Part shown: positions 1-64,000 of the stretch, in pieces
Layout: each line of letters starts with the position of its first letter
Numbering within the stretch: position 1 is the first letter of the stretch
Source of the DNA: a virus
DNA length: 64,000 nucleotides
IMG/VR virus record: IMGVR_UViG_3300045988_175328
Span: 32,001 to 96,000 of that record
Direction: 5' to 3' (one strand)
The notes under the pieces: generated by a model
Told to the model about the DNA's origin: nothing
What the model saw: only the letters and a program-made list of their open reading frames with translations
Database searches by the model: none
Made by a program: the position numbers and the translations under genes

Positions 1-231
1 TTAAAAGTATATCTTGGTAGAGCTCAATATGACATTATTATATATGAAGTCGATATCGATAAGTTCAGCGTTTCAATGAAATGTTTCGCCGGCAAATATG
101 AACCTATGGATAGCGAAATCATATACTATCCACTTACACAGGAACTAGGCATTCTTTGCGATAAAAAAAGAATTATCCAGAGTATTCTACGGTTATTAGT
201 TGAAGGAGTTCGTGCTAATGGCAACGTATAG
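1..231 (+). CDS. C-terminal end of an ORF that starts upstream of the window (hypothetical protein)
   Basis: Frame 1 is open from base 1 to TAG 229-231 (..ILRLLVEGVRANGNV*). It is absent from the ORF track because it has no start in the window. It overlaps the next gene start by 14 nt. No family recognised. Confidence 0.35.
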   Translation, partial: LKVYLGRAQYDIIIYEVDIDKFSVSMKCFAGKYEPMDSEIIYYPLTQELGILCDKKRIIQSILRLLVEGVRANGNV

Positions 232-3200
232 AATGGTTGACGCCATGGCAACTGCTTGGGATTTTTTCGCTAAGAAAGAAGTTCGTCCTGTAGTTGCTGC
301 TGGTATAATGGGAAATATATACGGAGAATCTGGATGGAATATTCATATTAAAAATGAAGGCGGCTATACTGGATTATGTCAGTGGGATCCAGAAACTAGA
401 TGGCCTCGGTTTTTAAGCCAGGGAAGAAATCCAGATCGTGTATTAGATCAGTTAGAATATCTTTGGTGGGAACTTCAAACTGACTATAAAAGTATGATTC
501 CTAGCACTGATGATGTATTAAATTCTGATACAATCGAAGCAGCAACTAAAAATTTTCATGATTGTTTCGAACGATCAGGCAATTGGACAGATAGTGGTCC
601 GGAACGGATAAAAAGAGCTAAGGAAGCATATGAACATTTTGTTAATAAAGTTGAATTAAATGAAGTAGATTATCCTTCTATAACAGTTGATGCATATGAT
701 CCTAATGGTGTCACTCAAATTGATCCTCAAAAATTAGGTAAAGGAGGAGCCGCTAGTTTTAGCTCAACTTCTGCAACTGGGACTCAATTATCGAAGATGG
801 GCGTTAAACCTACGCCTAAACAATATACTATTTTTAAAGGACAGAAATTAGCTCCTAAAAGCACTCCTTGTGTTCCTGTATATCCCGATATTATATCGGT
901 ATATAATCAGATTCCAGATTGGGCTATGAAAGATGTATTAGGAGATGAAGCTGGAAAGGTTCAACCACCATCTGGTCATGCTAATCATTATAAAAAAGTT
1001 AAATCTAAAGGAGGTACTAATGCAGGAACAACTGGGGGCAATACTAATAATTCTATTATTGGGACTAAGAATAATAATACCGCTATTAACAATAATAATT
1101 CTTCTTCTGATAGTAAGTCTAGTAATTCTGTTCCTAATTCTAATACAGTAAATTCTAACTCAGGAATTAGTACTAGATCTGCAGAGCCTGTTCCTATTAA
1201 TCCAGGAGCTCCTGCGCCAGGAGACAAGAAAATTCCTGAATCTGATCAAAATAAAGAAGCCACTACAACTAAACCTCAAGAACAAAAACAGAGTCCTACA
1301 ATTTTAACAAATAATGTTCCACAATCAGCTTATGAACAGGTAAACAATGATTATGGTTGTTTTAATGTTGTTCTTCCTGGTGGAGCCATTGCTAAATATG
1401 GTAATGCTAATGCTGCCGAGTCATTAAAATATGTCCAAACTCTTGCACAACGTCAAATTAGATTTAATCCTAAAGATCACAGCAATGCTATTAAAGCGCC
1501 ATTTCCTGGTAAAGTTCAGAACAATAATGATCCATTTCCTGTAGATTTACGAATACGTGATTTAGAAATGCATAATCCACGCATTGTAATCGACAGTATT
1601 AATGGATTAACTGAATTTGAAACCGCTACGGCTAAAGCGTTACTTGAGCTAGGTGGTGATACTGAAAAACGGGTTGTTCAACTTGAAAATCATTTAGCAA
1701 CAACTATGCGATATTTATTTAGATTGGCGTCTATTGTTCCAATTAATGATATTTACTATGGAGGCAATTCTCTTTATGAAAAATATCATGGGATTCGACA
1801 ACTTGACGATATGCTTATTAATGATGGATTTCAAACTCAACTCGATCAATACTTAACTTCAACTCGTGTTGAGCCTATTATTGGTCAAGTATATGAATTA
1901 TTAAATCAAGTCGGCGCCAATTTATCTGTAATCCTTGATGACAATCAAATGGCATATTCTAATATGGATCATTATGTAAAATTAAACGATATTACTCAAT
2001 ATCAGGAACCATTAAAAATGGCTGTTATTCATGAAGCGGCTTCATTAACAAAAAGCACTGAAGATCAAGTCTTAAATGAGATATGGCCTGATGGATTTGT
2101 AATGGATTGGAAATTAATTCCTGTTGAACAACAAACTCCATTAATTAATTGGCGCCAATCTATTATAGACGATGGCTCTGCATTAATGAACAGTGCTCCA
2201 TTATATGGAACTGGAGATGCCGCTGGTGCTGCTATGACCGGCAACGCTAAAAATAATATTTTTTATAAAACTGCTGTTGAGCTTTCTGGGTCTAGTCATC
2301 AAGATGTTGTAAAAATGATTAAAATTGCTGAAGATAAAATTAAACAATATCAAGATATAGCTGAGAATATAGCTAAGTCCAAAGAAGTTTACATGAGTTT
2401 AAATAAATCTTTGAAAGATTCTAATCTTGGTTCTGATTTCTCAACTCCAGTAATTGCAACATTAATGTGTATGAAAGATACGTCTGATTTTGCAGCTGTA
2501 GTTGAAGGGTTAAAAGGTGTTAAAGCTAAAATTAAAGAACAGTCTTCCATTACGAATCCATTATTAATTGCTCTTGCTTATCTAGAAGAAGATCTATATA
2601 TCATTGGCGATAACCCAACGAAAGATCCAACTGATAAAAAGACAGAGCATGAAGAATTAAGAACCCGTTTAGATTTTGTTTATAAAACTAAGAAAACTGA
2701 GTCTAGTTCTGAAAATGGCTCAGGCGGTGGTATACAAAAGATTTATTTCAATCTTACTCTTGGTGAAGAAGAAAAATGGACCTTTAGTCAATTTATGGAG
2801 CCATATTCTATTAACTGCCATAAGAAACGAGAAGAACCAGTAGAGCTTGATAACAAATTACAATCTCTTGTTACATTATGTATTTGTTATAGGGAACTTT
2901 CTAAAAAATTTAGAATGACTGAATTTGATAATGATCAATGGACATTCTTTATTAAACAAGAATTAATTGAAAAAATGTACATTGCTGGATTTCCTGGAGA
3001 AGAAAGAAGTAGTCATATTCATGAAGGATTTGATATCGATATTGAAGGAGCTGAAAGCGGTGAATTTAATGTTGAGGTATTATCTCCTTGTGAAGGATAC
3101 ATAATTGATTCTAGTCAAACATGGGGGACTGTGACCATTCAATCTTCAAATGGAACAAATAATGTAGTTAATTTCTTCCATTTAAAAGAACGTTTTGTTA

Positions 3201-3451
3201 ATACTGGAGATCAAGTTCAAAAAGGAACTCCTATTGGAATTATGGGAGGTATCGGAGGCTCTGGCTCTACAGAATATCCAGAACATATACATGTTGAGCT
3301 TTGGCCAACTGGATATAAATCCCATCCATTTGGAAGTATTGGTAGTTGTTATCCAGGAATTTTCCAAGACTACTGTCAAGATGCTATTGATCGAAGAGTT
3401 CGTGAACATGGAAGTGGGGAGTATTCTTATTTTAGAAACTTCGGCAAATAA
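218..3451 (+). CDS. virion-associated peptidoglycan hydrolase (N-terminal phage lysozyme-like domain, C-terminal M23/LytM peptidase)
   Basis: ORF track 200..3451; ATG 218 follows GAAGGAG (202-208). N-terminus AAGIMGNIYGESGW..GLCQWD resembles phage tail lysozyme-like domains. There is an Asn/Ser/Thr low-complexity linker (about nt 1000-1300). C-terminus HIHEGFDIDI ... GTPIGIMGG ... HIHVELW fits the HxxxD / HxH zinc site of M23 peptidases. Confidence 0.75.
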   Translation: MATYRMVDAMATAWDFFAKKEVRPVVAAGIMGNIYGESGWNIHIKNEGGYTGLCQWDPETRWPRFLSQGRNPDRVLDQLEYLWWELQTDYKSMIPSTDDVLNSDTIEAATKNFHDCFERSGNWTDSGPERIKRAKEAYEHFVNKVELNEVDYPSITVDAYDPNGVTQIDPQKLGKGGAASFSSTSATGTQLSKMGVKPTPKQYTIFKGQKLAPKSTPCVPVYPDIISVYNQIPDWAMKDVLGDEAGKVQPPSGHANHYKKVKSKGGTNAGTTGGNTNNSIIGTKNNNTAINNNNSSSDSKSSNSVPNSNTVNSNSGISTRSAEPVPINPGAPAPGDKKIPESDQNKEATTTKPQEQKQSPTILTNNVPQSAYEQVNNDYGCFNVVLPGGAIAKYGNANAAESLKYVQTLAQRQIRFNPKDHSNAIKAPFPGKVQNNNDPFPVDLRIRDLEMHNPRIVIDSINGLTEFETATAKALLELGGDTEKRVVQLENHLATTMRYLFRLASIVPINDIYYGGNSLYEKYHGIRQLDDMLINDGFQTQLDQYLTSTRVEPIIGQVYELLNQVGANLSVILDDNQMAYSNMDHYVKLNDITQYQEPLKMAVIHEAASLTKSTEDQVLNEIWPDGFVMDWKLIPVEQQTPLINWRQSIIDDGSALMNSAPLYGTGDAAGAAMTGNAKNNIFYKTAVELSGSSHQDVVKMIKIAEDKIKQYQDIAENIAKSKEVYMSLNKSLKDSNLGSDFSTPVIATLMCMKDTSDFAAVVEGLKGVKAKIKEQSSITNPLLIALAYLEEDLYIIGDNPTKDPTDKKTEHEELRTRLDFVYKTKKTESSSENGSGGGIQKIYFNLTLGEEEKWTFSQFMEPYSINCHKKREEPVELDNKLQSLVTLCICYRELSKKFRMTEFDNDQWTFFIKQELIEKMYIAGFPGEERSSHIHEGFDIDIEGAESGEFNVEVLSPCEGYIIDSSQTWGTVTIQSSNGTNNVVNFFHLKERFVNTGDQVQKGTPIGIMGGIGGSGSTEYPEHIHVELWPTGYKSHPFGSIGSCYPGIFQDYCQDAIDRRVREHGSGEYSYFRNFGK

Positions 3452-3452
3452 G

Positions 3453-3481
3453 TTGTTAAATTTTACTAATAGTAGTATAAT
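3453..3481 (+). promoter_or_regulatory. sigma70-type promoter candidate (TTGTTA-17 nt-TATAAT)
   Basis: TTGTTA at 3453-3458, exact 17-nt spacer, TATAAT at 3476-3481, 36 nt upstream of the ATG at 3517. Confidence 0.4.
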
Positions 3482-3516
3482 AATATTGTAATATAGTACA
3501 TTAAGGAGGTCTTACA

Positions 3517-4179
3517 ATGACTACAGAAACCATGACACTTCGAGAAGCTTTATCTGAAAAGAAGCTGATCGAAAAGAAAATTCAGTTTTCTCTCGATGAG
3601 AAGATCATTCATGTTACAACACACGGTTCTAAGATTATCGACGGGTTATCGACCGATGAATGGGCTGATAAAGTTAAATCTAACTATCAGTCTTTAACAG
3701 ATAATATGCGTCGATATAATGCTTTATCTAAAGCTATTTTAAATGCTAATGTAAATCATCGCATTACTGTTAAGAAATTTAAAGGCTTCGAGTCCACGAA
3801 TGAAACCGAAGAAATTTCTTTTGCTGAAGCAATTGCTCGCAAAAATTTCTTTAAAATCATTTTGATGCCTTACATCGAAACGCAATTAGTCGAGATTACT
3901 CGAGCATCTAGAAAGTATGAAACCGAGTGTCAAAAAGCAATTAGTTTAGTCGCTGAAGAGACAAATAAGGCTTGTGCTACAAAAGATACGATGAGCTCTC
4001 GCAATCGAGAGTCTATTGAAGATAACTTTAAAAAGATTTTTGAAGTTACGTATCACGATCCTTTAAAAGCAGCGAAACTAATGGCAGCAGCTAAAGATCA
4101 AGTTGAATCATATTTAAACTCTATCGATGCTTCTCTTGGTCATTTAACTGAAGTAACAGATGTGACAATCGAGTATTAA
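3517..4179 (+). CDS. hypothetical protein
   Basis: ORF track; strong RBS AAGGAGG 8 nt upstream of the ATG; no family recognised. Confidence 0.6.
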   Translation: MTTETMTLREALSEKKLIEKKIQFSLDEKIIHVTTHGSKIIDGLSTDEWADKVKSNYQSLTDNMRRYNALSKAILNANVNHRITVKKFKGFESTNETEEISFAEAIARKNFFKIILMPYIETQLVEITRASRKYETECQKAISLVAEETNKACATKDTMSSRNRESIEDNFKKIFEVTYHDPLKAAKLMAAAKDQVESYLNSIDASLGHLTEVTDVTIEY

Positions 4180-4188
4180 TTAAAACAT

Positions 4189-4233
4189 GTGTTAGTATAT
4201 AGAAAATTGTTTTTCTAACACGCGGCATTTTTT
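4189..4233 (+). terminator. possible intrinsic terminator
   Basis: GTGTTAG (4189-4195) pairs with CTAACAC (4215-4221), followed by GCGGCATTTTTT. The loop is large, so this is weak. Confidence 0.3.
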
Positions 4234-4278
4234 ATAGTTGTTTTTTTGCTGCGTAATGCCAATCATAAAAACTACTAA

Positions 4279-4451
4279 ATCAAATTTGTAGAGATCAAAT
4301 AAACTCTAAATACAAGGAAATCAAATATCCTATAGAGATATTTAAAGTGGTGTGAATATATATAAATATCAAATGCCATATAGATATAAAAATAATGGCA
4401 TAAATATATTTTTAATTCACTTAAGAAATCTAGTAATCGATTTAATCAAAT
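4279..4451. repeat. iteron-like repeats (ATCAAAT x5) in a 500-nt AT-rich non-coding region
   Basis: ATCAAAT at 4279, 4294, 4320, 4368 and 4445, plus ATCAAT variants at 4456 and about 4523. No ORF of 60 aa or more lies in 4180-4645. Confidence 0.35.
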
Positions 4452-4611
4452 ATGTATCAATCTATCTAATCCATTAAATATATGACTTCAATCTATTACT
4501 TAATAATCCGCTTAATCTTGTAATCAATAATTTAATATAAAATCTTGGATTAAAGTTTTGAGTTTGTTAGACATTAACGATTTGTACCAAGCATATATAC
4601 TAACACTTAAT

Positions 4612-4677
4612 ATACCCCAAACGCACATAATACGTTGTATGTACAATGTATATACAACGTATTGGGGTATATTTTTT
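4612..4677 (+). terminator. long hairpin plus T-run (intrinsic terminator candidate)
   Basis: ATACCCCAA (4612-4620) pairs with TTGGGGTAT (4662-4670). Inner arms ATACGTTGTAT / ATACAACGTAT also pair. TTTTTT follows at 4672-4677. Confidence 0.5.
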
Positions 4678-4679
4678 AT

Positions 4680-4753
4680 GCTTTCGTAGTTCAGTGGGAG
4701 AACAGCAGCATGTCACTGATCAGTCGCTGGTTCGAATCCAGCCGGAAGCACCA
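4680..4753 (+). tRNA. tRNA-like gene, Asp(GUC)-like anticodon loop, encoded CCA; the anticodon stem does not pair
   Basis: Acceptor GCTTTCG/CGGAAGC, D arm GTTC-AGTGGGA-GAAC, T arm GCTGG-TTCGAAT-CCAGC, and 3' ACCA are all canonical. Loop ATGTCAC gives U33-GUC-A37, but the flanking stem GCAGC/TGATC has only one Watson-Crick pair. Confidence 0.6.
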
Positions 4754-4782
4754 TTGACAATTAAATATATTAATACTATAAT
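4754..4782 (+). promoter_or_regulatory. consensus sigma70 promoter (TTGACA-17 nt-TATAAT)
   Basis: TTGACA 4754-4759, 17-nt spacer, TATAAT 4777-4782, starting immediately after the tRNA CCA end. Confidence 0.5.
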
Positions 4783-4788
4783 AAAGGG

Positions 4789-4880
4789 GCAAGGTTTCAT
4801 GTCTTGTAATTTAGAAAAGACATTTTCTAAGTACCCTCCTTGGTTGCCCACAGTAACGCATGCTGTGGGCATTTTATTTT
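4789..4880 (+). ncRNA. putative ~90-nt transcript between a consensus promoter and a terminator
   Basis: Bounded by the promoter at 4754-4782 and the terminator at 4846-4880. Contains the hairpin ATGTCTT..AAGACAT (4799-4823) and a CCCTCCTTGG tract. The ORF-track frame across it has no credible start or RBS. Confidence 0.3.
4846..4880 (+). terminator. intrinsic terminator
   Basis: GCCCACAG (4846-4853) pairs with CTGTGGGC (4863-4870), followed by ATTTTATTTT. Confidence 0.55.
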
Positions 4881-4930
4881 ACATGAAAGAGGTGTTTATT
4901 ATTATTTTATTTGGCGGTAACAACCAAATT

Positions 4931-5260
4931 ATGTTAACGAATGGTCAACGTCTTATTGGAACTATCGGTGAAGACGAAGAACTTCTTGTCAAAGGATACG
5001 GAGATTCTGTATTTAAACTCGAAATAAAAGATCATGGTATGAAGCAAATGCTTCGAGTATCTCTACAGTCCCAAAATAATCAATATGGAACACAATTAGT
5101 CATTTCTGAGTTTAATCATAAAGTTGGCGACGAAGTTAAATTCGAAAATTCTAATACTGTTTGGACTGTAATTTCTATTGAAGAAACAGAGGAACCAGCA
5201 TACCAAATTTTATGTGAAGTCCCAGTAAAGATTAACAATTTTCAATTTGATTCCTTTTAA
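4931..5260 (+). CDS. hypothetical protein (start uncertain; ATG 4883 is the alternative)
   Basis: This is the 3' part of ORF-track 4646..5260. The 5' part of that ORF runs through the tRNA, promoter and terminator, so it is rejected. No strong RBS precedes either ATG. Confidence 0.4.
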   Translation: MLTNGQRLIGTIGEDEELLVKGYGDSVFKLEIKDHGMKQMLRVSLQSQNNQYGTQLVISEFNHKVGDEVKFENSNTVWTVISIEETEEPAYQILCEVPVKINNFQFDSF

Positions 5261-5310
5261 GGTTGCATGTTAAAATAGAGGTATACATGCAACTAGGAAA
5301 GGATTTTCAA

Positions 5311-7587
5311 ATGGATATTTTAATTAAAAAACGCAATGGTACAAGTGAACCATTAGACGTGGAAAAAACAAAACGTATGATTTCTTTTGCCTGTAAAGGA
5401 CTTGAAGATTGCAATCCACTTGATTTAGAAATGGATGCGAAACTTCAGTTTGTTGAGAACATGACAACAAAAGAAATTCAAAAGATTTTAATTCAGTCGG
5501 CTATCGAAAAAGTAATTCAAAAAGTAGATGATGGATTCGGCAATCGAGTGAATCGAATGACATCTAATTGGCAATATGTGGCGGCACGATTATACTTATT
5601 TGATCTATATAAAGAAGCTGCTATTGCACGAGAATATACTACTTTTGGATATGGATCTTATATAGAATTAATTAAAAAATTAATTGTATCTGGTAACTAT
5701 AATGAAGATATTTTTTGCAAATATTCTTATGCAAATCTTGTAGAATTAAGTTCTTATATCAAACCAGAACGAGATTATTTATTTAATTACGAAGGCGTTA
5801 AATTGCTTTCTGATCGCTATCTTGTTAAAGGATTTAATAAAGAAGTATATGAACTGCCACAAGAACGATTTATGACGATTGCAATTCATTTAGCATCAGT
5901 CGAAAAAGATAAAGTATATTGGGCTAAAAAGTTCTATGACATGCTATCTTTATTAAAGATGACAGTGGCAACACCAACACTTGCTAATGCCGGAACTAAT
6001 TTTCCACAATTAAGTTCTTGTTTTATCTCGGCAGTAGATGATAGCTTATCTTCTATTTACGATGTAAATACTAAGTTCTCTCGTGTTTCTAAAGAAGGCG
6101 GAGCTCTTGGTATTTATCTTGGAGATGTGAGAGCTATAAATTCTACAATTCGTGGCTATAAAAATTCTTCAGGCGGAGTTATTCCTTGGGTGCGTTTGTA
6201 TAACGATACGGCTGTAGCCGTCGACCAGTTAGGTAAACGTAAAGGTTCAACTTCTATCACGCTCGACATCTGGCATAAGGATTTATACGAGTTTATTGAA
6301 CTTCGTACAAACAATGGCGACGATCGTCGTAAGGCTCACGATATTTTTCCAGCGATTTCTATTCCTAATATTTTTATGGAGCGATTGATTGCTCGCGAAA
6401 ATTTCTCTTTGTTTGATCCATATGAAGTCAAAAAAGAAATGGGTTATACATTATCTGATTATTTTGACGATGTAAATTCTAAAGAATTTTCTAAACGATA
6501 TCAAGAGTGCGAAGCAAACAAAAAGATTTCTCGTATCGAAGTTCCAGCTATGGATATTATGAAGAAAATCATGAAGTCTGCTGTAGAAACAGGTACACCA
6601 TTTATTTTCTTCCGAGATACAGTAAATCAAGCAAATCCTAATAAACATCGAGGTATGATTAAATCATCTAATCTTTGTCATGAGATTACTCAGAATATGA
6701 GTCCTTCAATTCTCAAAGAAAGCATTGAAGAAAATGGATACGTAGTCGAACGATTTATTCCCGGTGACATGGTTACATGTAATCTTAATTCTATTAATTT
6801 AGGGCGTTATAATAAAGAAACGGCAGCTGAAGATATTTCAACACAAATTCGCATGCTTGACAATGTAATTAGCGTTAACATGTTCCCGACAGTAGAAGCT
6901 GGTATTACATCCAATAAATATCGCGCGATCGGTCTTGGCACTAGTGGATATCATCATTACCTCGTTAACAATAATATTAAATGGGAATCTGACGAGCATT
7001 TAAAAGAAGCTAATTCTTTGTTCGAAGATATTGCTTACTACGCTATTAAAGCTTCGATGGAACTTGCTAAAGAGCTTGGTCCGTATCCAGAATTCTATGG
7101 TTCTGAATGGCAAAATGGTATATATTTTGAACGCCGCGGATACATTTCTCCACGATGGCAAGAATTAAAACAAGAAGTAATGAAATATGGTATTCGTAAT
7201 GGATATTTAATTGCAATTGCTCCAACAGGAAGCACTTCTAATATTGCTAACACAACTGCTGGTATTGACCCTATCTTTAAAAAATTCTTTATCGAAGAAA
7301 AGAAAGGCAGCTTTACACCTAAAACGGCGCCAGATTTAAATAGTAAAAATATGTGGCTATATAAAGAAGCCCATACAATTGACCAACAATGGTCTATTAA
7401 AGCTTGCGGTATTCGTCAACGTCATGTTGACCAGGCCCAATCTTTTAATCTTTACATTACTCCAGAAATTTCAGCAAAAGAAATTTTTGATATGTATGTG
7501 TCTTGCTGGAAAAACGGAGTAAAAACTATTTATTATATTCGTAATCAATCTTTAGAAATGGACGAGTGTACAAGTTGTTCATCTTAA
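5311..7587 (+). CDS. nrdA: ribonucleoside-diphosphate reductase, class I alpha subunit (with ATP-cone)
   Basis: ORF track 5263..7587; start moved to ATG 5311 behind AGGAAAGGA. ATP-cone-like N-terminus KRNGTSEPLDVEKTKR, active-site SSNLCHEI, C-terminal CTSCSS redox tail. The beta subunit lies two genes downstream. Confidence 0.88.
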   Translation: MDILIKKRNGTSEPLDVEKTKRMISFACKGLEDCNPLDLEMDAKLQFVENMTTKEIQKILIQSAIEKVIQKVDDGFGNRVNRMTSNWQYVAARLYLFDLYKEAAIAREYTTFGYGSYIELIKKLIVSGNYNEDIFCKYSYANLVELSSYIKPERDYLFNYEGVKLLSDRYLVKGFNKEVYELPQERFMTIAIHLASVEKDKVYWAKKFYDMLSLLKMTVATPTLANAGTNFPQLSSCFISAVDDSLSSIYDVNTKFSRVSKEGGALGIYLGDVRAINSTIRGYKNSSGGVIPWVRLYNDTAVAVDQLGKRKGSTSITLDIWHKDLYEFIELRTNNGDDRRKAHDIFPAISIPNIFMERLIARENFSLFDPYEVKKEMGYTLSDYFDDVNSKEFSKRYQECEANKKISRIEVPAMDIMKKIMKSAVETGTPFIFFRDTVNQANPNKHRGMIKSSNLCHEITQNMSPSILKESIEENGYVVERFIPGDMVTCNLNSINLGRYNKETAAEDISTQIRMLDNVISVNMFPTVEAGITSNKYRAIGLGTSGYHHYLVNNNIKWESDEHLKEANSLFEDIAYYAIKASMELAKELGPYPEFYGSEWQNGIYFERRGYISPRWQELKQEVMKYGIRNGYLIAIAPTGSTSNIANTTAGIDPIFKKFFIEEKKGSFTPKTAPDLNSKNMWLYKEAHTIDQQWSIKACGIRQRHVDQAQSFNLYITPEISAKEIFDMYVSCWKNGVKTIYYIRNQSLEMDECTSCSS

Positions 7588-7601
7588 AACGGAGGCCTAA
7601 A

Positions 7602-7940
7602 ATGAACGTATTCATTTCACAACCGATGAAGGGGTTAACAATCCAAGAAATTAATGCTGAACGTATTTATGTTCTTGAGGCGTTAGAAAAATATTATAAT
7701 GAAGAAATTGTTCTTATTGAGCAATTCTTCGACAAAGATTTACATTATACTCCAGTCACTTGTTTAGCTGAGTCTTTAAAAATGATGGAACATGCTGATG
7801 TGATTGTATTCACTGGTAAGTGGGAAGCAGCTCGTGGCTGTCAGATCGAGCATAAAGTTGCTCGAGAGTATGGAGTAGCTAAAATTGCATATGCTATTAA
7901 AACACCAGAAGGTGTTCAAATTTTAGAAGAACAAATTTAA
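7602..7940 (+). CDS. DUF4406 / nucleoside 2-deoxyribosyltransferase-like protein
   Basis: ATG 7602 behind GGAGG (7591-7595). MNVFISQPMKGL ... ADVIVFTGKWEAARGCQIEHKVAREYGV fits the DUF4406 pattern (N-terminal ISGPM-type strand, C-terminal W-x-x-S/A-x-G-x-x-x-E). Confidence 0.5.
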   Translation: MNVFISQPMKGLTIQEINAERIYVLEALEKYYNEEIVLIEQFFDKDLHYTPVTCLAESLKMMEHADVIVFTGKWEAARGCQIEHKVAREYGVAKIAYAIKTPEGVQILEEQI

Positions 7941-7964
7941 ACTAACTAACCAAGGAGGACTATC

Positions 7965-8993
7965 ATGCAAAAGAAATTAATTTTTAACGAAAATGGCGAC
8001 CGCGGAACTCAATCTATGATTTTAGGGAACACAACTAATTTACGTGAATGGAATCGTATTAAATATGATTGGGCCAATCAGTTATATCGTACAATGCTTA
8101 ATAACTTCTGGATTCCAGAAGAAATCTCGTTAGGAGAAGATGTTAAGCAGTTCCCGTATTTAACAGATAGCGAACGCCGTGCTTTCGATAAAGTAATTGC
8201 TTTTCTAAACTTCTTAGATTCAATTCAAAGTGAAAACTTGCCAAACTTAAGTCGCTACATTACAGCACCTGAAGTGGCATCTTTATTAAATATTCAGGCT
8301 TTTCAAGAAGAAATTCATGCTCAATCTTATTCTTATATCTTGGATACTGTAACAAATCCAATCACTCGTGATGCAATTTATGATGAGTGGCGTACCGATG
8401 AAAATCTTTTAAAACGTAATCGTTTCATTGCAGACATCTATCAACGCTTTAATGAAAATCCTTCGATTACTAATTTAATTGAATGTATCATGGCCAACTA
8501 TATTTTAGAAGGCATTTATTTCTATTCTGGATTTAGTTTCTTCTATACATTAGCTCGCCAAGGTAAAATGAGCGCAACAGCAACTATCTTTAAATATATA
8601 AATCGTGACGAAGTAACACACTTAATTATCTTTCAAAATATTATTAAAGAGTTGCGCCAAGAAAATCCAGATATGTTCACCGAAGAATTACAAGAACAAC
8701 TTCTCGATATGTTAAAAACAGGAGTTGAACATGAAATTGAATGGGGCGCCTATGTTACCGACAATAAAATTTTAGGATTAAACAATGAGCTAATCGCTAA
8801 ATACATTAAATATTTAGGTAATAAACGTGCCGATGCAATTGGTCTTCGAATTCCTTATCCTGAGATCAAAGATAATCCAATGGAATGGATTGAAAGCTTC
8901 TCTAATCTAAATGATACTAAAACAGATTTCTTTGAAGCTAAAGTAACTAATTATACTAAAGCAGCTGCTTTTGATTTTGATGAGTTAGAGTAG
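7965..8993 (+). CDS. nrdB: ribonucleoside-diphosphate reductase, class I beta subunit
   Basis: RBS AAGGAGG; FWIPEEISL, EEIHAQSYSY (ExxH metal ligands), NRDEVTH, acidic C-terminal tail FDFDELE. Confidence 0.88.
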   Translation: MQKKLIFNENGDRGTQSMILGNTTNLREWNRIKYDWANQLYRTMLNNFWIPEEISLGEDVKQFPYLTDSERRAFDKVIAFLNFLDSIQSENLPNLSRYITAPEVASLLNIQAFQEEIHAQSYSYILDTVTNPITRDAIYDEWRTDENLLKRNRFIADIYQRFNENPSITNLIECIMANYILEGIYFYSGFSFFYTLARQGKMSATATIFKYINRDEVTHLIIFQNIIKELRQENPDMFTEELQEQLLDMLKTGVEHEIEWGAYVTDNKILGLNNELIAKYIKYLGNKRADAIGLRIPYPEIKDNPMEWIESFSNLNDTKTDFFEAKVTNYTKAAAFDFDELE

Positions 8994-9001
8994 GTGATAT
9001 T

Positions 9002-9379
9002 ATGATTGCAAAAGTAGTTAATAGATTCGAAGCTCATATTAATGGTATTGCTTTTGATGATGAAGAATGGTTCCAATTTATTGGGCGTTTAATTGAACTT
9101 ATTGAAGATATGACAAATACAGAAGTTCCATTCACTTTTGTATTAGATATTAAAGAAGCATTTCAAGATTATTTTGGAAAAAATGCAAATTTTGAAGAAC
9201 TTCATAAAATAATCAATCGTTGCTTTTTCCTTTCAACAGATAACTTCAAAGAAATTTATCTTCCGACAAATAATATTAAAGATCTAAATTTTATTTTTGA
9301 TTACTCTGATAAGTTTGATGAAATTAATCGAAAAATAAAAGATTGGGATAATACTTACGGAAAGGAACCTGAACAATGA
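9002..9379 (+). CDS. hypothetical protein
   Basis: ORF track; tightly packed between nrdB and the next gene (ATGA overlap at its 3' end). Confidence 0.55.
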   Translation: MIAKVVNRFEAHINGIAFDDEEWFQFIGRLIELIEDMTNTEVPFTFVLDIKEAFQDYFGKNANFEELHKIINRCFFLSTDNFKEIYLPTNNIKDLNFIFDYSDKFDEINRKIKDWDNTYGKEPEQ

Positions 9380-11589
9380 GAGATTTAATTATTCTACGTG
9401 GATGTCCTGGTTCAGGTAAAACTACTGCATTAAAAGAATCAGGATTAGAGAATTATTCCATCAGTTCTGATAAAATCCGATTAATGCTTCGAGCTCCTGA
9501 ATCAATGATCGATGGCAAAATGCAAATTAGCCAAATGGATAATCAATATGTATTTAAAGTCTTAAATGAAATACTCGAGTCTCGTATGAAAAATGGTTCT
9601 CCAACAATTATCGATGCAACTCATTGTGGTTCGCAAAAATGGCACTCTAAACAAATGAATCACTATCGTAATCTTGCTAAGCAATATAAATATCGATTGT
9701 TCTATTGGGAACCGGAAATTGAAAAATGTTCAGTCTATATCGATCGTAACAAAGAACGAGAAGAATTGTATCAAGTACCAGATTCAGTAATTGAAAAAAT
9801 GTATCAAAATTGGAAATCTGTTCCAATGCATCGAGACTTTACTAAAATTAATTCTATTAAATTTAGAAATGATCTTGAAGGATTCGATACTGATATTTCT
9901 GAACGATATAAAAATATAATCGTCGTTGGCGATATTCATGGATGCTATGAGCCACTAAAAGAATTAGTAGTTAAATATGATATTCATGATGAATCTAATT
10001 TATTTATTTTTGTCGGCGATTATTTCGATCGAGGTATTCAGAATCTAGAAGTTTTAGATTTCTTTTTTGATGTTTATGAGCAAAAGAACGTCATCCTTCT
10101 TGAAGGTAATCATGAAGCTCATTGGATTGACTGGGCTTTTGAAGAAAAACGTGAAGATAGTGGTATGTTTAGATTTATTAATACTACTTTAAAAGAGTGG
10201 AGAATTAAATATAAAAACGAAAACGAATTAAAGAAAAATTTAAGACTTCTTCATCGTAAATTAATTCCAGCTTGTTATTTTAATTTTAATGGCCAAAAAT
10301 ATTTAGTAACACATGCTGGGCTTACTTGTGCTCCTAAAGAAAATATGGCAGCTTGGCAATATATTGCTGGTCACGGTAAATATGAACACAATATATCACA
10401 AGAGTTTGAGAATTATATTAAAGAATCTGGCAATAATATTATTCAAATTTTCGGTCATAGATCTGGATTAATTTCTGAACATTCTAAGCCACTTGAAGGT
10501 CAAGTTGAATTTGGTGGCCATTTGAAATATTTTGTAATAAATAAAGATGGCTCTGAATTATGTAGAATTAAAAATGATATGTATGACAAAAATTCTTTAG
10601 AAAATGATCAAAAATTAAAAAAAATATTTAGTGGCAAATTAATTCAAACAGATGATGATAGAATTAATGTTATTGCGAATAGCCGCCATGTAATTGCAAA
10701 AAAATTACCTGATAATTTAATGAGTCTGAATTTTACTAAAGATGCATTTTATAATGCTATTTGGAATGACATTACTATTAAAGCCAGAGGTTTATTTGTT
10801 GATCAAACTACTGGAGAAGTAATAGCGAGAAGTTACAATAAATTTTTTAATTTTGGAGAACGTTCTGAAAAAGATATTGAAGTTCAAAATTTAATTTATC
10901 CATTACGTATTGCTCGAAAAGAAAATGGGTTCCTTGGAATTATTTCTTGGGACCATCGTAACAATAAAATGATTGTTGCCTCTAAAAGTACAACAAAAGC
11001 TGAATACGTGGGATATTTTAAAGATGTTCTTGATCAAGTTAATAAACAAAATCTAGATTTAATATTAGATATTTGTAAGAAAAATAATGTAAGCGCTATC
11101 TTTGAAGTGTGTCATCCAGAAGATATTCATATTGTAGACTACAATAAAGAAAAGAAACTTTTCTTACTCGATTTTGTAAAGAACTCTTTAGATATTGAAG
11201 GACATGATATTATGTTCTCTCAAAGACTGCTTAATAGATGTCATGATCTTTTAGATAAAAACGATCAATATTTAAAAATAGTTGAATATCAATATGTAAA
11301 CTCTGAAGAAGAATATAAATATATTGCCGAAAAATATTTGACTGACGATAATATCGAAGGATATGTTTGTACTGACCGTTCTGGTAAAATGTATAAACAA
11401 AAATCAGCTTCATATTTACTTTGGAAACGGCGCCGAAGAATTCTTGAGAGTATTTACTCTAATTATAATATCCCAGAGGAAATAGAAGAAGAAGAAAGAG
11501 AATTCATAGAATTCTTAAAAAGAAACGAAACTAAATTTGATTCAATTATTGAAGCGAAAAAGGCTTTTGAACTTGACAACAATAAATAG
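9376..11589 (+). CDS. pnkp: Pnkp-like RNA repair enzyme (P-loop polynucleotide kinase + calcineurin-type metallophosphatase + nucleotidyltransferase/ligase domain)
   Basis: P-loop GCPGSGKTT (aa 9-17). Metallophosphoesterase motifs VVGDIHGC, GDYFDRG, GNHE, THAG, GH. C-terminal KENGFLG (Lys at nt 10918, KxNG-type adenylylation motif) with KARGLFVD upstream. The domain order matches bacterial Pnkp. Confidence 0.65.
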   Translation: MRDLIILRGCPGSGKTTALKESGLENYSISSDKIRLMLRAPESMIDGKMQISQMDNQYVFKVLNEILESRMKNGSPTIIDATHCGSQKWHSKQMNHYRNLAKQYKYRLFYWEPEIEKCSVYIDRNKEREELYQVPDSVIEKMYQNWKSVPMHRDFTKINSIKFRNDLEGFDTDISERYKNIIVVGDIHGCYEPLKELVVKYDIHDESNLFIFVGDYFDRGIQNLEVLDFFFDVYEQKNVILLEGNHEAHWIDWAFEEKREDSGMFRFINTTLKEWRIKYKNENELKKNLRLLHRKLIPACYFNFNGQKYLVTHAGLTCAPKENMAAWQYIAGHGKYEHNISQEFENYIKESGNNIIQIFGHRSGLISEHSKPLEGQVEFGGHLKYFVINKDGSELCRIKNDMYDKNSLENDQKLKKIFSGKLIQTDDDRINVIANSRHVIAKKLPDNLMSLNFTKDAFYNAIWNDITIKARGLFVDQTTGEVIARSYNKFFNFGERSEKDIEVQNLIYPLRIARKENGFLGIISWDHRNNKMIVASKSTTKAEYVGYFKDVLDQVNKQNLDLILDICKKNNVSAIFEVCHPEDIHIVDYNKEKKLFLLDFVKNSLDIEGHDIMFSQRLLNRCHDLLDKNDQYLKIVEYQYVNSEEEYKYIAEKYLTDDNIEGYVCTDRSGKMYKQKSASYLLWKRRRRILESIYSNYNIPEEIEEEEREFIEFLKRNETKFDSIIEAKKAFELDNNK

Positions 11590-11595
11590 TTAAGG

Positions 11596-11778
11596 TACAA
11601 TTAGTATGTAATCAGGCTAAGCCTGTATATACGCTCCTGCCATAAGGCGGCGAGATGGCAAAACTTCTTTTTAATTTCTCGGAACACCAACCGAGACATT
11701 TTTCCAACTGGAATAATCTTACGCTCCAAAAGATTAAACCGAAAAGACGCCCTGTGCTTAGCGCAGGGCATTCTTTTT
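11596..11778 (+). ncRNA. structured non-coding region (candidate small RNA) downstream of the RNA-repair gene
   Basis: Locally GC-richer 200-nt gap with consecutive hairpins: AGGCT-AAGCCT; CTCCTGCC-ATAA-GGCGGCGAG; CTCGG-AACACCAA-CCGAG; AATCTT..AAGATT. It ends in a strong terminator. Only antisense ORFs without an RBS are predicted here. Confidence 0.3.
11749..11778 (+). terminator. intrinsic terminator
   Basis: GCCCTGTGC-TTA-GCGCAGGGC (9-bp stem) followed by ATTCTTTTT. Confidence 0.65.
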
Positions 11779-11792
11779 GAGAAAGGAAAGGC

Positions 11793-12002
11793 ATGCAAGA
11801 AACAGTTGAACTAATTGTAAAAATGTTTCCAGAGATTCTTGTTAATTCTCATAAGACGCATGAAGAAATTGTCGTAACTAAAAATAATCGACAAATTTTC
11901 TTTAAAGTCTATCCTGAGTACACATTAATCTTCGACGGAATCAATGAGCCTATCAGGACTAAATCAATTCAAGAACTTGAACAATATATTTGTTCATGTT
12001 AG
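11793..12002 (+). CDS. hypothetical protein
   Basis: ORF track; RBS GAAAGGAAAGG directly upstream. Confidence 0.5.
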   Translation: MQETVELIVKMFPEILVNSHKTHEEIVVTKNNRQIFFKVYPEYTLIFDGINEPIRTKSIQELEQYICSC

Positions 12003-12179
12003 CTTCAGACAAAAAGCCGCCTGACGGCGACTATTTGTCTCTTCTCTTTTTAATTCATGTTACACGGTACAAAAAAATGGAACTAAACACACATTTAATG
12101 TCGTTAGTACTAATGGCAAATTTAATTATCTTCATTTTAATTTTCTTGTATGCGGGAAGAGAATCTGAAAGGAATCAAT

Positions 12180-12632
12180 ATGGAAAAACAAATTTCAAAA
12201 ATAATTACAAATAACATTTTTGAAAACCTTATCGACATCTTTGCTTCAAAAGGATATCGATATATTGTTAAATTAAATAATGGAAGATATTATTTAACGA
12301 CAATTAAGCCTTCTCATACCAAAGATGAAACTGGCCTCGATCAAAAAGATTATCTTACAAAACCAATTACTGCTCTAAAAGAATTAGGATTAATTACTGA
12401 TTTTAAACAATCCGTATTCGATATTTATGATTACCTTGGGATTGCAGAATTGTTTGATCTTAAGAAAGGCGATAAAGTTTTAGTATCTCATGATGGATTT
12501 AATTGGAAAAAAGCATATTATTCCTATTACGATGATTTCATGGATAGATACTATGTTTTCATTAACGGCAGAACAGAGTGGTCTTCTAATGGCAAAACAG
12601 AATTTTTTGAGTTCATTAAGGTTGAGAAATAA
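12180..12632 (+). CDS. hypothetical protein
   Basis: ORF track 12150..12632; start moved to ATG 12180 behind GAAAGGAA. Confidence 0.55.
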   Translation: MEKQISKIITNNIFENLIDIFASKGYRYIVKLNNGRYYLTTIKPSHTKDETGLDQKDYLTKPITALKELGLITDFKQSVFDIYDYLGIAELFDLKKGDKVLVSHDGFNWKKAYYSYYDDFMDRYYVFINGRTEWSSNGKTEFFEFIKVEK

Positions 12633-13045
12633 TGGCTAAAGAAAGAAAAAACGAACAAGAATTAAATTTTAAAGGATATCCTATCATTCGAATGATTACC
12701 AAAGAAGGCAAATTATATTTTTCTTTTAGAGATATCCTAAATGCATTGAATCCTAATTTTGTTTCTAAATCTCACAAAAGTGCTACTGATTATGGAATGC
12801 AGAAACATTGTATTCTCGTTGAAAACTCTAAAAAACGATTGGCATATTATATCTCTTCTAAAGGTATTGAAGAATTTTTTAAATTGCCTCAAGTTAAAGC
12901 ACTTGGTGCTCGTTCTGAAGTGCTCAATTTAAATCTTTTAAAAATAATCAATCCAGTTCGAACAAGAAAAAAAGTAGTTCGTCCTAAAAAACGAATCAAA
13001 AAAACTTGGTGGCAACGTTTTAAAGAATTTTTTGGAGTAAGTTAG
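12632..13045 (+). CDS. hypothetical protein with a very basic C-terminus (possible nucleic-acid binding)
   Basis: ORF track; start overlaps the upstream stop; C-terminal RTRKKVVRPKKRIKKTWWQR. Confidence 0.55.
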   Translation: MAKERKNEQELNFKGYPIIRMITKEGKLYFSFRDILNALNPNFVSKSHKSATDYGMQKHCILVENSKKRLAYYISSKGIEEFFKLPQVKALGARSEVLNLNLLKIINPVRTRKKVVRPKKRIKKTWWQRFKEFFGVS

Positions 13046-13504
13046 ATGGCTAAAAACTTTAGAGGATTTGAAGTAATTAAGGAATATAAAGATAAACCTA
13101 TTGTAATGCCAGAACGAAAAACATTAAAAAGTGCAGGCTATGATATTTCTTCAGCTGAAACATATATATTAGAGCCTAAAACTTGTTACTTGATTCCGAC
13201 AGGATTAAAAGCATATATGTTAGATAATGAATTTTTATCATTATACATTCGTTCCAGTATGGCTATTAAACATAATTTGTCTTTAACAAATTCCGTAGCG
13301 ATTATCGATTCTGACTATTACAATAATCCAAATAATGAAGGCCACATTATGATTGGTATTCGAAATAATTCTGAAGAGCCATTTTTACTTGAAAAAGGTA
13401 CTCGTATTGCTCAGGGTGTATTCATGAGCTATGGTATTATTGATGGCGATAAAGCATATCGAACTAGAGTCGGTGGAATTGGTAGTACAGGTCTAGGTAA
13501 ATGA
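13046..13504 (+). CDS. dut: dUTP diphosphatase (trimeric dUTPase)
   Basis: dUTPase motifs KSAGYDI, YIRSS, AIIDSDYY, RIAQG, RVGGIGSTG. Confidence 0.85.
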   Translation: MAKNFRGFEVIKEYKDKPIVMPERKTLKSAGYDISSAETYILEPKTCYLIPTGLKAYMLDNEFLSLYIRSSMAIKHNLSLTNSVAIIDSDYYNNPNNEGHIMIGIRNNSEEPFLLEKGTRIAQGVFMSYGIIDGDKAYRTRVGGIGSTGLGK

Positions 13505-13674
13505 GGTACGATCCATTTACCGAAGTAATTTTGTTCACTATCTGTGCTTTAATTTTACTTCTCGGCCATGCTATTATAATGAAATTTCAATATATAAGAA
13601 CAGCATTCGCAGTCATATTTTTTCAGACTGCGATTTGTTTTTATTTAATATTTAATTATTTTAAGAAAGGATAA
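13501..13674 (+). CDS. small hydrophobic protein (57 aa, below the ORF-track cutoff)
   Basis: ATGA overlap with the dut stop. Translation MRYDPFTEVILFTICALILLLGHAIIMKFQYIRTAFAVIFFQTAICFYLIFNYFKKG* has two hydrophobic segments. Confidence 0.4.
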   Translation: MRYDPFTEVILFTICALILLLGHAIIMKFQYIRTAFAVIFFQTAICFYLIFNYFKKG

Positions 13675-13677
13675 TAA

Positions 13678-13860
13678 ATGACAGAGCTTTTATTAATTAA
13701 AATTTTAGTTCTTATCTCATTTGCATTTTTAGCATATAAGATTACGTATCGTATCATTAAATATGTGACAAATATAAAAGAACACCCTAAATTAGATGCG
13801 GCTGTTGTCTCCGGCATCTTATCTTTATTTTTCTATGATTTGTTTTTGAGATTTATTTAG
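13678..13860 (+). CDS. small membrane protein (60 aa)
   Basis: ORF track; RBS AAGAAAGGA; two hydrophobic segments. Confidence 0.5.
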   Translation: MTELLLIKILVLISFAFLAYKITYRIIKYVTNIKEHPKLDAAVVSGILSLFFYDLFLRFI

Positions 13861-14496
13861 ATGGTTACTAAACTACAAACATTCTGTAAAATTGCAGTAG
13901 AGGACTATCAAGATTTAAATATGTATAAATTAAATCTTGTCCTCTATTTCGCAGATAAACTCTATCGATTTAAATATAGCGAGCCATTTTTTGACGAAGA
14001 ATTTTTAATTGACGAAGAAATGGGTCCGTATCTAGAATCTGTAAAAGATGCATACGAAACATATTCTTTATTTAATATCCCACTATTCGGAGCTTTAAAT
14101 ATTTTTGATGAATCTGATCTTGCAATGGTCGATAAAGATAATAAGTTTGTCGACGATGAGAAAGATCGAGATCATGATGTCGTTGTCGATGAATATGGGA
14201 CTATTCTCGATATTAAGTTTGAAAATAAAAAAGAGCAAGATATTTATGACTTTATTAAGGCTACACTTGAGCCATTAGATTTTACTGGTGTTCTGTATCT
14301 TTATGAATCCTCCAAAGATAAAGAAGAAGAGTTTAATCTATTTTTAGCATCTAAATTTGCAGCATATCAAAAATGGGTTAAAGACGGTAAACCTGAACCA
14401 GATAAAACGAAACCTATTAAAGAAAACGTAATGCATGAAGCTGAGATTTCAGTCGATGATATCGCAGAACGAATATCTCGCCGTAAAAAAATGTAA
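13861..14496 (+). CDS. hypothetical protein, N-terminus weakly Panacea/DUF4065-like
   Basis: YKLNLVLYFADKLYRFKYSEPFFDEEF..MGPYLESVKDAY resembles the KLxKLLYFA...LFxExFxAWxxGPV..Y pattern. Acidic C-terminal half. Confidence 0.5.
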   Translation: MVTKLQTFCKIAVEDYQDLNMYKLNLVLYFADKLYRFKYSEPFFDEEFLIDEEMGPYLESVKDAYETYSLFNIPLFGALNIFDESDLAMVDKDNKFVDDEKDRDHDVVVDEYGTILDIKFENKKEQDIYDFIKATLEPLDFTGVLYLYESSKDKEEEFNLFLASKFAAYQKWVKDGKPEPDKTKPIKENVMHEAEISVDDIAERISRRKKM

Positions 14497-14520
14497 TATA
14501 GTGCCTCAGGAGGCTTGATA

Positions 14521-15198
14521 ATGAATGAATTAAAAACAGAATCTTACGACAAAGATTTAGCTGAACAATTAGACTCATTCGTTGAACAATACAACTCTTG
14601 GGGCTATACAGACCGCGGCAAACAAATATACAATAAAGCAATGCATATGCTAAATACAGATCATGCTATGTATGCTAGACTGCCAATTATTTGCAAGGGC
14701 GAAAATTGTATTTATAAAAACGATCCGCTTCATAAACATAGTGTTGTCCAAGTAGGAGAACCGTGTATTTGTGAAACGACAATGATCGCACAGAAATATG
14801 CCCAGTATAAAGAAGAATTTGACCTTGATAACGCTTCTTATACTGATAAAGTATTAGTTCATGAATTAATTACGCTAGATCTTTTGATTTCTCGTTCGCT
14901 TCAATATATTAATAATAAAGATTACTTACCAGTAATCGATGTTGTTACTAATGTAACAGAAACGGGCGAAGAAATTGTACAACCAATGGTTTCAAAAGGT
15001 ATCGAATTATATTCATCTCTCGTTAAAAAGCGAGATGATGTATTTAGCTTGCTTGTTTCGACACGTAAAGATAAACTTAAAAATAATATTGATACAAATG
15101 ACCATGACGTATATTTAATTAATCAGTTAAGTAACGATGATTTCTTTGTTACAGAAGCTGATATTCAAAAAGAGAAAGAGAGCGTGCTTAGTCGATGA
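14521..15198 (+). CDS. hypothetical protein (Cys-cluster CKGENC..CIC; small-terminase role possible only by position)
   Basis: ORF track 14515..15198; ATG 14521 lies 7 nt after CAGGAGG. Confidence 0.5.
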   Translation: MNELKTESYDKDLAEQLDSFVEQYNSWGYTDRGKQIYNKAMHMLNTDHAMYARLPIICKGENCIYKNDPLHKHSVVQVGEPCICETTMIAQKYAQYKEEFDLDNASYTDKVLVHELITLDLLISRSLQYINNKDYLPVIDVVTNVTETGEEIVQPMVSKGIELYSSLVKKRDDVFSLLVSTRKDKLKNNIDTNDHDVYLINQLSNDDFFVTEADIQKEKESVLSR

Positions 15199-15713
15199 TA
15201 CAAAATTTTTTTAAAGGTTTTGCAAAAGGCATTGACAACATTAATAAAGTAGTTAGTGCTACTAGTGTAATGAATAAAGGATTCAGAACAGCTTCTGAGA
15301 GCATTGCAAAAAAAATTAAAAGCCAAGGAATGATTGAAGGCGCTTTGAATCCATTACACAATATTGCCCAAGGTGGTTTTGGTTATCGTGCTACCGGCAA
15401 ATATGCTGATGCATATAAATTAGCATATGCAGATCAACAAACAGTTGGCAAGGTAATGGATTTAATGCAAGACACAGGCGCCTATAAAGGTAAAGGTTAT
15501 CATGCCGCATTACAAGCTGGTGAAGGACATGCTGGTTATGAAGAAGCTAGAGCAGCTTATGATGCCATCATGAAAGATGCCAAACTTGATAGGACCAGAA
15601 TGATCACGCATGGTGTCATTGGTGCCGGAACAGGATATCGATTGCTTTCTGGTGGAGGCGTATATCGAGATCATAATGGCCAAGTAAATATTCCAGTAGT
15701 TCCGGGTATTTAA
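15195..15713 (+). CDS. hypothetical Gly/Ala-rich protein
   Basis: ORF track; ATGA coupling to the upstream gene. Confidence 0.5.
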   Translation: MIQNFFKGFAKGIDNINKVVSATSVMNKGFRTASESIAKKIKSQGMIEGALNPLHNIAQGGFGYRATGKYADAYKLAYADQQTVGKVMDLMQDTGAYKGKGYHAALQAGEGHAGYEEARAAYDAIMKDAKLDRTRMITHGVIGAGTGYRLLSGGGVYRDHNGQVNIPVVPGI

Positions 15714-15716
15714 TCA

Positions 15717-16940
15717 ATGGCTAAAAAAAATAAAAAGAATAAAGAAAGATATATTCCAAAAGAAGAAAGAAGACTAGCTCAAGAAGCTGTAGAAAATAAC
15801 TTCAGAGAAAGTCTGTCAAAAGGATTTAAACCTAATTTTGAAGAAATTCCTAAACCTAAAATTGCAGATAATTTTAAAGAATTAGCTGATTATGCAAAAA
15901 CTCCGTCTCCTTATTATGCATATAAGAAAGATGGAGGGATAATTAAAGCCAGAAAAGAAAACTCTTTAAATTTAGGCAGTGTTCGTGTTAATAAAAACTC
16001 AGAAACTTATCTTCGTAACGAAAAAGGCAATTTTAAATTTAAATTTGGCAAACAACATATTCCATCGGAAGAAGAAGTTTCTTCTAAAATATCTTTAATT
16101 GCAGATAAGCCAGTAATTGACTATGATGATATAGGCCATCATAAAAAAGATTTACAATCTAATCAAAAAGAGCCGTTAAGTAAAGTAAAAAATGATACTA
16201 TGCCAAAAGGCATGCCTTCTCGTGAAGAATATACTTACAATAGAGGGAGTCATGCTCCGGAGTATGTAAATAAATCTGTAAAAACATCAAATACAGTTTA
16301 TCCAGATCCAAACTTTCCTCCGATGGGGCCAAATCCTGCACCAGAAATTTCTCAATTAGAAAGTAATATTTCTAATACAAAAAAATCTTCAAGTCCTCAA
16401 AAATCTAGACGAGAAAGAATAAGAGATAATATTCATTCAACAGTTGATACTGTTAAAGATAAAACTGGCGCAGCTATTGATACAGTAAGAAATAAAACTA
16501 ACACAGCTGTTGATGCAGTAAAAGATAAAGCAGATATAGCCATTAGTGCTGTAAAAGAAAAATCTGAAGTTGCTGTTAATGCTACAAAAAAAGGTATTAA
16601 TGCTACCGATAAATTTTTATCAAAAAGTCCAGACTTAATTAAAATAAACAAAGAAAGTCCTGATATTTTTGGCGGGAAATTTAGATTAACTAAAGCTGGC
16701 GCTTTAGGAGCAGTTGTGGCTGGTTCATTATTTGCTGTCAAAGATTTTGCAGAATCTTATCAAAGAGAGCCTGCATCTGCAGGTTCAGCTACACCTTTAA
16801 TTTCATCTCCTGTTGTTAATGCTATTCAGTCATCATCTTCGGGATTGACTCCTAAAAATGCATTAGATAATATGAGCGCTAGTGGTGATTTAAATTTTGC
16901 ATTACGAGAACGCAACCGAATAGCTCCTGGTCAGCTTTAA
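15717..16940 (+). CDS. hypothetical protein with five tandem 11-residue amphipathic repeats and a C-terminal hydrophobic segment
   Basis: ORF track; repeats TVDTVKDKTGA/AIDTVRNKTNT/AVDAVKDKADI/AISAVKEKSEV/AVNATKKGINA (about nt 16434-16600). Confidence 0.55.
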   Translation: MAKKNKKNKERYIPKEERRLAQEAVENNFRESLSKGFKPNFEEIPKPKIADNFKELADYAKTPSPYYAYKKDGGIIKARKENSLNLGSVRVNKNSETYLRNEKGNFKFKFGKQHIPSEEEVSSKISLIADKPVIDYDDIGHHKKDLQSNQKEPLSKVKNDTMPKGMPSREEYTYNRGSHAPEYVNKSVKTSNTVYPDPNFPPMGPNPAPEISQLESNISNTKKSSSPQKSRRERIRDNIHSTVDTVKDKTGAAIDTVRNKTNTAVDAVKDKADIAISAVKEKSEVAVNATKKGINATDKFLSKSPDLIKINKESPDIFGGKFRLTKAGALGAVVAGSLFAVKDFAESYQREPASAGSATPLISSPVVNAIQSSSSGLTPKNALDNMSASGDLNFALRERNRIAPGQL

Positions 16941-16955
16941 AAAAGGATTTAAATA

Positions 16956-17444
16956 ATGGGAATTTTTACAGGCGCAGCCAATATAGCTAAAAAAGCATTT
17001 GCAAAAGGGTCTGGCTTAAAAGACAAGGCCTTTGCTCCAGGTCAAAACATTTTCACCAAAAGTAATCTTCTTGGTGCCGGTGTTTCTGGATATTTTGCTA
17101 AAGATGCTTACGATACAGCTATTGAATCTGGAGAAGGACAAGCTAAAGGATTAAGAGATGCGACTTTTCAATTAGGAACTGATTTATTTTTAGGTCCAGC
17201 TTTAGGTACTGCTGTTTACATGGCAGCAGGATTACCTTCGGCACTTGCATCAGCATCTTCAGAGCTTGCACAACAAGGTCGATTTTTATCGCAACAATCC
17301 TATCGGCCATTTCAATTTAGTCGTCCAGTTAATTCTGGACAATATGCAACGATGCGACAAGCCGGAATGGCGCTCGCAAAACAATCACAATATTCTATGC
17401 AACAAGCCTTAATGGGATCTGAGGCAAAGAATTTTCATAGGTAA
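16956..17444 (+). CDS. hypothetical Gly/Ala-rich membrane-type protein
   Basis: ORF track; RBS AAAAGGA. Confidence 0.5.
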   Translation: MGIFTGAANIAKKAFAKGSGLKDKAFAPGQNIFTKSNLLGAGVSGYFAKDAYDTAIESGEGQAKGLRDATFQLGTDLFLGPALGTAVYMAAGLPSALASASSELAQQGRFLSQQSYRPFQFSRPVNSGQYATMRQAGMALAKQSQYSMQQALMGSEAKNFHR

Positions 17445-17453
17445 TAATGATTA

Positions 17454-20400
17454 ATGAATTACAATAATATAACTCCAGAAATGGTTATGTCTATGGATTT
17501 ACAAGAGCTCGTAAAACTTGATTACGCTAAGCTTCCTGAAAAGTCAAAGCTTGCGGTAATTAAAAAAGACCCAGTTATGTGGGCTAAAGCTTTTATTTCT
17601 TCTTATTCAATTGAGCAAGAAGAATATGTTCCATGGACAGCCAGATGGTATCAAGCTGAAATGCTTAGAGATAGGAGTTTACGTAAAGTATATCGATGTG
17701 GTCGTCGGTGTATTGCCGGCGATACATTAATATATGATCCTGAAACTAATAGCTCTATTTCAGCTAAAGAATTGTTCGATACCCGACAGGATGATTTCTT
17801 TACAGTGGCTTGCTTGGATCATGATTTCAAAACAGAGCAGATGCCTCTAGCTAAAATATATGAAAATGGTGTAAAACAAGTATATACAATAACGACAGAA
17901 TACGATAAACAAATTACTGTTACAGAAAATCATCCATTCTTAACACAAGTAGGATGGAAAGAATTAAAACATCTTCGTGTTGGAAATTTAATTGCAGTCA
18001 TTCAAGACGAAGGTATTTTATCAAAGTATGTCGATATCGACAAACAAACAATTGAATTAATACAAAAAGAATTAAATAAAGAAGTAAGTATCGAAAGTTA
18101 TTCAGATCTAATGCTTTATGCAGAAGAGGCTGGACTTGAAACAGTTTACGATATTCTTGATGGCGATTTGGCATGGGAACGAATTAAATCAATTCGATTA
18201 CGTGGCACAGAAATGACATATGATGTGTCCGTACCAGAATATCATAATTTTATTGCGAATGGATTTATCACTCACAATACTGGTAAAACAGAAACAATGG
18301 TTATCGAAGCATTGTACAATTGTTTCACTCGAGATAACTTTGTTCATATGTTTGTAACGCCATACGAAAACCAAGTTCGATTAATTTTCGATAATTTAAA
18401 ATCTAAGATCGATTCCTCGCCAAGGATTCGAACAGCACTCACTCGGTCGACACGGTCGCCGTACGTGATGGAATTTAACAATAAATCAAAAATTGTTGGA
18501 TTTACAACGGGCGCAAGTTCTGGTAGTAGTGCTGCCTCTATCCGCGGATGGCGTAGTGACTGGATCTCACTCGATTAAATAATACTATTGTAATAGTTTA
18601 AATAGTCCATTTATTTGGTAACAAGTAAATGTTGAGTTAAATCTCAAGAGTCTATCTAATTGCTGGGAACCCCTAAAGCTTAAAGTGCCTTTGGGCTGCG
18701 AAAGCAGAAATAAATCTTTAAGATGATATATGGTTAAATCCTAAGTATTGTAAACAATGGGCAATCAGCAGCCAAGTTAGTATTATAATTAATATTAAAA
18801 GGTTCAACGACTATCCTGAGAAGGAGTACTATGTAAGCGCATAGGAAATGGTAGAAATCCTACAAAGGATTAAGATATAGTCTATGCTTTATCGAAAGAT
18901 AAAGGTGCGAGTAATGTCGCCGGCTAGAATTAGCGAATCTAGTTGAATTAATATCAGGAAATGGATAATTAAATAATAGTTCATTTAAAACGCCGTTAAA
19001 CAACGAAACTCCTAAGAAGGACAACGATGTACCAAGCTCATTAGTTAATAATGAGTAGTGTTCAACGACTAGGGATGAAATAAGCTCCCCACGAAAGCGG
19101 TGAAACCTACTACAGTCTTATCGTCAAGTTTTATTCTGTAGTACGGAAGACATAGTCTAAACTGGACCAGAACTGACTGGTCGATGAAAATGAAGGTAAC
19201 TTCCAGAGCGCAAGATAAAGAGCTTGCGGTTAATAACAAATTGTATCTAGGTGAAGGTGATTTCGACACAGTATATGCTCTTTGTATGGAACGTGCTAGT
19301 ATCGGAATGACATGTTCATCGACACCAACCGGTAGACGATCTAAGTTTTATGACATTTGTACTCAGAAGAGCCTCGGGTTAAAAATGGCCCCAATATTAA
19401 GCAATTAATGATTGAAAACCTTTTGAAATGCTGGGACTTCCTTTAAGGAAAATCAGCAGCGAAGCTTCTTAAATTTAAGAAGAACGTTCAACGACTATCC
19501 CATTTGGGAGTAGGGTCAAGCGACTCGAAGCAGAAGGCGTCCTATTGGGACGAAGATATAGTCTGAGCTACATAGAGATATGTAGAAGGTTGCAAGTAGC
19601 GAATGCAATCGTAACAATACTGTTAAAGAGCATTACCATCCCGCACAGCATAGTCCTCTATATTCTCCAGAAATGGAGAAAGAATTCAGGGCGACATTCG
19701 ATAAAAATGCGTATGTACATGAAGTACTTGCAGAATTTGGTATCGAAGAAGCTGGCGTGTTTGATAAAGAAGCTCTCGAAAGAGCGACTCGCATGGACAA
19801 TTATGTCTATAATGACGAGATCAAACCGGTACATAATGAATTTAATTTGCGCTCAGCAAAGAAAATTCACCTTCTTCCAGAAGGACAAACTACATATAAG
19901 TATAACATGTATAGAACTATGGCAGTTGACTGGGATAAATCGCAGGCGCCAACTTCTATACTCGTCTTAGATTATGACCACGAATGGAATAAATTCCGGG
20001 TCATTAATCGAACTATGATCGAGCCATCAGATTTTCATTATGACTTGGCGGTAAAAAAGATCATTAATTTAAATGCTATATATAATCCTACTCATATCTA
20101 TATTGATAGGGGCGCAGGTAAGTAACTTGCCTCAATATAAAGAAAGCACATATATTTATATTGGATAATGCGGAATTAAGCGAGAACTCTAAGTTAAATA
20201 ATATGAGAACTCGAACCGAAGGCATTGCTAAGTAATGTCAGGGGCAGAGCATAGAAGTTGAAAAGATATAATACTTCCACGAGTCCGCATCACAGTTGTG
20301 CTATTATACTGTGAAAAAATATGCCGAACTTACAGGAAACTATAAGAACTACAAGATAAAAAACTTGTAGGATAACAAATTGGAGTATCAGATAGAAGCT

Positions 20401-20961
20401 CTTAAAATATATGGGAAAGAGCATCCATCTTCCGGCCTCGACAAAAAAATAAAAGGATTTATGTTCTCCGAGAAAATTCCAGTACAAGATCCAATTACTG
20501 GGATGATGGTGAAGAAGCATTTAAAACCATATATGGTAACTCAGCTTTCGATACTTATCGAAAGAAATAATTTAATATTAAGTCCGTATGATAGTCATAT
20601 ATTTAAACAACTTATTGACTATCGTATTGAAAAAATAACACAGTCTGGTGTTCCTGTGTATACTAGCGTTAATGAGCATTTTGTCGATGCACTTGGTCTT
20701 GCTTATCTTGCTTTTGTTCAAAACTTTCCAGAGTTAACGAATCTTGTTAAAGAAGCAGAACATAGACCATGTATTAAAATATTCGACAAATCTCCATTAG
20801 CTTCATATGCAAAAAAAGATTTAGACAATCCATGGGATTCTCGTGGATCTTTTGAATCACCAGACGAAGCATGGCAAAAGGTTCCGATGAACGAACCTTT
20901 AATTTCAACTAAGAAAAAAGCATTTTCAAAAAGTAATTGGTTTAAGAGGTCTATGTTTTAA
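17454..20961 (+). CDS. terL: terminase large subunit, interrupted by one intein and four group I introns
   Basis: Proposed coding segments are 17454..17708 + 18279..18575 (joined by protein splicing), 18958..18966, 19244..19379, 19623..20119 and 20383..20961. They total 1773 nt (590 aa) in one frame. Walker A is reconstituted as CGRR-TGKTE. Walker B is DWISLDE(MDY). Other motifs: SSTPTGRRSKFYDI, and nuclease-domain-like MAVDWD, IYIDRGAG-EYQIE, NEHFVDALGLAY. Confidence 0.8.
17709..18278 (+). other. mini-intein (190 aa) inserted in the terminase P-loop
   Basis: Starts CIAGDTLI (block A), contains VTENHPFLT (block B, TxxH), ends YHNFIANGFITHN followed by the +1 Thr of TGKT. No LAGLIDADG or HNH motif was seen inside. 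Confidence 0.75.
18576..18957 (+). mobile_element. group I intron, ORF-less member of the IStron-related family (copy 1)
   Basis: Core elements are P AATTGCTGGGAAC (about 18657), Q CAATCAGCAGCC (about 18762), R GGTTCAACGACTATC (18801) and S AAGATATAGTCT (18872). P1 is GAT|TA paired with TAGTC, with a U-G wobble at the splice U (18575). It ends ATATCAG| at 18957. It aligns along its length with 39632-40068 and 42552-42935. Confidence 0.7.
18958..18966 (+). CDS. terL: 9-nt terL micro-exon (GAAATGGAT = Glu-Met-Asp)
   Basis: Lies between the 3' end of intron 1a (by analogy with copy 3) and the 5' splice site of intron 1b. AAATGGAT pairs 8/8 with GTTCATTT (18980-18987), with a U-G wobble at the last exon U. 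It keeps the frame and supplies the Walker B Glu. Confidence 0.5.
18967..19243 (+). mobile_element. group I intron (terL intron 1b), ORF-less
   Basis: R GTGTTCAACGACTAGG (about 19059) and S GGAAGACATAGTCT (about 19145). P9-type hairpins GACCAG..CTGGTC, GAAG-GTAA-CTTC and CGCAAG..CTTGCG. Ends ..AAATTG| and is followed in frame by YLGEGDFD. Confidence 0.6.
19380..19622 (+). mobile_element. group I intron (terL intron 2), td-like core, ORF-less
   Basis: P AAATGCTGGGAC (19427), Q AATCAGCAGCG (19451), R GTTCAACGACTATCCCATTTGGGAGTAGGGTCAAGCGACTCG (19486), S GAAGATATAGTCTG (19553). The 5' exon GGGT pairs with GCCC (U-G wobble). Ends ..CAATACTG|. Splicing gives ..QKSLG-F-KEHYHP.. in frame. Confidence 0.7.
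20120..20382 (+). mobile_element. probable group I intron (terL intron 3) with a divergent core
   Basis: P1 hairpin GGT|AAG-TAA-CTTGCC has a U-G wobble at the splice U (20119). Ends AAATTG| (20382). Joining gives IYIDRGAG-EYQIEALK in frame, which removes the in-frame stop at 20123. An S-like AAAGATATAATAC is present, but the R/P/Q elements are not canonical. Confidence 0.5.
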
Positions 20962-20963
20962 TT

Positions 20964-22634
20964 ATGGATGAAAATAAAAGAATACTTTTTGAACCGAAGA
21001 TAGAACCATATAGGCATTACGAATCAGATGCCAATTTCTTTCATGACTTAACAATTAATCCTATTGTAGGGGACCCTTTATCGATACCTTTAGGTGAAGA
21101 TACAGAAAAAGAAGTAGATCTTTTATTGGGCGAGTTACAAGAAATATATCAGTTAATTGATTTTATGCCGATTCCGATTCGGCCGATTATCGAAAATATT
21201 CTTGTGACAATAACAACTGAAACCATAATTAAAGAGATTCCTCCTCCGCCACACGAGACTCCGCCTGAAATACATATTCCAGAGGAACCTATTCCGGAGA
21301 AGAAGCCTCCAAAACTTACTCCTCATTTTCCTTCAGATCCTGAAGAGAAAAAAATTGTAACGCCTAAACCTGCGCCTAAAGATGATCCGTTTGGATTCGA
21401 CGAAGGACCCAAGAAAGACGTTAAGATCGGAAAATCTCTTCCGATTTCTGAAGTCGTTAATAAAATAGATTATCGTAATAATGTAAGAATTAAACGTGGT
21501 TGGGTCGCCCAACTATCGTCAGCACTTAGTCGATATATGCATAAAATGATGCACGCTGTAAGGCTGACTGGAGCGGAAGATATAACAGCATTTCTTCTTT
21601 TGTTTGACGGGTGGTTTGTTAAAACCGATAAAAATAAAAAAGAAAAAGCAGCACATGATACAATTGTGCGTAACGATGCTGAAATACGAGAAAAAAGTAA
21701 ATTACTCGCAAAGGTAATTTCGCCAGAAGAACTTCTTAAAAGCATGAGAGCATTAGAAGTTACTTCTCAGACTAGATCTAAATACTATTCATACAAATAT
21801 TCTACAGAAGGAAAGACATTCCTAGAGCAGATGGAAAATGATTTACTGTTCCATAAAAGAAGAAAGTATGATCTTAAGTATATAGATGCGGCGAATAATT
21901 ATTATAAATTATTAACTTCTTCTGTTAAATTAACCGATGATATATTTAATTTAACAGCTGAATCAGCTATGGCAAAAGCTGTACTATTAAATAAAGGGAT
22001 CGATATATTTGCACAACGCCCTATTCCTGATCCTATCTATTATTTAAATACATTAAATCCGTCTCTTGGAGATGTCGATGCCAATGGTCGATCTAGAACA
22101 GGGACATATGCTAAGCAAGCAAATCCAAATGATCCGACATGGAATCATACTGTATATAATCTCGAAGGAGTTGAGATTACTGCTGTCGGCGATTCTTTGC
22201 TTGCAGGGTCTCAAGAAATACTTAGAAGCAAACTTCCTAAATTTGAATCTGACGCTAAAGTAGGTCGACAAGCATCTGAGGCAATCGAGATATTTAAAAA
22301 TTTAGCAGGATCTACTCGTTTAGGAAAATTAGTAATTGTTTCACTCGGTACTAATGGTGATATGGTATCTGATGGTTCTGCCGATAAGATCATGGAAATT
22401 ATTGGTACAGATCGAGATGTTCTATGGTATAATAACTATGCAACGGCATCCAATGTTACTTGGGCCGAAACGAATAATAATTATCTCAATGAATTAAGAT
22501 CCAAATATCCTAAATTAAGAATTTTAGATTGGAAAGGAACTGCATCTAGCAAAAATCTTCTTTCTGGAGATGGAGTGCATCCATCAAGTTATGAAGAGTT
22601 TGCCCAGTTAGCATTAAGTGCATTAGGTAAATAA
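20964..22634 (+). CDS. protein with a Pro-rich N-terminal half and a C-terminal SGNH/GDSL hydrolase domain
   Basis: VEITAVGDSLLAGS (block I GDS), VIVSLGTNGD (block III), LSGDGVHPS (block V DxxH). PPPPHETPPEIHIPEEPIPEKKPPK linker. Confidence 0.6.
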   Translation: MDENKRILFEPKIEPYRHYESDANFFHDLTINPIVGDPLSIPLGEDTEKEVDLLLGELQEIYQLIDFMPIPIRPIIENILVTITTETIIKEIPPPPHETPPEIHIPEEPIPEKKPPKLTPHFPSDPEEKKIVTPKPAPKDDPFGFDEGPKKDVKIGKSLPISEVVNKIDYRNNVRIKRGWVAQLSSALSRYMHKMMHAVRLTGAEDITAFLLLFDGWFVKTDKNKKEKAAHDTIVRNDAEIREKSKLLAKVISPEELLKSMRALEVTSQTRSKYYSYKYSTEGKTFLEQMENDLLFHKRRKYDLKYIDAANNYYKLLTSSVKLTDDIFNLTAESAMAKAVLLNKGIDIFAQRPIPDPIYYLNTLNPSLGDVDANGRSRTGTYAKQANPNDPTWNHTVYNLEGVEITAVGDSLLAGSQEILRSKLPKFESDAKVGRQASEAIEIFKNLAGSTRLGKLVIVSLGTNGDMVSDGSADKIMEIIGTDRDVLWYNNYATASNVTWAETNNNYLNELRSKYPKLRILDWKGTASSKNLLSGDGVHPSSYEEFAQLALSALGK

Positions 22635-24694
22635 TGAATATTTTAAAAATATTAGAGGCCGATACTAGCAAAAAAAAGAAAGACAATTCTAGTATTCGAT
22701 CTGTAATTAAAAGTACTAAAGCTGCAGTGGTTGGGATTATGAATCGATTCTCTTCTAATGGAGGATCAGATCCAGGATCTAGAAATTACGATCTTGCTAA
22801 AATAAAAAATGCTATAGTAACTGATAGTTATTTAGCAGTAAGTATTCGTAAGTTCTCCCAATTAATTGCAAAGGGCGGCTATCAGTTAAAATCAAAAAAT
22901 GAAGATGCCGCCGATTATTTAAAAAAACGAATTCATATTATCGAGTATCGATCTAAAATTCCGTTCGATACTTTGATAACTTCTATAGCGAGAGACTTGT
23001 GTTCTTTCTCGAATTCGTATATAATTAAAACGAGAGATAATAATCTTTCTAAATTTGAATTAGAAGGTGAGCCTATTTTCTCTGGAGGAACGATATCTGG
23101 ATTATTCTTATCCGATCCATGCAACACAAAAATAGTACGAGATGATGATGGTTATATCTCACATTATGAAGTTGGGAATAAAGAATATCCGGCGCAAGAT
23201 GTTGTTCATATCTATATCGATAAAAATAATAACTCAGACTATGGCACTTCAAGAATTTATCCTATTCTTGAAGATTTAACTATGCTCAGAAAAGCTGAAG
23301 GATTAGTTATGTCTATATTGTATCGTTTTGCGATGCCAATCCTCCAGATTAAAGTTGGTAATGTTGCTGAAGGGCAATATGCTACAGACAAAGAAATTAA
23401 TGAAGCAAAAGAAGCGTTTGAAAATCTTTCAAATGATGGATTTATTGTTACAAATGAACGTACCGAAATTAAATCTATCACTCCAGATATGCAAGCAAAT
23501 CAATTGCTTAATTTTTTGCAGTATGCAGAAAATCGTGTATTTACAGGACTTAATACTTCTATTAGTATTATGGGTCGTGGCGGCACACAAAAAAGTGCTG
23601 ACAACACGGATGTTCAAATGCACGATGAAATTAAATTTTTGCAAAAGACAATTTCTTCATTCTTAGAGAAATATTTATTCTCTGAAATATTAATGGAAGG
23701 CGGATTCAATCCATTAATTGAAACAGATGATTATGTTCATTTTGCATTCAATGAAATTAATGTCGATACAAAAATTAAATCAGAATCTCATACAATTCAA
23801 AAATATCAAGGCAATGTTATTTCTTTAGCTGAAGCAAGACGAGAACTTGGATTCGATAATGAAGTAAAAGAAGAAGATATGTATGCTTTCACTGTTACTC
23901 ACAAATCGAAAGAAGAACTTATCGATGCACAAGCTGATGCGACTATTAAAGTTGCTAAATACCAAAATTCAGTTCAATCAGATACTTCATCAGAAGATAA
24001 AACAAATCTAGACGAACGGAAATTTAATGGTAAGAAAAAAGATATAAAGCCAAATAAATTCTTTAAAAATGATGCTCAACCTGAAAATCAAAACACGAAA
24101 AATGTTAAACTCTCAGAATCGTTAGAAGATAATTTAGCCTCTTTTGAGGAAAATTTTCCAACGATATATGGTAGCTATAAAAATCTAAGTAATATACTGC
24201 CAGAATTTTCGCCCAGCGTATTCGTCGACGCAGAAACAGATTTAGTTAATGCTCTTTTAAAAGACCTAACTCCATTTGCAGAAAATGGGATTGAAAATTA
24301 TATAGCGAACAACATCACTAATACTAACCAAATGGCTGAAATTGATTTCGGCGAGATTGAAGCTCATGCTTCAGAAACAATACATAAGATATTAAGTGAT
24401 TTACAAGATCGCTTATCCAATAATCAAGATACGGTGTATATCGAATCTTTGTTGTCAAAGATGGAATATAGAATCCGTTTCATGGCAGACATGATGGGCA
24501 AAAAAGCCTATTGGTTTCACTACATTTCCCAAGCAAAATTAGATGGTGTAAAAACTATTAATATTGACTTTGGAGAGAGTGAACACCAAAATGGACGATA
24601 TACACATCTTGCAACTGACAATATAAAATTCGAAGATATTCCAGCTTACTCCCCGTACTGTAAGTGCGGGATTAAACATATTTTGAAAGGCTAG
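22634..24694 (+). CDS. portal protein (by size and position)
   Basis: 686-aa ORF, translationally coupled (TAATG), lying between terL and the scaffold/capsid genes. No diagnostic motif recognised by eye. Confidence 0.5.
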   Translation: MNILKILEADTSKKKKDNSSIRSVIKSTKAAVVGIMNRFSSNGGSDPGSRNYDLAKIKNAIVTDSYLAVSIRKFSQLIAKGGYQLKSKNEDAADYLKKRIHIIEYRSKIPFDTLITSIARDLCSFSNSYIIKTRDNNLSKFELEGEPIFSGGTISGLFLSDPCNTKIVRDDDGYISHYEVGNKEYPAQDVVHIYIDKNNNSDYGTSRIYPILEDLTMLRKAEGLVMSILYRFAMPILQIKVGNVAEGQYATDKEINEAKEAFENLSNDGFIVTNERTEIKSITPDMQANQLLNFLQYAENRVFTGLNTSISIMGRGGTQKSADNTDVQMHDEIKFLQKTISSFLEKYLFSEILMEGGFNPLIETDDYVHFAFNEINVDTKIKSESHTIQKYQGNVISLAEARRELGFDNEVKEEDMYAFTVTHKSKEELIDAQADATIKVAKYQNSVQSDTSSEDKTNLDERKFNGKKKDIKPNKFFKNDAQPENQNTKNVKLSESLEDNLASFEENFPTIYGSYKNLSNILPEFSPSVFVDAETDLVNALLKDLTPFAENGIENYIANNITNTNQMAEIDFGEIEAHASETIHKILSDLQDRLSNNQDTVYIESLLSKMEYRIRFMADMMGKKAYWFHYISQAKLDGVKTINIDFGESEHQNGRYTHLATDNIKFEDIPAYSPYCKCGIKHILKG

Positions 24695-24705
24695 ATAGAC
24701 CAAGA

Positions 24706-25914
24706 ATGCAAATCAAAGAAATACTTGGCTTTAAACCTTCTCAAGAGGAATCATCGAATGAACCGAATGAAACTGTTGAAAAGAAGACTCACGGCATAGT
24801 TGTTGAGATTGAAGCTATTCATTCTGAACCATATGTAACTGGCAACTCTACTATCTATACAGTAAAAGGCATTCAGGAGTCTATTCCTAAATGGACAAAG
24901 CCATATAACATCCCGGTCATCAAACATCATAATGATAGCGATGGCGATATTATTGGTCGCGTTATTGATGCAAAAATTAAAGATAGTGTACTGGTGCCAG
25001 GAACAAAAGCTTTAGTATTAACAGCCGATATTATCGAATCTGAAGCTAAAGAAGGTGTCAGAACAGGTCTACTACAAACAGTAAGCATAGGCGGAAGAAC
25101 TAATGACGTTAGATGTTCTATCTGCGGCGCAGATATGAAAAACGATCCATGCAATCATGTGCGTGGTCAAGTCTATGAAGGTCAAGTTTGTACTTGGATG
25201 ATCAATGATGTAACACCTGATGAGGTTAGTTATGTTATTGTACCATCGGATAAAAACGCTAAGAATATTAAAATACATTACGATGACAGCATTGATGCGA
25301 AAGTATCAGAAAATGCTGGAAATGTGAGGGAAGCTCAAACTGAGCTTCCTGATTTCATTAAAGGAGAAGAAGAAGTTTCAATTTCTGAATCTCAGAAAGA
25401 AGAAACTGAAGCTAATATGGAAAAAGAAACTCAAACACCAGAAGATGTTAAAACAGTTCCAGAAAAAGCAGATGATGTTCAAGTAAAAGAATCTGAACAA
25501 GAACCTGCTATTCAGGAGCCAGGTGTTGCGGGCGAAGAAATTAAATTAAAAGAATCCATTGAAGATTTACTTCAAAAAGTAAATGCTATTTCTATGGAAG
25601 TAATTTCTTTACGTCAAAGCTTAACTCAAGAAGTCTCTGCTGTTAAAGAACAAGCTGAAACTTTAAAAGAAAGCTTAGCGACAACTGATAAAAAAATCGA
25701 AGATTTTAAAACTTCTAGCAAAGCTGAATTAGAAGAAGCAGTAACAACTGTTAAAGAATCTTTGACACAAAAAATTAAAAATACAGAACTCACTAAACAA
25801 GATGTTCCAAATCCAGTTGTTGAAAAACAATCTGAACCGCAAAAACAAGAAGATGTTAAATTACAAGAACAATTGAAGCCTTTATCTGACTTCAGTCGTT
25901 ACTTTCAAAAATAA
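24706..25914 (+). CDS. scaffold-like protein (globular N-terminal domain with a CxxC..CxH cluster, acidic coiled-coil C-terminal half); a prohead protease role is not excluded
   Basis: Position between the portal and capsid genes. The C-terminal 200 aa are Glu/Lys/Gln-rich heptad-like sequence. Confidence 0.4.
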   Translation: MQIKEILGFKPSQEESSNEPNETVEKKTHGIVVEIEAIHSEPYVTGNSTIYTVKGIQESIPKWTKPYNIPVIKHHNDSDGDIIGRVIDAKIKDSVLVPGTKALVLTADIIESEAKEGVRTGLLQTVSIGGRTNDVRCSICGADMKNDPCNHVRGQVYEGQVCTWMINDVTPDEVSYVIVPSDKNAKNIKIHYDDSIDAKVSENAGNVREAQTELPDFIKGEEEVSISESQKEETEANMEKETQTPEDVKTVPEKADDVQVKESEQEPAIQEPGVAGEEIKLKESIEDLLQKVNAISMEVISLRQSLTQEVSAVKEQAETLKESLATTDKKIEDFKTSSKAELEEAVTTVKESLTQKIKNTELTKQDVPNPVVEKQSEPQKQEDVKLQEQLKPLSDFSRYFQK

Positions 25915-25999
25915 GGACTAATTATTAAGTAATTTATTTTATAAATAAAAGCGCAAATAAGTGGACAAATATATATTATATTTCTTGTTTACACTTGCT

Positions 26000-26231
26000 T
26001 AATAATAGGTTTCGAGCCTTAGTGACTGCTACTATCGAAAGATATGTTGCAGATATGAACTACGTTATGGAAAAGGTTAAAGACACACCTTTAGATGTGC
26101 TCGTCAGTCTGAAGCTCTGTGAATGCCAATCAAGAAACTATGCTAATGTCCTGCATAGATAACAGAGAAACATACATACCCTCCACGACATTGGCAAGAC
26201 GAAAAATGCTCCGAAAGGAAGGTCTCCAGAG
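26000..26231 (+). ncRNA. candidate IscB omega RNA (5' boundary approximate)
   Basis: A 317-nt non-coding leader lies directly upstream of iscB. Its 3' ~230 nt are GC-richer than the flanks and contain several short hairpins (TATC-GAAA-GATA, AAAGG..CCTTT, CTATGC..GCATAG). IscB omega RNAs are encoded in this position. Confidence 0.45.
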
Positions 26232-27470
26232 ATGGAAAATAAAATTGAATATTGCTTTGTAATTGATAAAGATAACCAACCATTAGCGCCAACAAAAGTG
26301 AATAAGGGATGGTATTTAATTAGAAAAGACAGAGCAAAATTAAAGTCTAAATACCCTATGGTAATTCAATTAAAAAAAAGAGTTAAATTTGATAAAAATG
26401 ACAAAAGTTGCATAGTTTGTGGTATAGATGATGGTTCTGTACATGTTGGATTAGCTATTGTACAAAAATGTTCTACTAAAAATAAGGTAGTATTTAAGGG
26501 AACTATCGAACAACGTCAAGATGTAAAACATAAAATAGATTCTAGACGTGGATATAGACGTTATCATCGTTATCACAAAAGACATAGACAAGCTAGATTT
26601 GATAATCGTTCTTCTTCTAAAAGAATTGGTAGATTGGCTCCAAGTATTAAACAAAAGAAAGATGCTATTTTAAGAGTACTGTATCAATTAAATAAATGGA
26701 TAAACATTAAAGAATATTATCTTGAAGATGTTTGTATAGACATTCGTGCAATGACAGATGGATATAAACCTTATAAATGGCAGTATCAAAAATCTAATCG
26801 TTTGGACGAAAATCTTAGAAAAGCTGCTATTATTCGTGACAATTCCAAATGTCAAGAATGTGGAAAATCTAATTGCATATTAGAAGTACATCATATACGC
26901 GCAAGAAGATATGGTGGAGCAAATACTATTGGAAACTTAATCACGCTTTGTCCTAAATGTCATCAAAAAACAGAAGGTAAGGAACGAGATTTTGAAGATA
27001 AATACTTCAAAATTATTGGTTTTAAACCTAAGCGATTTGATTATGCAATGCATGTTATGCAAGGCAAGAATTATCTCAGAAAGAAAATATCCGAATTAGG
27101 ATTGTTGCATTTAACTAATGGCGGCAAAACTGCGAATAAAAGAATTGAATGGAATATAGAAAAATCTCATAGTAATGATGCGATATGTATTACAAATAAT
27201 ATTCCAGATTCTTGTAATCTAAAAGAATGGATTATTAAGCCAATGCGAAGAAAATCAAAAGCAAAAACTAATAATGTATTAGGAATTAAGCATAGGGATT
27301 TAGTTTCTTATATATATAGAAATGGAGAAGTACATACAGGCTATGTTACGGCTTTATATCCAGAACAGTTAGCTTTAAATTTTCAATCAAAAACTAAACA
27401 TTGCAAAAAAGTAAATGCACGAAAATGTAGATTGCTTTGGCAGTTTAGTAAAATTTATTGGCTAGAATAA
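26232..27470 (+). CDS. iscB: IscB-type RNA-guided nuclease (RuvC split by bridge helix and HNH)
   Basis: PLMP-like N-terminus [14 protein letters not shown]; Ruv[15 protein letters not shown]; Arg-rich bridge helix [22 protein letters not shown]; Ruv[14 protein letters not shown]; [36 protein letters not shown]; Ruv[14 protein letters not shown]. Confidence 0.8.
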
Positions 27471-27517
27471 TATTATATATATTTAAGAGTATTTTTTTTA
27501 AGGAGATATTGTAAACA

Positions 27518-29113
27518 ATGGCAAATCGTCCATGGGGTTATGGCCCTACAAAATTATCATTAGGTAGTGACGGAAAAGTCTTTAAATCTAATGGCTTCGA
27601 AAGCTTAAATGGCACAGAACGTCGTGTAACTCGTACTGGCGTTCGTTTAAATACTGCTAACCATGATACTTCCAATATTCAATATTGGACAGATTCTCGT
27701 TTGCCAGTATTGTTCCGTTACAACTATGCAGAAATGTACAACCAAATCGTTATTCCAAAAGGACGTATGGTTGCAGTAGATGCTGATGTTAAATCTAAAG
27801 CTGAAAATCCTGAAATTTTCTTAAACGTTTTAACTTTAGCAAATGGTGGATCTCCAGTTCGTTTGCGTAAAATGACTGACGTATATCCAGCAGCCGCTCC
27901 TGATGGTATCGTTTCTGCAGATGGCGCAGCTAAACCTTTAGCTAATACAGACACAGAATGGACTCCAGTAGCTGCTGATGCATATACTGAAAAATATTAT
28001 AAACCATTTGCTAATGGTGGCAATGAAGCTATCATGAAAGCTAATGCATTAGAAAAAGATGAATTCACTGGTTTAGTTAAAAAAGATGGTAAACCAGTTC
28101 TTGATCATCGTGCAGGTAACGTACCAGTAGGTATGTTAGTTCGCAATGAATATACTCGTGATGAAGATGCATTCAATGGCATGATGCCAGGTGCAATTAA
28201 AACTGATATCTTAGTTGAACTTCCTCACTTCTTACATAAAGATAAAGCTGAACTTAACCCATGGGGTTCTGTTTATGGTAAATTAGTTCCTGGCGACTTA
28301 GTAAAATCTGATGAAAATGGTCGTATTGTACGTTCTCCATTATCTGACGAAGCAGAAGTTGCTAAAATGAATATGGTAGAATACCATAATGAATTACGCC
28401 AAGTAATTGGTCAAGTACATGAAGTATCTCCTAACTTAGTTCCAGCTGGTTCTACTAAATGGGCTAAATGGGCTGTTTCTGATATGGAAAACTTTGTAGA
28501 ATATGACAATGGCCAAGGCTATGGTTTCACTAACCGTCGTGGCGAAGATATCTATGATGTTCCAGCTTACTATCGTAGCATGGATGGTTATGAATATAAC
28601 GAATTATATAACGAACATGATTTAAACATGACAGCTGGTAATTCTAAATTAGATGTTTATGATTCTCGTTTTGGTGCTAAATATGAATATCCTGGCATCA
28701 TTGGTTTAACTGATGGTCGCAACGTAGCTAAATCTGAACGCAAAGATGTTGTTTTAGGATTCATGCAAGCAGCAGCTCCTAATCAAGAATATGTTGACTT
28801 TAACTTCCGTGTTCCAGATCGTTTCGTAGAACCTAATACAACTCAAATTTCCTTGGGTGGCGGCGCTTATACTCCATTAACTGTTGGTGCTGTTCTTAAT
28901 AACGCTTTCCAAGTAGTTTACTACAATCATCAAAATGGCTTAATTCGTTTACGTGTTACTGATAAAGCAGCAGCTACTGCAGCTATCGCAGCAGGTAAAG
29001 AAGGTCGTTTAGAAGTTAAAGTATCTTATATGAAAGCAGGTTTAGCTGGCGTTCCTACATTTATGGATTGGGACGGTTGCGTTGGTTCTGCTAAAATTTT
29101 GTTACAAAAATAG
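27518..29113 (+). CDS. abundant-looking head-module structural protein of unknown family
   Basis: Strong RBS AAGGAG. Codon usage looks like that of highly expressed genes (cgt/ggt/gct-rich, as in the capsid and sheath genes). Sits immediately upstream of the HK97-type capsid gene. Confidence 0.45.
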   Translation: MANRPWGYGPTKLSLGSDGKVFKSNGFESLNGTERRVTRTGVRLNTANHDTSNIQYWTDSRLPVLFRYNYAEMYNQIVIPKGRMVAVDADVKSKAENPEIFLNVLTLANGGSPVRLRKMTDVYPAAAPDGIVSADGAAKPLANTDTEWTPVAADAYTEKYYKPFANGGNEAIMKANALEKDEFTGLVKKDGKPVLDHRAGNVPVGMLVRNEYTRDEDAFNGMMPGAIKTDILVELPHFLHKDKAELNPWGSVYGKLVPGDLVKSDENGRIVRSPLSDEAEVAKMNMVEYHNELRQVIGQVHEVSPNLVPAGSTKWAKWAVSDMENFVEYDNGQGYGFTNRRGEDIYDVPAYYRSMDGYEYNELYNEHDLNMTAGNSKLDVYDSRFGAKYEYPGIIGLTDGRNVAKSERKDVVLGFMQAAAPNQEYVDFNFRVPDRFVEPNTTQISLGGGAYTPLTVGAVLNNAFQVVYYNHQNGLIRLRVTDKAAATAAIAAGKEGRLEVKVSYMKAGLAGVPTFMDWDGCVGSAKILLQK

Positions 29114-29128
29114 GAGCTATTTGAGCAA

Positions 29129-30346
29129 GTGAAACTACAAGAATTTATCCAAGACAATTTGGCACAACGAGAAATTGCTCGTAAAGCCGGTTTAGAACAA
29201 AATCTTTCTCCTGAAAAAATCACGGAGTCTTTGAAAAAATATGATATGTTATCTGATGTTGTTGGTAAATTAAACAACATGAGCTTAACAGATAAAAAAT
29301 TTACAATCCGCGAAACTATTAATACAACTGATGTTGTAGATTTAGTACCTCGCATTATCGAAACTAAAATGATGGAAGCTGAAGATGAAGCTTCTATTAT
29401 TTCTCCATTCTTCACAAAAATCCAAGCAGGTAACTCTAATGGTACAGTAGTTGTTCCAATCATCGGCGAATTGCAAGCACATGAAGTTGGTGAAGGTACT
29501 ACATACAATGAAGAGAATGTAGAAATTACAACAATGCAATATACCAACTTGGAAATCCGTCCTAAAAAAATCGGCTTAAAAGTATCTATTACTGAAGAAG
29601 CGATTATGGATTCCTATTGGGATATCTTTGCAGCTAACATTAATAAAATTGGTTCCGCGATGGCTCGTTATAAAGACGAATGGTGTGCTCGTGAATTCTC
29701 TACTCATGGTCATACAGTATTTGATAACAGCTTAGCAGTTCAACAACCTGGTGCAGCTACAAATGGTTTAGGCGAAGACAGCTTACCAAATGGCACATTG
29801 TCTGTTGAAGACTTTATGTCTATGTGCTTATCCTTAATGACTAACGACAAAACTCCAACTGATGTAATCATGCATCCATTGTGTTGGTTAGTATTTGCTC
29901 GTAATGCTATGGTAGGCCAAGGTATGACATTCGGCGCAGCTGGTGCTATGAATGTACATCCATTTGGCGGTACTCAAGGTACTCCAGGTTTTGCTGGTTT
30001 ACAAAATAATATGGGTCCACAAAAATTTGTATTGACTCCAGATCAAGTTAGATTTAACTTGCCAATGCCTATCAATGTATTGTTGAGCCCTCGTGTTAAA
30101 TTCGATAAGAAAAACAAAACATTTGATATGTATGTAATCGATCGCAACAACATTGGTGCTATCGTTCAACGTGAAGATTTGTCCATTGAAAAATGGTCTA
30201 ATCCAGAAACTGACGTTCGTTTCATCAAAGCAAAAGAACGTTATGGTATCGGCATCATGGATAACGGTCGTGGTATTGCAGTAGCTAAAAATATTGCAGC
30301 TCTTCCAAGCTATCCACGCCCAGCAGTTGTTCGTGTTACAGAATAA
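29129..30346 (+). CDS. major capsid protein (HK97-fold type)
   Basis: GTG start after TAGGAG. A 405-aa ORF whose overall pattern (VDLVPRIIE.., VVVPIIGELQAHEVGEGTTY, KIGLKVSITEEAIMDSYWD, ARYKDEW) resembles HK97-like capsid proteins. A strong terminator follows. Confidence 0.7.
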   Translation: MKLQEFIQDNLAQREIARKAGLEQNLSPEKITESLKKYDMLSDVVGKLNNMSLTDKKFTIRETINTTDVVDLVPRIIETKMMEAEDEASIISPFFTKIQAGNSNGTVVVPIIGELQAHEVGEGTTYNEENVEITTMQYTNLEIRPKKIGLKVSITEEAIMDSYWDIFAANINKIGSAMARYKDEWCAREFSTHGHTVFDNSLAVQQPGAATNGLGEDSLPNGTLSVEDFMSMCLSLMTNDKTPTDVIMHPLCWLVFARNAMVGQGMTFGAAGAMNVHPFGGTQGTPGFAGLQNNMGPQKFVLTPDQVRFNLPMPINVLLSPRVKFDKKNKTFDMYVIDRNNIGAIVQREDLSIEKWSNPETDVRFIKAKERYGIGIMDNGRGIAVAKNIAALPSYPRPAVVRVTE

Positions 30347-30370
30347 CAATAACTTAAAATAAAATATTAA

Positions 30371-30396
30371 GGGGGAGCACATGCTCTCCCTTTTTT
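30371..30396 (+). terminator. intrinsic terminator
   Basis: GGGGGAGCA-CA-TGCTCTCCC followed by TTTTTT. Confidence 0.65.
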
Positions 30397-30418
30397 CTTT
30401 ACATAGAAAGGAAACACA

Positions 30419-30946
30419 ATGGCAGCAATTGCAGTAATTAAACTTGCCGATGGCGAGGTTACTTATTATGATCCTAAAACAGGAATTCGTTTAACGCAAG
30501 GATCTCCATATGCGACAATTGATGAAACTATGGACATCACAAATATTCGTAAATCTGTTCGTTTAGGTCGATTATCTTTGGTGCAAGGATTACTTCCAGC
30601 AGCAAATCAAGGATATGATAAAATTGTAGATCGTATTATTAAATCCACAAAAGAAGAAATTGATTCTGGCGTGCCTTTGAAAGATTTTGATGAAGAAGCA
30701 GCCTTGCGCGAAGCTGATGCTCAATTGGCAGAAGTTCAAAAAGAAATCGAATTAAAAGAAAAAGAAACATCTGTGCTAATTGAAGATGAGCTTATGAAAG
30801 TCGAAGCTGAGATTACAGAAGAAGATCCGATTACATTACAACCTGTTCATCAAGATGGACTTAGCTTAGACATTATTGACGAAGTAGAAGAAGAAAAAGA
30901 AGAAACTAAACCTTCTAAAAAAGGTCGTCCTTCTAAAAAGAAATAG
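30419..30946 (+). CDS. hypothetical acidic protein with a Lys-rich tail
   Basis: ORF track; RBS GAAAGGAA. Confidence 0.55.
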   Translation: MAAIAVIKLADGEVTYYDPKTGIRLTQGSPYATIDETMDITNIRKSVRLGRLSLVQGLLPAANQGYDKIVDRIIKSTKEEIDSGVPLKDFDEEAALREADAQLAEVQKEIELKEKETSVLIEDELMKVEAEITEEDPITLQPVHQDGLSLDIIDEVEEEKEETKPSKKGRPSKKK

Positions 30947-30954
30947 GTAAGTAA

Positions 30955-32073
30955 ATGTATAAAGAATTTGCCTTAGTAGATTTAGAAGTTAACCCTACAG
31001 AAAAAACAGTTAAATTCTTTTTTACTTCCAATGTTGATCCTGATTCTATCAATACTAAAACATTAAATATGGTTCACGGCGAGTCTCAAGAGATTTACCG
31101 ATTAAAATATACAGTATCTAAAAAAGTAGTTATCGTAAGAGTACTCGATGATATTGTCCCGAATGAAGAATATCGTTTTAATATTAATAAATTAATTAAA
31201 GATATTGCCGGAATTTCATTACAATCTTCTTTAATTAGAAACGTATTTTTTAATACTAAGATATATTCGAATACAAAAATTCTTTCGCCGGCAAATCATG
31301 AACTTGTAACTGGACCTATTACTATTGAATGGCAAGAGATTCTTAAGGATAAACGTAGAAAACCAATTCTACAATATCGATTGCAAATTAGTACTGATAT
31401 TGTCTTTAATAAGATAGTTGTAGATACAACGGTTTCTAATAAACAGACTTTAACGATTCCTTCGTTCGAGAAGCCATTGCAATATTTTGCACGTATTCGT
31501 GTAGAATCAGATGGCGAGTTTGGCAAATGGTCAGAAACAGTGACATTTACTTACGATACTTCTGATCGAATTAAAAGCGAAGCCGAAAAGGCTGAAGAGA
31601 ATCCTCATAAGATTACGCCTGTAAGTATCTATGCGCCATACAATTACAAGCGAGATATGCACAACAATAAGAGCAATTTAGATCATAATCCAAGTTCTTC
31701 TTGTGGCATGTCTCGAGATGAAATTAATAGTGCAACTCATACATTAACTCCTGTTGACCCAAATGCAGCAGCATCTTCTGCAGTTATGACACCGGAACTT
31801 TTAAAAGATGTATTAAAAGATACAGGGCGAAGATCTGCAACAACAGTTAGACTTGCTGACGGTACAACTATCTCGAAGGCAACTGAAGGAGAAGCAGGTG
31901 TTATTGTCGATGAGTCAGAAGAAGGATCGATTAAACCAATTGTCATCCAAGAACTAAAAGTATTAAAGCGTCCTCAACAAGGAACGTCCGATGCTTTTGT
32001 TTTTGAATTCGACGATGAAATTTCAGAAGAAGATATTTTAAATAATATCGAAATCATTAGAAAGGACTTTTAA
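30955..32073 (+). CDS. virion protein with an FN3/Ig-like domain
   Basis: PITIEWQE..YRLQIS..TLTIP..YFARIRVESDGEFGKWSETVTFTY fits a fibronectin type III-like pattern. Confidence 0.5.
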   Translation: MYKEFALVDLEVNPTEKTVKFFFTSNVDPDSINTKTLNMVHGESQEIYRLKYTVSKKVVIVRVLDDIVPNEEYRFNINKLIKDIAGISLQSSLIRNVFFNTKIYSNTKILSPANHELVTGPITIEWQEILKDKRRKPILQYRLQISTDIVFNKIVVDTTVSNKQTLTIPSFEKPLQYFARIRVESDGEFGKWSETVTFTYDTSDRIKSEAEKAEENPHKITPVSIYAPYNYKRDMHNNKSNLDHNPSSSCGMSRDEINSATHTLTPVDPNAAASSAVMTPELLKDVLKDTGRRSATTVRLADGTTISKATEGEAGVIVDESEEGSIKPIVIQELKVLKRPQQGTSDAFVFEFDDEISEEDILNNIEIIRKDF

Positions 32074-32074
32074 T

Positions 32075-32776
32075 ATGGCAGAAAAAGTCCCTTTTAAATA
32101 TACCATTTTTGGTAATCGATTAGAGATTACTCCAGAGAATGGAATTAAACCAGATTCTATTTACGAAATTCGAATAAAAAAAATAGAATCTAAAAATAAA
32201 AAGAAGAAATTAAAATATAAGGTATATACAGTTGCCTCAGAACAGAAATCTAATTTTTACACATTTGGCGATGTTAACTATCTCATCAAGGTCTTTGGTG
32301 CAGAAGATACGGAAGTTCTTTATGCATTAAAAGAAGCAAGTCGATTTGCTCAGTTTCTACTTGATCAAATTCCAGGATACCAAAATCGAGCAGATCTTCC
32401 GTATCTATTGCAACAGTTCTGTAAGTTAAGAGCAACCTTAACTTTAATTAATACAAATGCTGTTACGGCAAGTATGTCTGGTAAGGTATCTGGTAAGATT
32501 GGCGACATTAGTTTCTCAGCAGAAGATTCTTCTTCTTCTGGATCTAATTCTTCAAGCAAAGGCGGCGCGCCATCATTATCTGATTTAATTAAAATGGTTA
32601 AAGCAGAAATGGATCTATTTGCTAAATTAATTACAGATCCTACTTATATGACAATGGGACGAGCTCGACCTCAAATCGGCAAACGTTCTTACAATGAATG
32701 TCCGACAAGACATACGTATCCAACAGACTTATTCGATAACTTATCACGTTCATTAAAATCCCTAAGGAGAACATAA
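32075..32776 (+). CDS. hypothetical head-tail module protein
   Basis: ORF track; RBS AAAGGA; tight packing. Confidence 0.5.
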   Translation: MAEKVPFKYTIFGNRLEITPENGIKPDSIYEIRIKKIESKNKKKKLKYKVYTVASEQKSNFYTFGDVNYLIKVFGAEDTEVLYALKEASRFAQFLLDQIPGYQNRADLPYLLQQFCKLRATLTLINTNAVTASMSGKVSGKIGDISFSAEDSSSSGSNSSSKGGAPSLSDLIKMVKAEMDLFAKLITDPTYMTMGRARPQIGKRSYNECPTRHTYPTDLFDNLSRSLKSLRRT

Positions 32777-32778
32777 AT

Positions 32779-33225
32779 TTGTATAATCTCGACGACCGAA
32801 TTAGTGGATTAATTAAATTAATGGAAGTTGATATGTGGTTAGTTCAGCCAGATAATAAAAAGAAATGTACTTGCATAGAATACGTTTCTGAACATGGTGA
32901 TCCTTGCTGTCCTAATTGTTTAGGGTTTGGTAATAGAATTATCGTGAGAGAGATCCGGGCGCACATGCAACCAAAATCTATTACTGATCATTATGGTGAT
33001 TCTGGCAAGAATATATTAGGATACACTATTTATCTTCGTAATGAGTTTCCAGTTTTTGCTGGAGACATTATTGTATTTAAAGATAAAGTTCTTAAATTAA
33101 CTTATGTAAAAGATTGGTTCTCTAACACAAATGACGTCATTTATTACGAAGCCGAAGCTGTTGAGCTAAAACGACATCCAGAAATATTTTTAAAAAACTT
33201 CTATGCTATCATCGGAGATATTTAA
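32779..33225 (+). CDS. hypothetical protein with a zinc-ribbon-like CxC..CCPNC cluster
   Basis: TTG start 8 nt after AAGGAGA; KKCTCIEYVSEHGDPCCPNCLGFG. Confidence 0.5.
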   Translation: MYNLDDRISGLIKLMEVDMWLVQPDNKKKCTCIEYVSEHGDPCCPNCLGFGNRIIVREIRAHMQPKSITDHYGDSGKNILGYTIYLRNEFPVFAGDIIVFKDKVLKLTYVKDWFSNTNDVIYYEAEAVELKRHPEIFLKNFYAIIGDI

Positions 33226-34203
33226 ATGGTCGGCGATACAATACTAATCATCGGTTCTTCTAAAGAATCAAATAAACGATGTGTTGTCGAACAATATGAT
33301 CGGATTGAAGATGTTATTAAAGACTACGGTAAAGATTCAGATTTTGCTGAGGCCTTTAAGACCATCGTTAAATATCGTGTTGACGATGTGTATCTTGTCA
33401 ACATGAAAACAATCACAGATTTTAAAGATATTCTTCGACAAATAGAACATTCTGAGTTTACGTATATTTGTCCTATCTCGATCATGCTTAGGGATAGCTA
33501 CCAAGATAGTTTTAACTTACTTGAGTCACAATCGTATGTAAACCAGTTATCGCTGGCATGTTATCGAAATGATTCTAGAATTATCATGACAGATAACCAT
33601 GCTAGTTTATATGAAGATATGGATGCATTTAATGCAGACTACCGAGAACAAATTGCTAATTTTGCGACAATAAGAAATAAAAATCGTATTCTTGAAAACG
33701 TAATAGTTGTCGCAAATAATCTTAAAGAAACGAAATACGGTAATATAGTGCTGGCTTCATCGTTATCGATTAGCGAGCCTAACGAGTATCCTTTCATACT
33801 TGAAGATGAAGCTATTTTTCTTTTCGATTTTGCTGATATGTTACCGAATCTTGTGTACTTTAAAAATAATTTTAGAACAGGTGTGACTGTCGAGAATTTA
33901 GTTAATCTATCTTCCGACAATCCCAATAAATCTGTTTTAGTCATGAGGATTATTTCTTTAATTATTAAAGAGTTGCATTTTGAGGAATATATCGGTAAGC
34001 AATTTCGTCCATATTTTTTAACAAAAATAAAAGAAAAAGCAAGAAAAGTATTTGATTCTTTTGTTGGATATCTTATCTATGGATACGATATCGATGATGT
34101 AGAGTATGTTGACGATAAGAGTGGTGCTGTTAATATCGTTATACGATATACTCTTTATCCATTATTTACGATTGAATCATATACTGCAGAAATGAGGCTC
34201 TAA
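33226..34203 (+). CDS. hypothetical head-tail module protein
   Basis: ORF track; RBS GGAGA; contiguous with its neighbours. Confidence 0.5.
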   Translation: MVGDTILIIGSSKESNKRCVVEQYDRIEDVIKDYGKDSDFAEAFKTIVKYRVDDVYLVNMKTITDFKDILRQIEHSEFTYICPISIMLRDSYQDSFNLLESQSYVNQLSLACYRNDSRIIMTDNHASLYEDMDAFNADYREQIANFATIRNKNRILENVIVVANNLKETKYGNIVLASSLSISEPNEYPFILEDEAIFLFDFADMLPNLVYFKNNFRTGVTVENLVNLSSDNPNKSVLVMRIISLIIKELHFEEYIGKQFRPYFLTKIKEKARKVFDSFVGYLIYGYDIDDVEYVDDKSGAVNIVIRYTLYPLFTIESYTAEMRL

Positions 34204-34877
34204 TGGAATCATCAGATCTCATATTAAATAAGCTAAAAGAGAAACGTGCGCGATCAAAAGCTGTTCCAGCTACTACACCACAAAAGAAGGAATACTTTGA
34301 AAGATTGCGCGCTAAAAAAAGTATTAGTTTTGACGAGTTTATCGAGACATTGACTAAACTTGTCGAAAAAGCTTTTGTCGAAGATGGAGTTAAGATGAGC
34401 CCAGACGAAGGGGCTATGATTAAAGATAGAGAGCAACAGATTAATCATCCTTACATATTTTTTAAAATTGTAAGTGCTTTCCCTCAAAAAAATCTTAAAC
34501 CGCATCTTGTCGAAGAAAAAATTCGCAAGCCTGAGACAAAAGATGATATGTATCCTGTTAGAGATAATGTTGAAGAAGAAGCTATTGAAACATGGCGACA
34601 TCCTTTTGAATATACAATTCAATTTGATATATTTGCAGCTGACTATAGGACAGCTAATCGAGTATTAAATGAATTTGAATCATTAATGATTGATTATACT
34701 GGGTATTTGAAAGAGAATGGAGTCAGAGAGCTTCTTTACAAAGATCGATTAACAGATGATACTATGGTAGAGTTTCGTGAACGATACTCTATTAGAACTG
34801 TTCGCTACACTTTACTTATCGATAAAATGAATGTGGTAACACGTAAAATTATCGAACGACTATTAAGTTCTGATTAA
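34203..34877 (+). CDS. hypothetical head-tail module protein
   Basis: ORF track; start overlaps the upstream stop. Confidence 0.5.
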   Translation: MESSDLILNKLKEKRARSKAVPATTPQKKEYFERLRAKKSISFDEFIETLTKLVEKAFVEDGVKMSPDEGAMIKDREQQINHPYIFFKIVSAFPQKNLKPHLVEEKIRKPETKDDMYPVRDNVEEEAIETWRHPFEYTIQFDIFAADYRTANRVLNEFESLMIDYTGYLKENGVRELLYKDRLTDDTMVEFRERYSIRTVRYTLLIDKMNVVTRKIIERLLSSD

Positions 34878-34890
34878 AGGAAATGTAAAA

Positions 34891-37800
34891 GTGTATTCAT
34901 TTAAAAGCGAAATTTTAAAAGATTTACCAGGCATTTTTGTCGAAGTTAACTCTGCTCGTAAAAAGTTATACGACGACAGCCAATTCGGTAAAACAGATGC
35001 TGTATTGTGTATCGGTACTGCTTTTGACGGCCCTAATGGCTTCCCTGTACCAATCTACGATCCATCTTACGCTGTATATACATATGGCGATACTTATGAC
35101 CGCCGCACAAAACGAGAAGTTGACTTAGTTGCAACTATCTCTGACGCATATAATAATGGTTGTCGTACAATTTATGGCTTCCGTATCGGCGGCAAAGAAG
35201 CATATAAAGATTTTGCTTTCCGTGATGACAAAGCGATGTACCTTCGTGTAAAATCTACTTTCCCATCCAATAAAGCAAAACAAGTATACTTCACATTCGA
35301 TAATACTCCTGGTGAAGAAAAAATTACAATCTACAAACCAGTTTCCAAAGCAAGCTTGTATGAAAAATATAATGCATTGATCGACGAAACAACTGAAGTA
35401 ATCAAAGTTGATATCAACCTTGGTTTCTCTGGTGCTGGTTTTAATTCTAATACACAATTAACTGAAGTGTTACGTTATGTAAATCGTCATGTGTTAAATA
35501 ACGTTCTTGTTCTTTCTATCGTAAATGATGAAGGTCAAGATATCACACTTCGTAACGACTCTTATGATTTAGCCCTTGGGTCTTTATTCCCAGGAACTTA
35601 CTTCATTGGTCGTAGTCATTCTTTAGTTCCAATTCGTACTGAAGTTCGTACTCATATCATTAAAGGTGAAAACGCAATTAAACCTTATGATTCTTATGAT
35701 GGCGTATACTTCACTGCATTACGAATCAATACTGATGTATCTTCTCGTTACCCAATTTATGCAGGTTCCGATAAAGAAATGAACGAAGTATTGACTAAAG
35801 TTGGTATTAAAATGTTGTCTCATAACGACTATCTTGAATCTCCAATGCTTTCTAATTTAGCGTTCGCAGAAGACGAAGTCGATTATGAAGAAACAAACAT
35901 GACTAACTTCGAAAAATATGTTCGTCTTGGTTCTGGTTTTGCTATTACAGCAACAGCACATAAACGTACTAACACTAAAGGAGAAGAATTAGTTCCTCGT
36001 GTTAAAGAAACAGTAGCTAAAGATCCTCGTTATGTTGTTGGTATTAAAGATGGTGCATATAGCTTACTTCAAAATGCTGATATGCCTTATCGTGTACTAG
36101 GCGCTCAAATTGCTGCAGATACAGTAATTGGCGGCCGCTTACCAAAACCTAAAGATTTCTTACGTGCATTTGCTCAAGAAGTTTCTGTATTTAATTCTGT
36201 ACAAAATGGAGCTGTTGTTCCTAATACAGAATTAATTTCTATTACTCCTAAAGTAGATAGCATGGATACAAAAACATCTGCTCGTAAATTTAAATTTACA
36301 TTTAATAAAATTAAAGACGTAGAAAAAATTGTTCCATCCGCTATTTTCTCTAATGAAGTATTCACATATGTTCCAGTTGTAGATAATAAAGAAGCTTTAA
36401 TGCTTGACAAAAAAGTTTACAAAACTGGACAAGTATTCTTCATTAAAGATGAACAAAAAGTTGTAACAGTAACTGCTGAAAATAAACTTGAAGAGTTCGT
36501 CTCCAAAAATCAAAAATTCAAACACTTTGTTGCTGGCGACAAAATTATTGAATCTTTTGTATTAGGTGAAGATGTTCACTTTAAAGAAGTGGCAGATTTA
36601 TCTGGATTACAATATGATACAGACACTACAGGTATTTTAAAAGACGTTGATTCTACTGCAGGTTTATATTATGTAACTCGTGCAGCAGCTGCAACAGGAA
36701 CACCTATCAATGCAAAATATGTATTGATGACTGTAAATGGTGTATTAACTGTTGCGTCCTATGAAGATGGCAAAGTAACTCCTATCGGTAACTATGACAT
36801 CATCATGGATAAAGATACTCGTGATGATAAAGTAATCGCTTACATCGAAAACTTCGATAACGTAGAAAATAAAGTTGCAATCAGTGTTACTGATTATAAC
36901 TATCGTACATTATCTGAATTTGTAAGCGACTTAAAAGAAAATAAAACATTCTCTCGTTTATTTGATATCAAATTAACAGATAATGGCGTCATTGAAAAAG
37001 ATACTTTAATCGAAGATATCTTAGAACCAGTATTGAAAGATACAGAATTAGTATTGGGCGAGCTTCCTGCTCATAAAGTAATTGATTACGATTACTCTTT
37101 ACGTATTCCTTACCGTACTTCTGATAACTTTGCTCGCCAATTGGCACAACATTGTTTGAATACAGAAATGCGTACAGCTCATACTCATGGCCTTATCGGC
37201 GCAGAACGTATCTCTGATTATACATTATCTGGTGTTGCTCAAAAAGTTGAAGCATTAAAAACATTGTCTTTAGGCTTAAACTTAAAACGTGAAAACGGTC
37301 GAGCAGTTATCGATGATGACGGAATGCCAGTAAACATTGGTGGATCCATTTCCATGGTGTTCATGCAAAACAATGTACCAGTATTTAATTCTACATATTC
37401 TTATGTAGGTAATGGTGGTTCTGCATATGCTGGTTTAGTATCTGCATTAGATGTAGAACAATCCCCAACTAACCAAAAATTAAAAGCAACTCCATTGTTT
37501 GATTTAACAACGGCACAATTATCCGACTTAACAGCTCGCGGCATAGTAACAGCTAAAAATACATATACTCGTGGATATGTAATTACTGATGGTTGCACTA
37601 TGGCTGATAGCTCTGATCCTATGTCTCGTTTAAATACAGTTCGTATTATCGATGCTGTAGAACGAGTAATTCGTGAAGTTTGTGAACCATTCATTGGTAA
37701 ACAAAATAAAATTTCCGTACGTAATGCTATTCAAACTGGATTAACTTCTCGTTTGAATGAATTGAAAGGCAAATTATTGTACGATTATACATTCGATATT

Positions 37801-37926
37801 GTTAATGACGTAGAAGTGTTACAATACACTTACATCGATATCAACTATGTAATCATGCCGTACAACGAAATTCGTCAAATCAATAACTACATTCAAGTAC
37901 GTCAACCGGGCGCAATCGCTCATTAA
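34891..37926 (+). CDS. contractile tail sheath protein (long, 1011 aa)
   Basis: N-terminal LPGIFVEVNS...AVLCIGTAFDGPNG and C-terminal GIVTAKNTYTRGYVITDG...RLNTVRIIDAVERVIREVCEPFIGKQN..VRNAIQTGL match conserved sheath termini. The tube gene follows. Confidence 0.75.
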   Translation: MYSFKSEILKDLPGIFVEVNSARKKLYDDSQFGKTDAVLCIGTAFDGPNGFPVPIYDPSYAVYTYGDTYDRRTKREVDLVATISDAYNNGCRTIYGFRIGGKEAYKDFAFRDDKAMYLRVKSTFPSNKAKQVYFTFDNTPGEEKITIYKPVSKASLYEKYNALIDETTEVIKVDINLGFSGAGFNSNTQLTEVLRYVNRHVLNNVLVLSIVNDEGQDITLRNDSYDLALGSLFPGTYFIGRSHSLVPIRTEVRTHIIKGENAIKPYDSYDGVYFTALRINTDVSSRYPIYAGSDKEMNEVLTKVGIKMLSHNDYLESPMLSNLAFAEDEVDYEETNMTNFEKYVRLGSGFAITATAHKRTNTKGEELVPRVKETVAKDPRYVVGIKDGAYSLLQNADMPYRVLGAQIAADTVIGGRLPKPKDFLRAFAQEVSVFNSVQNGAVVPNTELISITPKVDSMDTKTSARKFKFTFNKIKDVEKIVPSAIFSNEVFTYVPVVDNKEALMLDKKVYKTGQVFFIKDEQKVVTVTAENKLEEFVSKNQKFKHFVAGDKIIESFVLGEDVHFKEVADLSGLQYDTDTTGILKDVDSTAGLYYVTRAAAATGTPINAKYVLMTVNGVLTVASYEDGKVTPIGNYDIIMDKDTRDDKVIAYIENFDNVENKVAISVTDYNYRTLSEFVSDLKENKTFSRLFDIKLTDNGVIEKDTLIEDILEPVLKDTELVLGELPAHKVIDYDYSLRIPYRTSDNFARQLAQHCLNTEMRTAHTHGLIGAERISDYTLSGVAQKVEALKTLSLGLNLKRENGRAVIDDDGMPVNIGGSISMVFMQNNVPVFNSTYSYVGNGGSAYAGLVSALDVEQSPTNQKLKATPLFDLTTAQLSDLTARGIVTAKNTYTRGYVITDGCTMADSSDPMSRLNTVRIIDAVERVIREVCEPFIGKQNKISVRNAIQTGLTSRLNELKGKLLYDYTFDIVNDVEVLQYTYIDINYVIMPYNEIRQINNYIQVRQPGAIAH

Positions 37927-37941
37927 TTAAATAAATGAAAG

Positions 37942-37975
37942 ATAGGAGCTCGTAATCGGGCTCCTATTATTTCCA
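37942..37975 (+). terminator. intrinsic terminator candidate
   Basis: ATAGGAGC (37942-37949) pairs with GCTCCTAT (37960-37967), followed by TATTTCC. Confidence 0.45.
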
Positions 37976-38003
37976 TTCTTGTTAAGAGAAGTAAAGGATA
38001 TAA

Positions 38004-38474
38004 ATGGAATTAGGTATCAATTTTAGATATGATAGCAAAAGGCGTGCGGCACTTATCTTAGTTTTTGATCGAGAGAGACTATTGCTTAAAGCAATTAGTG
38101 TTTTAAGAAAAAAACTACAGATTCCTTATCGAGAACTCGGAAAAACTAAAGATGGATTATTTTATGTTAAATATAAAGGAATGCTCGCTGCTTATATATA
38201 CTGGTGGATACATCGTATATTTAAAGCAGAATCTGCTAAAGAACACTATCCTTTATTTAAAGAAATATTCCTTCAAGATTTCGAGGGAGAATTGCCATAC
38301 GAAGAACTTCTTGCTTTAACTAATTCAGTCGAAACAGATGAACAAATAACGATCGGTGTTCCATCTGACTCGACGCTAACATGGTGTAAACGTATCCAGA
38401 GATGGCTACCGTTTAAAACTAGAATAGCATCGAGAACAGGAAAGAAAAAAGAGTATTTCCTGCTTTTAAAATAA
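38004..38474 (+). CDS. free-standing, N-terminally shorter paralog of the intron-encoded protein at 38883..39497
   Basis: ALILVFD..LLLKAISVLRKKL..YVKYKGMLAAYIYWWIHRIF and C-terminal WLPFKTRIASRTGKKKEYFLL align with [41 protein letters not shown] and [22 protein letters not shown]. Confidence 0.55.
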   Translation: MELGINFRYDSKRRAALILVFDRERLLLKAISVLRKKLQIPYRELGKTKDGLFYVKYKGMLAAYIYWWIHRIFKAESAKEHYPLFKEIFLQDFEGELPYEELLALTNSVETDEQITIGVPSDSTLTWCKRIQRWLPFKTRIASRTGKKKEYFLLLK

Positions 38475-38528
38475 ATATTTGTTTTAAAGGAGAGCGGCTC
38501 CTAACAGTCGCTAAATTAAACTAGACAT

Positions 38529-41500
38529 ATGGCATATCAAAATGACACTAGTGTAACAAGTGCATCTCAATACACTCGTTCTTACACTACTTTCTCTGGC
38601 TGTGATATCGTTGCAACTTTCGGATCCGAAGTTGTAGCTGAAGTACAAGGTATTACAGTTTCTATCAACCGTGAGAAAGCTCCGGTCAACAAACATTTTT
38701 GATATATGCTGAATCAAAACCTATAGGCCGGAGTAAAACTTTGCTAAAATCGGTGAAAGAGCACTAACACCGAGGATAAGAATATGATATAATAATATTG
38801 TGTTCAATGTCCGTAGAGACTTGAGACACTATTCTCTTAATGATGTATCCATTCCCAGCTAGGGAAATAACGGAGGTTTTTAATGAATGAAGTACTTGCT
38901 TGGTATTTAGGACTTAGTTACCAAGAAGATCAGTATCCAAGAAGTGTTGCCAGTGATTTACATAGTTATTTTATTCGCGGATTAGTTGAACAACTTAATC
39001 CATTTTATTATCGTGAAAAACGATCACTACTTATTTTGGATCTCGTATATCATTCAAAAGATGTTTTAGAATCGATAAAGAAAATTTTCAAAGAAAAATT
39101 ATTAATCGATTCTAAAGTTAAAGAGCTCGATAATAAATATATTTTAAATGTTTCTGGAAAGAATGCTAAAATTATTTTCTGGTGGTTATATCATGAAGAT
39201 TTTAGTACAAGTTATTCAGAAGAAATAGTAAATATATTAACAGATAAAGAAATAACTGATTTAAATAATATGAGCGACGACGATTCCTTACTTGAATTAA
39301 TCGGCGCTTATTATTCTGAAGATAATCATATTTCTTTTAATTGTCCTTATTATGAATCATTAGATCTAGCTAAAAAAGTAAGAAATTTACTTTCGTTTAA
39401 AACACAACCAGTGACTCATACAAAAGGAAAAAGAAAACATTATCAGCTTTATATTCCAAAAAACCAATCATTAATACGCAAAGCATCGAATGAGTAATCA
39501 TTCGTAAAGATATAGTCCACTTAATTGGGTTATACATTTGGTTCAGCTGAGCCTCGTTCTATCTCGAGAGGTAATAATAACTCTTTTGCTTCTCCTTTGC
39601 AGTAATGCAACGCATAATTAAACTCTGTGATTAAATGTGCTATACATACTTACAACTTAAGTCATGAGTAAGTAGCACGTATAGTCCACATATCTGGTAA
39701 CAGGTATGTGCCAAGTGGTAACACTCGGAGATTCACTGAATTGCTGGAAAGTCCTAAAGCTTGAATAACTACAACATAATATCGTACAAGTACGATATAA
39801 GCGTGAATGTTGCGAAAGCAGAAAAAATATTCAAGATGGTATATGGTTAAATCCTAAGTACTGTAGCAATGGACAATCAGCAGCCAAGCCCGTAAGGGAA
39901 GGTTCAACGACTATCCTGAGAAGGAGTAGGGCTCAAGCGAGTGGGTGAAAATCCCTTAAATCGAAGTAGTGAAGGTCCTTTAGAAAAGGATTAAGATATA
40001 GTCTGTGCTTTATCGAAAGATAAAGGTGCGCGCAGTGGCGCCGGCTAAGAGTAGCGATCTTAGTTGAACGAACAACTCTCATATAAACCCTACGGTTTTA
40101 TATATTGAAATTAACCTCCTAAAGTACTATAATAATAGTATATAGTTACGAAAGGAGGTGCCTCGTGAATAAAAGTTTTAAAGTAGAAATTTATCCAGAT
40201 CAAGATCAGGAAATTTTAATTGAGAAAACATTTGGCTGCGTAAGATATACTTACAATTTTATGTTAAATTTAAAACAACTTCTGTATAAAGAATTTGGAA
40301 TATCAATAACTTTAAATAGGATATCCAAAGTTCTTACGATGCTAAAAAAACTTAAGCCATGGCTTGCAGAAGTTGATAAATGTGCATTGCAATATGTTCT
40401 CAAAGATCTTTTTTTTGGATATGAAAAATTCTTTAATGGCGGAGGATTTCCTGAATTTAAAACTAAACGAGGGAAGAATTCTTATCGTACAAATAGTCGT
40501 TTACATTTAGATCAAGATAAAAAGATGATTAAGATCCCTAAAGTCGGCTGGATTAAGTTTAGAGATAAAAGTAAATTTATTGGTCTTAAAAAGATTTACA
40601 ATATCACTATTTCTAAAAGTGCTAGTGGAAAATATTTTGCCAGTATTTCAGCCGAAGTCGAAATCGAAGCTTTGCCTAAAACCAAAGTAAACTGCGGTAT
40701 CGACTTAGGATTAAAAGATTTTTGTATCTTGAACGATGGAACAGTATTTGAGAATCCTAAATTTTTGGCAAGTAAAGAAAAACGACTCAAAAGGTTACAA
40801 AAGTCTTTAAATCGAAAGAAACTAGGATCTAAGAATTATTTTAAAGTTAAAGCTAAAATAGTTAGACTTCATGAATATATAGCAAATTGTCGAAAAGATT
40901 ATCTGCACAAAATATCTATATTCTTAGTTAGAACTTATGATATTATTTGTGTTGAAACTCTAAAAGTTAAGAATATGCTTAAGAATCATAAGTTAGCTAA
41001 AGCTATTATTGACGTTAGTTGGTATGAATTTTGTCGACAGTTAGAATATAAATGTTTATGGTATGGAAAGAAATTTGTACAGATTGGGACTTATTTCGCA
41101 TCATCACAAACATGCTCTAATTGTGGCTTCAAGAATATAGAAGTTAAGAATCTTGATGTTCGAGAATGGAATTGTCCAGAATGTGGAGTTCATCACGATC
41201 GAGATATTAACGCAGCTATAAATATTCTCAACGAAGGCTTAAAATTAGCTTAATTTCAATATATAGAACCGCAGGGCATGCGGGGATAGCCTACTGTCTT
41301 AGTATAAGACGTATAGTGAATTTATATTTACTATACGCAACTATTGGGTAGGAACCTCGTCACTTTAAGTGGTGAGAGGATGTCAGATGCTGGAAACCCC
41401 TTAGAGCCTTTGGTACCAAAGTGTGACAATCTAAAGGATTGGGCAATCAGCAGGCAGCTTTATCTATTAGATATTGCGCCTCAACGACTATCCGTAAGGA

Positions 41501-43145
41501 GTACACCATAATAGCCGGTGGAAGCGCAGAGCTCCCTAGAATAATATAGGTATTGCTATATTCTCCTTTTTGTATTATAATAAATATATAAGGAGGTCTT
41601 AAATATGGCGCAATACAATTATAATTTTGATATTTTAGAAAAAGAATCACCTGAAAAATATTATTTTCTTGGCTTTATCGCAGCAGATGGAGCATTAACA
41701 AATGGCGGAATTGTTTTTGAACTAAACAAGAGAGATGGATATATGGTAAAGAAATTAAATGATTACATATGTCCTGAAAAAGAAGTTAAGTTTAGAGAAG
41801 AAACAAATTCTTGTCGAGCAACATTTTATAATCTTGAAATGACAAAGAAACTAAAAAAATATTTTTCAATGACAAGCAATAGAAAAACCGAAGAGATTAG
41901 ATTCCCAGAAGTACCAGATGAATATCTTCGAGATTTTATTCGTGGGATCATCGATGGTGATGGAACTATCGATACGACTAAAGGATACAAAGGAAATAAA
42001 ATTTATATTGGTGCTCGACTTCGAATCTTAGGTAATGAAATTTTTCTAAAAGAATTAAATGAGAAAACAAAATTATTATATCCACATAATACAAATGCTG
42101 TAAACAGAAAAGGTAAGGAAAATATACATATTATAACTTATAACTTTAAAACAGCGCGCGAATTATTGAAAATAATATATTATGACGGATGCCTATGTTT
42201 AAAACGAAAATTCGATCGTTCTAGGGATGAAGATATAGTCTCTACATTAGTGAGAGCTAAATGATAATCATTCTCAAAAAAAGAGGGATCGCCGGCACTA
42301 TTGTATTCACACTATTTGATCGTGATGCATTAGTCGACGCATTGGCTATTCGCGCAGCAAAAGCTGCGTATTTCCAACGTATTGGTGGTGATATCAATTA
42401 CCAACCATACACAATTACTGAATGGGATACTAAATTGACAGATATGGTAGTTAATACTTTATCTTCCAGTAACAGTTCCCAAATTGCATCCAGTAATCCA
42501 TTTAAACTTACTCAAAAAGTAGCTGTTCAATCTACTCCTAAATACTCCGATTATTCTTAATATAGTCCGTATGTTTAGTAATAAGCATATGTTAAACATA
42601 AATGTTTAAGGTCTCATCGAATTGCTGAAAACCCGTAAAGCTTAAAACGCTACAGCATAATTTTGAAAAACAAATAAGTGCGATAGTAACGAAAGTAAAA
42701 AAAGTTTTAAGATAGCGTATGGTTAAATCCTAAGCGCCACAACAATTGGCAATCAGCAGCGAAGCTCCAAATAGGAGAACGTTCAACGACTAGAGCAAGA
42801 TGCTCGTACACTCAAGCGAGTGGAAGTGGTGAGGGCCCATTTGATGGGTCAAGATATAGTCTATGCCTTAGTGAAAATTAAGGGAGCAACAATTTGTTGC
42901 CAAATAATAGTAGCGATATTATTTGAATATAACAGGAAATTCCGCCATTTGACATTACTTTATCTTTTGCAAATGAGTATGGTCAATCGGCAGTAATGGT
43001 TATCTACGGCGTAGAGATCTTAAATGAAGCTTCTAGTTTCTCTGTAGATTCTACTACGACTGATAAAGCATGTACTTACATTGCTCGTTCTGTAGATTAC
43101 TTGCAACCAGTAGAAAACAAATACTTATTGAATAACAATTACTAA
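38529..43145 (+). CDS. tail tube protein, split into four exons by four self-splicing elements
   Basis: Exons are 38529..38686, 39530..39572, about 42279..42551 (alternative starts 42264 or 42288) and 42936..43145, totalling 684 nt (227 aa). The joined product is [67 protein letters not shown]... It is colinear with the N-terminal domain of the paralog at 43429 (..[61 protein letters not shown]). It lies directly after the sheath gene. No SD sits close to the ATG. Confidence 0.75.
38687..39529 (+). mobile_element. group I intron A of the tube gene (carries ORF 38883..39497)
   Basis: P1: exon CTCCGGT pairs 7/7 with GCCGGAG (38727-38733), with a U-G wobble at the splice U (38686). R-like TGTTCAATGTCCGTAGAGACT (38802) and S AAAGATATAGTCC (39506). 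Ends ..AATTGGG| only 11 nt after S. The ORF sits between R and S. Confidence 0.6.
38883..39497 (+). CDS. intron-encoded protein (LAGLIDADG-like or maturase-like; acidic catalytic motif not evident)
   Basis: RBS ACGGAGG. The only motif-like segments are WYLGLSY and YFIRGLVEQ. It has a paralog at 38004..38474. Confidence 0.55.
   Translation: MNEVLAWYLGLSYQEDQYPRSVASDLHSYFIRGLVEQLNPFYYREKRSLLILDLVYHSKDVLESIKKIFKEKLLIDSKVKELDNKYILNVSGKNAKIIFWWLYHEDFSTSYSEEIVNILTDKEITDLNNMSDDDSLLELIGAYYSEDNHISFNCPYYESLDLAKKVRNLLSFKTQPVTHTKGKRKHYQLYIPKNQSLIRKASNE
40105..40133 (+). promoter_or_regulatory. sigma70-type promoter for tnpB (TTGAAA-17 nt-TATAAT)
   Basis: TTGAAA 40105-40110, 17-nt spacer, TATAAT 40128-40133, 32 nt upstream of the GTG start. 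Confidence 0.45.
40165..41253 (+). CDS. tnpB: TnpB (IS200/IS605-family OrfB, RuvC-type RNA-guided nuclease)
   Basis: GTG start after AAAGGAGG. Ruv[12 protein letters not shown], Ruv[14 protein letters not shown], zinc finger CSNCG..CPECG, Ruv[16 protein letters not shown]. Confidence 0.85.
41230..41386 (+). ncRNA. candidate TnpB omega RNA scaffold / transposon right end (5' boundary approximate)
   Basis: A 133-nt non-coding tail follows tnpB, with hairpins CCGCAGGGCATGCGGGG and CCTCGTCAC-TTTAA-GTGGTGAGAGG just before the proposed element end at 41386. The guide would be read from 41387 onward (ATGCTGGAAACCCC..). Confidence 0.4.
41605..42264 (+). CDS. LAGLIDADG homing endonuclease (two-motif, monomeric type), encoded in intron C
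   Basis: RBS TAAGGAGG. Motifs [13 protein letters not shown] and [13 protein letters not shown]. The 3' end of the ORF overlaps the intron S element. Confidence 0.8.
   Translation: MAQYNYNFDILEKESPEKYYFLGFIAADGALTNGGIVFELNKRDGYMVKKLNDYICPEKEVKFREETNSCRATFYNLEMTKKLKKYFSMTSNRKTEEIRFPEVPDEYLRDFIRGIIDGDGTIDTTKGYKGNKIYIGARLRILGNEIFLKELNEKTKLLYPHNTNAVNRKGKENIHIITYNFKTARELLKIIYYDGCLCLKRKFDRSRDEDIVSTLVRAK
42552..42935 (+). mobile_element. group I intron, ORF-less member of the IStron-related family (copy 3)
   Basis: Inserted after TCCGAT (42551). P1 is GAT|TAT paired with ATAGTC, with a U-G wobble at the splice U. P ATTGCTGAAAACCC (42621), Q AATCAGCAGCG (42750), R GTTCAACGACTAG (42781), S AAGATATAGTCT (42851). 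Ends TATAACAG| (42935). Joining gives [15 protein letters not shown], matching the paralog's YLMD-ELPNFDITLSF. Confidence 0.75.
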
Positions 43146-43152
43146 TAAGTTA

Positions 43153-43183
43153 GGGACGAGGATTACCTCGTCCCATTTTTTTT
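43153..43183 (+). terminator. intrinsic terminator
   Basis: GGGACGAGG-ATTA-CCTCGTCCC followed by ATTTTTTTT. Confidence 0.7.
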
Positions 43184-43195
43184 GAGGTTAATAGC

Positions 43196-43432
43196 TTGGA
43201 AAATACGAATCAAGTCTTTCTGTATCTAAACAAAGTTTTAGATGATTATATTAAAGAAGCTGTTCAACGAAGAGTTTCTTTAGACGAAGCTAATCTTGAG
43301 ATGAAAGAAGTTTGTCTTAAAGAATTAGAGCAAAGATCAATAGAGCTTAAACCACATATAAAAACACTTGTTGAAAATAGAGTTAAACAATATCTTAAAG
43401 TCTACCACTTAAAAGTGAGGTATTTAAAATGA
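43196..43432 (+). CDS. hypothetical protein
   Basis: TTG start 7 nt after GAGGT; ATGA coupling to the next gene. Confidence 0.45.
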   Translation: MENTNQVFLYLNKVLDDYIKEAVQRRVSLDEANLEMKEVCLKELEQRSIELKPHIKTLVENRVKQYLKVYHLKVRYLK

Positions 43433-45132
43433 CACAAGAAAAAGAGATTGTTCAAACTTCTAAATACACAAGAACATACAATTCATATAGTGGATGCGAT
43501 ATTGTAGCTTCTATTAATATTTCAATACCAGGGCAAGAACCTATTCATCATGTGTTCGGCAGCATTCAAACACTTTCTTATAGCATCCATCAGGAGAAAA
43601 CTCCAGTTAGAGCAATCGGGAATGTAAATGCAATTACGTATGTAGATGGGCCCAGAACAATTGCTGGCACTATTGTATTTACAGTTTTAGATAAGCATGT
43701 AATATATGAAATTTTTGAAGAATTAACAAAGAAGGGGCAATATATCAATGAACATTATTTAATGGACGAGCTCCCTAATTTTGACATTACTTTATCTTTT
43801 GCAAATGAATATGGCCATAATAGTTCTATCAGTATATATAATTGCACTATTATGGATGAAGGACAAGTCATGTCTGTTAATGATATTTTGACAGAAAATA
43901 CATATCATTATTATGCGACTGATATTGACTACATGACTGAATCTGAAAGCTATTGGACAATTAATCGTCAAAAGATTATTGAATCAAATCCTTGGCTTAG
44001 TCCTCAGAACTTTAAACCGCAACCACAGGTTCCGGCAAAAGAAATAGACGATTGCCCATTAGAAAAAATTAGTCGATATAAGTATCGAACATATGCTGAA
44101 TATGTTACTGCTTTAAATAAGGCATACGAAAAACATCGAGATGAATTAGTTGAAGCGCAGAAGACTGATCGTATTGTAGCTTGTCGTCATAAGTATCATA
44201 CTCTTGTCGAAGATGCTAAAAAATATTATAAAATTGGCGATATGCCATATGGATTAAATAGAATTCCTAAACGAAGACCAGCTGTTGTCAATAAAGATTA
44301 CGATAAATTCAGAACACAAATTCGTAAAACTTCAAGAGCTGTTCCTGATTATGACAACTGTAGAGTTAGAAAACATACTGGTCCAATCCAGGCGCCAGAT
44401 TTTAATATAAGAACATCTCGTACTTATAATAGAATTATAATTCCAGATTTAAATATGCCGCGATTAAGATATAATTCATATCGTGACTATCCAGAATTTG
44501 AGAGTCGAGAACGATATGAATCATCTAGAAGCTATCCTGAATTTAGATCTAGGAATTATAAAAAATTCTCGACACGAGGATACCCTATATATAAAACTAA
44601 TTATGCTAAGCATTATAGAGAAGATCCTCCAGAATTTAATTCTAGACTTCGACCTCAAAAATATAAAGTTAATGTCCCGGAATACGAGACTCATAAAAGA
44701 AGAAAAGTCGATATTATGGTCCCAGAATTTGAATCAAGAAAGGCTCCTGAAAGAAAAAGAGAAGGATATCCTGAGTATACAACTCAATATCCAGAGCATA
44801 GAAAAATTGTTCCTCCAGAATTTCCAAGAGTTAGGAATTTAAGAGATAGAGTCCATGATTATGTTCCTGATGAAATTATCGATAGAAACCATGACCATGA
44901 CAATAAACCAATTTTTAAAAATAGAAAACGAGAAAAAATTATCGAGAAAGAAAAAGAAATACATAAAAAGCCAGAAATTAAAGAAAAAAAACGTTTAGAT
45001 TTTGTTCTTAAGAAAAAAGATTCTAGTATGGTGATTGAAGAAGTCAAGAAAGAAGAAACTAAGCCTAAAGACAAATTTAGAATTCGTTCTGTTATCGAAA
45101 AGAACGCAACACCAGATCGAGGTGATAGCTAA
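43429..45132 (+). CDS. tail tube paralog with a long basic C-terminal repeat extension
   Basis: The N-terminal ~200 aa are colinear with the spliced tube protein. The C-terminal region (about nt 44446-44870) carries about 8 copies of a (Y/V/P)PE(F/Y)xxR motif, then a KEKE-rich tail. Confidence 0.65.
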   Translation: MTQEKEIVQTSKYTRTYNSYSGCDIVASINISIPGQEPIHHVFGSIQTLSYSIHQEKTPVRAIGNVNAITYVDGPRTIAGTIVFTVLDKHVIYEIFEELTKKGQYINEHYLMDELPNFDITLSFANEYGHNSSISIYNCTIMDEGQVMSVNDILTENTYHYYATDIDYMTESESYWTINRQKIIESNPWLSPQNFKPQPQVPAKEIDDCPLEKISRYKYRTYAEYVTALNKAYEKHRDELVEAQKTDRIVACRHKYHTLVEDAKKYYKIGDMPYGLNRIPKRRPAVVNKDYDKFRTQIRKTSRAVPDYDNCRVRKHTGPIQAPDFNIRTSRTYNRIIIPDLNMPRLRYNSYRDYPEFESRERYESSRSYPEFRSRNYKKFSTRGYPIYKTNYAKHYREDPPEFNSRLRPQKYKVNVPEYETHKRRKVDIMVPEFESRKAPERKREGYPEYTTQYPEHRKIVPPEFPRVRNLRDRVHDYVPDEIIDRNHDHDNKPIFKNRKREKIIEKEKEIHKKPEIKEKKRLDFVLKKKDSSMVIEEVKKEETKPKDKFRIRSVIEKNATPDRGDS

Positions 45133-46790
45133 TGGCCATTACGTATGTTGCACAGAAAGAGAATTCTATTCATTTATATTGTGAAGATTTCTTTAATGGA
45201 TATAATACATTAACATATACAGATGGAAAAGAATCTAAAGAAATTACACTTACTTCTCCGGATGTTTTACTCGAGAATTTAACTGCTAATTTATATAAAG
45301 TTAATCTCGGCAATTCTGAAAAATATATCGAAGTCTATTCAGAATCTTTAATTAATGTTCTCGATTTTCTTTTTAATAACATAAAACCTACTGGTATAAA
45401 GAAAGACGATATTCTTAATACTATTGACTCGTATGATCTTTCTTTGGTAGAAGCTTTATATTATCTTTTACGCCAGAAATATTCTAAAGATATTTTAAAA
45501 TTATTGTTAGCGGCGATTAGCTTATTTAACTCTAATAACTTCTATAATAATCTAGATTTAAATACATCAGTTAGAATTAAATCTGATCATAATAATAAGA
45601 TAATGAATGTTCTTATTAATGGAGAGTCTGGAGACAGATTGCACATATCCAAGTTTGTACCAGAAGGATATCAATATATCGAAGCAAAAGATTTAGATGA
45701 TCTCGGGATTTTAAATCTTTCTTTTTTAAAGTCTGGAGAACTGCATCAATTAAAATTAGAACGTGAAGATAATATCACAAATTATTTTTATGTTTACGCA
45801 ATGACACATTCCCAAATTAAAGATATTTGGCCTGACTTAAAGAAAATTACAGATCTTATTAATTCCAGATTTAATGAAGAAAAGTATTTACCTTTGGTGT
45901 ATCAAAACTTTAGCGATGAAGATAAAAAAGCAATTTTAATGGCTCGGTCTGTATCTAAAGATTTATATATATATGAATGTCCTATCTTAGAACAGAACGA
46001 AGATTATTTCGTCGCTTACTTCGACAAAACATCGTTCATTAAACCAATGAATCCGTTGTATCTTTGCATTACAGATATTGAAGGATTAGCGGCTAATGAG
46101 ATTCTTGTAAAAGAACCTGTCACTAATTTCTTAATGGAAATTCCTTTAGCAGGAAAGACCATCTATGAAGGATACTATTTCTTCTATTTAATGGATGATC
46201 ATGATCGTATTGTAAGTAAGATATCTATCTTTAATAAAGATAATGAAATAGAAGCTAATTACAATGAGGCAACCATTAAAGAATTTGTTTATGATCTTGT
46301 TTCTTATCTTAAAAAGATTTATGAAGAAAAAGATGTCGATATGTATTCTCCATTATTCTTTAATGAAGTATCGAACCCATTAGCGAATAGTACAAACTAT
46401 TTTAATTTAATTGTTGAAAAATTAGTGTTAACATATAAAGCCGAAGATTTCTTTGATTTAATCTTTGATCTATATCAATTTAAATATATGAATCAGGGAT
46501 ATAAGAAAGACTTTCATTATTTAATTAAAGATAATAAGGCTAAAAGAATTATTGCGCCGCCATTAAAAGAAGGAAACTTAATTTTAAAATCAGTTAAATA
46601 TAGTCAAACAGGATATAATATCGAATATAAAGAGATATCAGATTCTGCTAATTATGTTACATATTCGGATGCTGACTATACGATAGTCTCTATCTTTGAA
46701 AAGGATTCGGCAGCATGTTTAGGATTTGTTGTTGTTAAGAAGTATGGTCATGACTATTATTTCCAAAACTGGAATGTGAGTTTCGAATGA
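45132..46790 (+). CDS. hypothetical tail-module protein
   Basis: ORF track; start overlaps the upstream stop; RBS GAGGTGA. Confidence 0.55.
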   Translation: MAITYVAQKENSIHLYCEDFFNGYNTLTYTDGKESKEITLTSPDVLLENLTANLYKVNLGNSEKYIEVYSESLINVLDFLFNNIKPTGIKKDDILNTIDSYDLSLVEALYYLLRQKYSKDILKLLLAAISLFNSNNFYNNLDLNTSVRIKSDHNNKIMNVLINGESGDRLHISKFVPEGYQYIEAKDLDDLGILNLSFLKSGELHQLKLEREDNITNYFYVYAMTHSQIKDIWPDLKKITDLINSRFNEEKYLPLVYQNFSDEDKKAILMARSVSKDLYIYECPILEQNEDYFVAYFDKTSFIKPMNPLYLCITDIEGLAANEILVKEPVTNFLMEIPLAGKTIYEGYYFFYLMDDHDRIVSKISIFNKDNEIEANYNEATIKEFVYDLVSYLKKIYEEKDVDMYSPLFFNEVSNPLANSTNYFNLIVEKLVLTYKAEDFFDLIFDLYQFKYMNQGYKKDFHYLIKDNKAKRIIAPPLKEGNLILKSVKYSQTGYNIEYKEISDSANYVTYSDADYTIVSIFEKDSAACLGFVVVKKYGHDYYFQNWNVSFE

Positions 46791-47446
46791 GAAGAAAACG
46801 TTTAGATAATCAATTAAATAATCAGTTAGGATATGTTAATAAAACTGTCGACCAAGAAGTTGTAAGAACAGAGAATGGTGAGACAAGGCTAACTCCTAAA
46901 TATAATCGCTACTATTCTCAAATTGATGCGAACATTTATATAGGCGATTTCCTTGTCTCAGATATTCAAAATATATCCTATGGATTAAAACAAAATGATA
47001 TGCCACTATTTGGATACAATAGTTATATATTCGATGAGATGGCATTAGGAAACAGAATTATTCAGGGCGTATTTACGATTAACTTTACTGAGCCTCGATA
47101 TATTGACAAGATATTAAAGAACCATTACACTTCCTTGACCTCTTTTGCTAAAGAAGTTAAAATAGAACAAGAAGGTCAAAAAGAAGATGGTAAACTTCTA
47201 GATATTAAAATTCCATCTAGAAATGAGGATACTGTCATCAATTCTCCAGAACATAATTCTCGATGGAGACAAAAGTTCGATATCGATATTACGTATGGAG
47301 AAGATGACCAAATCATGGGCAAGCCATTGCATGTGACACTATTAGACTGTTACATTACAGATGTACAAACAGTTCTTGATGTGTCGGGGCGGCCTATTTT
47401 AGAACAATATTCTTTCATATCTCGGGATAGCCGAGCTATTGTTTAA
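46787..47446 (+). CDS. third tube-fold paralog
   Basis: YNRYYSQIDANIYIGD..IQNISYGLKQNDMPLFGYNSYIFDEMALGNRIIQGVFTINF parallels [57 protein letters not shown]. Confidence 0.55.
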   Translation: MRRKRLDNQLNNQLGYVNKTVDQEVVRTENGETRLTPKYNRYYSQIDANIYIGDFLVSDIQNISYGLKQNDMPLFGYNSYIFDEMALGNRIIQGVFTINFTEPRYIDKILKNHYTSLTSFAKEVKIEQEGQKEDGKLLDIKIPSRNEDTVINSPEHNSRWRQKFDIDITYGEDDQIMGKPLHVTLLDCYITDVQTVLDVSGRPILEQYSFISRDSRAIV

Positions 47447-47458
47447 AAGGTGATACAA

Positions 47459-48034
47459 ATGAGCAAAAAACACAGATTTGAAAAAAATCTAAAAAAAGAA
47501 ATATTGGAAAAAAAAGAGGAAATTACTGAGAATACTCAAGTTGAAGATTCTGATAAAAAAGAATATTTAATGGATGTTAATACTCCTAATGCAGCTGATC
47601 AATATGAAGAACCATCAGAAGATGAAGTTCCCGCTTTTTACGAAGAGGAAGATGATGATTACAGTATTGAAGATGTTGAACCATTAACAACAGAAAATAT
47701 TAATTATCTTAAATCTATCTATCCTAATTTAAAATTAACGATGATGGTTAATCAACCAATTGTATGGAAAACAATTCCTCGTAACGAATATCGATTAGCA
47801 TATGATCTAACAGAAGAGGAGAGAGAACATATTTCTAGTTTAGATCCTGCTAATCAAATTGCAGAATTAATGGAAATTCGAAATCAAAAGATTGTTACAT
47901 ATTTTGTATTGTTCCCATCTCGTCCAAGATTATTATATTTATTGGATCGATATAGTGGAATGATTCCGACATTAGCTGAAGAGATTCTTAAAGGATCTGG
48001 TTATTCCTTACAACAACCATCTATTGACTTGTAG
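47459..48034 (+). CDS. acidic protein, possible tail assembly chaperone (by position)
   Basis: ORF track 47450..48034; ATG 47459 after AAAGGTG. Shares a PI(V/F)(W/Y)K..(P/T)R.E(Y/H) segment with the next ORF. Confidence 0.45.
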   Translation: MSKKHRFEKNLKKEILEKKEEITENTQVEDSDKKEYLMDVNTPNAADQYEEPSEDEVPAFYEEEDDDYSIEDVEPLTTENINYLKSIYPNLKLTMMVNQPIVWKTIPRNEYRLAYDLTEEEREHISSLDPANQIAELMEIRNQKIVTYFVLFPSRPRLLYLLDRYSGMIPTLAEEILKGSGYSLQQPSIDL

Positions 48035-48043
48035 GAGGCTCTT

Positions 48044-48877
48044 ATGGAAAATAAATCTAGCGAGCCAAGATTTGATGAAGTATATGACACATTAACTCAA
48101 AAATATGGGCAAGTCTATGTGTATTCTAAATATAAAGAGTTTCCTATTTTTTATAAGGCACTAACTCGTGCAGAACATTATTCTCTATTCGAACAAACAG
48201 AAATATTAGATGTTCATCGAGAAGATATTATTTGTGCAAAATGTATTGTATATCCATATGATTTAGATATTGGAGAATTACCGTCTGGTCTTGTTTCTGA
48301 TTTAGCGTCTGATGTGATGAAAGTAAGTCTTCTTAATAAAGAAGGCCGAAAAATTGCATACATGATGGCTAAAGAAAAAATGGAGAATGTTGACCGACAA
48401 ATTTCTAATATTATTCATGAAGCTTTTCCTGAATACGATATCGAAGAAATCGATAATTGGAATATGGTCAAGACAATGGATTTCTTATTGCGTAGTGAAT
48501 GGATCTTATATCATTTCAGAGGACGTCCTCCTATTGATTTGCAAGAATTAATTAATAGAACTATTGACGTCGATTTTAAACAAAAAGATCCTCGCGTGCT
48601 TAATGAAGAAGAGATCTACATTAAAGAAACTTTAGCGCAAAAATATCCTGAGCTTACTGGCGAAGAAAAGAAAGTAACTCCTCCTGAGAAAAAAGGAAAA
48701 CCTGTAAAACGTAAGAAAAAAGGAATGTCCGAGGCAGAACTTAGAGCTATGTTCCCAGAGGCATTTACATCAGTAGGTACTGAAGAATCATTTAAAGAAA
48801 TGGCTATGGGTTCTAAAAACCCGCATGAGATGACTCCAAAAGAGTTAGCAGAATTAGCCGGTTTTAATAAAGAGTAA
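48044..48877 (+). CDS. possible tail assembly chaperone paralog (by position)
   Basis: RBS GGAGG; weak similarity to the preceding ORF; directly precedes the 2142-aa ORF. Confidence 0.45.
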   Translation: MENKSSEPRFDEVYDTLTQKYGQVYVYSKYKEFPIFYKALTRAEHYSLFEQTEILDVHREDIICAKCIVYPYDLDIGELPSGLVSDLASDVMKVSLLNKEGRKIAYMMAKEKMENVDRQISNIIHEAFPEYDIEEIDNWNMVKTMDFLLRSEWILYHFRGRPPIDLQELINRTIDVDFKQKDPRVLNEEEIYIKETLAQKYPELTGEEKKVTPPEKKGKPVKRKKKGMSEAELRAMFPEAFTSVGTEESFKEMAMGSKNPHEMTPKELAELAGFNKE

Positions 48878-48881
48878 TTAA

Positions 48882-51800
48882 ATGGCAGATTTATTAGAAA
48901 AACAATCTATGGAAGATATGTTTTTCGAAAATGCTTTGGAGAACGTAGCAGTTGTTGGTGGTATAGCAACTGCTGCGTTTTCTTTGTATAAAAGTGATTT
49001 CGGAAAGCAATTAATCGGACATATTGATCCACTATTCGGAAGAATAAGTGAACGTCTTTCATATATGAATAGACATGGCGATAATCCTTTTACTTTTGAA
49101 GAATTAGGAGTTGGCTTTAAAATGGCTAAGTCTAATTATATCGGGGAAGGATTTGATCCATTAACAAGATCAGCATCACTAGATAATAAAGAAGCAATGA
49201 ATTTAATTCATGAGATAGCTCAAAATCATGACTATTATTCTTTCTCTAGAAATGCTGGTCAAGCAATGTATTACAATTACTTTGAAGAGTCAATGCTCAA
49301 TCAAATGGACAGTATGGGATTCGGTCTTAGTGAAAAAGGTAGAGAAGCATTATCTGTAACGTTTAAAGATAATGCTCACACTTTCATTGATTTTGACAAA
49401 GGACTTCTTAAAACAGAAGGCGAAGCGGCTCTTTCAAATCTTGCGAACGGCAATCTTCCAAGATATCTTTCAGAAGCAGATTCTAAAGCATTACGTGGAT
49501 ATATTGATTCCACAATAAATCAAGACATTCCAGTTGCCTTTAATCCATTTGCTAATTTTGTCTCACAAGATGAAATTCAAAATACATTAATGAGTATGCA
49601 TAAGGATTATAAAGAGCAATGGAAGTCTCAAATAGATGTATTAATTTCTAAAGCTGAAGAAGAAACAAAAACTTCTAATTACCACTACATTACTTTAGGA
49701 GAATACGAAAATTTTGGCCGAGGACTTGAAAGTGACGATAATCAGATTCGCATTAATGTTAAACGAAATGGTGGCGAACAAAATCTAACATTAAATGAAA
49801 TTGCTACTGATTCTATTTTCGATGCTTATAATTTAAAAGATTTACCTATTTCTAAATCTAGATTTGTAAAAGATAGTGCTACTCCTGGAGCAAATAATCC
49901 TGATGATATAATCGATCATTCTTTTACAAAAAGAATGTTAGATGGTGTTAAAAGTTTTGCTAAAAGTACACTTCCATATAAACTAGCTGGTATTGAAGGA
50001 TTTCAGTCATCTTCTCCTCGTGGAATTGAGTCAATAACAAAAGAAGCCTTTCAACCATATATTCAAAAAACATTAGGCAAAACTGACTATGTTAGAATAG
50101 GCCAATCTTTATACCAGAAAGATAGTACTACTGGCGGTTATAAAAAAGTTGAACTTGAAGGAGGATCTTGGTATAAAGGTAATGCTACTAACATAGAGAG
50201 TCAATCTATTGCTATGGGTTATGCTGATCCAAAATCAGCAGAACGAACTAATTGGAAATCTAGAGGTGAATCTCCGCATAGAAGACATACGACTCTTCAT
50301 GGAAATAATATCGATATACTTAGAAATGCTGATTTAAGTAAAATGACGAATGAAGATTTATCTTATCGGATATTCTCTTTAAAAAATCATTTAGATATTG
50401 TTGACCATGATATTGATACCCAGACATTCCGTAAGATGGTTAATGGAGTCCTTGACCAATTTGGAGATCAACTCTCTCCAGAGCATAATCATTATCTAAC
50501 AGGACTTGTTAATTTACTTTCAACTGGTTCTCCTGAAGAGTTAAGAACTGGACTTAACGGTATATCTAGTATACTTCCGAGAAATTCATCTTCTATTATT
50601 AAGCCGACAAAAGAATTTAATAATCTTTTAGAGAGAACTAAAAAAGGAGAATATTTAGGAACTAAAATAGTTGAAGATGCTATCGGTGTTACCGAAAAAG
50701 GCAATGAGAGAATAAAGGGCCCGCTTGAAAAAACTCAAAGTTTAATAAAAGAAGAAATAATTAATAGCATTCTTCAAGGGAATATATCTTTAGGGCCACA
50801 ATATTCTGGCAGAGTAACTGATCCTGATTCTTTTAGGGCTCTTCTTCATCATTTAACATTTAATATCAATGACGGATTTAACATAGGTAAGGGTGATGCC
50901 GAAAAAATAAGCAGATTGGCTTCAACAGTATTTATTAAAAACTTTGATCAACTTCCTGAAATTATTTCTGAAGGTTCTGCTTTAAAATTAGCAGGAGGAC
51001 CGAGAGCTCTTGCTGAAAAGGTTCAAAAACTTTTAAATGGTAGCCCTACACTAAATGAATCATTAGCATATTCTATGGGGACAGGCGTTGATCGTAAAGT
51101 TCTTTTTGAATCTACAAAAGTAAAACAAGACTATGTGTATCAAAAGAACACAACACCATTTCAAAAATTAGCTGATCTTAGTCCAGATAAAATTGCTGAT
51201 TATATTTTAGGCGGCGGATTATTTGATACTGCGAAATCAATATTTGCTGGCTCAACTTTTGATCTAAGTAAATCTGCTAAATATTTAAAACATGTAAATC
51301 TTGAAGAAATTGCTCCAGATTTTAAAACAGGAAATTCTTTATCTGAAATGAATTCTGTTGGAGCGTATGCGTATCGAATTGCTAATCGAATTAATGACCA
51401 ATTAAATGAAACTTCATTATCTACTTTTTTTGGCGTTATTAATGAGAACTTCTCAGACTGGGCTTCTAAGTATATTAATCTTAGAGTACCATTAGGGTTA
51501 CATAGAGCTGATGCGACAACAACATTAGGTATTACAAAAAATCTAATGTTAAAAAGATTACTTCCTGCTAGTATTCTTTTGTCTCAAGCTGAATGGGCCG
51601 ATGATACATTTGATATTAATGAAAATTTTCAAACTGGCTTAGCGAATATGGATCTTGGATTTAGACGTATTGTCGATGGATTAGGTATGACTAATTTTAT
51701 GAAACGACATAAAATGTTAAATCCATTAGCAGAATATATTTCTGGAGATTATACATTATTCCAGAGTTATAATGAACGTTTGGACTATTATCAGAATGGA

Positions 51801-54800
51801 TATGATCCAATTCGATCTGGTCGATATTGGGTATGGGGTTCTACAAATGAATTCAGAGGTTCTTCTGTTTCATATTGGGAGCCGAATAGCTTAAGACTTG
51901 CGACATCTGATTACAAGATGAAGTCTATATATGGTAGCTATTGGAATAAATATTTACATTCACCAATACCAACATTAACAAATCCATTGTCACCATTATT
52001 CTATTTAGCTAATCCATATTGGGTTGAAGAGCAACATTCTGAAGATAGACCATATTTAAAATCAGGCCCGTTATTTGAAAAGAACTCTTTGCAAGGCGCA
52101 TTGTTTAATTGGAATATTGGAGAATTAATTAAACCTGAACGAAGCTACCATGATGACAGAATGTGGTTCGGTCGAGACGTATATGCTGTCATGTATAATA
52201 TGCGACAACAAGAAATGGAAAAACGTGACGATAATCGATACATCATTTTCCAAAATGGTCGCTTAGGCATATATGATTTTAATTCATTCCAAAATCCAAA
52301 CATGCAAGAGTCTATTAATAATGAAGATGCTGAAGAGTATAGAGAGCAAGCTTCTCCTGTATTCACAAGCGCAGCTGATTATTCAAATGCATTAAGTTCT
52401 GATGGTTCATTAGATACTGATGAATATCAATCATTAGCTAGTGGATCTACTTCTGGCGCAGGTGGTTTTGGTATTCGAAGTGCAATTACTTCTATGAATA
52501 AAAGTGTCGCAGGCGAATATATTCAACAACGAATCAGAAGAAATAATAGCACAAAAACTGTTCATGAATTATTAGAGAATGCTGGATATTATAATGATAT
52601 AATGAACTCTAATGCAGACTCTATTGTAAATCAATCTATTAATGCTGTTCGTGCAGTATCTGGTATTTATGGATATGCTGGTGTTAAATTCTTCGGAGAA
52701 AATGAAAAGACAAGAATAGCTGATGCTGGAGACATTACTTCATTCGCAAGATCTTTCTGGGATATGGGATTTGGCGGATTAGGCTCCGAAGGGGCCGAAA
52801 TTGCCCGTCGTTTCATTCCTGAGTTTTCAAGACGTCATAGAATTAATCCATTAATGAATGAGCTTGCTGAAAAACATCCTTGGCTACCTGAAAAATTCTT
52901 CCGAGGAGATCCATATGCAAGTATGCCTATGGGAGAGGCAAGGCTGCCAGGTACCGGATATGAAGCTTTAAATCAGTTACATCCTGATCAGTTTGGACAA
53001 TATGGTGTTATTGATCGATATAAGATCTTAGCAGATATTGCGCCTAATTCTGAAGAATATAAATATTATAAGACCTTAATTAAGATGCTTGAGGATCCAG
53101 AGGCTAAGAAAATATATAATGATACCGAAGAGAGAATTAAGCATCAAAATAAAAGATACGATTTCTTCAATTATAAGTTTTTAGGCAAAACGACTAAAGG
53201 TGAAGAAGTCGGTATTGAAAGTATTCAAAGCAATGGTAAATTTACTATTGTTGGTGACGATAAGTTATATCAAATAGCCGGCGTTAAATTTAATACTCAA
53301 GGCGAAGAATCTAAAAAAATTCTTCAAGAAATATTAAATGAAGGCTCTAAGGTAATGATGTATACCGATGATATAGAAATATCTGAAAATAATAAAGTAA
53401 ATGCTCCAATAAAAGCAGCATTATTTTTAGATGGTCAAAATATCTCGGAGATGCTTATCGACCACGGACTTGCTCAGTACGATAGAGAAGATTCTTCAGC
53501 TGCTGGAGCAAAGGCTAATTATAATCCACTTTCAAGAGCACTAGGTACTGGATTTGAGTTCTTAACACATTTAAATATACCTATTATTCATTCTCAATTT
53601 TTAAGAATCAACTCTTCTTTAGAGTCTTACGAACAGAATCAAATATATGGTTCTGGATTTGAATCTTGGGATCATCCTATTGATAGTATGATTATGCCTT
53701 CGGTCTACCAAGGAAAAACTGGTTTATTCCTTGATTTCTTAGGAGAATCAGCTTATCGTTATCATAATGCTATTGAAGATGGATTTATTTCTGCATCAAA
53801 AACTGGCCGAAGATTTGCTAAGCATGCATATCGATATTTAGATAGACCAACATTGATTGGGCATATTTTTAGTAGGTTTGCATACTCTGGAGAAAATCGA
53901 GAGCATTATGCGAATGCAACAACTGCATTAACCAGATATGCCGGTAATGCATTTTCATTGTATACTTCTTTACAAGATCCATTTTATGCTGCTTTTGCGT
54001 GGGGAAGATTTGGATATGATACGTCAGCATTCTTCAATCCATTTGAAAAATTAATTGTTGGTACAAATGAAGATTGGGAAAATAAAATTTTCTCTTATCA
54101 AAAATTGTCTGATCAGTTCTTTAGAGATTACGACGAGACATTAAGAACTTCTATTGCATTTACAGAAGCAAGACCTATTGTTAATACATTAACAGATGAT
54201 TTATATCGTGGAGCATATGAATTAAGTTCTGATATTAATACTCCTGGTTTAATAAAAAATACTTTAGATACTCTTCTTCACACAAGACCCTCAAGAATAG
54301 TTACAGGTTTGGCTTCTGCAGGTATTGGTGTTGCTTTATCTATTGCAAATTACAATTCAGTAACAGAAACGTTTGGTCAAGATTCTATATTTATCCCTGA
54401 TCATGTTAAAGAACGATGGGATGTCGAAGAATATTTTGATCGGTTAAGATATATTAAATATATGTCATTATATGCTCAAGCTGCAAAAATAGCTATTAAT
54501 GAAGAAGATACAGATGTAGCTGCTTTATATCGACATCAAGATTATGTCCGCGAACATGAAAGTGACGATATATCATTATCTAATATGATCGCATCTGTTC
54601 TTGTTTCTGGTTCTCCGATTGAGGATGGCATATCTCAATTCAAACGATTTATGTTCGGGACAATGAATGAAGATATGACAGTTTTATCGGCTGATAAATT
54701 TACAGAACTTGCTATTATGTATAAGCAAGCTGCCGAGAATACTATTTATGGATTAACAGAAGATTCTGAATATTCAGATATCATTAGAGCATTACCAGAT

Positions 54801-55310
54801 TATGAAAAGGAATTTTTCGAAGATTTCTCTGGAGTTCTTGATGAAGAAGAGCGAGATAAAATACTTAGAGAAGTTTCTCCTTCTTTAAAAAAAGCATTAA
54901 AGCTTGTTTGGTATGGAGAGCTTGAAGATCAAATGCCAAATGAATTATATTTCTCGACTCATAATTTGCCATCTGTATTCTGGGAGGGTTGGCAAGCCGA
55001 TAAAGATATGTCAGATATTAGAGCTAAAGTTATTTACAACGAAGGTCTTAGCTATGCAGATTATGGCATTTTTGCATCTAAATATGAAGAACCAAATGTT
55101 CAAGACGCTCCAAATATTGATGACATAAAAGATTCTGACGACCCAATTACCGTAAAGGCTAAACTAGGTATTTTAATGAAAGGATACAATTTATCTTCTG
55201 ATGATGTCGACGTCTATAAGACATCTGATCCAAGTACCCTTTCAGTCATTCAAGATACAGTTTCTGTATTAGGATATAAGATAGAAACTGCATTAAGCAA
55301 AGTTTTTTAA
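48882..55310 (+). CDS. 2142-aa virion-module protein (tape-measure candidate by position only)
   Basis: Uninterrupted ORF with an N-terminal hydrophobic segment VAVVGGIATAAFSLY. Follows two chaperone-like ORFs. No catalytic motif recognised. Confidence 0.5.
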   Translation: MADLLEKQSMEDMFFENALENVAVVGGIATAAFSLYKSDFGKQLIGHIDPLFGRISERLSYMNRHGDNPFTFEELGVGFKMAKSNYIGEGFDPLTRSASLDNKEAMNLIHEIAQNHDYYSFSRNAGQAMYYNYFEESMLNQMDSMGFGLSEKGREALSVTFKDNAHTFIDFDKGLLKTEGEAALSNLANGNLPRYLSEADSKALRGYIDSTINQDIPVAFNPFANFVSQDEIQNTLMSMHKDYKEQWKSQIDVLISKAEEETKTSNYHYITLGEYENFGRGLESDDNQIRINVKRNGGEQNLTLNEIATDSIFDAYNLKDLPISKSRFVKDSATPGANNPDDIIDHSFTKRMLDGVKSFAKSTLPYKLAGIEGFQSSSPRGIESITKEAFQPYIQKTLGKTDYVRIGQSLYQKDSTTGGYKKVELEGGSWYKGNATNIESQSIAMGYADPKSAERTNWKSRGESPHRRHTTLHGNNIDILRNADLSKMTNEDLSYRIFSLKNHLDIVDHDIDTQTFRKMVNGVLDQFGDQLSPEHNHYLTGLVNLLSTGSPEELRTGLNGISSILPRNSSSIIKPTKEFNNLLERTKKGEYLGTKIVEDAIGVTEKGNERIKGPLEKTQSLIKEEIINSILQGNISLGPQYSGRVTDPDSFRALLHHLTFNINDGFNIGKGDAEKISRLASTVFIKNFDQLPEIISEGSALKLAGGPRALAEKVQKLLNGSPTLNESLAYSMGTGVDRKVLFESTKVKQDYVYQKNTTPFQKLADLSPDKIADYILGGGLFDTAKSIFAGSTFDLSKSAKYLKHVNLEEIAPDFKTGNSLSEMNSVGAYAYRIANRINDQLNETSLSTFFGVINENFSDWASKYINLRVPLGLHRADATTTLGITKNLMLKRLLPASILLSQAEWADDTFDINENFQTGLANMDLGFRRIVDGLGMTNFMKRHKMLNPLAEYISGDYTLFQSYNERLDYYQNGYDPIRSGRYWVWGSTNEFRGSSVSYWEPNSLRLATSDYKMKSIYGSYWNKYLHSPIPTLTNPLSPLFYLANPYWVEEQHSEDRPYLKSGPLFEKNSLQGALFNWNIGELIKPERSYHDDRMWFGRDVYAVMYNMRQQEMEKRDDNRYIIFQNGRLGIYDFNSFQNPNMQESINNEDAEEYREQASPVFTSAADYSNALSSDGSLDTDEYQSLASGSTSGAGGFGIRSAITSMNKSVAGEYIQQRIRRNNSTKTVHELLENAGYYNDIMNSNADSIVNQSINAVRAVSGIYGYAGVKFFGENEKTRIADAGDITSFARSFWDMGFGGLGSEGAEIARRFIPEFSRRHRINPLMNELAEKHPWLPEKFFRGDPYASMPMGEARLPGTGYEALNQLHPDQFGQYGVIDRYKILADIAPNSEEYKYYKTLIKMLEDPEAKKIYNDTEERIKHQNKRYDFFNYKFLGKTTKGEEVGIESIQSNGKFTIVGDDKLYQIAGVKFNTQGEESKKILQEILNEGSKVMMYTDDIEISENNKVNAPIKAALFLDGQNISEMLIDHGLAQYDREDSSAAGAKANYNPLSRALGTGFEFLTHLNIPIIHSQFLRINSSLESYEQNQIYGSGFESWDHPIDSMIMPSVYQGKTGLFLDFLGESAYRYHNAIEDGFISASKTGRRFAKHAYRYLDRPTLIGHIFSRFAYSGENREHYANATTALTRYAGNAFSLYTSLQDPFYAAFAWGRFGYDTSAFFNPFEKLIVGTNEDWENKIFSYQKLSDQFFRDYDETLRTSIAFTEARPIVNTLTDDLYRGAYELSSDINTPGLIKNTLDTLLHTRPSRIVTGLASAGIGVALSIANYNSVTETFGQDSIFIPDHVKERWDVEEYFDRLRYIKYMSLYAQAAKIAINEEDTDVAALYRHQDYVREHESDDISLSNMIASVLVSGSPIEDGISQFKRFMFGTMNEDMTVLSADKFTELAIMYKQAAENTIYGLTEDSEYSDIIRALPDYEKEFFEDFSGVLDEEERDKILREVSPSLKKALKLVWYGELEDQMPNELYFSTHNLPSVFWEGWQADKDMSDIRAKVIYNEGLSYADYGIFASKYEEPNVQDAPNIDDIKDSDDPITVKAKLGILMKGYNLSSDDVDVYKTSDPSTLSVIQDTVSVLGYKIETALSKVF

Positions 55311-55322
55311 AGGAAATAATTA

Positions 55323-58300
55323 ATGGCGACAAGCAATATTATCCTTAGAGGGAGAAATAATCATTTTGATCCATCAGGTATTTTTAGACAAGACTACAAG
55401 CTTTATCTTAGTTACGTAAAAACAATTCATAACTATATTGAAGAGAATAATAATGCAACTGGATTAACAGGTAGGCCTACAGAGTTTTTAGACCATAAAG
55501 GCAATCATGTAAAAATTAATGATGTTAATGAAACTATTAATATCTACGATCATAGACTTTCTGGAACAAATGACGCAAAATTAGTTAAAAGCATGTTTCA
55601 GAATAATCTATTCGAAAGAATGGCGACTGAGAATACTACTGTATATGATATTGAAACTCTCGTTCCTTTAGTTGGAAAAACAGGTGAATTATTCCAAGAT
55701 TCAATTTACCAATATTCGTCTCAGAATATAATCGACGGCGAAGTTGTTGCCGGAAAAAATTATTATCTTGGGTTAAATCAAAAGCAAGTAGAATTTTTAA
55801 AAAAATATTATCAGAATTTTGATGCGAATTTAACTAAAGATAAAGCTGCTTTATCTTCATATAAAAGTATAATACGTGCAGGTCTATATAAAGACGATCT
55901 TCTTGCTGGGAAAGCTCTTGGCGCAATTCCAACAGAGCTTCTTAACCCAATTGGCAAAAACCAAATTAAAGAATCTAAAGAAGCTTTTATAAAAGGGTTA
56001 AATGCTCTTTATGAGTTACATAATCAAAATCAAAAATTAAGTGGGGAAATTACTCTTTTAGATGGTTCAAAGAAAACTGTTCAGGGGAATACATATATAC
56101 TTCATCAAATTTTTGATGACCTTTTGTCTAATAATTTAAGAACTGCATATAATGGCTACAATTTTGATGAAAGAAAAATGTATGAGATTGCTCATCTTAA
56201 TGGAGATTCTGCATTAATTCAAAAAGCAGAAAAGTTGATGGCCACACAAAGCCAACGATTCTTTGATATTCAACCTGCTATCAGGTTGTTTAAAGAATTG
56301 GGATTAGGATCTGAGTTTAAAGCGTTAGGTATCGATAATCCATATGCGAAAGAAGGTCCGAATGGATCTATTTTACCTACAGCTAGAAATACACAATTAG
56401 GAACGATGGTCAATTATCTTCCTGAGCATGTAAGAAAAAGCCTTGGCCTAATGAATGCCGATGCATTCCATGATGCAACTGTCGATACATTTGCATATGC
56501 CAATGTGTTAAATTATAATTCTAAACGGTTCTCTGATATGGTTAGAACATTGCATGACCAAATTCAGAATCAAGAAAATACAATGATTCCCAATAGACAA
56601 GTATCATTCTCTAGCAATGCATCACTCGATTCTTATCATTTGATGAGAGTTAATCGTTCGATGTACAATGATAATATGCCTATGATGATCGTAAATGCTA
56701 ATGAAGAAAACTCTCTTCATGTACAAAAATTAGGACATACATTTAAATTTAATACAGCCAATCCAGATAAGCCAGGATATTTTGCAACAAATGAATCATT
56801 AGCAGGTATCTTACGAAAAGGTATGAATATTGCTATCGGCGAAAATGTAAGAAGTTTTAATGTAGATGATACGATTAAAGAGCAATTCTATAATGCAACT
56901 GGTCATATGCTTGCTGAAGATGAACTTGTGATGGTTCCTTTTAAAATCCATGATACAAAAGGATTTTATGGTAATCAATATATCGTTTTGCCGAAAGGTC
57001 AAATGTCTGAAGTCTTGCAAAGAATGGGTACATTTTTTGGAGGTGCTCAACTTGATGACTCTGGAAAAATTGTTCAAACATCAAATGTAACAAGAGATGG
57101 TGTTAATTCAATGTTTGAGCAAATAGGATCTCTTAAAAAGTATCAGACTGGCACTGCTCAACAAGCTGTAGAAAATTATCTTAAAGACAGCACTAAGTAT
57201 CAATTGAATAATTATCTTTTCCAACAATTAGATAAAACTGATATCAATAGAGCTAAAATTATGAAGGATCTTGCTAGAATAAAAGATGACAAAGTACGGA
57301 AACTTTATCTTCAAATATCGCAAGAAATGATCAATAACAATATCGATAAAGATCAAGCTTTAGAATCTATTGCTAGAATTAATGGTGTTACAAGTAAAGA
57401 TCCTTTGTATTTAAAAGCTCATAGTTTTATCGGTACTCTTCAAGAGCAACAAAATATTTATTTTTCTGGTAATCGTGCAGCTAATTCTGGCACACCATTG
57501 TTTAGATCAGCTGCTTGGTCTACGCATGAGTTATTAGAACGAACAGATAATAAACTTATCGATACATTCGCTTCTACTTTCTTAGACGTTGCTGCTAAGC
57601 ATGGATATCAAAATTCAAAAGGAGAATTTTTCTTTAACAGCGATTCTAATGTAATTGCTGGAAAATTAGTAAATGTTCTTTTTCAAGAAATGAGAAGAAA
57701 TAATCAGACATTAAAGACTTCTATTTTAAGTCTTTCTCCCGATGAATTAAAAAAATTCTTTTACGATAAAATTACTCCACAAAATGGGTTAGACCTTAAT
57801 GCAAGAAACACAGAAGAAACAGCATCAAAAATTCTTTCTTTTGCGACACGAGCAGCTAAGGGCTCTCGTGGATCAGATAATATTCCAGCGAATCAAATAA
57901 AAAATGTTTTATACGATATCGCTAAGTTCATGAAAAACAATAAGATTATCGATTCTAATAAAGATAACTTATTATATAATATGAAAGATATTGTCGATAA
58001 TCGTTTAGATACGCCTGAGTTAATATCTGAATATATTGCAAAAGATTTAGCAAGTTCTTTTGAAAGACAATATTCTAAGGGTAAATTACCTGATTGGTAT
58101 AATAGTACTTTTGTAAATTATCGTGGTGGTAAAGTAACTCTGGGCGAGAATACTCTTGGGAACTTTAGAAGAATGGCCTCCAAAATAACTGGCGATTTCG
58201 TATATAATCCAAAAGATTCTAGAAAAATATTAAAAGATTTCATGATGTCTGACGCGATAAAAGATCAATTAGCTAGATACTATGATGATAAAGAGCTAGG

Positions 58301-61300
58301 TCATTTTATTGCGAATTCTGCGAATGAAACAATCACTAATTTAGCAGATACTATTATCGATAACTTAGATTTAGCTAATATGACAATTCATTCTTCTCAT
58401 GGTGTAGTCCTTGAGGATTCAGTTGGCCGAAAATTTAATTTAACTAATTCTATCCCAATGGTTGTTTTTGAAGAAGGCGTTCCCTATATAAAAGTTGGCG
58501 GAAATACTTATAGCATTAGTTTGGCAACTCGATATTTAGAATCTCGTGATTTTGAAGGCAAGAAAACTTCTGGATATATTTCACTTGGTGTTGAACAGCT
58601 TGAGCCATATAATGAAATAGCTGCTAGGATATCTAAAACAAAAGTTAATAAATTTGGTTCACTTTCTGCTGTTCAATTAGGATTAAATTCTGTTACTAGA
58701 GAGATATATGAGAATACAACTTTTAACAGTCCTAATAATAGAAAATCTAATGCCGGAAGTTATAATTTTGTAGCAAAGAGTGCTAGATCTTCTGGGTCAA
58801 TGTATACAACTACGAATATAGGATTTAAGCCTATTCTAAAAGATCTTGTTCCTGTGTTTAATGATCTTATTGACAATAAAGTTGTAAGTGAATCTTTCAT
58901 TACGGATCATCTTATTAACTCTACAGGATCTACTGATTCTGCAGAAGCGCTCGAAAAACTTGGATTTGTACCTAAAGATCCAAATATGAGAGGAGCATCT
59001 GGTACCAATTATCTTGAAATGATCTTTAACAAAGATCAGTCTCAATATCCTGCAAATCAAAGAGCTATTCAAGAATTTTTCTCTAAACCTTTTGAAAATC
59101 CTGTACTACTTTCTAATGGAAAACAAGCAAATAATTTTGGAGAATTAATTCTTTTAAATTCTTCGGCTACAGGAGCTCATCGTTATACTATAGATGCCAA
59201 TAAAGATCCTATTTTCATTATAGAAAAACAGCAAGTTGATGTTCCCTATAGTTCTTTAGCTAAAGGATTTTATAGTACTGAAGCAAGAAAATCTTCTTTT
59301 GGTCAAATCTCTTTTACTTTATCTGCATCTAATTCAAATAAACAAGTTGGTCCAGGTTCAGATGTTGCATCTAGTCGTTATATCCAGAATCATTTACAAC
59401 AAATGTCAACGATAATGCCTGAGTATATTGATCAAATTAGCGACTTAACTGGTCTTGATTACGGAAGTTTAAAAGATCAGCCAACATTAAGAAGATTTGA
59501 TGACAGATCTGTAGAACATTCAGTAAATGCTAATATGCTGATTTCTTCTCACTATGAAGACATTTCTACATTAGAAAAAGAGATTAGTAGCTCTACAGAT
59601 ACAGTGTTAGAAAAATATGATTTAATGTCTGGCAAAAGTCTCAGCTTCTACAATGATGCGCCTGATAATTTAAAAAATAAAATTCATGGACATCTTAGAA
59701 ATGTAGCAGAAGGATCTGCATCTGTTGCTCAAGAACTTGCTGATATTCACCATATGACAGAAACGTCTGCTGGTGTACAAATGATTAAATTAAATGAGAC
59801 TAGCATTAATGATAAATATATAAAAAATATAATGCCGGTTTTCTTTAATCATGAAACAGGCCAGTACGAAGCATTAGAAGAAGCGAAGCTTGCATATTTT
59901 AAGGATCTTAACGTTATTGCAAAAAGAGATTCTAGAAGTAATAGCGATATTTTCTATGATAAATCTAAAGGCGATGCTTTTGGCAAGGTAGTCTTTAAAG
60001 ATAGCAATACAGGCAAACTTTTAACTCCTAAAGAAATTGCAGAAATATTAAATAAATCTTTAAATGAAAAAGTAGGCGTCGTAGATTTTGACGACATTAC
60101 TCATATATTTAAAGAATTGATTCATCAAAATATATACAGCTACTTTAATGCTAAATCTGTCGGAAGTCAAACAACAATGAAACTTGTAGCCGATAGTACA
60201 AAACATGTTGCTTCCACAATGGGCATGGGCATCGGAACTGTTTTCAATGGTGTTGCCGATATTTTTGAAAGAAATAACTTTGGTCATTATGTTGGCGAAC
60301 TCATGGATTTTGATGCTATGAAACTTCTTCTTCATGGCGATATTGACGTAGCTACTAAAGTATTCGCTTCAGAAGCAGTTAAAAACGGTCGATTCGTTCC
60401 GAGAAGATTTTCTGGAAAACGTCTTTATAAAGTATTAGAAGACGTAAAAATAAAAAATGCTTTAAGTACTAATGCCAAAGGGTTTAAAAATTATGTCGAT
60501 AAAGCATTACCGAATTTTTTAATCGATATTAAAGACAAAAATGGAAATGTAACGCATCAAGAAAAATTAGTCGACTTAAAAGCAAACGCTAGAAAAAATA
60601 TGAGAAAGCGGATGTTCGGCAATGAAAATATTGGTAAAGACTTAAAGTATCTAGATGATTTTGTTAAATACCAAAAAGTCCAAGACTATATGGCAATGGA
60701 GCAAAGTCTTACGCATCAGTTAAGAGCTATTAATGTTTTAAAGACTAACATAAATGACGGCATATCATTCATGAATCGGAATAACGATATCTACAAAGAA
60801 ATCGGATCCATGAATTTAAAAGATGTAAAAGATCTTGCTTCTAAAATACGAACTGATGTTAATTTGCAACAAACACATCCTCACATGTATGAGTTCTTGC
60901 GGAAACATTCAGTTCAAGATCTTGAAAATCTTTTCCATTCATTTAAGAATATAGAACAATTAAATGCTCAAAACCCATTGCTATATAATATATTAAAGAA
61001 TAGTCCAGAAGATTTAGATAAATATATTGGCAATATTAAAGGTGTCATGTATGGCTTTGAAAAAGCGACAGCAGGGACACCTAGAATTGGGAATATCGCT
61101 CAAACTTCTAACTTAGTTAATTCAGCAACAGATTTAAATGAGATGAAAGAAGTTGGTGTTAGAATCAGCAAATTCTTTGATCGCATCAAAAAAGCTGTTT
61201 CTAATCCTCAAGGGAAAAATCAAAAAGCTGGTGAATTAGATAGATTCTTCTTTGGTGAATTAAAAGTAAAAGATTCTGACGGAAAATTTAAAACTTTTTT

Positions 61301-64000
61301 TGAACGAGAAGAGCATAATATCCTCAATTATGATTTTTACAATTCTGATGAAATGCGGCAAATGGTCTCAGTTCAAGATAAAGAGCTTAGAGCAATGAAA
61401 CGAATGTTCTCTGAATTTCAAAAGTCCAAAGGAAAAGACATTCCTATCTCTGTCAATAAAAATGATATTGACGACTATTTAATGCAAATCGATTACCTTC
61501 ATGGAATATTGCCATATTATAATGTTGGAACTGTTCGAGAACTTTTTGCCGATGGAGCATTAGAAGATATTGTAAGAGGCAACATTTTAGCTCTTCGTAG
61601 ATCTCTTTCGCATTTATCTGGAAAGGCTAATTTGTCGGCCGAACAATTGCTTTTCCGAGAAAGATATATAGTAACAGAAATATTGAATCAACATTATTTC
61701 GATATCAATGGAGAAAAAGGCTTAGTAATGGGTATTTCTAATTCTCCAGAAGATATAAAAAGGGCAGAACCAATTACTTTAATTCGAAGAATGATCGATA
61801 ATACAATGCATCATGCTTCTGGCTCTCAAGAGATAAAAGCTAAATTTAATGGTGACCAACAAAAGATAAGAGAGGCTATCGTTGATTATTTAAATCAATC
61901 TGATTGGTTTAATATAGAACAGAATGCTGGCCATAAAATATTTGAAATAGATCCTTCAGATCCAACTAAAGTAAAAATTGAAGGTAAACATCTTAGAATT
62001 ACAACAAAAACATTAGGAGAGTATAAAGCTGATGGTGGATCATTAAATGTGATTCATCATGTAACTGGTGACGATGAATTAATTAATCCTATCGCTACAA
62101 TGTTCCAAGAATTAAATGAAAAAGTTTTTGGATATAGTCTTGGCCGTGAGATAAAGAAAAAAAGATCTGGTAATGTTCATGCTGTAGTGTCCGATTCCGA
62201 GTCAATGCATGAAATGAATTATCTTCTTTCCAATATAATTGGAACGCATCAGCAAACTCAATTTTTCCCATATGCTCATTCTCATGGCTCCAAGTCTGTT
62301 ATTGGTGCGGTTAGCGGAAGCGAACAAGATTCTCTAATGGCTATGTCACTAAATGAAAAAGCATTAGAGACTATCCATAAGGCATTGCCAAATGATCAAA
62401 AAGTAAGAGAAGCTTATCTTGAAATGATCAAATTACAAAACGAAAAAAGAACAAAAATAAAAGAAGATTTACTTGCTGCGAATCAAGGCATGACAGAAGC
62501 ACAAGCTCAAAAAGAAGCCGATAAATTTGGACTTGCTTTTCATCCATTTAATTCTTTCAAAAATGCAGTCGAAGATCCAGAAGTTCGTATGAAGCTTTTT
62601 GGTCAAGAAGAAATGAAAGCTGGAACATCTGTAAGAATGATTAAATTCGGCACACAGGATATAACTAAATCTGATAATTACAAGAAATTAGATGAAGTTT
62701 CTCAAAAAATAGCACATGATCTTCATTATAAAAATAATAGATTCTCAAAAGAATGGCTTCATTTAAAACGAGATGCTATTTCTTCTATGGCCGCAATTGT
62801 TTACGAAGAAGATAAAGGCGCTCATAGTGTTGCCCAAAAAAGTGCTCCCATTACTCTTTTCAAGGAACTAATGAGGAATCCAGACAGCCCAGAAGCTATA
62901 GCTTATGCGCAGTTCTCAAGAGATTCTAGAGATATCTCTGAGAAGATAAGTCATGGACACGATGTCGATACTGGACAAAGATACCATTTAAATATAGATG
63001 GAGAACGTGTATATATTAATGTCCCAAGCTATAAAGCAAACGATGAAACTGACAATTTGTTTACTCAAATTGAAACAAATTATCGTCGATATAATGAAAG
63101 TATCGAAGAGATGCAAAATGCTACTGACTCTTATGAAAAAGCTGAATTTGCAAGGAATGCTTCGCAAAATGCAGAGATATTAAGAAACTCCATAGAGAAA
63201 CTTAATCAAAATACGAAAAACGATGCTTATAAAAAAGGGAAAATAAGACAAACCAATTTCTACGAAATGGGTATTCGTCGTTCTGGTGAAGCAGAATATC
63301 TAGCAATGGACGCATTCGATACTAAGAATAAAATTTTCTCAAGAGGAAAAGATGCAAAAGGCAACGAGATCGTTAAAACAGTTCAAGATGTTATCGATGA
63401 AGGATACACTCCAGCTATAGCAGAAGTTAGCGAACAGTTCTTTGAAGATGTTGGTATTTTAGATAAAAGAATGTCTAAAGCTGATCGAGCTGCAAAATTA
63501 GCGAAATTAGAAGAAGAAGGTACAGTAATGGCCATAAGCCGTTATCCTTATAACTATCAGAAGTCTATTAGTTTTGCTAAAGTATATTTAAACAAAGATA
63601 TGTCCGATAAACATATTCGCTCTAATCATTTCTTACAAGTAAAAATGAATGCCGATAACGATGGTGACTTATTATATGCAACTAATTTAGCCCAAGGCAA
63701 TTTAAAGAAAGCCTTTAAAGGGATGTCTGAAGATGCTTTAGCATATGCTACAGCTGCCGACAACTCTATCGGATATCTTCAAACTACTTTGTATAATGAC
63801 AAGGGCGAGCTTCTTGATAGCCTAAAAAATGATGCGTTTGAAGCGAATATCATGACTCATTATAAAAAAATGATGAAGGATATTTCGACCGACGAATTTG
63901 GCGAATTGAAATCTACAGCGCAATTGACACAGAACGCAGGTGCGCCATATCATTCAATTAAGAATTTAAATAACTTACTTGTTAGTTCTGAAATTGTAGA
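55323..64000 (+). CDS. giant ORF (at least 2892 codons, 3' end outside the window) with an N-terminal DEDDh-like exonuclease signature and a beta-prime-like DPBB motif NADNDGD: candidate single-polypeptide (virion?) RNA polymerase
   Basis: Missing from the ORF track, presumably because no stop occurs in the window. The frame was spot-checked open at 55.3, 57.0, 58.8, 60.0, 62.3 and 63.9 kb. ATG 55323 follows AAAGGAA. DIE at 55647-55655, YNFDE about 56160, HDATVD 56469-56486. ISRYPYNYQKSISFAKVYL..HFLQVKMNADNDGDLLYA (NADNDGD = 63648-63668) parallels NRAPTLHRLGIQAFEP..NADFDGDQMAVH of beta-prime. Confidence 0.7.
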   Translation, partial: MATSNIILRGRNNHFDPSGIFRQDYKLYLSYVKTIHNYIEENNNATGLTGRPTEFLDHKGNHVKINDVNETINIYDHRLSGTNDAKLVKSMFQNNLFERMATENTTVYDIETLVPLVGKTGELFQDSIYQYSSQNIIDGEVVAGKNYYLGLNQKQVEFLKKYYQNFDANLTKDKAALSSYKSIIRAGLYKDDLLAGKALGAIPTELLNPIGKNQIKESKEAFIKGLNALYELHNQNQKLSGEITLLDGSKKTVQGNTYILHQIFDDLLSNNLRTAYNGYNFDERKMYEIAHLNGDSALIQKAEKLMATQSQRFFDIQPAIRLFKELGLGSEFKALGIDNPYAKEGPNGSILPTARNTQLGTMVNYLPEHVRKSLGLMNADAFHDATVDTFAYANVLNYNSKRFSDMVRTLHDQIQNQENTMIPNRQVSFSSNASLDSYHLMRVNRSMYNDNMPMMIVNANEENSLHVQKLGHTFKFNTANPDKPGYFATNESLAGILRKGMNIAIGENVRSFNVDDTIKEQFYNATGHMLAEDELVMVPFKIHDTKGFYGNQYIVLPKGQMSEVLQRMGTFFGGAQLDDSGKIVQTSNVTRDGVNSMFEQIGSLKKYQTGTAQQAVENYLKDSTKYQLNNYLFQQLDKTDINRAKIMKDLARIKDDKVRKLYLQISQEMINNNIDKDQALESIARINGVTSKDPLYLKAHSFIGTLQEQQNIYFSGNRAANSGTPLFRSAAWSTHELLERTDNKLIDTFASTFLDVAAKHGYQNSKGEFFFNSDSNVIAGKLVNVLFQEMRRNNQTLKTSILSLSPDELKKFFYDKITPQNGLDLNARNTEETASKILSFATRAAKGSRGSDNIPANQIKNVLYDIAKFMKNNKIIDSNKDNLLYNMKDIVDNRLDTPELISEYIAKDLASSFERQYSKGKLPDWYNSTFVNYRGGKVTLGENTLGNFRRMASKITGDFVYNPKDSRKILKDFMMSDAIKDQLARYYDDKELGHFIANSANETITNLADTIIDNLDLANMTIHSSHGVVLEDSVGRKFNLTNSIPMVVFEEGVPYIKVGGNTYSISLATRYLESRDFEGKKTSGYISLGVEQLEPYNEIAARISKTKVNKFGSLSAVQLGLNSVTREIYENTTFNSPNNRKSNAGSYNFVAKSARSSGSMYTTTNIGFKPILKDLVPVFNDLIDNKVVSESFITDHLINSTGSTDSAEALEKLGFVPKDPNMRGASGTNYLEMIFNKDQSQYPANQRAIQEFFSKPFENPVLLSNGKQANNFGELILLNSSATGAHRYTIDANKDPIFIIEKQQVDVPYSSLAKGFYSTEARKSSFGQISFTLSASNSNKQVGPGSDVASSRYIQNHLQQMSTIMPEYIDQISDLTGLDYGSLKDQPTLRRFDDRSVEHSVNANMLISSHYEDISTLEKEISSSTDTVLEKYDLMSGKSLSFYNDAPDNLKNKIHGHLRNVAEGSASVAQELADIHHMTETSAGVQMIKLNETSINDKYIKNIMPVFFNHETGQYEALEEAKLAYFKDLNVIAKRDSRSNSDIFYDKSKGDAFGKVVFKDSNTGKLLTPKEIAEILNKSLNEKVGVVDFDDITHIFKELIHQNIYSYFNAKSVGSQTTMKLVADSTKHVASTMGMGIGTVFNGVADIFERNNFGHYVGELMDFDAMKLLLHGDIDVATKVFASEAVKNGRFVPRRFSGKRLYKVLEDVKIKNALSTNAKGFKNYVDKALPNFLIDIKDKNGNVTHQEKLVDLKANARKNMRKRMFGNENIGKDLKYLDDFVKYQKVQDYMAMEQSLTHQLRAINVLKTNINDGISFMNRNNDIYKEIGSMNLKDVKDLASKIRTDVNLQQTHPHMYEFLRKHSVQDLENLFHSFKNIEQLNAQNPLLYNILKNSPEDLDKYIGNIKGVMYGFEKATAGTPRIGNIAQTSNLVNSATDLNEMKEVGVRISKFFDRIKKAVSNPQGKNQKAGELDRFFFGELKVKDSDGKFKTFFEREEHNILNYDFYNSDEMRQMVSVQDKELRAMKRMFSEFQKSKGKDIPISVNKNDIDDYLMQIDYLHGILPYYNVGTVRELFADGALEDIVRGNILALRRSLSHLSGKANLSAEQLLFRERYIVTEILNQHYFDINGEKGLVMGISNSPEDIKRAEPITLIRRMIDNTMHHASGSQEIKAKFNGDQQKIREAIVDYLNQSDWFNIEQNAGHKIFEIDPSDPTKVKIEGKHLRITTKTLGEYKADGGSLNVIHHVTGDDELINPIATMFQELNEKVFGYSLGREIKKKRSGNVHAVVSDSESMHEMNYLLSNIIGTHQQTQFFPYAHSHGSKSVIGAVSGSEQDSLMAMSLNEKALETIHKALPNDQKVREAYLEMIKLQNEKRTKIKEDLLAANQGMTEAQAQKEADKFGLAFHPFNSFKNAVEDPEVRMKLFGQEEMKAGTSVRMIKFGTQDITKSDNYKKLDEVSQKIAHDLHYKNNRFSKEWLHLKRDAISSMAAIVYEEDKGAHSVAQKSAPITLFKELMRNPDSPEAIAYAQFSRDSRDISEKISHGHDVDTGQRYHLNIDGERVYINVPSYKANDETDNLFTQIETNYRRYNESIEEMQNATDSYEKAEFARNASQNAEILRNSIEKLNQNTKNDAYKKGKIRQTNFYEMGIRRSGEAEYLAMDAFDTKNKIFSRGKDAKGNEIVKTVQDVIDEGYTPAIAEVSEQFFEDVGILDKRMSKADRAAKLAKLEEEGTVMAISRYPYNYQKSISFAKVYLNKDMSDKHIRSNHFLQVKMNADNDGDLLYATNLAQGNLKKAFKGMSEDALAYATAADNSIGYLQTTLYNDKGELLDSLKNDAFEANIMTHYKKMMKDISTDEFGELKSTAQLTQNAGAPYHSIKNLNNLLVSSEIV

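What the first reader, a model, noticed from the sequence alone, without database searches (positions are those of the whole stretch)
39632..41386. IStron-type chimera in a phage: group I ribozyme + promoter + TnpB + omega-RNA-like tail ending at the 3' splice site
Seen: the element starts with a full group I core (P 39739, Q 39874, R 39901, S 39993). It continues with an imperfect palindrome (ATATAAACCCTACGGTTTTATAT, about 40081-40103) and a TTGAAA-17-TATAAT promoter. Then comes an intact-looking 362-aa TnpB with the RuvC D/E/D contexts and zinc finger present. The tail is structured, and its last hairpin (CCTCGTCAC..GTGGTGAGAGG) sits 7 nt before the CAG| end. Established: IStrons, known from Clostridioides difficile and the Bacillus cereus group, fuse a group I intron to an IS200/IS605 element so that insertions into genes are phenotypically silent. 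Established: the TnpB omega RNA derives from the right end and reads its guide from the flanking DNA, so the ribozyme 3' splice site and the guide RNA overlap. Inference: the TAM-like motif is the GAT at 39629-39631. The guide would be ATGCTGGAAACCCCTTAG.., which is the P4 core of the host intron, so the nuclease would target IStron-free copies of that intron. No TnpA is present in this window.
Basis: partly seen in the sequence, partly recalled or inferred. Interest (0 to 1): 0.9.

Follow-up and report, generated by a model that had tools for sequence, protein, structure and literature searches.

The report
Phage IStron nested inside another intron
A self-splicing transposon that carries an RNA-guided nuclease (a TnpB-only IStron) sits inside the catalytic core of another self-splicing intron in a large phage's tail-tube gene; the type of element is already known, but this nesting and the many related phages with an unoccupied, perfectly matching target site offer a natural test of RNA-guided intron homing.

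Summary
Window 39632-41386 is a 1755-bp group A (IS200/IS605-type) IStron. It holds a full-length group I ribozyme (Rfam 82.6 bits), a conserved TTGAAA-17-TATAAT promoter and an intact TnpB. The TnpB matches ISDra2 TnpB at E=4e-97, with D180/E264/D347 and the zinc finger conserved. The 133-nt right end is structured, covaries across relatives and ends in TCAG.

Both boundaries are fixed to the base. More than 25 independent insertions of relatives lose similarity there. About 28 related phage contigs carry the same host intron uninterrupted (..CTCTGTGAT|ATGCTGGAAACCCC..).

The element sits inside J3/4 of a LAGLIDADG-encoding group I intron (39573-42278) in the tail-tube gene. The predicted guide is therefore the host ribozyme's P4-P5 core. 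30 of 32 retrieved sites carry GTGAT plus an identical 20 nt.

The same nested arrangement occurs in two other assemblies that are 3% diverged. The differences there are mostly synonymous in tnpB and structure-preserving in the right end, so the arrangement is viable.

No TnpA lies in the window, but a phage-borne relative carries one.

The element class and its guide/splice-site overlap are published. New here are the intron-in-intron context and a large, TnpA-less, phage-borne family. Splicing and cleavage remain untested.

The parts
39627..39631 (+). GTGAT: target or TAM-like motif, and the 5' exon half of the IStron's P1. It is also the end of the host intron's P3 (..GUG) plus the first two bases of J3/4 (AU).
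   Evidence: Flanks of independent copies read TTGAT, TCGAT, CTGAT, GTGAT or ATGAT. The Rfam alignment of the uninterrupted host intron places the site in J3/4.
39632..41386 (+). The whole IStron, 1755 bp.
   Evidence: Similarity to more than 25 other copies starts and stops at these bases. About 28 homologous empty sites join 39631 directly to 41387.
39632..39686 (+). Left end. P1 is GAU|UA (39629-33) paired with UAGUC (39682-86), with the U39631-G39684 wobble. The P1 extension holds the subterminal hairpin ACTTACAAC-TTAA-GTCATGAGT (39648-39669).
   Evidence: RNA minimum-free-energy fold, z=-4.65. Both stems covary among copies, and the hairpin resembles the right-end hairpin (GTCATGAG versus GTGGTGAG).
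39684..40025 (+). Group I ribozyme core, P2 to P9, with P7.1/P7.2-type insertions.
   Evidence: Rfam RF00028, 82.6 bits, model positions 1-253.
40088..40117 (+). 5' arm of a long inverted repeat that encloses tnpB. It overlaps the local palindrome at 40081-40103 and the -35 box.
   Evidence: 27 of 30 bases are complementary to 41247-41276. The same duplex is predicted in most relatives.
40105..40133 (+). Sigma-70-like promoter TTGAAA-17-TATAAT for tnpB. The ribosome-binding site AAAGGAGG is at 40151-40158.
   Evidence: 11 of 12 matches, the best in the region. Conserved in IStron and intron-less relatives.
40165..41253 (+). tnpB, 362 aa, intact.
   Evidence: Pfam. PDB match to ISDra2 TnpB, E=4e-97, with catalytic D/E/D and CxxC..CxxC conserved. 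dN/dS of 0.13-0.23 against relatives.
41247..41276 (+). 3' arm of the inverted repeat. It competes with the local stem at 41269-41283.
41254..41386 (+). Right end, an omega-RNA-like scaffold. It has stem 41269-73/41279-83, closing stem 41290-95/41346-51 (CCUACU/GGGUAG, including one U-G wobble), two inner hairpins and terminal hairpin 41355-63/41369-79, then AUGUCAG with the terminal G at 41386.
   Evidence: On 26 copies, 88% of cells pair against 35-46% when the partners are slid. 21 of 37 pairs carry compensatory changes, and 0 of 500 shuffles reach the observed value. The 8 differences from the sister lineage are all in loops or keep the pairing.
41387..41406 (+). Predicted guide template and protospacer ATGCTGGAAACCCCTTAGAG. 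It is the last base of the host intron's J3/4 followed by P4, J4/5 and P5.
   Evidence: Rfam partial match at 41388-41490 and the alignment of the uninterrupted intron. GTGAT plus an identical 20-mer occurs in 30 of 32 retrieved sites.
39573..42278 (+). Host group I intron (intron 2 of the tail-tube gene). The IGS GCTTCTC is at 39589-95, the P3 5' strand at 39622-29, the P3 3' strand at 41525-31, the LAGLIDADG ORF at 41605-42264, and P7'/P9 at 42230-42262.
   Evidence: The IStron-free, ORF-less homologues L113 and L121 score 67 bits full length. The exon junctions are fixed by uninterrupted tail-tube homologues. P10 covaries among relatives. The 3' terminal base is A in this window, which is unexplained.
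38529..43147 (+). The tail-tube gene in four exons: 38529-38686, 39530-39572, 42279-42551 and 42936-43147. Intron 1 is 38687-39529 and intron 3 is 42552-42935.
   Evidence: Presence or absence of each intron in relatives. The 227-aa spliced product aligns with tail-tube proteins of Bacillus jumbo phages.

Best explanation
Window 39632-41386 is a non-autonomous (TnpB-only) group A IStron, that is, an IS200/IS605-type transposon fused to a group I intron. It has transposed into the 3-nt J3/4 junction of a LAGLIDADG-encoding group I intron in the tail-tube gene of a large myophage (relatives are about 230 kb).

Shown by sequence and comparison:
- The element's anatomy.
- Its exact ends.
- The empty sites in related phages.
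- Purifying selection on tnpB and on the right-end structure.
- Persistence of the nested state in a lineage about 3% diverged.

Inferred mechanism:
1. In the late pre-mRNA the IStron forms P1 (GAU|UA with UAGUC).
2. A roughly 27-bp inverted-repeat stem loops out tnpB and brings the right end to the ribozyme core.
3. The IStron splices at U39631 and G41386.
4. This rebuilds J3/4-P4 of the host ribozyme, which can only then fold and splice, so the two introns must be removed in order.
5. Separately, transcripts from the element's own promoter give TnpB and, from their 3' end, an omega-RNA. Its scaffold is the right end and its guide is the adjoining host-intron sequence AUGCUGGAAACCCCUUAG.
6. 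The complex would cut GTGAT+ATGCTGGAAACCCC.. in IStron-free copies, whether in a co-infecting relative or at a donor site after excision. Recombinational repair would then copy the IStron in.
7. The resident copy is protected because GTCAG, not YGAT, precedes its protospacer.
8. Movement to new YGAT sites needs a TnpA supplied in trans.
For: - Ribozyme.
- TnpB homology and active site. Selection on tnpB.
- Boundaries.
- Empty sites and a perfect protospacer in 30 of 32 retrieved sites.
- The uninterrupted host intron is a bona fide group I intron, and the insertion point is in J3/4.
- Five other independent copies restore open reading frames in the sense orientation.
- Right-end covariation.
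- Inverted-repeat stem.
- Conserved promoter.
- The same nested arrangement occurs in two ENA assemblies at 96.9% identity. There are no differences in the exons, in the host-intron 5' part or in the IR/promoter, 24 of the 32 tnpB differences are synonymous, and all 8 right-end differences preserve the structure.
- A relative with the same LE type and a near-identical terminal RE hairpin (its TnpB is 53% identical), carrying TnpA plus TnpB, lies on a viral contig at L015 6200-8394.
- Published mechanism for this class of element: PMC4227781, bioRxiv 10.1101/2023.11.20.567912, PMC13521648, PMC13565253.
Against: - There are no RNA or biochemical data. Splicing, omega-RNA formation, TAM preference and cleavage are all untested.
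- GTGAT differs from the TTGAT TAM of ISDra2 at position -5.
- Within the same TnpB clade some copies sit after TATTAA instead of YGAT, and the TnpB tree does not separate the two types. The TAM therefore cannot be read safely from the flank.
- No TnpA lies in the window or in the flanks fetched around the close (>=67%-identity) copies, so current transposition is unproven.
- The inverted-repeat stem is long and AU-rich, unlike the 6-10 bp balanced stem described for group A IStrons (PMC4227781).
- The host intron's last base is A rather than G in this window, so efficient host-intron splicing is not guaranteed.
Confidence: 0.8

Rival explanations
1. It is a pure homing intron that no longer behaves as a transposon. 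TnpB has taken the place of a conventional intron-encoded homing endonuclease. The element spreads only by RNA-guided cleavage of empty alleles between co-infecting phages, and it reaches rare new sites by reverse splicing directed by the IGS (UAGUC reading GAU).
For: More than 100 distinct TnpB variants at 70% identity or above occur on phage-sized contigs. No TnpA was found in the flanks fetched around the close (>=67%-identity) copies. tnpB is under purifying selection. The conserved target GAU is exactly what the IGS pairs with. ORF-less introns in the same window share the GAT|TA...CAG| ends. [quoted passage not shown]
Against: Copies sit in many unrelated genes that share only YGAT. The left and right ends carry similar subterminal hairpins of the IS200/IS605 kind. 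A relative with TnpA exists in a phage contig. Intron-less TnpB-plus-right-end relatives also occur.
Confidence: 0.12
2. It is a dead or disabling insertion. The IStron has wrecked the host intron, this tube gene copy is non-functional, and TnpB is a decaying relic.
For: The insertion lies in the catalytic core, in J3/4. The host intron ends in A rather than G. A downstream ORF (43429-45132) shares the N-terminal tube-like domain.
Against: The nested state is kept in a lineage 3% diverged. There the exons and the host-intron core are unchanged, tnpB changes are mostly synonymous, and right-end changes preserve the structure. The catalytic residues are intact. 40 of the 41 full-length family TnpB matches carry no stop codon. 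The A-ending host intron is also the commoner form among IStron-free relatives.
Confidence: 0.05
3. TnpB here is nuclease-active but serves the phage rather than the element. It would be a weapon against related co-infecting phages, cutting their tube-gene intron, without efficient copying of the IStron.
For: Perfect targets exist in most relatives. The target is an essential ribozyme core that cannot easily mutate, which is my inference. The family is abundant in one phage clade.
Against: Nothing separates this from homing, because the same cut gives both outcomes. Only 1 occupied lineage against about 28 empty ones was found. That ratio argues neither for nor against.
Confidence: 0.03

Closest known systems
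Group A IStrons (CdISt1 of Clostridioides difficile, FnISt1, LbISt1 and others; Tourasse 2014, PMC4227781)
   Same: A group I ribozyme with P7.1/P7.2-type insertions sits at the 5' end. An IS200/IS605-type ORF B (TnpB) follows P9.x. The element inserts after a pentanucleotide ending in GAT and ends in TCAG. There is no target duplication. It has subterminal palindromes and an inverted-repeat stem enclosing the ORF. Its size of about 1.76 kb matches the ORF-B-only or delta-ORF-A forms. Related copies lie inside unrelated genes in the sense orientation.
   Different: This one is carried by phages rather than bacterial chromosomes. The target is relaxed to N-Y-G-A-T. The inverted-repeat stem is about 27 bp and AU-rich, which resembles group B. 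It is inserted in another intron's catalytic core rather than in a coding exon. No remnant of tnpA is present.
IS607-type CboIStron (Zedaveinyte et al., bioRxiv 10.1101/2023.11.20.567912; Mortman and Sternberg 2026, PMC13521648)
   Same: The omega-RNA scaffold is the right end and the guide is the downstream exon, so splicing and guide maturation compete. A terminal stem-loop sits just before the 3' splice site. TnpB maintains the element by cutting empty sites.
   Different: That element has a serine-recombinase TnpA, a TGGG TAM, a 5' exon ending in G and a CGG terminus. Here the ends are the IS605 type (GAT / TCAG), and nothing has been tested experimentally.
ISDra2 (IS200/IS605) TnpB-omega-RNA
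   Same: The TnpB is homologous over its full length (E=4e-97), with identical RuvC D/E/D residues and zinc finger. The target is TTGAT-like. The guide is read from the DNA flanking the right end.
   Different: ISDra2 has no ribozyme. This TnpB is shorter (362 against 408 aa) and lacks the C-terminal tail. The TAM is not known.
Phage group I introns with homing endonucleases (T4 td, Twort, SPO1) and twintrons of organelles
   Same: Self-splicing introns sit in essential phage genes and spread by nuclease-induced gene conversion in mixed infections. A nested intron must be removed first.
   Different: The inner element's nuclease is RNA-guided and belongs to a transposon. In the papers I could search, I found no report of a group I-in-group I twintron in a phage or of an IStron inside an intron.

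Membership tests
Group A (IS200/IS605-type) IStron | A complete group I ribozyme forms the 5' part of the element. | tested here: met
   Rfam RF00028, 82.6 bits, model positions 1-253, at 39684-40025. P1 is predicted at 39629-33/39682-86.
Group A (IS200/IS605-type) IStron | The ribozyme belongs to subgroup IA2. | tested here: inconclusive
   A roughly 50-nt P7.1/P7.2-type insertion lies after P7, and the ribozyme resembles phage introns. No formal subgroup classifier was available.
Group A (IS200/IS605-type) IStron | An IS200/IS605 ORF B (TnpB) lies downstream of P9.x on the same strand. | tested here: met
   Pfam PF12323, PF01385 and PF07282. Match to ISDra2 TnpB at E=4e-97.
Group A (IS200/IS605-type) IStron | The element inserts 3' of a conserved pentanucleotide ending in T (TTGAT, ATTAT or TTTAT), with no target duplication and no terminal inverted repeats. 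| tested here: met
   GTGAT in this window. Other copies read TTGAT, TCGAT, CTGAT or ATGAT. The empty sites show no duplication.
Group A (IS200/IS605-type) IStron | The 3' terminus is TCAG, and the terminal G serves as the 3' splice site. | tested here: met
   The end ..GGATGTCAG| is invariant in 25 of 25 copies. Use of the G as the splice site is inferred from the ORFs and the ribozyme that precise removal restores.
Group A (IS200/IS605-type) IStron | Subterminal palindromes at both ends act as TnpA binding sites. | tested here: met
   The left-end hairpin at 39648-69 and the right-end hairpin at 41355-79 share the 3' arm GT..TGAG and covary. Binding by TnpA was not tested.
Group A (IS200/IS605-type) IStron | A short (6-10 bp), compositionally balanced inverted-repeat stem encloses the ORF. 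| tested here: not met
   An inverted-repeat stem exists, but it is about 27 of 30 bp and AU-rich. It fits the group B description in PMC4227781 better. This is a descriptive trait rather than a defining one.
Group A (IS200/IS605-type) IStron | Multiple copies lie at unrelated loci, mostly inside genes and in the sense orientation. | tested here: met
   At least 7 independent sites were found. Five of the five tested restore ORFs.
Group A (IS200/IS605-type) IStron | A TnpA (Y1 HUH) transposase is present or available in trans. | tested here: inconclusive
   None was found in the window. A full TnpA-plus-TnpB relative lies at L015 6200-8394 in a viral contig. Its TnpB is only 53% identical.
Group A (IS200/IS605-type) IStron | The element self-splices at its own boundaries. 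| not testable with these tools
   This needs RT-PCR or in-vitro splicing.
TnpB-omega-RNA (OMEGA) nuclease | Intact RuvC D/E/D residues and a zinc finger. | tested here: met
   D180, E264 and D347, plus C317/C320/C337/C340, align with D191, E278, D361 and the CxxC pairs of ISDra2.
TnpB-omega-RNA (OMEGA) nuclease | A conserved structured RNA overlaps the 3' end of tnpB and the right end, and is followed by the guide. | tested here: met
   Covariation on 26 copies. Rfam has no matching family. The only hit is weak, HgcC at 16 bits, far below its gathering score of 50. That an RNA exists is inferred.
TnpB-omega-RNA (OMEGA) nuclease | TAM-dependent, guide-dependent DNA cleavage. | not testable with these tools
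   This needs a TAM-library or in-vitro cleavage assay.
Twintron (an intron within an intron that needs ordered splicing) | The inner intron interrupts an essential structural element of the outer intron. | tested here: met
   The insertion lies between U and A of J3/4, separating P1-P3(5') from P4-P9 by 1755 nt.
Twintron (an intron within an intron that needs ordered splicing) | Sequential splicing is observed. | not testable with these tools
   This needs analysis of RNA intermediates.

The most novel reading that the evidence does not exclude
In this clade of about 230-kb phages, TnpA-less IStrons persist because TnpB-omega-RNA acts as an RNA-guided homing endonuclease in mixed infections. 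The nested copy has chosen a protospacer that cannot escape: the P4-P5 catalytic core of an intron that must splice for the tail tube to be made. It rides a second drive as well, the host intron's own LAGLIDADG enzyme. That would make a three-layer selfish element in which the ribozyme core serves at once as catalyst, guide template and nuclease target.
Probability: 0.4. Interest if true: 0.8.

Novelty: new variant of a known kind. Interest (0 to 1): 0.66.

Why it matters
IStrons and the conflict between their guide RNA and their splice site are established, but only in bacterial chromosomes and in E. coli reconstitutions. This locus adds three things.

- A natural population test. One phage lineage carries the IStron. 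About 28 relatives carry the empty site with the TAM-like motif and a perfect 20-nt match. RNA-guided "intron homing" by TnpB has been suggested in reviews but not shown, and simple phage crosses could now test it.
- An extreme splicing dependency. An essential late gene needs the inner element to splice before the outer ribozyme can even fold. Any omega-RNA processing of that transcript destroys the tube mRNA. The trade-off between splicing and guide maturation should therefore be under unusually strong selection here.
- An unexpected reservoir. Compact (362 aa) TnpB genes under purifying selection are abundant in large phages without TnpA. This bears on why TnpB outlives its transposase, and it offers many natural TnpB/omega-RNA pairs for engineering.

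Tried and rejected
- Close phage relatives: INPHARED (megablast) has no close relative of this region, only short intron-core hits.
- Phage TnpB hits: the best hits (Clostridioides, Enterococcus and Bacillus phages, about 49% identity) gave no Rfam intron at gathering score. They did not help define the ends.
- Occupied sites: searching for the right-end/host-intron junction found nothing in viral contigs. In metagenome contigs it found only a chance palindrome in a high-GC contig, L134. The occupied relatives came from the protein route instead.
- Bacterial genomes: the scan of GTDB species representatives found no full-length match above 48% identity (partial matches up to about 63%), so no bacterial source or host was identified.
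- Omega-RNA in Rfam: Rfam has no omega-RNA family that matches. The HgcC hit (16 bits) is far below threshold, and I treat it as a hint only.
- Rfam misses: Rfam missed the ORF-containing host intron (L102) and the second IStron in L127 at gathering score. Absence of a hit is therefore not evidence of absence.
- Left ends of intron-less relatives: I tried to find them in the TnpB relatives that lack an intron and could not.
- TAM from the TnpB tree: I tried to link TAM type to TnpB phylogeny. The neighbour-joining tree is star-like and does not separate YGAT from TATTAA elements.
- Host intron 3' splice site: I considered G42263 and G42287. I rejected both in favour of 42278|42279, because uninterrupted homologues require ..SRGKRGIAG.. 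and P10 covaries with that exon start. This leaves a terminal A unexplained.
- Assembly artefact: I rejected this because two further assemblies from different samples carry the same arrangement.
Full report
**What is there.**

The window between a tail-sheath gene (34891-37926; distant tblastn matches to the sheaths of Bacillus phage 0305phi8-36 and Moorella phage MTATph1) and 43147 holds a tail-tube gene split into four exons.

- The exons are 38529-38686, 39530-39572, 42279-42551 and 42936-43147.
- I fixed the boundaries by comparing about 30 related viral contigs in which individual introns are present or absent.
- I also aligned the 227-aa spliced product with uninterrupted tail-tube proteins of Bacillus jumbo phages. 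These share 47-52% identity, and ..REKAPVYT.G...PRS.SRGKRGIAG.. is invariant across the junctions.
- Intron 2 (39573-42278) encodes a LAGLIDADG-type endonuclease (41605-42264; Pfam weak, PHROG 4645 at E=5e-31).
- The reported element lies inside intron 2.

**Check of the observation.**

- Rfam scores 39684-40025 as a full-length group I intron at 82.6 bits.
- An RNA fold of 39624-39712 pairs GAUUA (39629-33) with UAGUC (39682-86). This puts the U39631-G39684 wobble at the 5' splice site, and a long P1 extension and P2 follow (z=-4.65).
- TTGAAA-17-TATAAT at 40105-40133 is the best promoter match in the region.
- The 362-aa ORF carries the three TnpB Pfam domains. It aligns over its whole length with ISDra2 TnpB structures (E=4e-97). 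D180, E264 and D347 align with the RuvC triad D191, E278 and D361 (ISDra2 residue numbers from my own knowledge), and both CxxC pairs are kept.

**Boundaries.**

A scan of IMG/VR with the TnpB gave 47 loci.

- BLAST of the left and right parts of the element against them shows similarity beginning at ..YGAT|TA.. and ending at ..GGATGTCAG|. The flanks are unrelated in more than 25 insertions.
- Independently, the 17-mer that would span an empty site (GTGAT+ATGCTGGAAACC) occurs in 32 viral contigs.
- About 28 of these are the same tube gene with the same intron 2, aligned continuously across the junction.
- 30 of the 32 have GTGAT followed by an identical 20 nt.

So 39632 and 41386 are the true ends. 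There is no target duplication, and IStron-free targets are common.

**Where exactly it sits.**

- ORF-less, IStron-free versions of intron 2 (L113, L121) are full-length Rfam group I introns at 67 bits.
- Their alignment assigns ACUCU-G-UG to P3, AUA to J3/4 and UGCUGG to P4.
- The IStron lies between the U and the final A of J3/4. P1-P3(5') of the host ribozyme is therefore separated from P4-P9 by 1755 nt.
- The IStron's own P1 borrows the last three bases of host P3 plus two bases of J3/4.
- The sequence after the right end, which a TnpB omega-RNA would carry as its guide, is the host ribozyme's P4/J4-5/P5.

**Right end.**

- An alignment of 26 distinct right ends supports five helices derived from the window's fold.
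- 88% of cells pair, against 35-46% when the partners are slid.
- 21 of 37 pairs carry compensatory changes, and none of 500 shuffles reaches the observed values.
- The structure was derived from one member of the alignment. This inflates the contrast somewhat, but RNAalifold independently recovers three of the helices.
- All copies end in TCAG, the terminus described for group A IStrons (PMC13565253).

**Inverted repeat.**

- 40088-40117 is the inverse complement (27 of 30) of 41247-41276, immediately after the tnpB stop.
- The same duplex is predicted in most relatives.
- It corresponds to the "IR stem" that encloses the ORF in IStrons (PMC4227781), but it is much longer and more AU-rich than described for group A.
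Its 3' arm overlaps the first stem of the right-end structure.
- This suggests a switch between a splicing-competent fold (IR stem formed, only possible in read-through pre-mRNA) and a guide-RNA fold. That is my inference, in line with the antagonism shown experimentally for another IStron (bioRxiv 10.1101/2023.11.20.567912; PMC13521648).

**Family behaviour.**

- Five further independent copies with both ends defined lie in the sense orientation inside coding sequences. Precise removal restores open reading frames of 173-213 codons. A sixth lies in a 222-kb contig after ACTGAT.
- 40 of the 41 full-length family TnpB matches have no stop codon, and dN/dS against the window copy is 0.13-0.23.
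- The protein database holds more than 100 distinct sequences at 70% identity or above, mostly on 220-235-kb metagenomic contigs.
- One genome per bacterial species gave no full-length match above 48% identity (partial matches up to about 63%).
- Some relatives have the same promoter, tnpB and right end but no ribozyme.
- Others have a different ribozyme 5' part inserted after TATTAA. The TnpB tree does not separate these types, so the modules recombine. The TAM of this particular TnpB therefore cannot be taken for granted.

**TnpA.**

- It does find a 144-aa Y1 transposase inside L015 6200-8394. That is a 2195-bp IStron in a viral contig with the same left-end type, inserted after ATCGAT, and an almost identical terminal hairpin.
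- A helper for trans-mobilisation therefore exists in this phage community, though its TnpB is only 53% identical.

**Is the nested state viable?**

A TnpB 98% identical to the window's is encoded on two ENA assemblies from different samples with the same neighbours. The locus is 96.9% identical to window 36164-41781 and collinear through the IStron. The differences are distributed as follows.

| Region | Differences |
|---|---|
| Sheath gene | 2.9% |
| Exons 1 and 2 | 0 |
| Host-intron 5' part | 0 |
| IR/promoter | 0 |
| tnpB | 32 nt, only 8 amino-acid changes |
| Right end | 8, all in loops or converting pairs to G-U or A-U |

The arrangement has therefore been inherited under selection. This argues strongly against a dead insertion or an assembly artefact.

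**Mechanism.**

The steps shown by sequence and the steps inferred are set out in the best explanation. In short, the inner IStron must splice first to rebuild the host ribozyme. The TnpB-omega-RNA made from the element's own promoter would cut GTGAT+ATGCTGG.. in IStron-free introns, and recombination would then copy the element in. The resident copy is shielded because GTCAG precedes its protospacer.

**Comparison and novelty.**

- The element passes the tests for a group A IStron except for the descriptive IR-stem length. Subgroup IA2, TnpA supply and splicing could not be settled.
- IStrons in phage genomes are known, namely the group B elements of C. botulinum phage c-st (PMC4227781). TnpB-only forms and the guide/splice-site overlap are also known.
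- In the searchable literature I found no IStron inside another intron, no group I twintron in a phage, and no large TnpA-less phage-borne IS605-type IStron family.
- I therefore class it as a new variant, chiefly a new context, of a known kind. Interest is moderate to high, mainly because the occupied/empty polymorphism makes RNA-guided intron homing directly testable.

Noticed in passing
window 42552-42935: Intron 3 of the tube gene (Rfam 73.9 bits) is absent from all of about 28 relatives. It has no ORF. It is about 70% identical to the IStron ribozyme through P9.2 and has the same ends (..CCGAT|TATTC..ATAGTCC ... ATAACAG|), but no TnpA-type hairpin. It looks like the free-standing intron lineage from which the IStron ribozyme derives, or an ORF-less derivative. 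How it arrived without a nuclease is unclear.
   Followed up: partly
window 18575-18956 (also about 18957-19200 and 19370-19585): Another intron of the same type (..TCGAT|TAAAT..AAATAGTCC ... AATATCAG|), 73% identical to the IStron ribozyme. Directly after it, CAACGACTAG and GACATAGTCT motifs suggest a further, degenerate or unusual intron that Rfam did not call. A third intron follows at 19370-19585.
   Followed up: no
window 42276-42279 and loci L102-L133: The exon junction fixed by homology and the covarying P10 put the 3' end of the host intron at A42278. About 11 relatives have G at this position and about 14 have A. A group I intron ending in A would be unusual.
   Followed up: partly
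L127 6984-8565 and L112 (reverse strand, about 5579-7161): In two relatives a different IStron (1582 bp, TnpB only 44% identical, ends GGTGAT|TTGGCGG...AAATTCAG|) sits in exon 3 of the same tube gene. The equivalent site in the window (42392|42393, ..GGTGGTGAT|ATCAATTACC..) is empty. This gene is a hot spot for introns and IStrons.
   Followed up: partly
L025 about 2345-3630 and L042 to 4659: Intron-less TnpB-plus-right-end elements lie in phage tRNA arrays. The right flank (AGGTTCAACTCCTACAGGCACCA) looks like the 3' part of a tRNA, so the guide would match a tRNA gene.
   Followed up: no
L037, L020, L031, L009, L015 (junctions): In all five ORF-restoring insertions the GAT before the element is read in frame as an Asp codon. 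This may only reflect codon usage in AT-rich genes.
   Followed up: no
L013, L015-L018, L021, L028, L034, L035, L045 (upstream of tnpB): A second left-end type occurs in the same TnpB clade. It is inserted after (T)ATTAA, has a different P1/IGS (CTAGTAGGG) and a TnpA-like hairpin (CTCGTGATTTTAATCGTGAG). This implies modular exchange of ribozyme 5' parts between elements.
   Followed up: partly
window 38004-38474 and 38883-39497: Two ORFs have no family hit in Pfam, and the 204-aa ORF also has none in PHROGs (the 156-aa ORF was not scanned there). One is 156 aa, lying free between the sheath and tube genes. The other is 204 aa, inside intron 1. Intron 1 itself (38687-39529) is not recognised by Rfam, although it has AAGATATAGTCC at 39507-39518 and is precisely absent in some relatives.
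   Followed up: no
window 43429-45132: The ORF after the tube gene repeats the tube N-terminal domain (..[25 protein letters not shown]..) and then continues into a long, repetitive, basic C-terminal extension (PEF/YPE repeats).
   Followed up: no

What the first reader, a model, noticed from the sequence alone, without database searches (positions are those of the whole stretch)
55323..64000. Giant ORF (over 2890 codons, missed by the ORF track) with a beta-prime-like NADNDGD double-psi beta-barrel motif
Seen: the frame starting at ATG 55323 has no stop up to the window end. At residues ~2740-2790 the segment VMAISRYPYNYQKSISFAKVYLNKDMSDKHIRSNHFLQVKMNADNDGDLLYA mirrors the catalytic DPBB of multisubunit RNAP beta-prime (NRAPTLHRLGIQAF..NADFDGDQMAVH), including the R-x-P start and the metal-binding Asp triad. 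Established: single-polypeptide two-barrel RNAPs exist in phages (crAss-like virion RNAP, YonO-type) and are very divergent. Inference: a huge, probably virion-delivered, RNA polymerase in a contractile-tailed phage. The second (beta-like) barrel may lie beyond the window.
Basis: partly seen in the sequence, partly recalled or inferred. Interest (0 to 1): 0.8.

Follow-up and report, generated by a model that had tools for sequence, protein, structure and literature searches.

The report
Giant tail protein with RNA-polymerase catalytic motif
A 3,287-residue protein of an uncultured jumbo phage sits where the tail tape measure gene normally lies and carries a conserved copy of the catalytic barrel of cellular RNA polymerases, so the phage may inject its own polymerase through its tail, but only one of the two barrels such an enzyme needs could be detected.

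Summary
The frame from ATG 55323 is open to the window end (2,892 codons). Near-identical contigs show a 3,287-aa protein on ~225-kb phage genomes.

The R-x-P...NADNDGD segment (residues 2740-2782, nt 63540-63668) is invariant in every relative found, down to about 20-27% identity. A family profile searched against all PDB sequences ranks jumbo-phage RNA polymerase beta' subunits first (E=0.01), aligned in register. hhalign against phage beta' gives P=1.5e-4. Foldseek on a low-confidence model ranks RNA polymerase largest subunits first, without significance.

The main new result is context. The tail module is collinear with Bacillus phage 0305phi8-36. The flanking giant genes match gp145 (3e-44) and the baseplate hub gp147 (5e-55). 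The finding therefore occupies the slot of gp146, annotated as a hypothetical tape measure protein and detected in virions by mass spectrometry.

The nearest precedent is the tape-measure-fused virion polymerase of Thermus phage P23-45, but no sequence relationship to it was found.

Not found: a second barrel, a bridge helix, or any match in the two neighbouring giant genes. The N-terminus carries invariant DEDDh exonuclease motifs. No public source that names a family member calls it a polymerase or a tape measure.

The parts
55323..64000 (+). Giant ORF ('giant 2'). 2,892 codons lie inside the window. It would end near nt 65186, since the full protein is 3,287 aa in the 98%-identical P0001.
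55620..56522 (+). N-terminal DEDDh exonuclease-like (RNase H-like) domain, residues ~100-400. Exo I is D109-I-E-T (55647-55658), Exo II is N277-G-Y-N-F-D282 (56151-56168), Exo III is H383-D-A-T-V-D388 (56469-56486).
   Evidence: All three motifs are invariant across both clades. Pfam RNase_H_2 hits homolog P0005 at E=1.6e-4, just above the curated cut-off. The top PDB profile hits are archaeal PolB exonuclease domains aligned at Exo II, at a non-significant E~1. NCBI names one family member 'ribonuclease H-like domain-containing protein'.
59640..60302 (+). Conserved middle block, residues ~1440-1660 (EGSA, K..FGKV, K.VG....K). Function unknown. I tested it as a candidate beta-like barrel and found no support.
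   Evidence: Conserved between clades. No relevant PDB hit, AlphaFold pLDDT 41.6, hhalign against a beta profile found nothing.
62973..63452 (+). Conserved block just upstream of the catalytic barrel, residues ~2551-2710. It has a beta hairpin, a long helical hairpin, then four short strands ending in the G-Y-T-P-A-I-A-E-V segment. It is the only positional candidate for a minimal second barrel, and this is unproven.
   Evidence: BLASTP and alignments. Secondary structure of the AlphaFold model, with block-mean pLDDT mostly 55-87 but a low-confidence stretch (<50) near the end of the helical hairpin. No match to beta-subunit profiles.
63519..63692 (+). Beta'-type double-psi beta-barrel (DPBB-A), residues 2733-2790. 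R2740-Y-P2742 is at 63540-63548 and the Asp triad N-A-D2778-N-D2780-G-D2782 at 63648-63668.
63924..63968 (+). Conserved segment L-T-Q-N-A-G-A-P-Y-H-S-I-K-N-L, residues 2868-2882, about 90 residues after the triad. By eye it resembles a bridge helix, but profile comparison did not support this.
   Evidence: A2872, G2873, Y2876 and K2880 are invariant. hhalign against a beta' C-terminal (bridge helix and trigger loop) profile found nothing.
48882..55310 (+). 'Giant 1' (2,142 aa), homolog of 0305phi8-36 gp145, a virion structural protein by mass spectrometry. It is the left anchor of the synteny.
   Evidence: BLASTP 2.6e-44, 2.6e-31 and 1.8e-28 in collinear pieces. Annotation.
47450..48877 (+). 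Two ORFs (47450-48034 and 48044-48877) homologous to the 0305phi8-36 tail chaperonins gp143 and gp144.
   Evidence: BLASTP 1.7e-6, 2.2e-9 and 3.3e-9
43429..45132 (+). Homolog of the tail tube paralog gp141 and the tube protein gp140.
   Evidence: BLASTP 1.2e-31 and 7e-10
34891..37926 (+). Tail sheath protein (1,011 aa).
   Evidence: PHROG 16991 at 2.9e-55. BLASTP to gp139 at 7e-21.

Best explanation
The ORF encodes the tape-measure-slot virion protein of an uncultured ~225-kb contractile-tailed jumbo phage related to Bacillus phage 0305phi8-36. Three modules are embedded in this 3,287-residue protein:
- an N-terminal DEDDh exonuclease-like domain;
- at residues ~2550-2900, a divergent two-barrel-type RNA polymerase active centre, whose beta'-like barrel keeps the R-x-P strand and the Mg-binding DxDGD triad;
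- a C-terminal hydrophobic segment plus a small conserved domain.

Proposed mechanism, which is inferred rather than shown: the protein is assembled into the tail with the other tail-lumen and baseplate-hub proteins. On sheath contraction it is expelled into the cell envelope and cytoplasm ahead of or with the DNA. Its polymerase module then transcribes the first-entering phage genes independently of the host enzyme, as the tape-measure-fused gp96 of Thermus phage P23-45 does.

Shown here: the ORF, the family, the conservation, the beta'-type similarity and the tail-module position. Inferred: presence in the virion, ejection, polymerase activity, and the existence of a second barrel too divergent to detect.
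For: 1. The catalytic signature is conserved. R2740, P2742, Y2745, S2748, I2765, D2778, D2780 and D2782 are invariant in 9 sequences from at least 4 lineages at 22-25% identity over the aligned segment. The motif variants are NADNDGD, KADHDGD, KLDYDGD and KADADED.
2. A profile of this region searched against 177,635 PDB sequences ranks the AR9 RNA polymerase beta' first (7s01_d and 7s00_d, E=0.01). phiKZ gp55 is also listed (E=0.42). Both align in register from R-x-P to DxDGD.
3. hhalign against eight jumbo-phage beta' N-terminal subunits gives 71 columns, 27% identity and P=1.5e-4, again in register.
4. In the AlphaFold model the region is a strand-rich block. Foldseek's top PDB hits are RNA polymerase largest subunits (Pol I A190 at 6.9e-3, E. 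coli beta' at 7.3e-3, Pol IV NRPD1 with prob 0.96). Other double-psi-barrel proteins follow: the p97 N domain, formate dehydrogenase and nitrate reductase.
5. Synteny: sheath, tube paralog, gp142, chaperonins, gp145 homolog, this gene, then the gp147 baseplate-hub homolog. The slot occupant in 0305phi8-36, gp146, is annotated as a hypothetical tape measure protein and as a virion protein by mass spectrometry.
6. The same triad of giant genes is kept in the sister clades.
7. There is precedent. P23-45 gp96 and crAss gp66 were both recognised only by a DxDxD motif in a giant virion protein, and both proved to be active polymerases.
Against: - No second (beta-like) barrel, bridge helix or trigger loop was detected by profile comparison or by PDB profile searches of the other conserved blocks.
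- Both structure models are of low confidence (pLDDT 54.6 and 41.6), and no Foldseek hit reaches E<=1e-3.
- E=0.01 and P=1.5e-4 are suggestive rather than decisive. The hhalign comparison was targeted after the motif had been seen.
- The slot occupants in the cultured relatives (0305phi8-36 gp146 and its Moorella phage homolog) lack any DxDxD and show no significant similarity to this protein. The polymerase module is therefore not a general property of this slot.
- 0305phi8-36 instead has a separate YonO/RdRP-like polymerase, gp99, which is unrelated at sequence level.
- Virion presence is inferred from position only.
- The role of an exonuclease in a transcription enzyme is unexplained.
Confidence: 0.5

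Rival explanations
1. Relic or repurposed single barrel. The protein is a tape-measure or ejection protein in which only a beta'-like barrel with its metal-binding loop survives. That barrel would serve a non-polymerase role, for example metal-dependent nucleic-acid binding or cleavage, or a structural role. There would be no second barrel and no RNA synthesis.
For: Only one barrel is detectable. The connector between the candidate upstream block and the barrel is at most ~25-45 residues, far shorter than the ~140-residue connector of gp66 and QDE-1. Cultured relatives do without the module in this slot.
Against: Strict invariance of all three Asp, the Gly and the R-x-P strand over at least 4 lineages points to retained catalysis. 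Beyond the region around the DxDxD motif, many two-barrel RNA polymerase families show no significant sequence similarity to one another, so the other barrel is hard to detect by sequence (PMC10770324). Failure to detect a second barrel is therefore the expected outcome even for a true polymerase.
Confidence: 0.25
2. Cell-wall-degrading barrel. The double-psi barrel is of the lytic transglycosylase, expansin or '3D' type often carried by tail and tape measure proteins, and its aspartates act on peptidoglycan.
For: Tape measure and hub proteins commonly carry muralytic domains. The neighbouring hub homolog is annotated as containing proteoglycan-degrading domains. The fold class is shared.
Against: No MltA, RlpA, expansin or 3D protein appears among the PDB profile hits or the top 50 Foldseek hits, whereas RNA polymerase beta' and largest subunits lead both lists. 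From general knowledge of these families, the NAD-x-DGD loop preceded by R-x-P at the RNA polymerase spacing is specific to polymerases.
Confidence: 0.07
3. Two-barrel DNA polymerase or primase with a proofreading exonuclease. By analogy with archaeal PolD (two barrels plus an exonuclease subunit), the DEDDh domain and the barrel would act together on DNA, for example repairing or priming the injected genome end.
For: An invariant DEDDh exonuclease signature and a polymerase-type barrel co-occur in one chain in all clades. The exonuclease's nearest PDB matches are proofreading domains of B-family DNA polymerases, at a non-significant E~1.
Against: PolD does not appear among the profile or fold hits. 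The two domains are ~2,300 residues apart. The gene lies in the tail module, not the replication module.
Confidence: 0.08
4. Chance motif in a long low-complexity structural protein.
For: The protein is very long, and D, N and G are common in it.
Against: The shuffle frequency is 2e-4 for the heptad alone. The motif is invariant across relatives at 22-25% identity. Independent profile hits to beta' align in register.
Confidence: 0.02

Closest known systems
Thermus phage P23-45 gp96, a tail-tape-measure-fused virion RNA polymerase (Chaban et al. 2024, PMC10770324)
   Same: Both are giant proteins in the tape-measure position that carry a DxDGD two-barrel-type catalytic motif. In both, the rest of the protein shows no detectable similarity to RNA polymerases. 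A hydrophobic or membrane segment lies elsewhere in the chain. In both, the connector before the catalytic barrel is short: gp96 is described as clamp-less and flat.
   Different: P23-45 has a non-contractile tail and an ~84-kb genome, and its polymerase lies in the N-terminal 1,200 residues. Here the tail is contractile, the genome is ~225 kb, and the module lies at residues ~2550-2900 of 3,287. This protein has an extra N-terminal DEDDh exonuclease domain. No sequence match to gp96 or gp64 chains appeared in the PDB profile search. Activity, virion presence and the second barrel are proven for gp96 and unproven here.
Bacillus phage 0305phi8-36 gp146 (hypothetical tape measure protein, 2,537 aa, virion protein by mass spectrometry)
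   Same: Same genomic slot, flanked on both sides by demonstrable homologs (gp141-gp145 upstream, gp147 hub downstream). Similar size. It contains a DIETTG exonuclease-like motif and a Gly/Ala-rich hydrophobic segment ~90 residues from the C-terminus, followed by GYxVNV.
   Different: No significant sequence similarity. It has no DxDxD motif. That phage instead encodes a separate YonO/RdRP-like polymerase, gp99, near its genome end.
Beta' N-terminal subunits of jumbo-phage multisubunit RNA polymerases (AR9, phiKZ gp55 and relatives)
   Same: These are the best sequence-profile matches to the catalytic barrel. They share R-N-P...D-(F/Y)-D-G-D at the same spacing.
   Different: Similarity covers only ~70 residues. 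No match was found to the remainder of beta', to beta, or to the bridge helix and trigger loop. Those enzymes are assembled from 4-5 separate small subunits, not embedded in a tail protein.
crAss-like phage phi14:2 gp66 and N4 virion polymerase (giant ejected virion RNA polymerases)
   Same: Giant virion proteins whose polymerase core is a minority of the chain. gp66 was recognised only by its DxDxD motif.
   Different: Both come from short-tailed phages and are not in a tape-measure slot. N4's polymerase is of the unrelated T7-like class. gp66 has a ~140-residue connector and DFDID rather than DxDGD. No sequence similarity was detected.

Membership tests
Two-barrel (double-psi beta-barrel) RNA polymerase superfamily | Beta'-type barrel carrying the DxDxD metal-binding triad, preceded by the R-x-P strand | tested here: met
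   Invariant R2740, P2742, D2778, D2780 and D2782. The top PDB profile hits are phage beta' subunits at E=0.01, in register. hhalign P=1.5e-4.
Two-barrel (double-psi beta-barrel) RNA polymerase superfamily | Predicted double-psi barrel fold for that segment | tested here: inconclusive
   The AlphaFold model has mean pLDDT 54.6. The strand block scores 55-85 but the catalytic loop is below 50. Foldseek's top hits are RNA polymerase largest subunits and other double-psi-barrel proteins, but none reaches E<=1e-3.
Two-barrel (double-psi beta-barrel) RNA polymerase superfamily | Second (beta-like) barrel supplying conserved basic residues, facing the first | tested here: inconclusive
   Not detected in this protein by hhalign of the full family alignment against a beta-subunit profile (E>=0.43), nor by PDB profile searches. 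Not detected in either neighbouring giant gene. The model of the candidate middle block is unusable (pLDDT 41.6). Beyond the DxDxD region, many two-barrel families share no detectable sequence similarity, so non-detection does not exclude a second barrel.
Two-barrel (double-psi beta-barrel) RNA polymerase superfamily | Bridge helix and trigger loop downstream of the catalytic barrel | tested here: inconclusive
   A conserved helical segment lies ~90 residues downstream. It has no profile match to a beta' C-terminal profile.
Two-barrel (double-psi beta-barrel) RNA polymerase superfamily | Template-dependent RNA synthesis | not testable with these tools
   Needs biochemistry.
Tail tape measure protein | Gene position downstream of the tube and tail chaperone genes and immediately upstream of the baseplate hub | tested here: met
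   BLASTP synteny with 0305phi8-36 gp139-gp147. The same order is kept in the sister clades. Caveat: the gp145 homolog lies between the chaperonins and this gene.
Tail tape measure protein | Sequence homology to an established tape measure protein | tested here: not met
   No Pfam or PHROG hit. No significant similarity to gp146. gp146 itself is only a 'hypothetical' tape measure protein.
Tail tape measure protein | Presence inside the tail of the virion, with length proportional to tail length | not testable with these tools
   Needs virion proteomics and microscopy.
YonO / cellular RdRP-like single-chain polymerases (Pfam PF05183) | Detectable similarity to the family profile or to a member | tested here: not met
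   No Pfam hit for any family member. hhalign, hmmsearch and BLASTP against 0305phi8-36 gp99 found nothing.
DEDDh (DnaQ-like) 3'-5' exonuclease | Exo I D-x-E, Exo II N-x-x-x-F-D and Exo III H-x-A-x-x-D, in order and conserved | tested here: met
   D109/E111, N277/D282 and H383/D388 are invariant across both clades.
DEDDh (DnaQ-like) 3'-5' exonuclease | Significant profile match to the fold family | tested here: inconclusive
   Pfam RNase_H_2 hits P0005 at E=1.6e-4 and 22.1 bits against a cut-off of 22, and P0058 at E=0.011. The window's own clade gives no hit. The top PDB hits are PolB exonuclease domains at E~1.

The most novel reading that the evidence does not exclude
A widespread family of uncultured, probably Clostridia-infecting, ~225-230-kb contractile-tailed phages has built a complete, clamp-less two-barrel RNA polymerase and a DEDDh exonuclease into its tape-measure-slot protein. 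Sheath contraction would then inject one polypeptide that measures the tail, degrades or processes nucleic acid, and starts phage transcription at the point of DNA entry. This would be an independent second origin of the tape-measure-polymerase fusion, and the first pairing of a two-barrel polymerase with an exonuclease in one chain.
Probability: 0.2. Interest if true: 0.85.

Novelty: new variant of a known kind. Interest (0 to 1): 0.68.

Why it matters
The authors of the 2024 P23-45 study call the fusion of a virion RNA polymerase to a tape measure protein 'a previously unsuspected association' (PMC10770324). My searches of the held paper library found no other described case.

A second case would show that coupling DNA entry to first-round transcription through the tail-lumen protein is a recurrent strategy rather than a curiosity. 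That case would be unrelated in sequence, sit in a contractile-tailed jumbo phage, place the module at the other end of the protein, and add an exonuclease.

The family is abundant in public metagenomes, with clusters of 119-423 member sequences. Where a public source gives a name, it is only 'hypothetical' or 'ribonuclease H-like'.

The family also offers a very divergent catalytic barrel for studying the minimal two-barrel polymerase. It gives a concrete, testable target: residues ~2400-3100 and the D2778/D2780/D2782 triad.

Tried and rejected
- Pfam and PHROG scans of the giant ORF, giant 1, giant 3 (window lineage) and homolog segments found nothing relevant.
- blastn and tblastn of the ORF against 50,697 phage records gave no match.
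- PDB profile searches with full-length alignments gave nothing; the signal is diluted.
- The search for homologous proteins with the region alignment A4 returned nothing, not even the query's own family. I treated this as a candidate-cap artefact. That search was wasted.
- By eye, the middle block (KGDAFGKV..., KLVADSTKH) looked like the beta-subunit GDK..RHG.KG and KL..V.DK.HAR motifs. I rejected this: no support from the PDB profile search, hmmsearch against E. coli RpoB or hhalign against a 7-sequence beta profile. The AlphaFold model was unusable.
- By eye, STAQLTQNAGAPYHSIKNL looked like a bridge helix. hhalign against a beta' C-terminal profile did not support it.
- The idea that the beta-like barrel is encoded in a neighbouring giant gene found no support. 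Giant 3 is a baseplate hub homolog and giant 1 a gp145 homolog.
- A relationship to the YonO-like gp99 of the related phage 0305phi8-36 was not found.
- Homology of the C-terminal hydrophobic module to the gp146 C-terminus aligns at the expected place but is not significant, at E 0.08-0.9.
- E. coli RpoC alone does not match the family profile. Only phage beta' subunits do.
- P0007 (493 aa, motif KADADED) comes from a 1.75-kb contig with the gene starting at nt 12. It is probably N-terminally truncated, so it says nothing about domain order.
Full report
**1. The observation**

The frame opening at ATG 55323 runs without a stop to nt 64000, giving 2,892 codons. The ORF lister skips it only because it leaves the window. 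ATG 55323 is the first start after an in-frame TAA at 55317-55319. It has an AGGA 9 nt upstream, and it follows the stop of the preceding 2,142-codon ORF by 12 nt.

Four full-length relatives exist in public assemblies, at 98%, 80%, 73% and 47% identity and 3,203-3,289 aa. All lie on contigs of about 222-225 kb where the assembly is long enough. The true protein is therefore ~3,287 aa, and ~395 residues lie past the window.

The quoted segment is present at residues 2735-2786. R-Y-P is at 2740-2742 and N-A-D-N-D-G-D at 2776-2782 (nt 63648-63668). The heptad pattern occurs in 0.02% of shuffles of this protein.

**2. The family**

Pfam, PHROGs, blastn and tblastn against phage records found nothing for the giant ORF. 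An exhaustive profile search of 1.84 billion representative proteins with the C-terminal 1,198 residues found only three further clusters:
- P0005, 2,582 aa, a collinear distant homolog;
- P0007, a 493-aa fragment from a 1.75-kb contig;
- P0006, 269 aa, which shares only the C-terminal hydrophobic segment and small domain.

Searching with P0005 gave 52 clusters of ~2,540-2,586 aa. The longer assemblies among them are ~225-234 kb, and the set includes members at 64% and 27% identity. The clusters hold up to 423 member sequences. Where a source gives a name, it is 'hypothetical protein' or, once, 'ribonuclease H-like domain-containing protein [Clostridiales bacterium]'.

Across both clades, at ~20% identity, the invariant positions fall into five blocks:
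- an N-terminal D-I-E-T / N-G-x-x-F-D / H-x-A-x-x-D set;
- a middle block (EGSA, K..FGKV, K...K...K);
- the segment G2733...R2740-x-P2742-x-x-Y-x-x-S...I2765-x-x-N...D2778-x-D-G-D2782;
- A-G-x-x-Y-x-x-x-K at 2872-2880 and E-x-x-L-S-x-K-N at 2941-2948;
- the C-terminal module.

The motif variants NADNDGD, KADHDGD, KLDYDGD and KADADED all keep the three aspartates.

**3. Is it an RNA-polymerase-type barrel?**

Three independent lines agree, each of modest strength.

First, a profile of residues 2437-3016 from nine family members was searched against every PDB sequence. It ranks the beta' subunit of the Bacillus phage AR9 RNA polymerase first (7s01_d and 7s00_d, E=0.01, 17.8 bits). phiKZ gp55 is also listed (E=0.42). 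Both alignments run in register from R-x-P to DxDGD.

Second, I collected eight jumbo-phage beta' N-terminal subunits from annotated genomes. hhalign of the family against them aligns 71 columns at 27% identity, P=1.5e-4, again in register.

Third, the AlphaFold model of this region is poor overall (mean pLDDT 54.6). It does have a strand-rich block at model residues 222-352 with block-mean pLDDT of about 55-85. Foldseek's best PDB matches are RNA polymerase largest subunits: Pol I A190 at 6.9e-3, E. coli beta' at 7.3e-3, and Pol IV NRPD1 with probability 0.96. Other double-psi-barrel proteins follow (p97 N domain, formate dehydrogenase, nitrate reductase). None reaches 1e-3. The viral library gave weaker hits of the same flavour.

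No lytic transglycosylase, expansin or PolD entry appears in either list. I conclude that the segment is a beta'-type catalytic barrel, with good but not conclusive support.

**4. What is missing**

In the solved single-chain two-barrel polymerases the order is beta-like barrel, connector, DxDxD barrel, bridge helix, trigger loop (PMC10770324; gp66).

I tested two candidates. The conserved middle block (residues ~1440-1660) looked to me like the beta-subunit lysine motifs. It found no support from a PDB profile search, from hmmsearch against E. coli RpoB, or from hhalign of the whole family against a seven-member beta profile (E>=0.43). Its AlphaFold model was unusable (pLDDT 41.6).

The second candidate is the block directly upstream of the barrel, residues 2551-2710. 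It has a hairpin, a long helical hairpin and four short strands. It is the only positional candidate and would imply a connector of only ~25-45 residues. Nothing confirms it.

A bridge-helix-like segment at 2864-2882 did not match a beta' C-terminal profile. Neither neighbouring giant gene matches beta or beta' profiles.

Non-detection is the norm for divergent members of this superfamily. gp66 and gp96 were both recognised only by the motif. The second barrel therefore remains unproven rather than excluded.

**5. Context: the decisive new information**

The window is a phage structural and replication region, all on one strand. It holds portal, protease, major capsid protein and a sheath, together with ribonucleotide reductase and a kinase-phosphatase-RNA-ligase fusion.

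The giant ORF is the middle one of three consecutive giant genes. In this lineage they are 2,142, 3,287 and ~3,600 aa. In the sister clades they are 2,067, 2,571 and 3,184 aa.

The third giant matches PHROG 20474 and, by tblastn, the baseplate hub gp147 of Bacillus phage 0305phi8-36 and relatives. Direct BLASTP of the window's tail module against the annotated 0305phi8-36 module shows collinear homology:
- sheath to gp139 (7e-21);
- 43429-45132 to the tube paralog gp141 (1e-31);
- 46787-47446 to gp142;
- 47450-48877 to the tail chaperonins gp143 and gp144;
- giant 1 to gp145 (3e-44, in three collinear pieces);
- giant 3 to gp147 (5e-55).

The finding therefore sits exactly in the slot of gp146, annotated 'hypothetical tape measure protein; identified as virion protein by mass spectrometry'.

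gp146 itself shows no significant similarity to this protein and has no DxDxD. The Moorella phage MTATph1 homolog of gp146 also lacks the motif. Both carry a D-(I/L)-E-T-T exonuclease-like motif.

0305phi8-36 has a separate RdRP/YonO-like polymerase, gp99, near its genome end. It is unrelated to this family at sequence level.

**6. Interpretation**

The best-supported reading is a tape-measure-slot virion protein that carries a divergent two-barrel-type polymerase centre, delivered into the cell on tail contraction to start phage transcription. Functionally this parallels P23-45 gp96 (PMC10770324).

It is not a member of that family. It differs in tail type, genome size and the position of the module in the chain, it has an added exonuclease domain, and there is no detectable sequence relationship. 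I put this reading at about 0.5.

The main rival, at about 0.25, is that only one barrel survives and serves another metal-dependent function. A muralytic barrel, a DNA-polymerase-like role coupled to the exonuclease, and chance are less likely.

The exonuclease domain has no explanation under the transcription model. It is the feature most likely to hide something new.

**7. Novelty and score**

The kind, a giant virion or tape-measure protein with an embedded two-barrel polymerase motif, is known from a single experimentally characterised case. This is a new variant of it, in a different and abundant phage lineage, with a different architecture and an extra nuclease. None of the public sources that name a family member annotates it as a polymerase or a tape measure, and my searches of the held paper library found no description of it. 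Interest is 0.68.

Noticed in passing
window 18605-18904, 19370-19585, 39684-40025, 42542-42883: Four group I introns score well above the Rfam gathering threshold (74-91 bits). Two flank the region between the intein-containing ORF (17454-18578) and the ORFs before the portal gene. Two lie between the sheath/tube genes and the tube-paralog ORF. Several structural or packaging genes here are probably split, so ORF-based calls there (for example 38883-39497 and 43429-45132) may be exons of larger genes.
   Followed up: partly
window 40165-41253 and 41605-42264: A TnpB/Cas12f-like transposase (OrfB_IS605 plus TNB domain, PHROG 506 at 8e-128) and an endonuclease ORF (PHROG 4645 'endonuclease' at 4.7e-31; only a sub-threshold Pfam LAGLIDADG_3 hit) sit between two of the group I introns, inside the tail gene block. 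They look like intron-borne or intron-associated mobile genes.
   Followed up: no
window 17454-18578 and 26232-27470: One ORF carries an intein splicing domain (Pfam PF14890, 2e-22). A 412-aa HNH endonuclease is inserted between the prohead protease and the capsid genes. With the introns, this phage carries an unusually heavy load of selfish elements in its structural module.
   Followed up: no
L001 19963 onward (immediately downstream of the window); L025 17742-27296: The third giant gene (~3,600 aa here, 3,184 aa in the sister clade) is a homolog of the 0305phi8-36 baseplate hub gp147. It is almost twice as long as gp147 (1,903 aa). The extra ~1,700 residues have no Pfam match.
   Followed up: partly
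L027 22624-30237 (0305phi8-36 gp146) and L028 8934-12863 (Moorella phage MTATph1 CDS0027): The tape-measure-slot proteins of the cultured relatives contain DnaQ-type Exo I motifs (LDIETTG at residue 1223, LDLETT at residue 870). In the Moorella protein an H-E-A-L-T-D Exo III-like motif lies ~180 residues later. An exonuclease domain may be a shared, unannotated feature of this slot across the lineage. The Moorella gene is interrupted by a transposase.
   Followed up: partly
P0001 residues ~3164-3287 (beyond the window); P0006: The C-terminal module, a Gly/Ala-rich hydrophobic segment plus a ~90-residue domain ending ...Y-L-S-N-M-F, also occurs in a 269-aa called protein (P0006, E=1.3e-7). Whether P0006 is a complete gene was not checked. 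If it is, the module is an independent unit, perhaps for membrane insertion or virion incorporation.
   Followed up: no
window 200-3451: A 1,083-aa protein combines an N-terminal phage tail lysozyme domain (3.7e-25) with a C-terminal M23 peptidase (2.8e-9). It lies far from the tail module, next to the nucleotide-metabolism genes.
   Followed up: no
window 9376-11589: A 737-aa fusion of an AAA_33 kinase-like domain, a metallophosphatase and a T4-type RNA ligase 1 domain. This is a complete tRNA/RNA repair cassette in one polypeptide.
   Followed up: no
window 4680-4753: A tRNA-Thr (anticodon TGT) was called by both ARAGORN and Rfam. It overlaps the start of a mechanically listed ORF (4646-5260).
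   Followed up: no
window 24934-24948: The only other D-x-D-G-D in the six-frame translation lies in the prohead protease ORF (HNDSDGD). It has no R-x-P upstream and is unrelated to the finding.
   Followed up: yes
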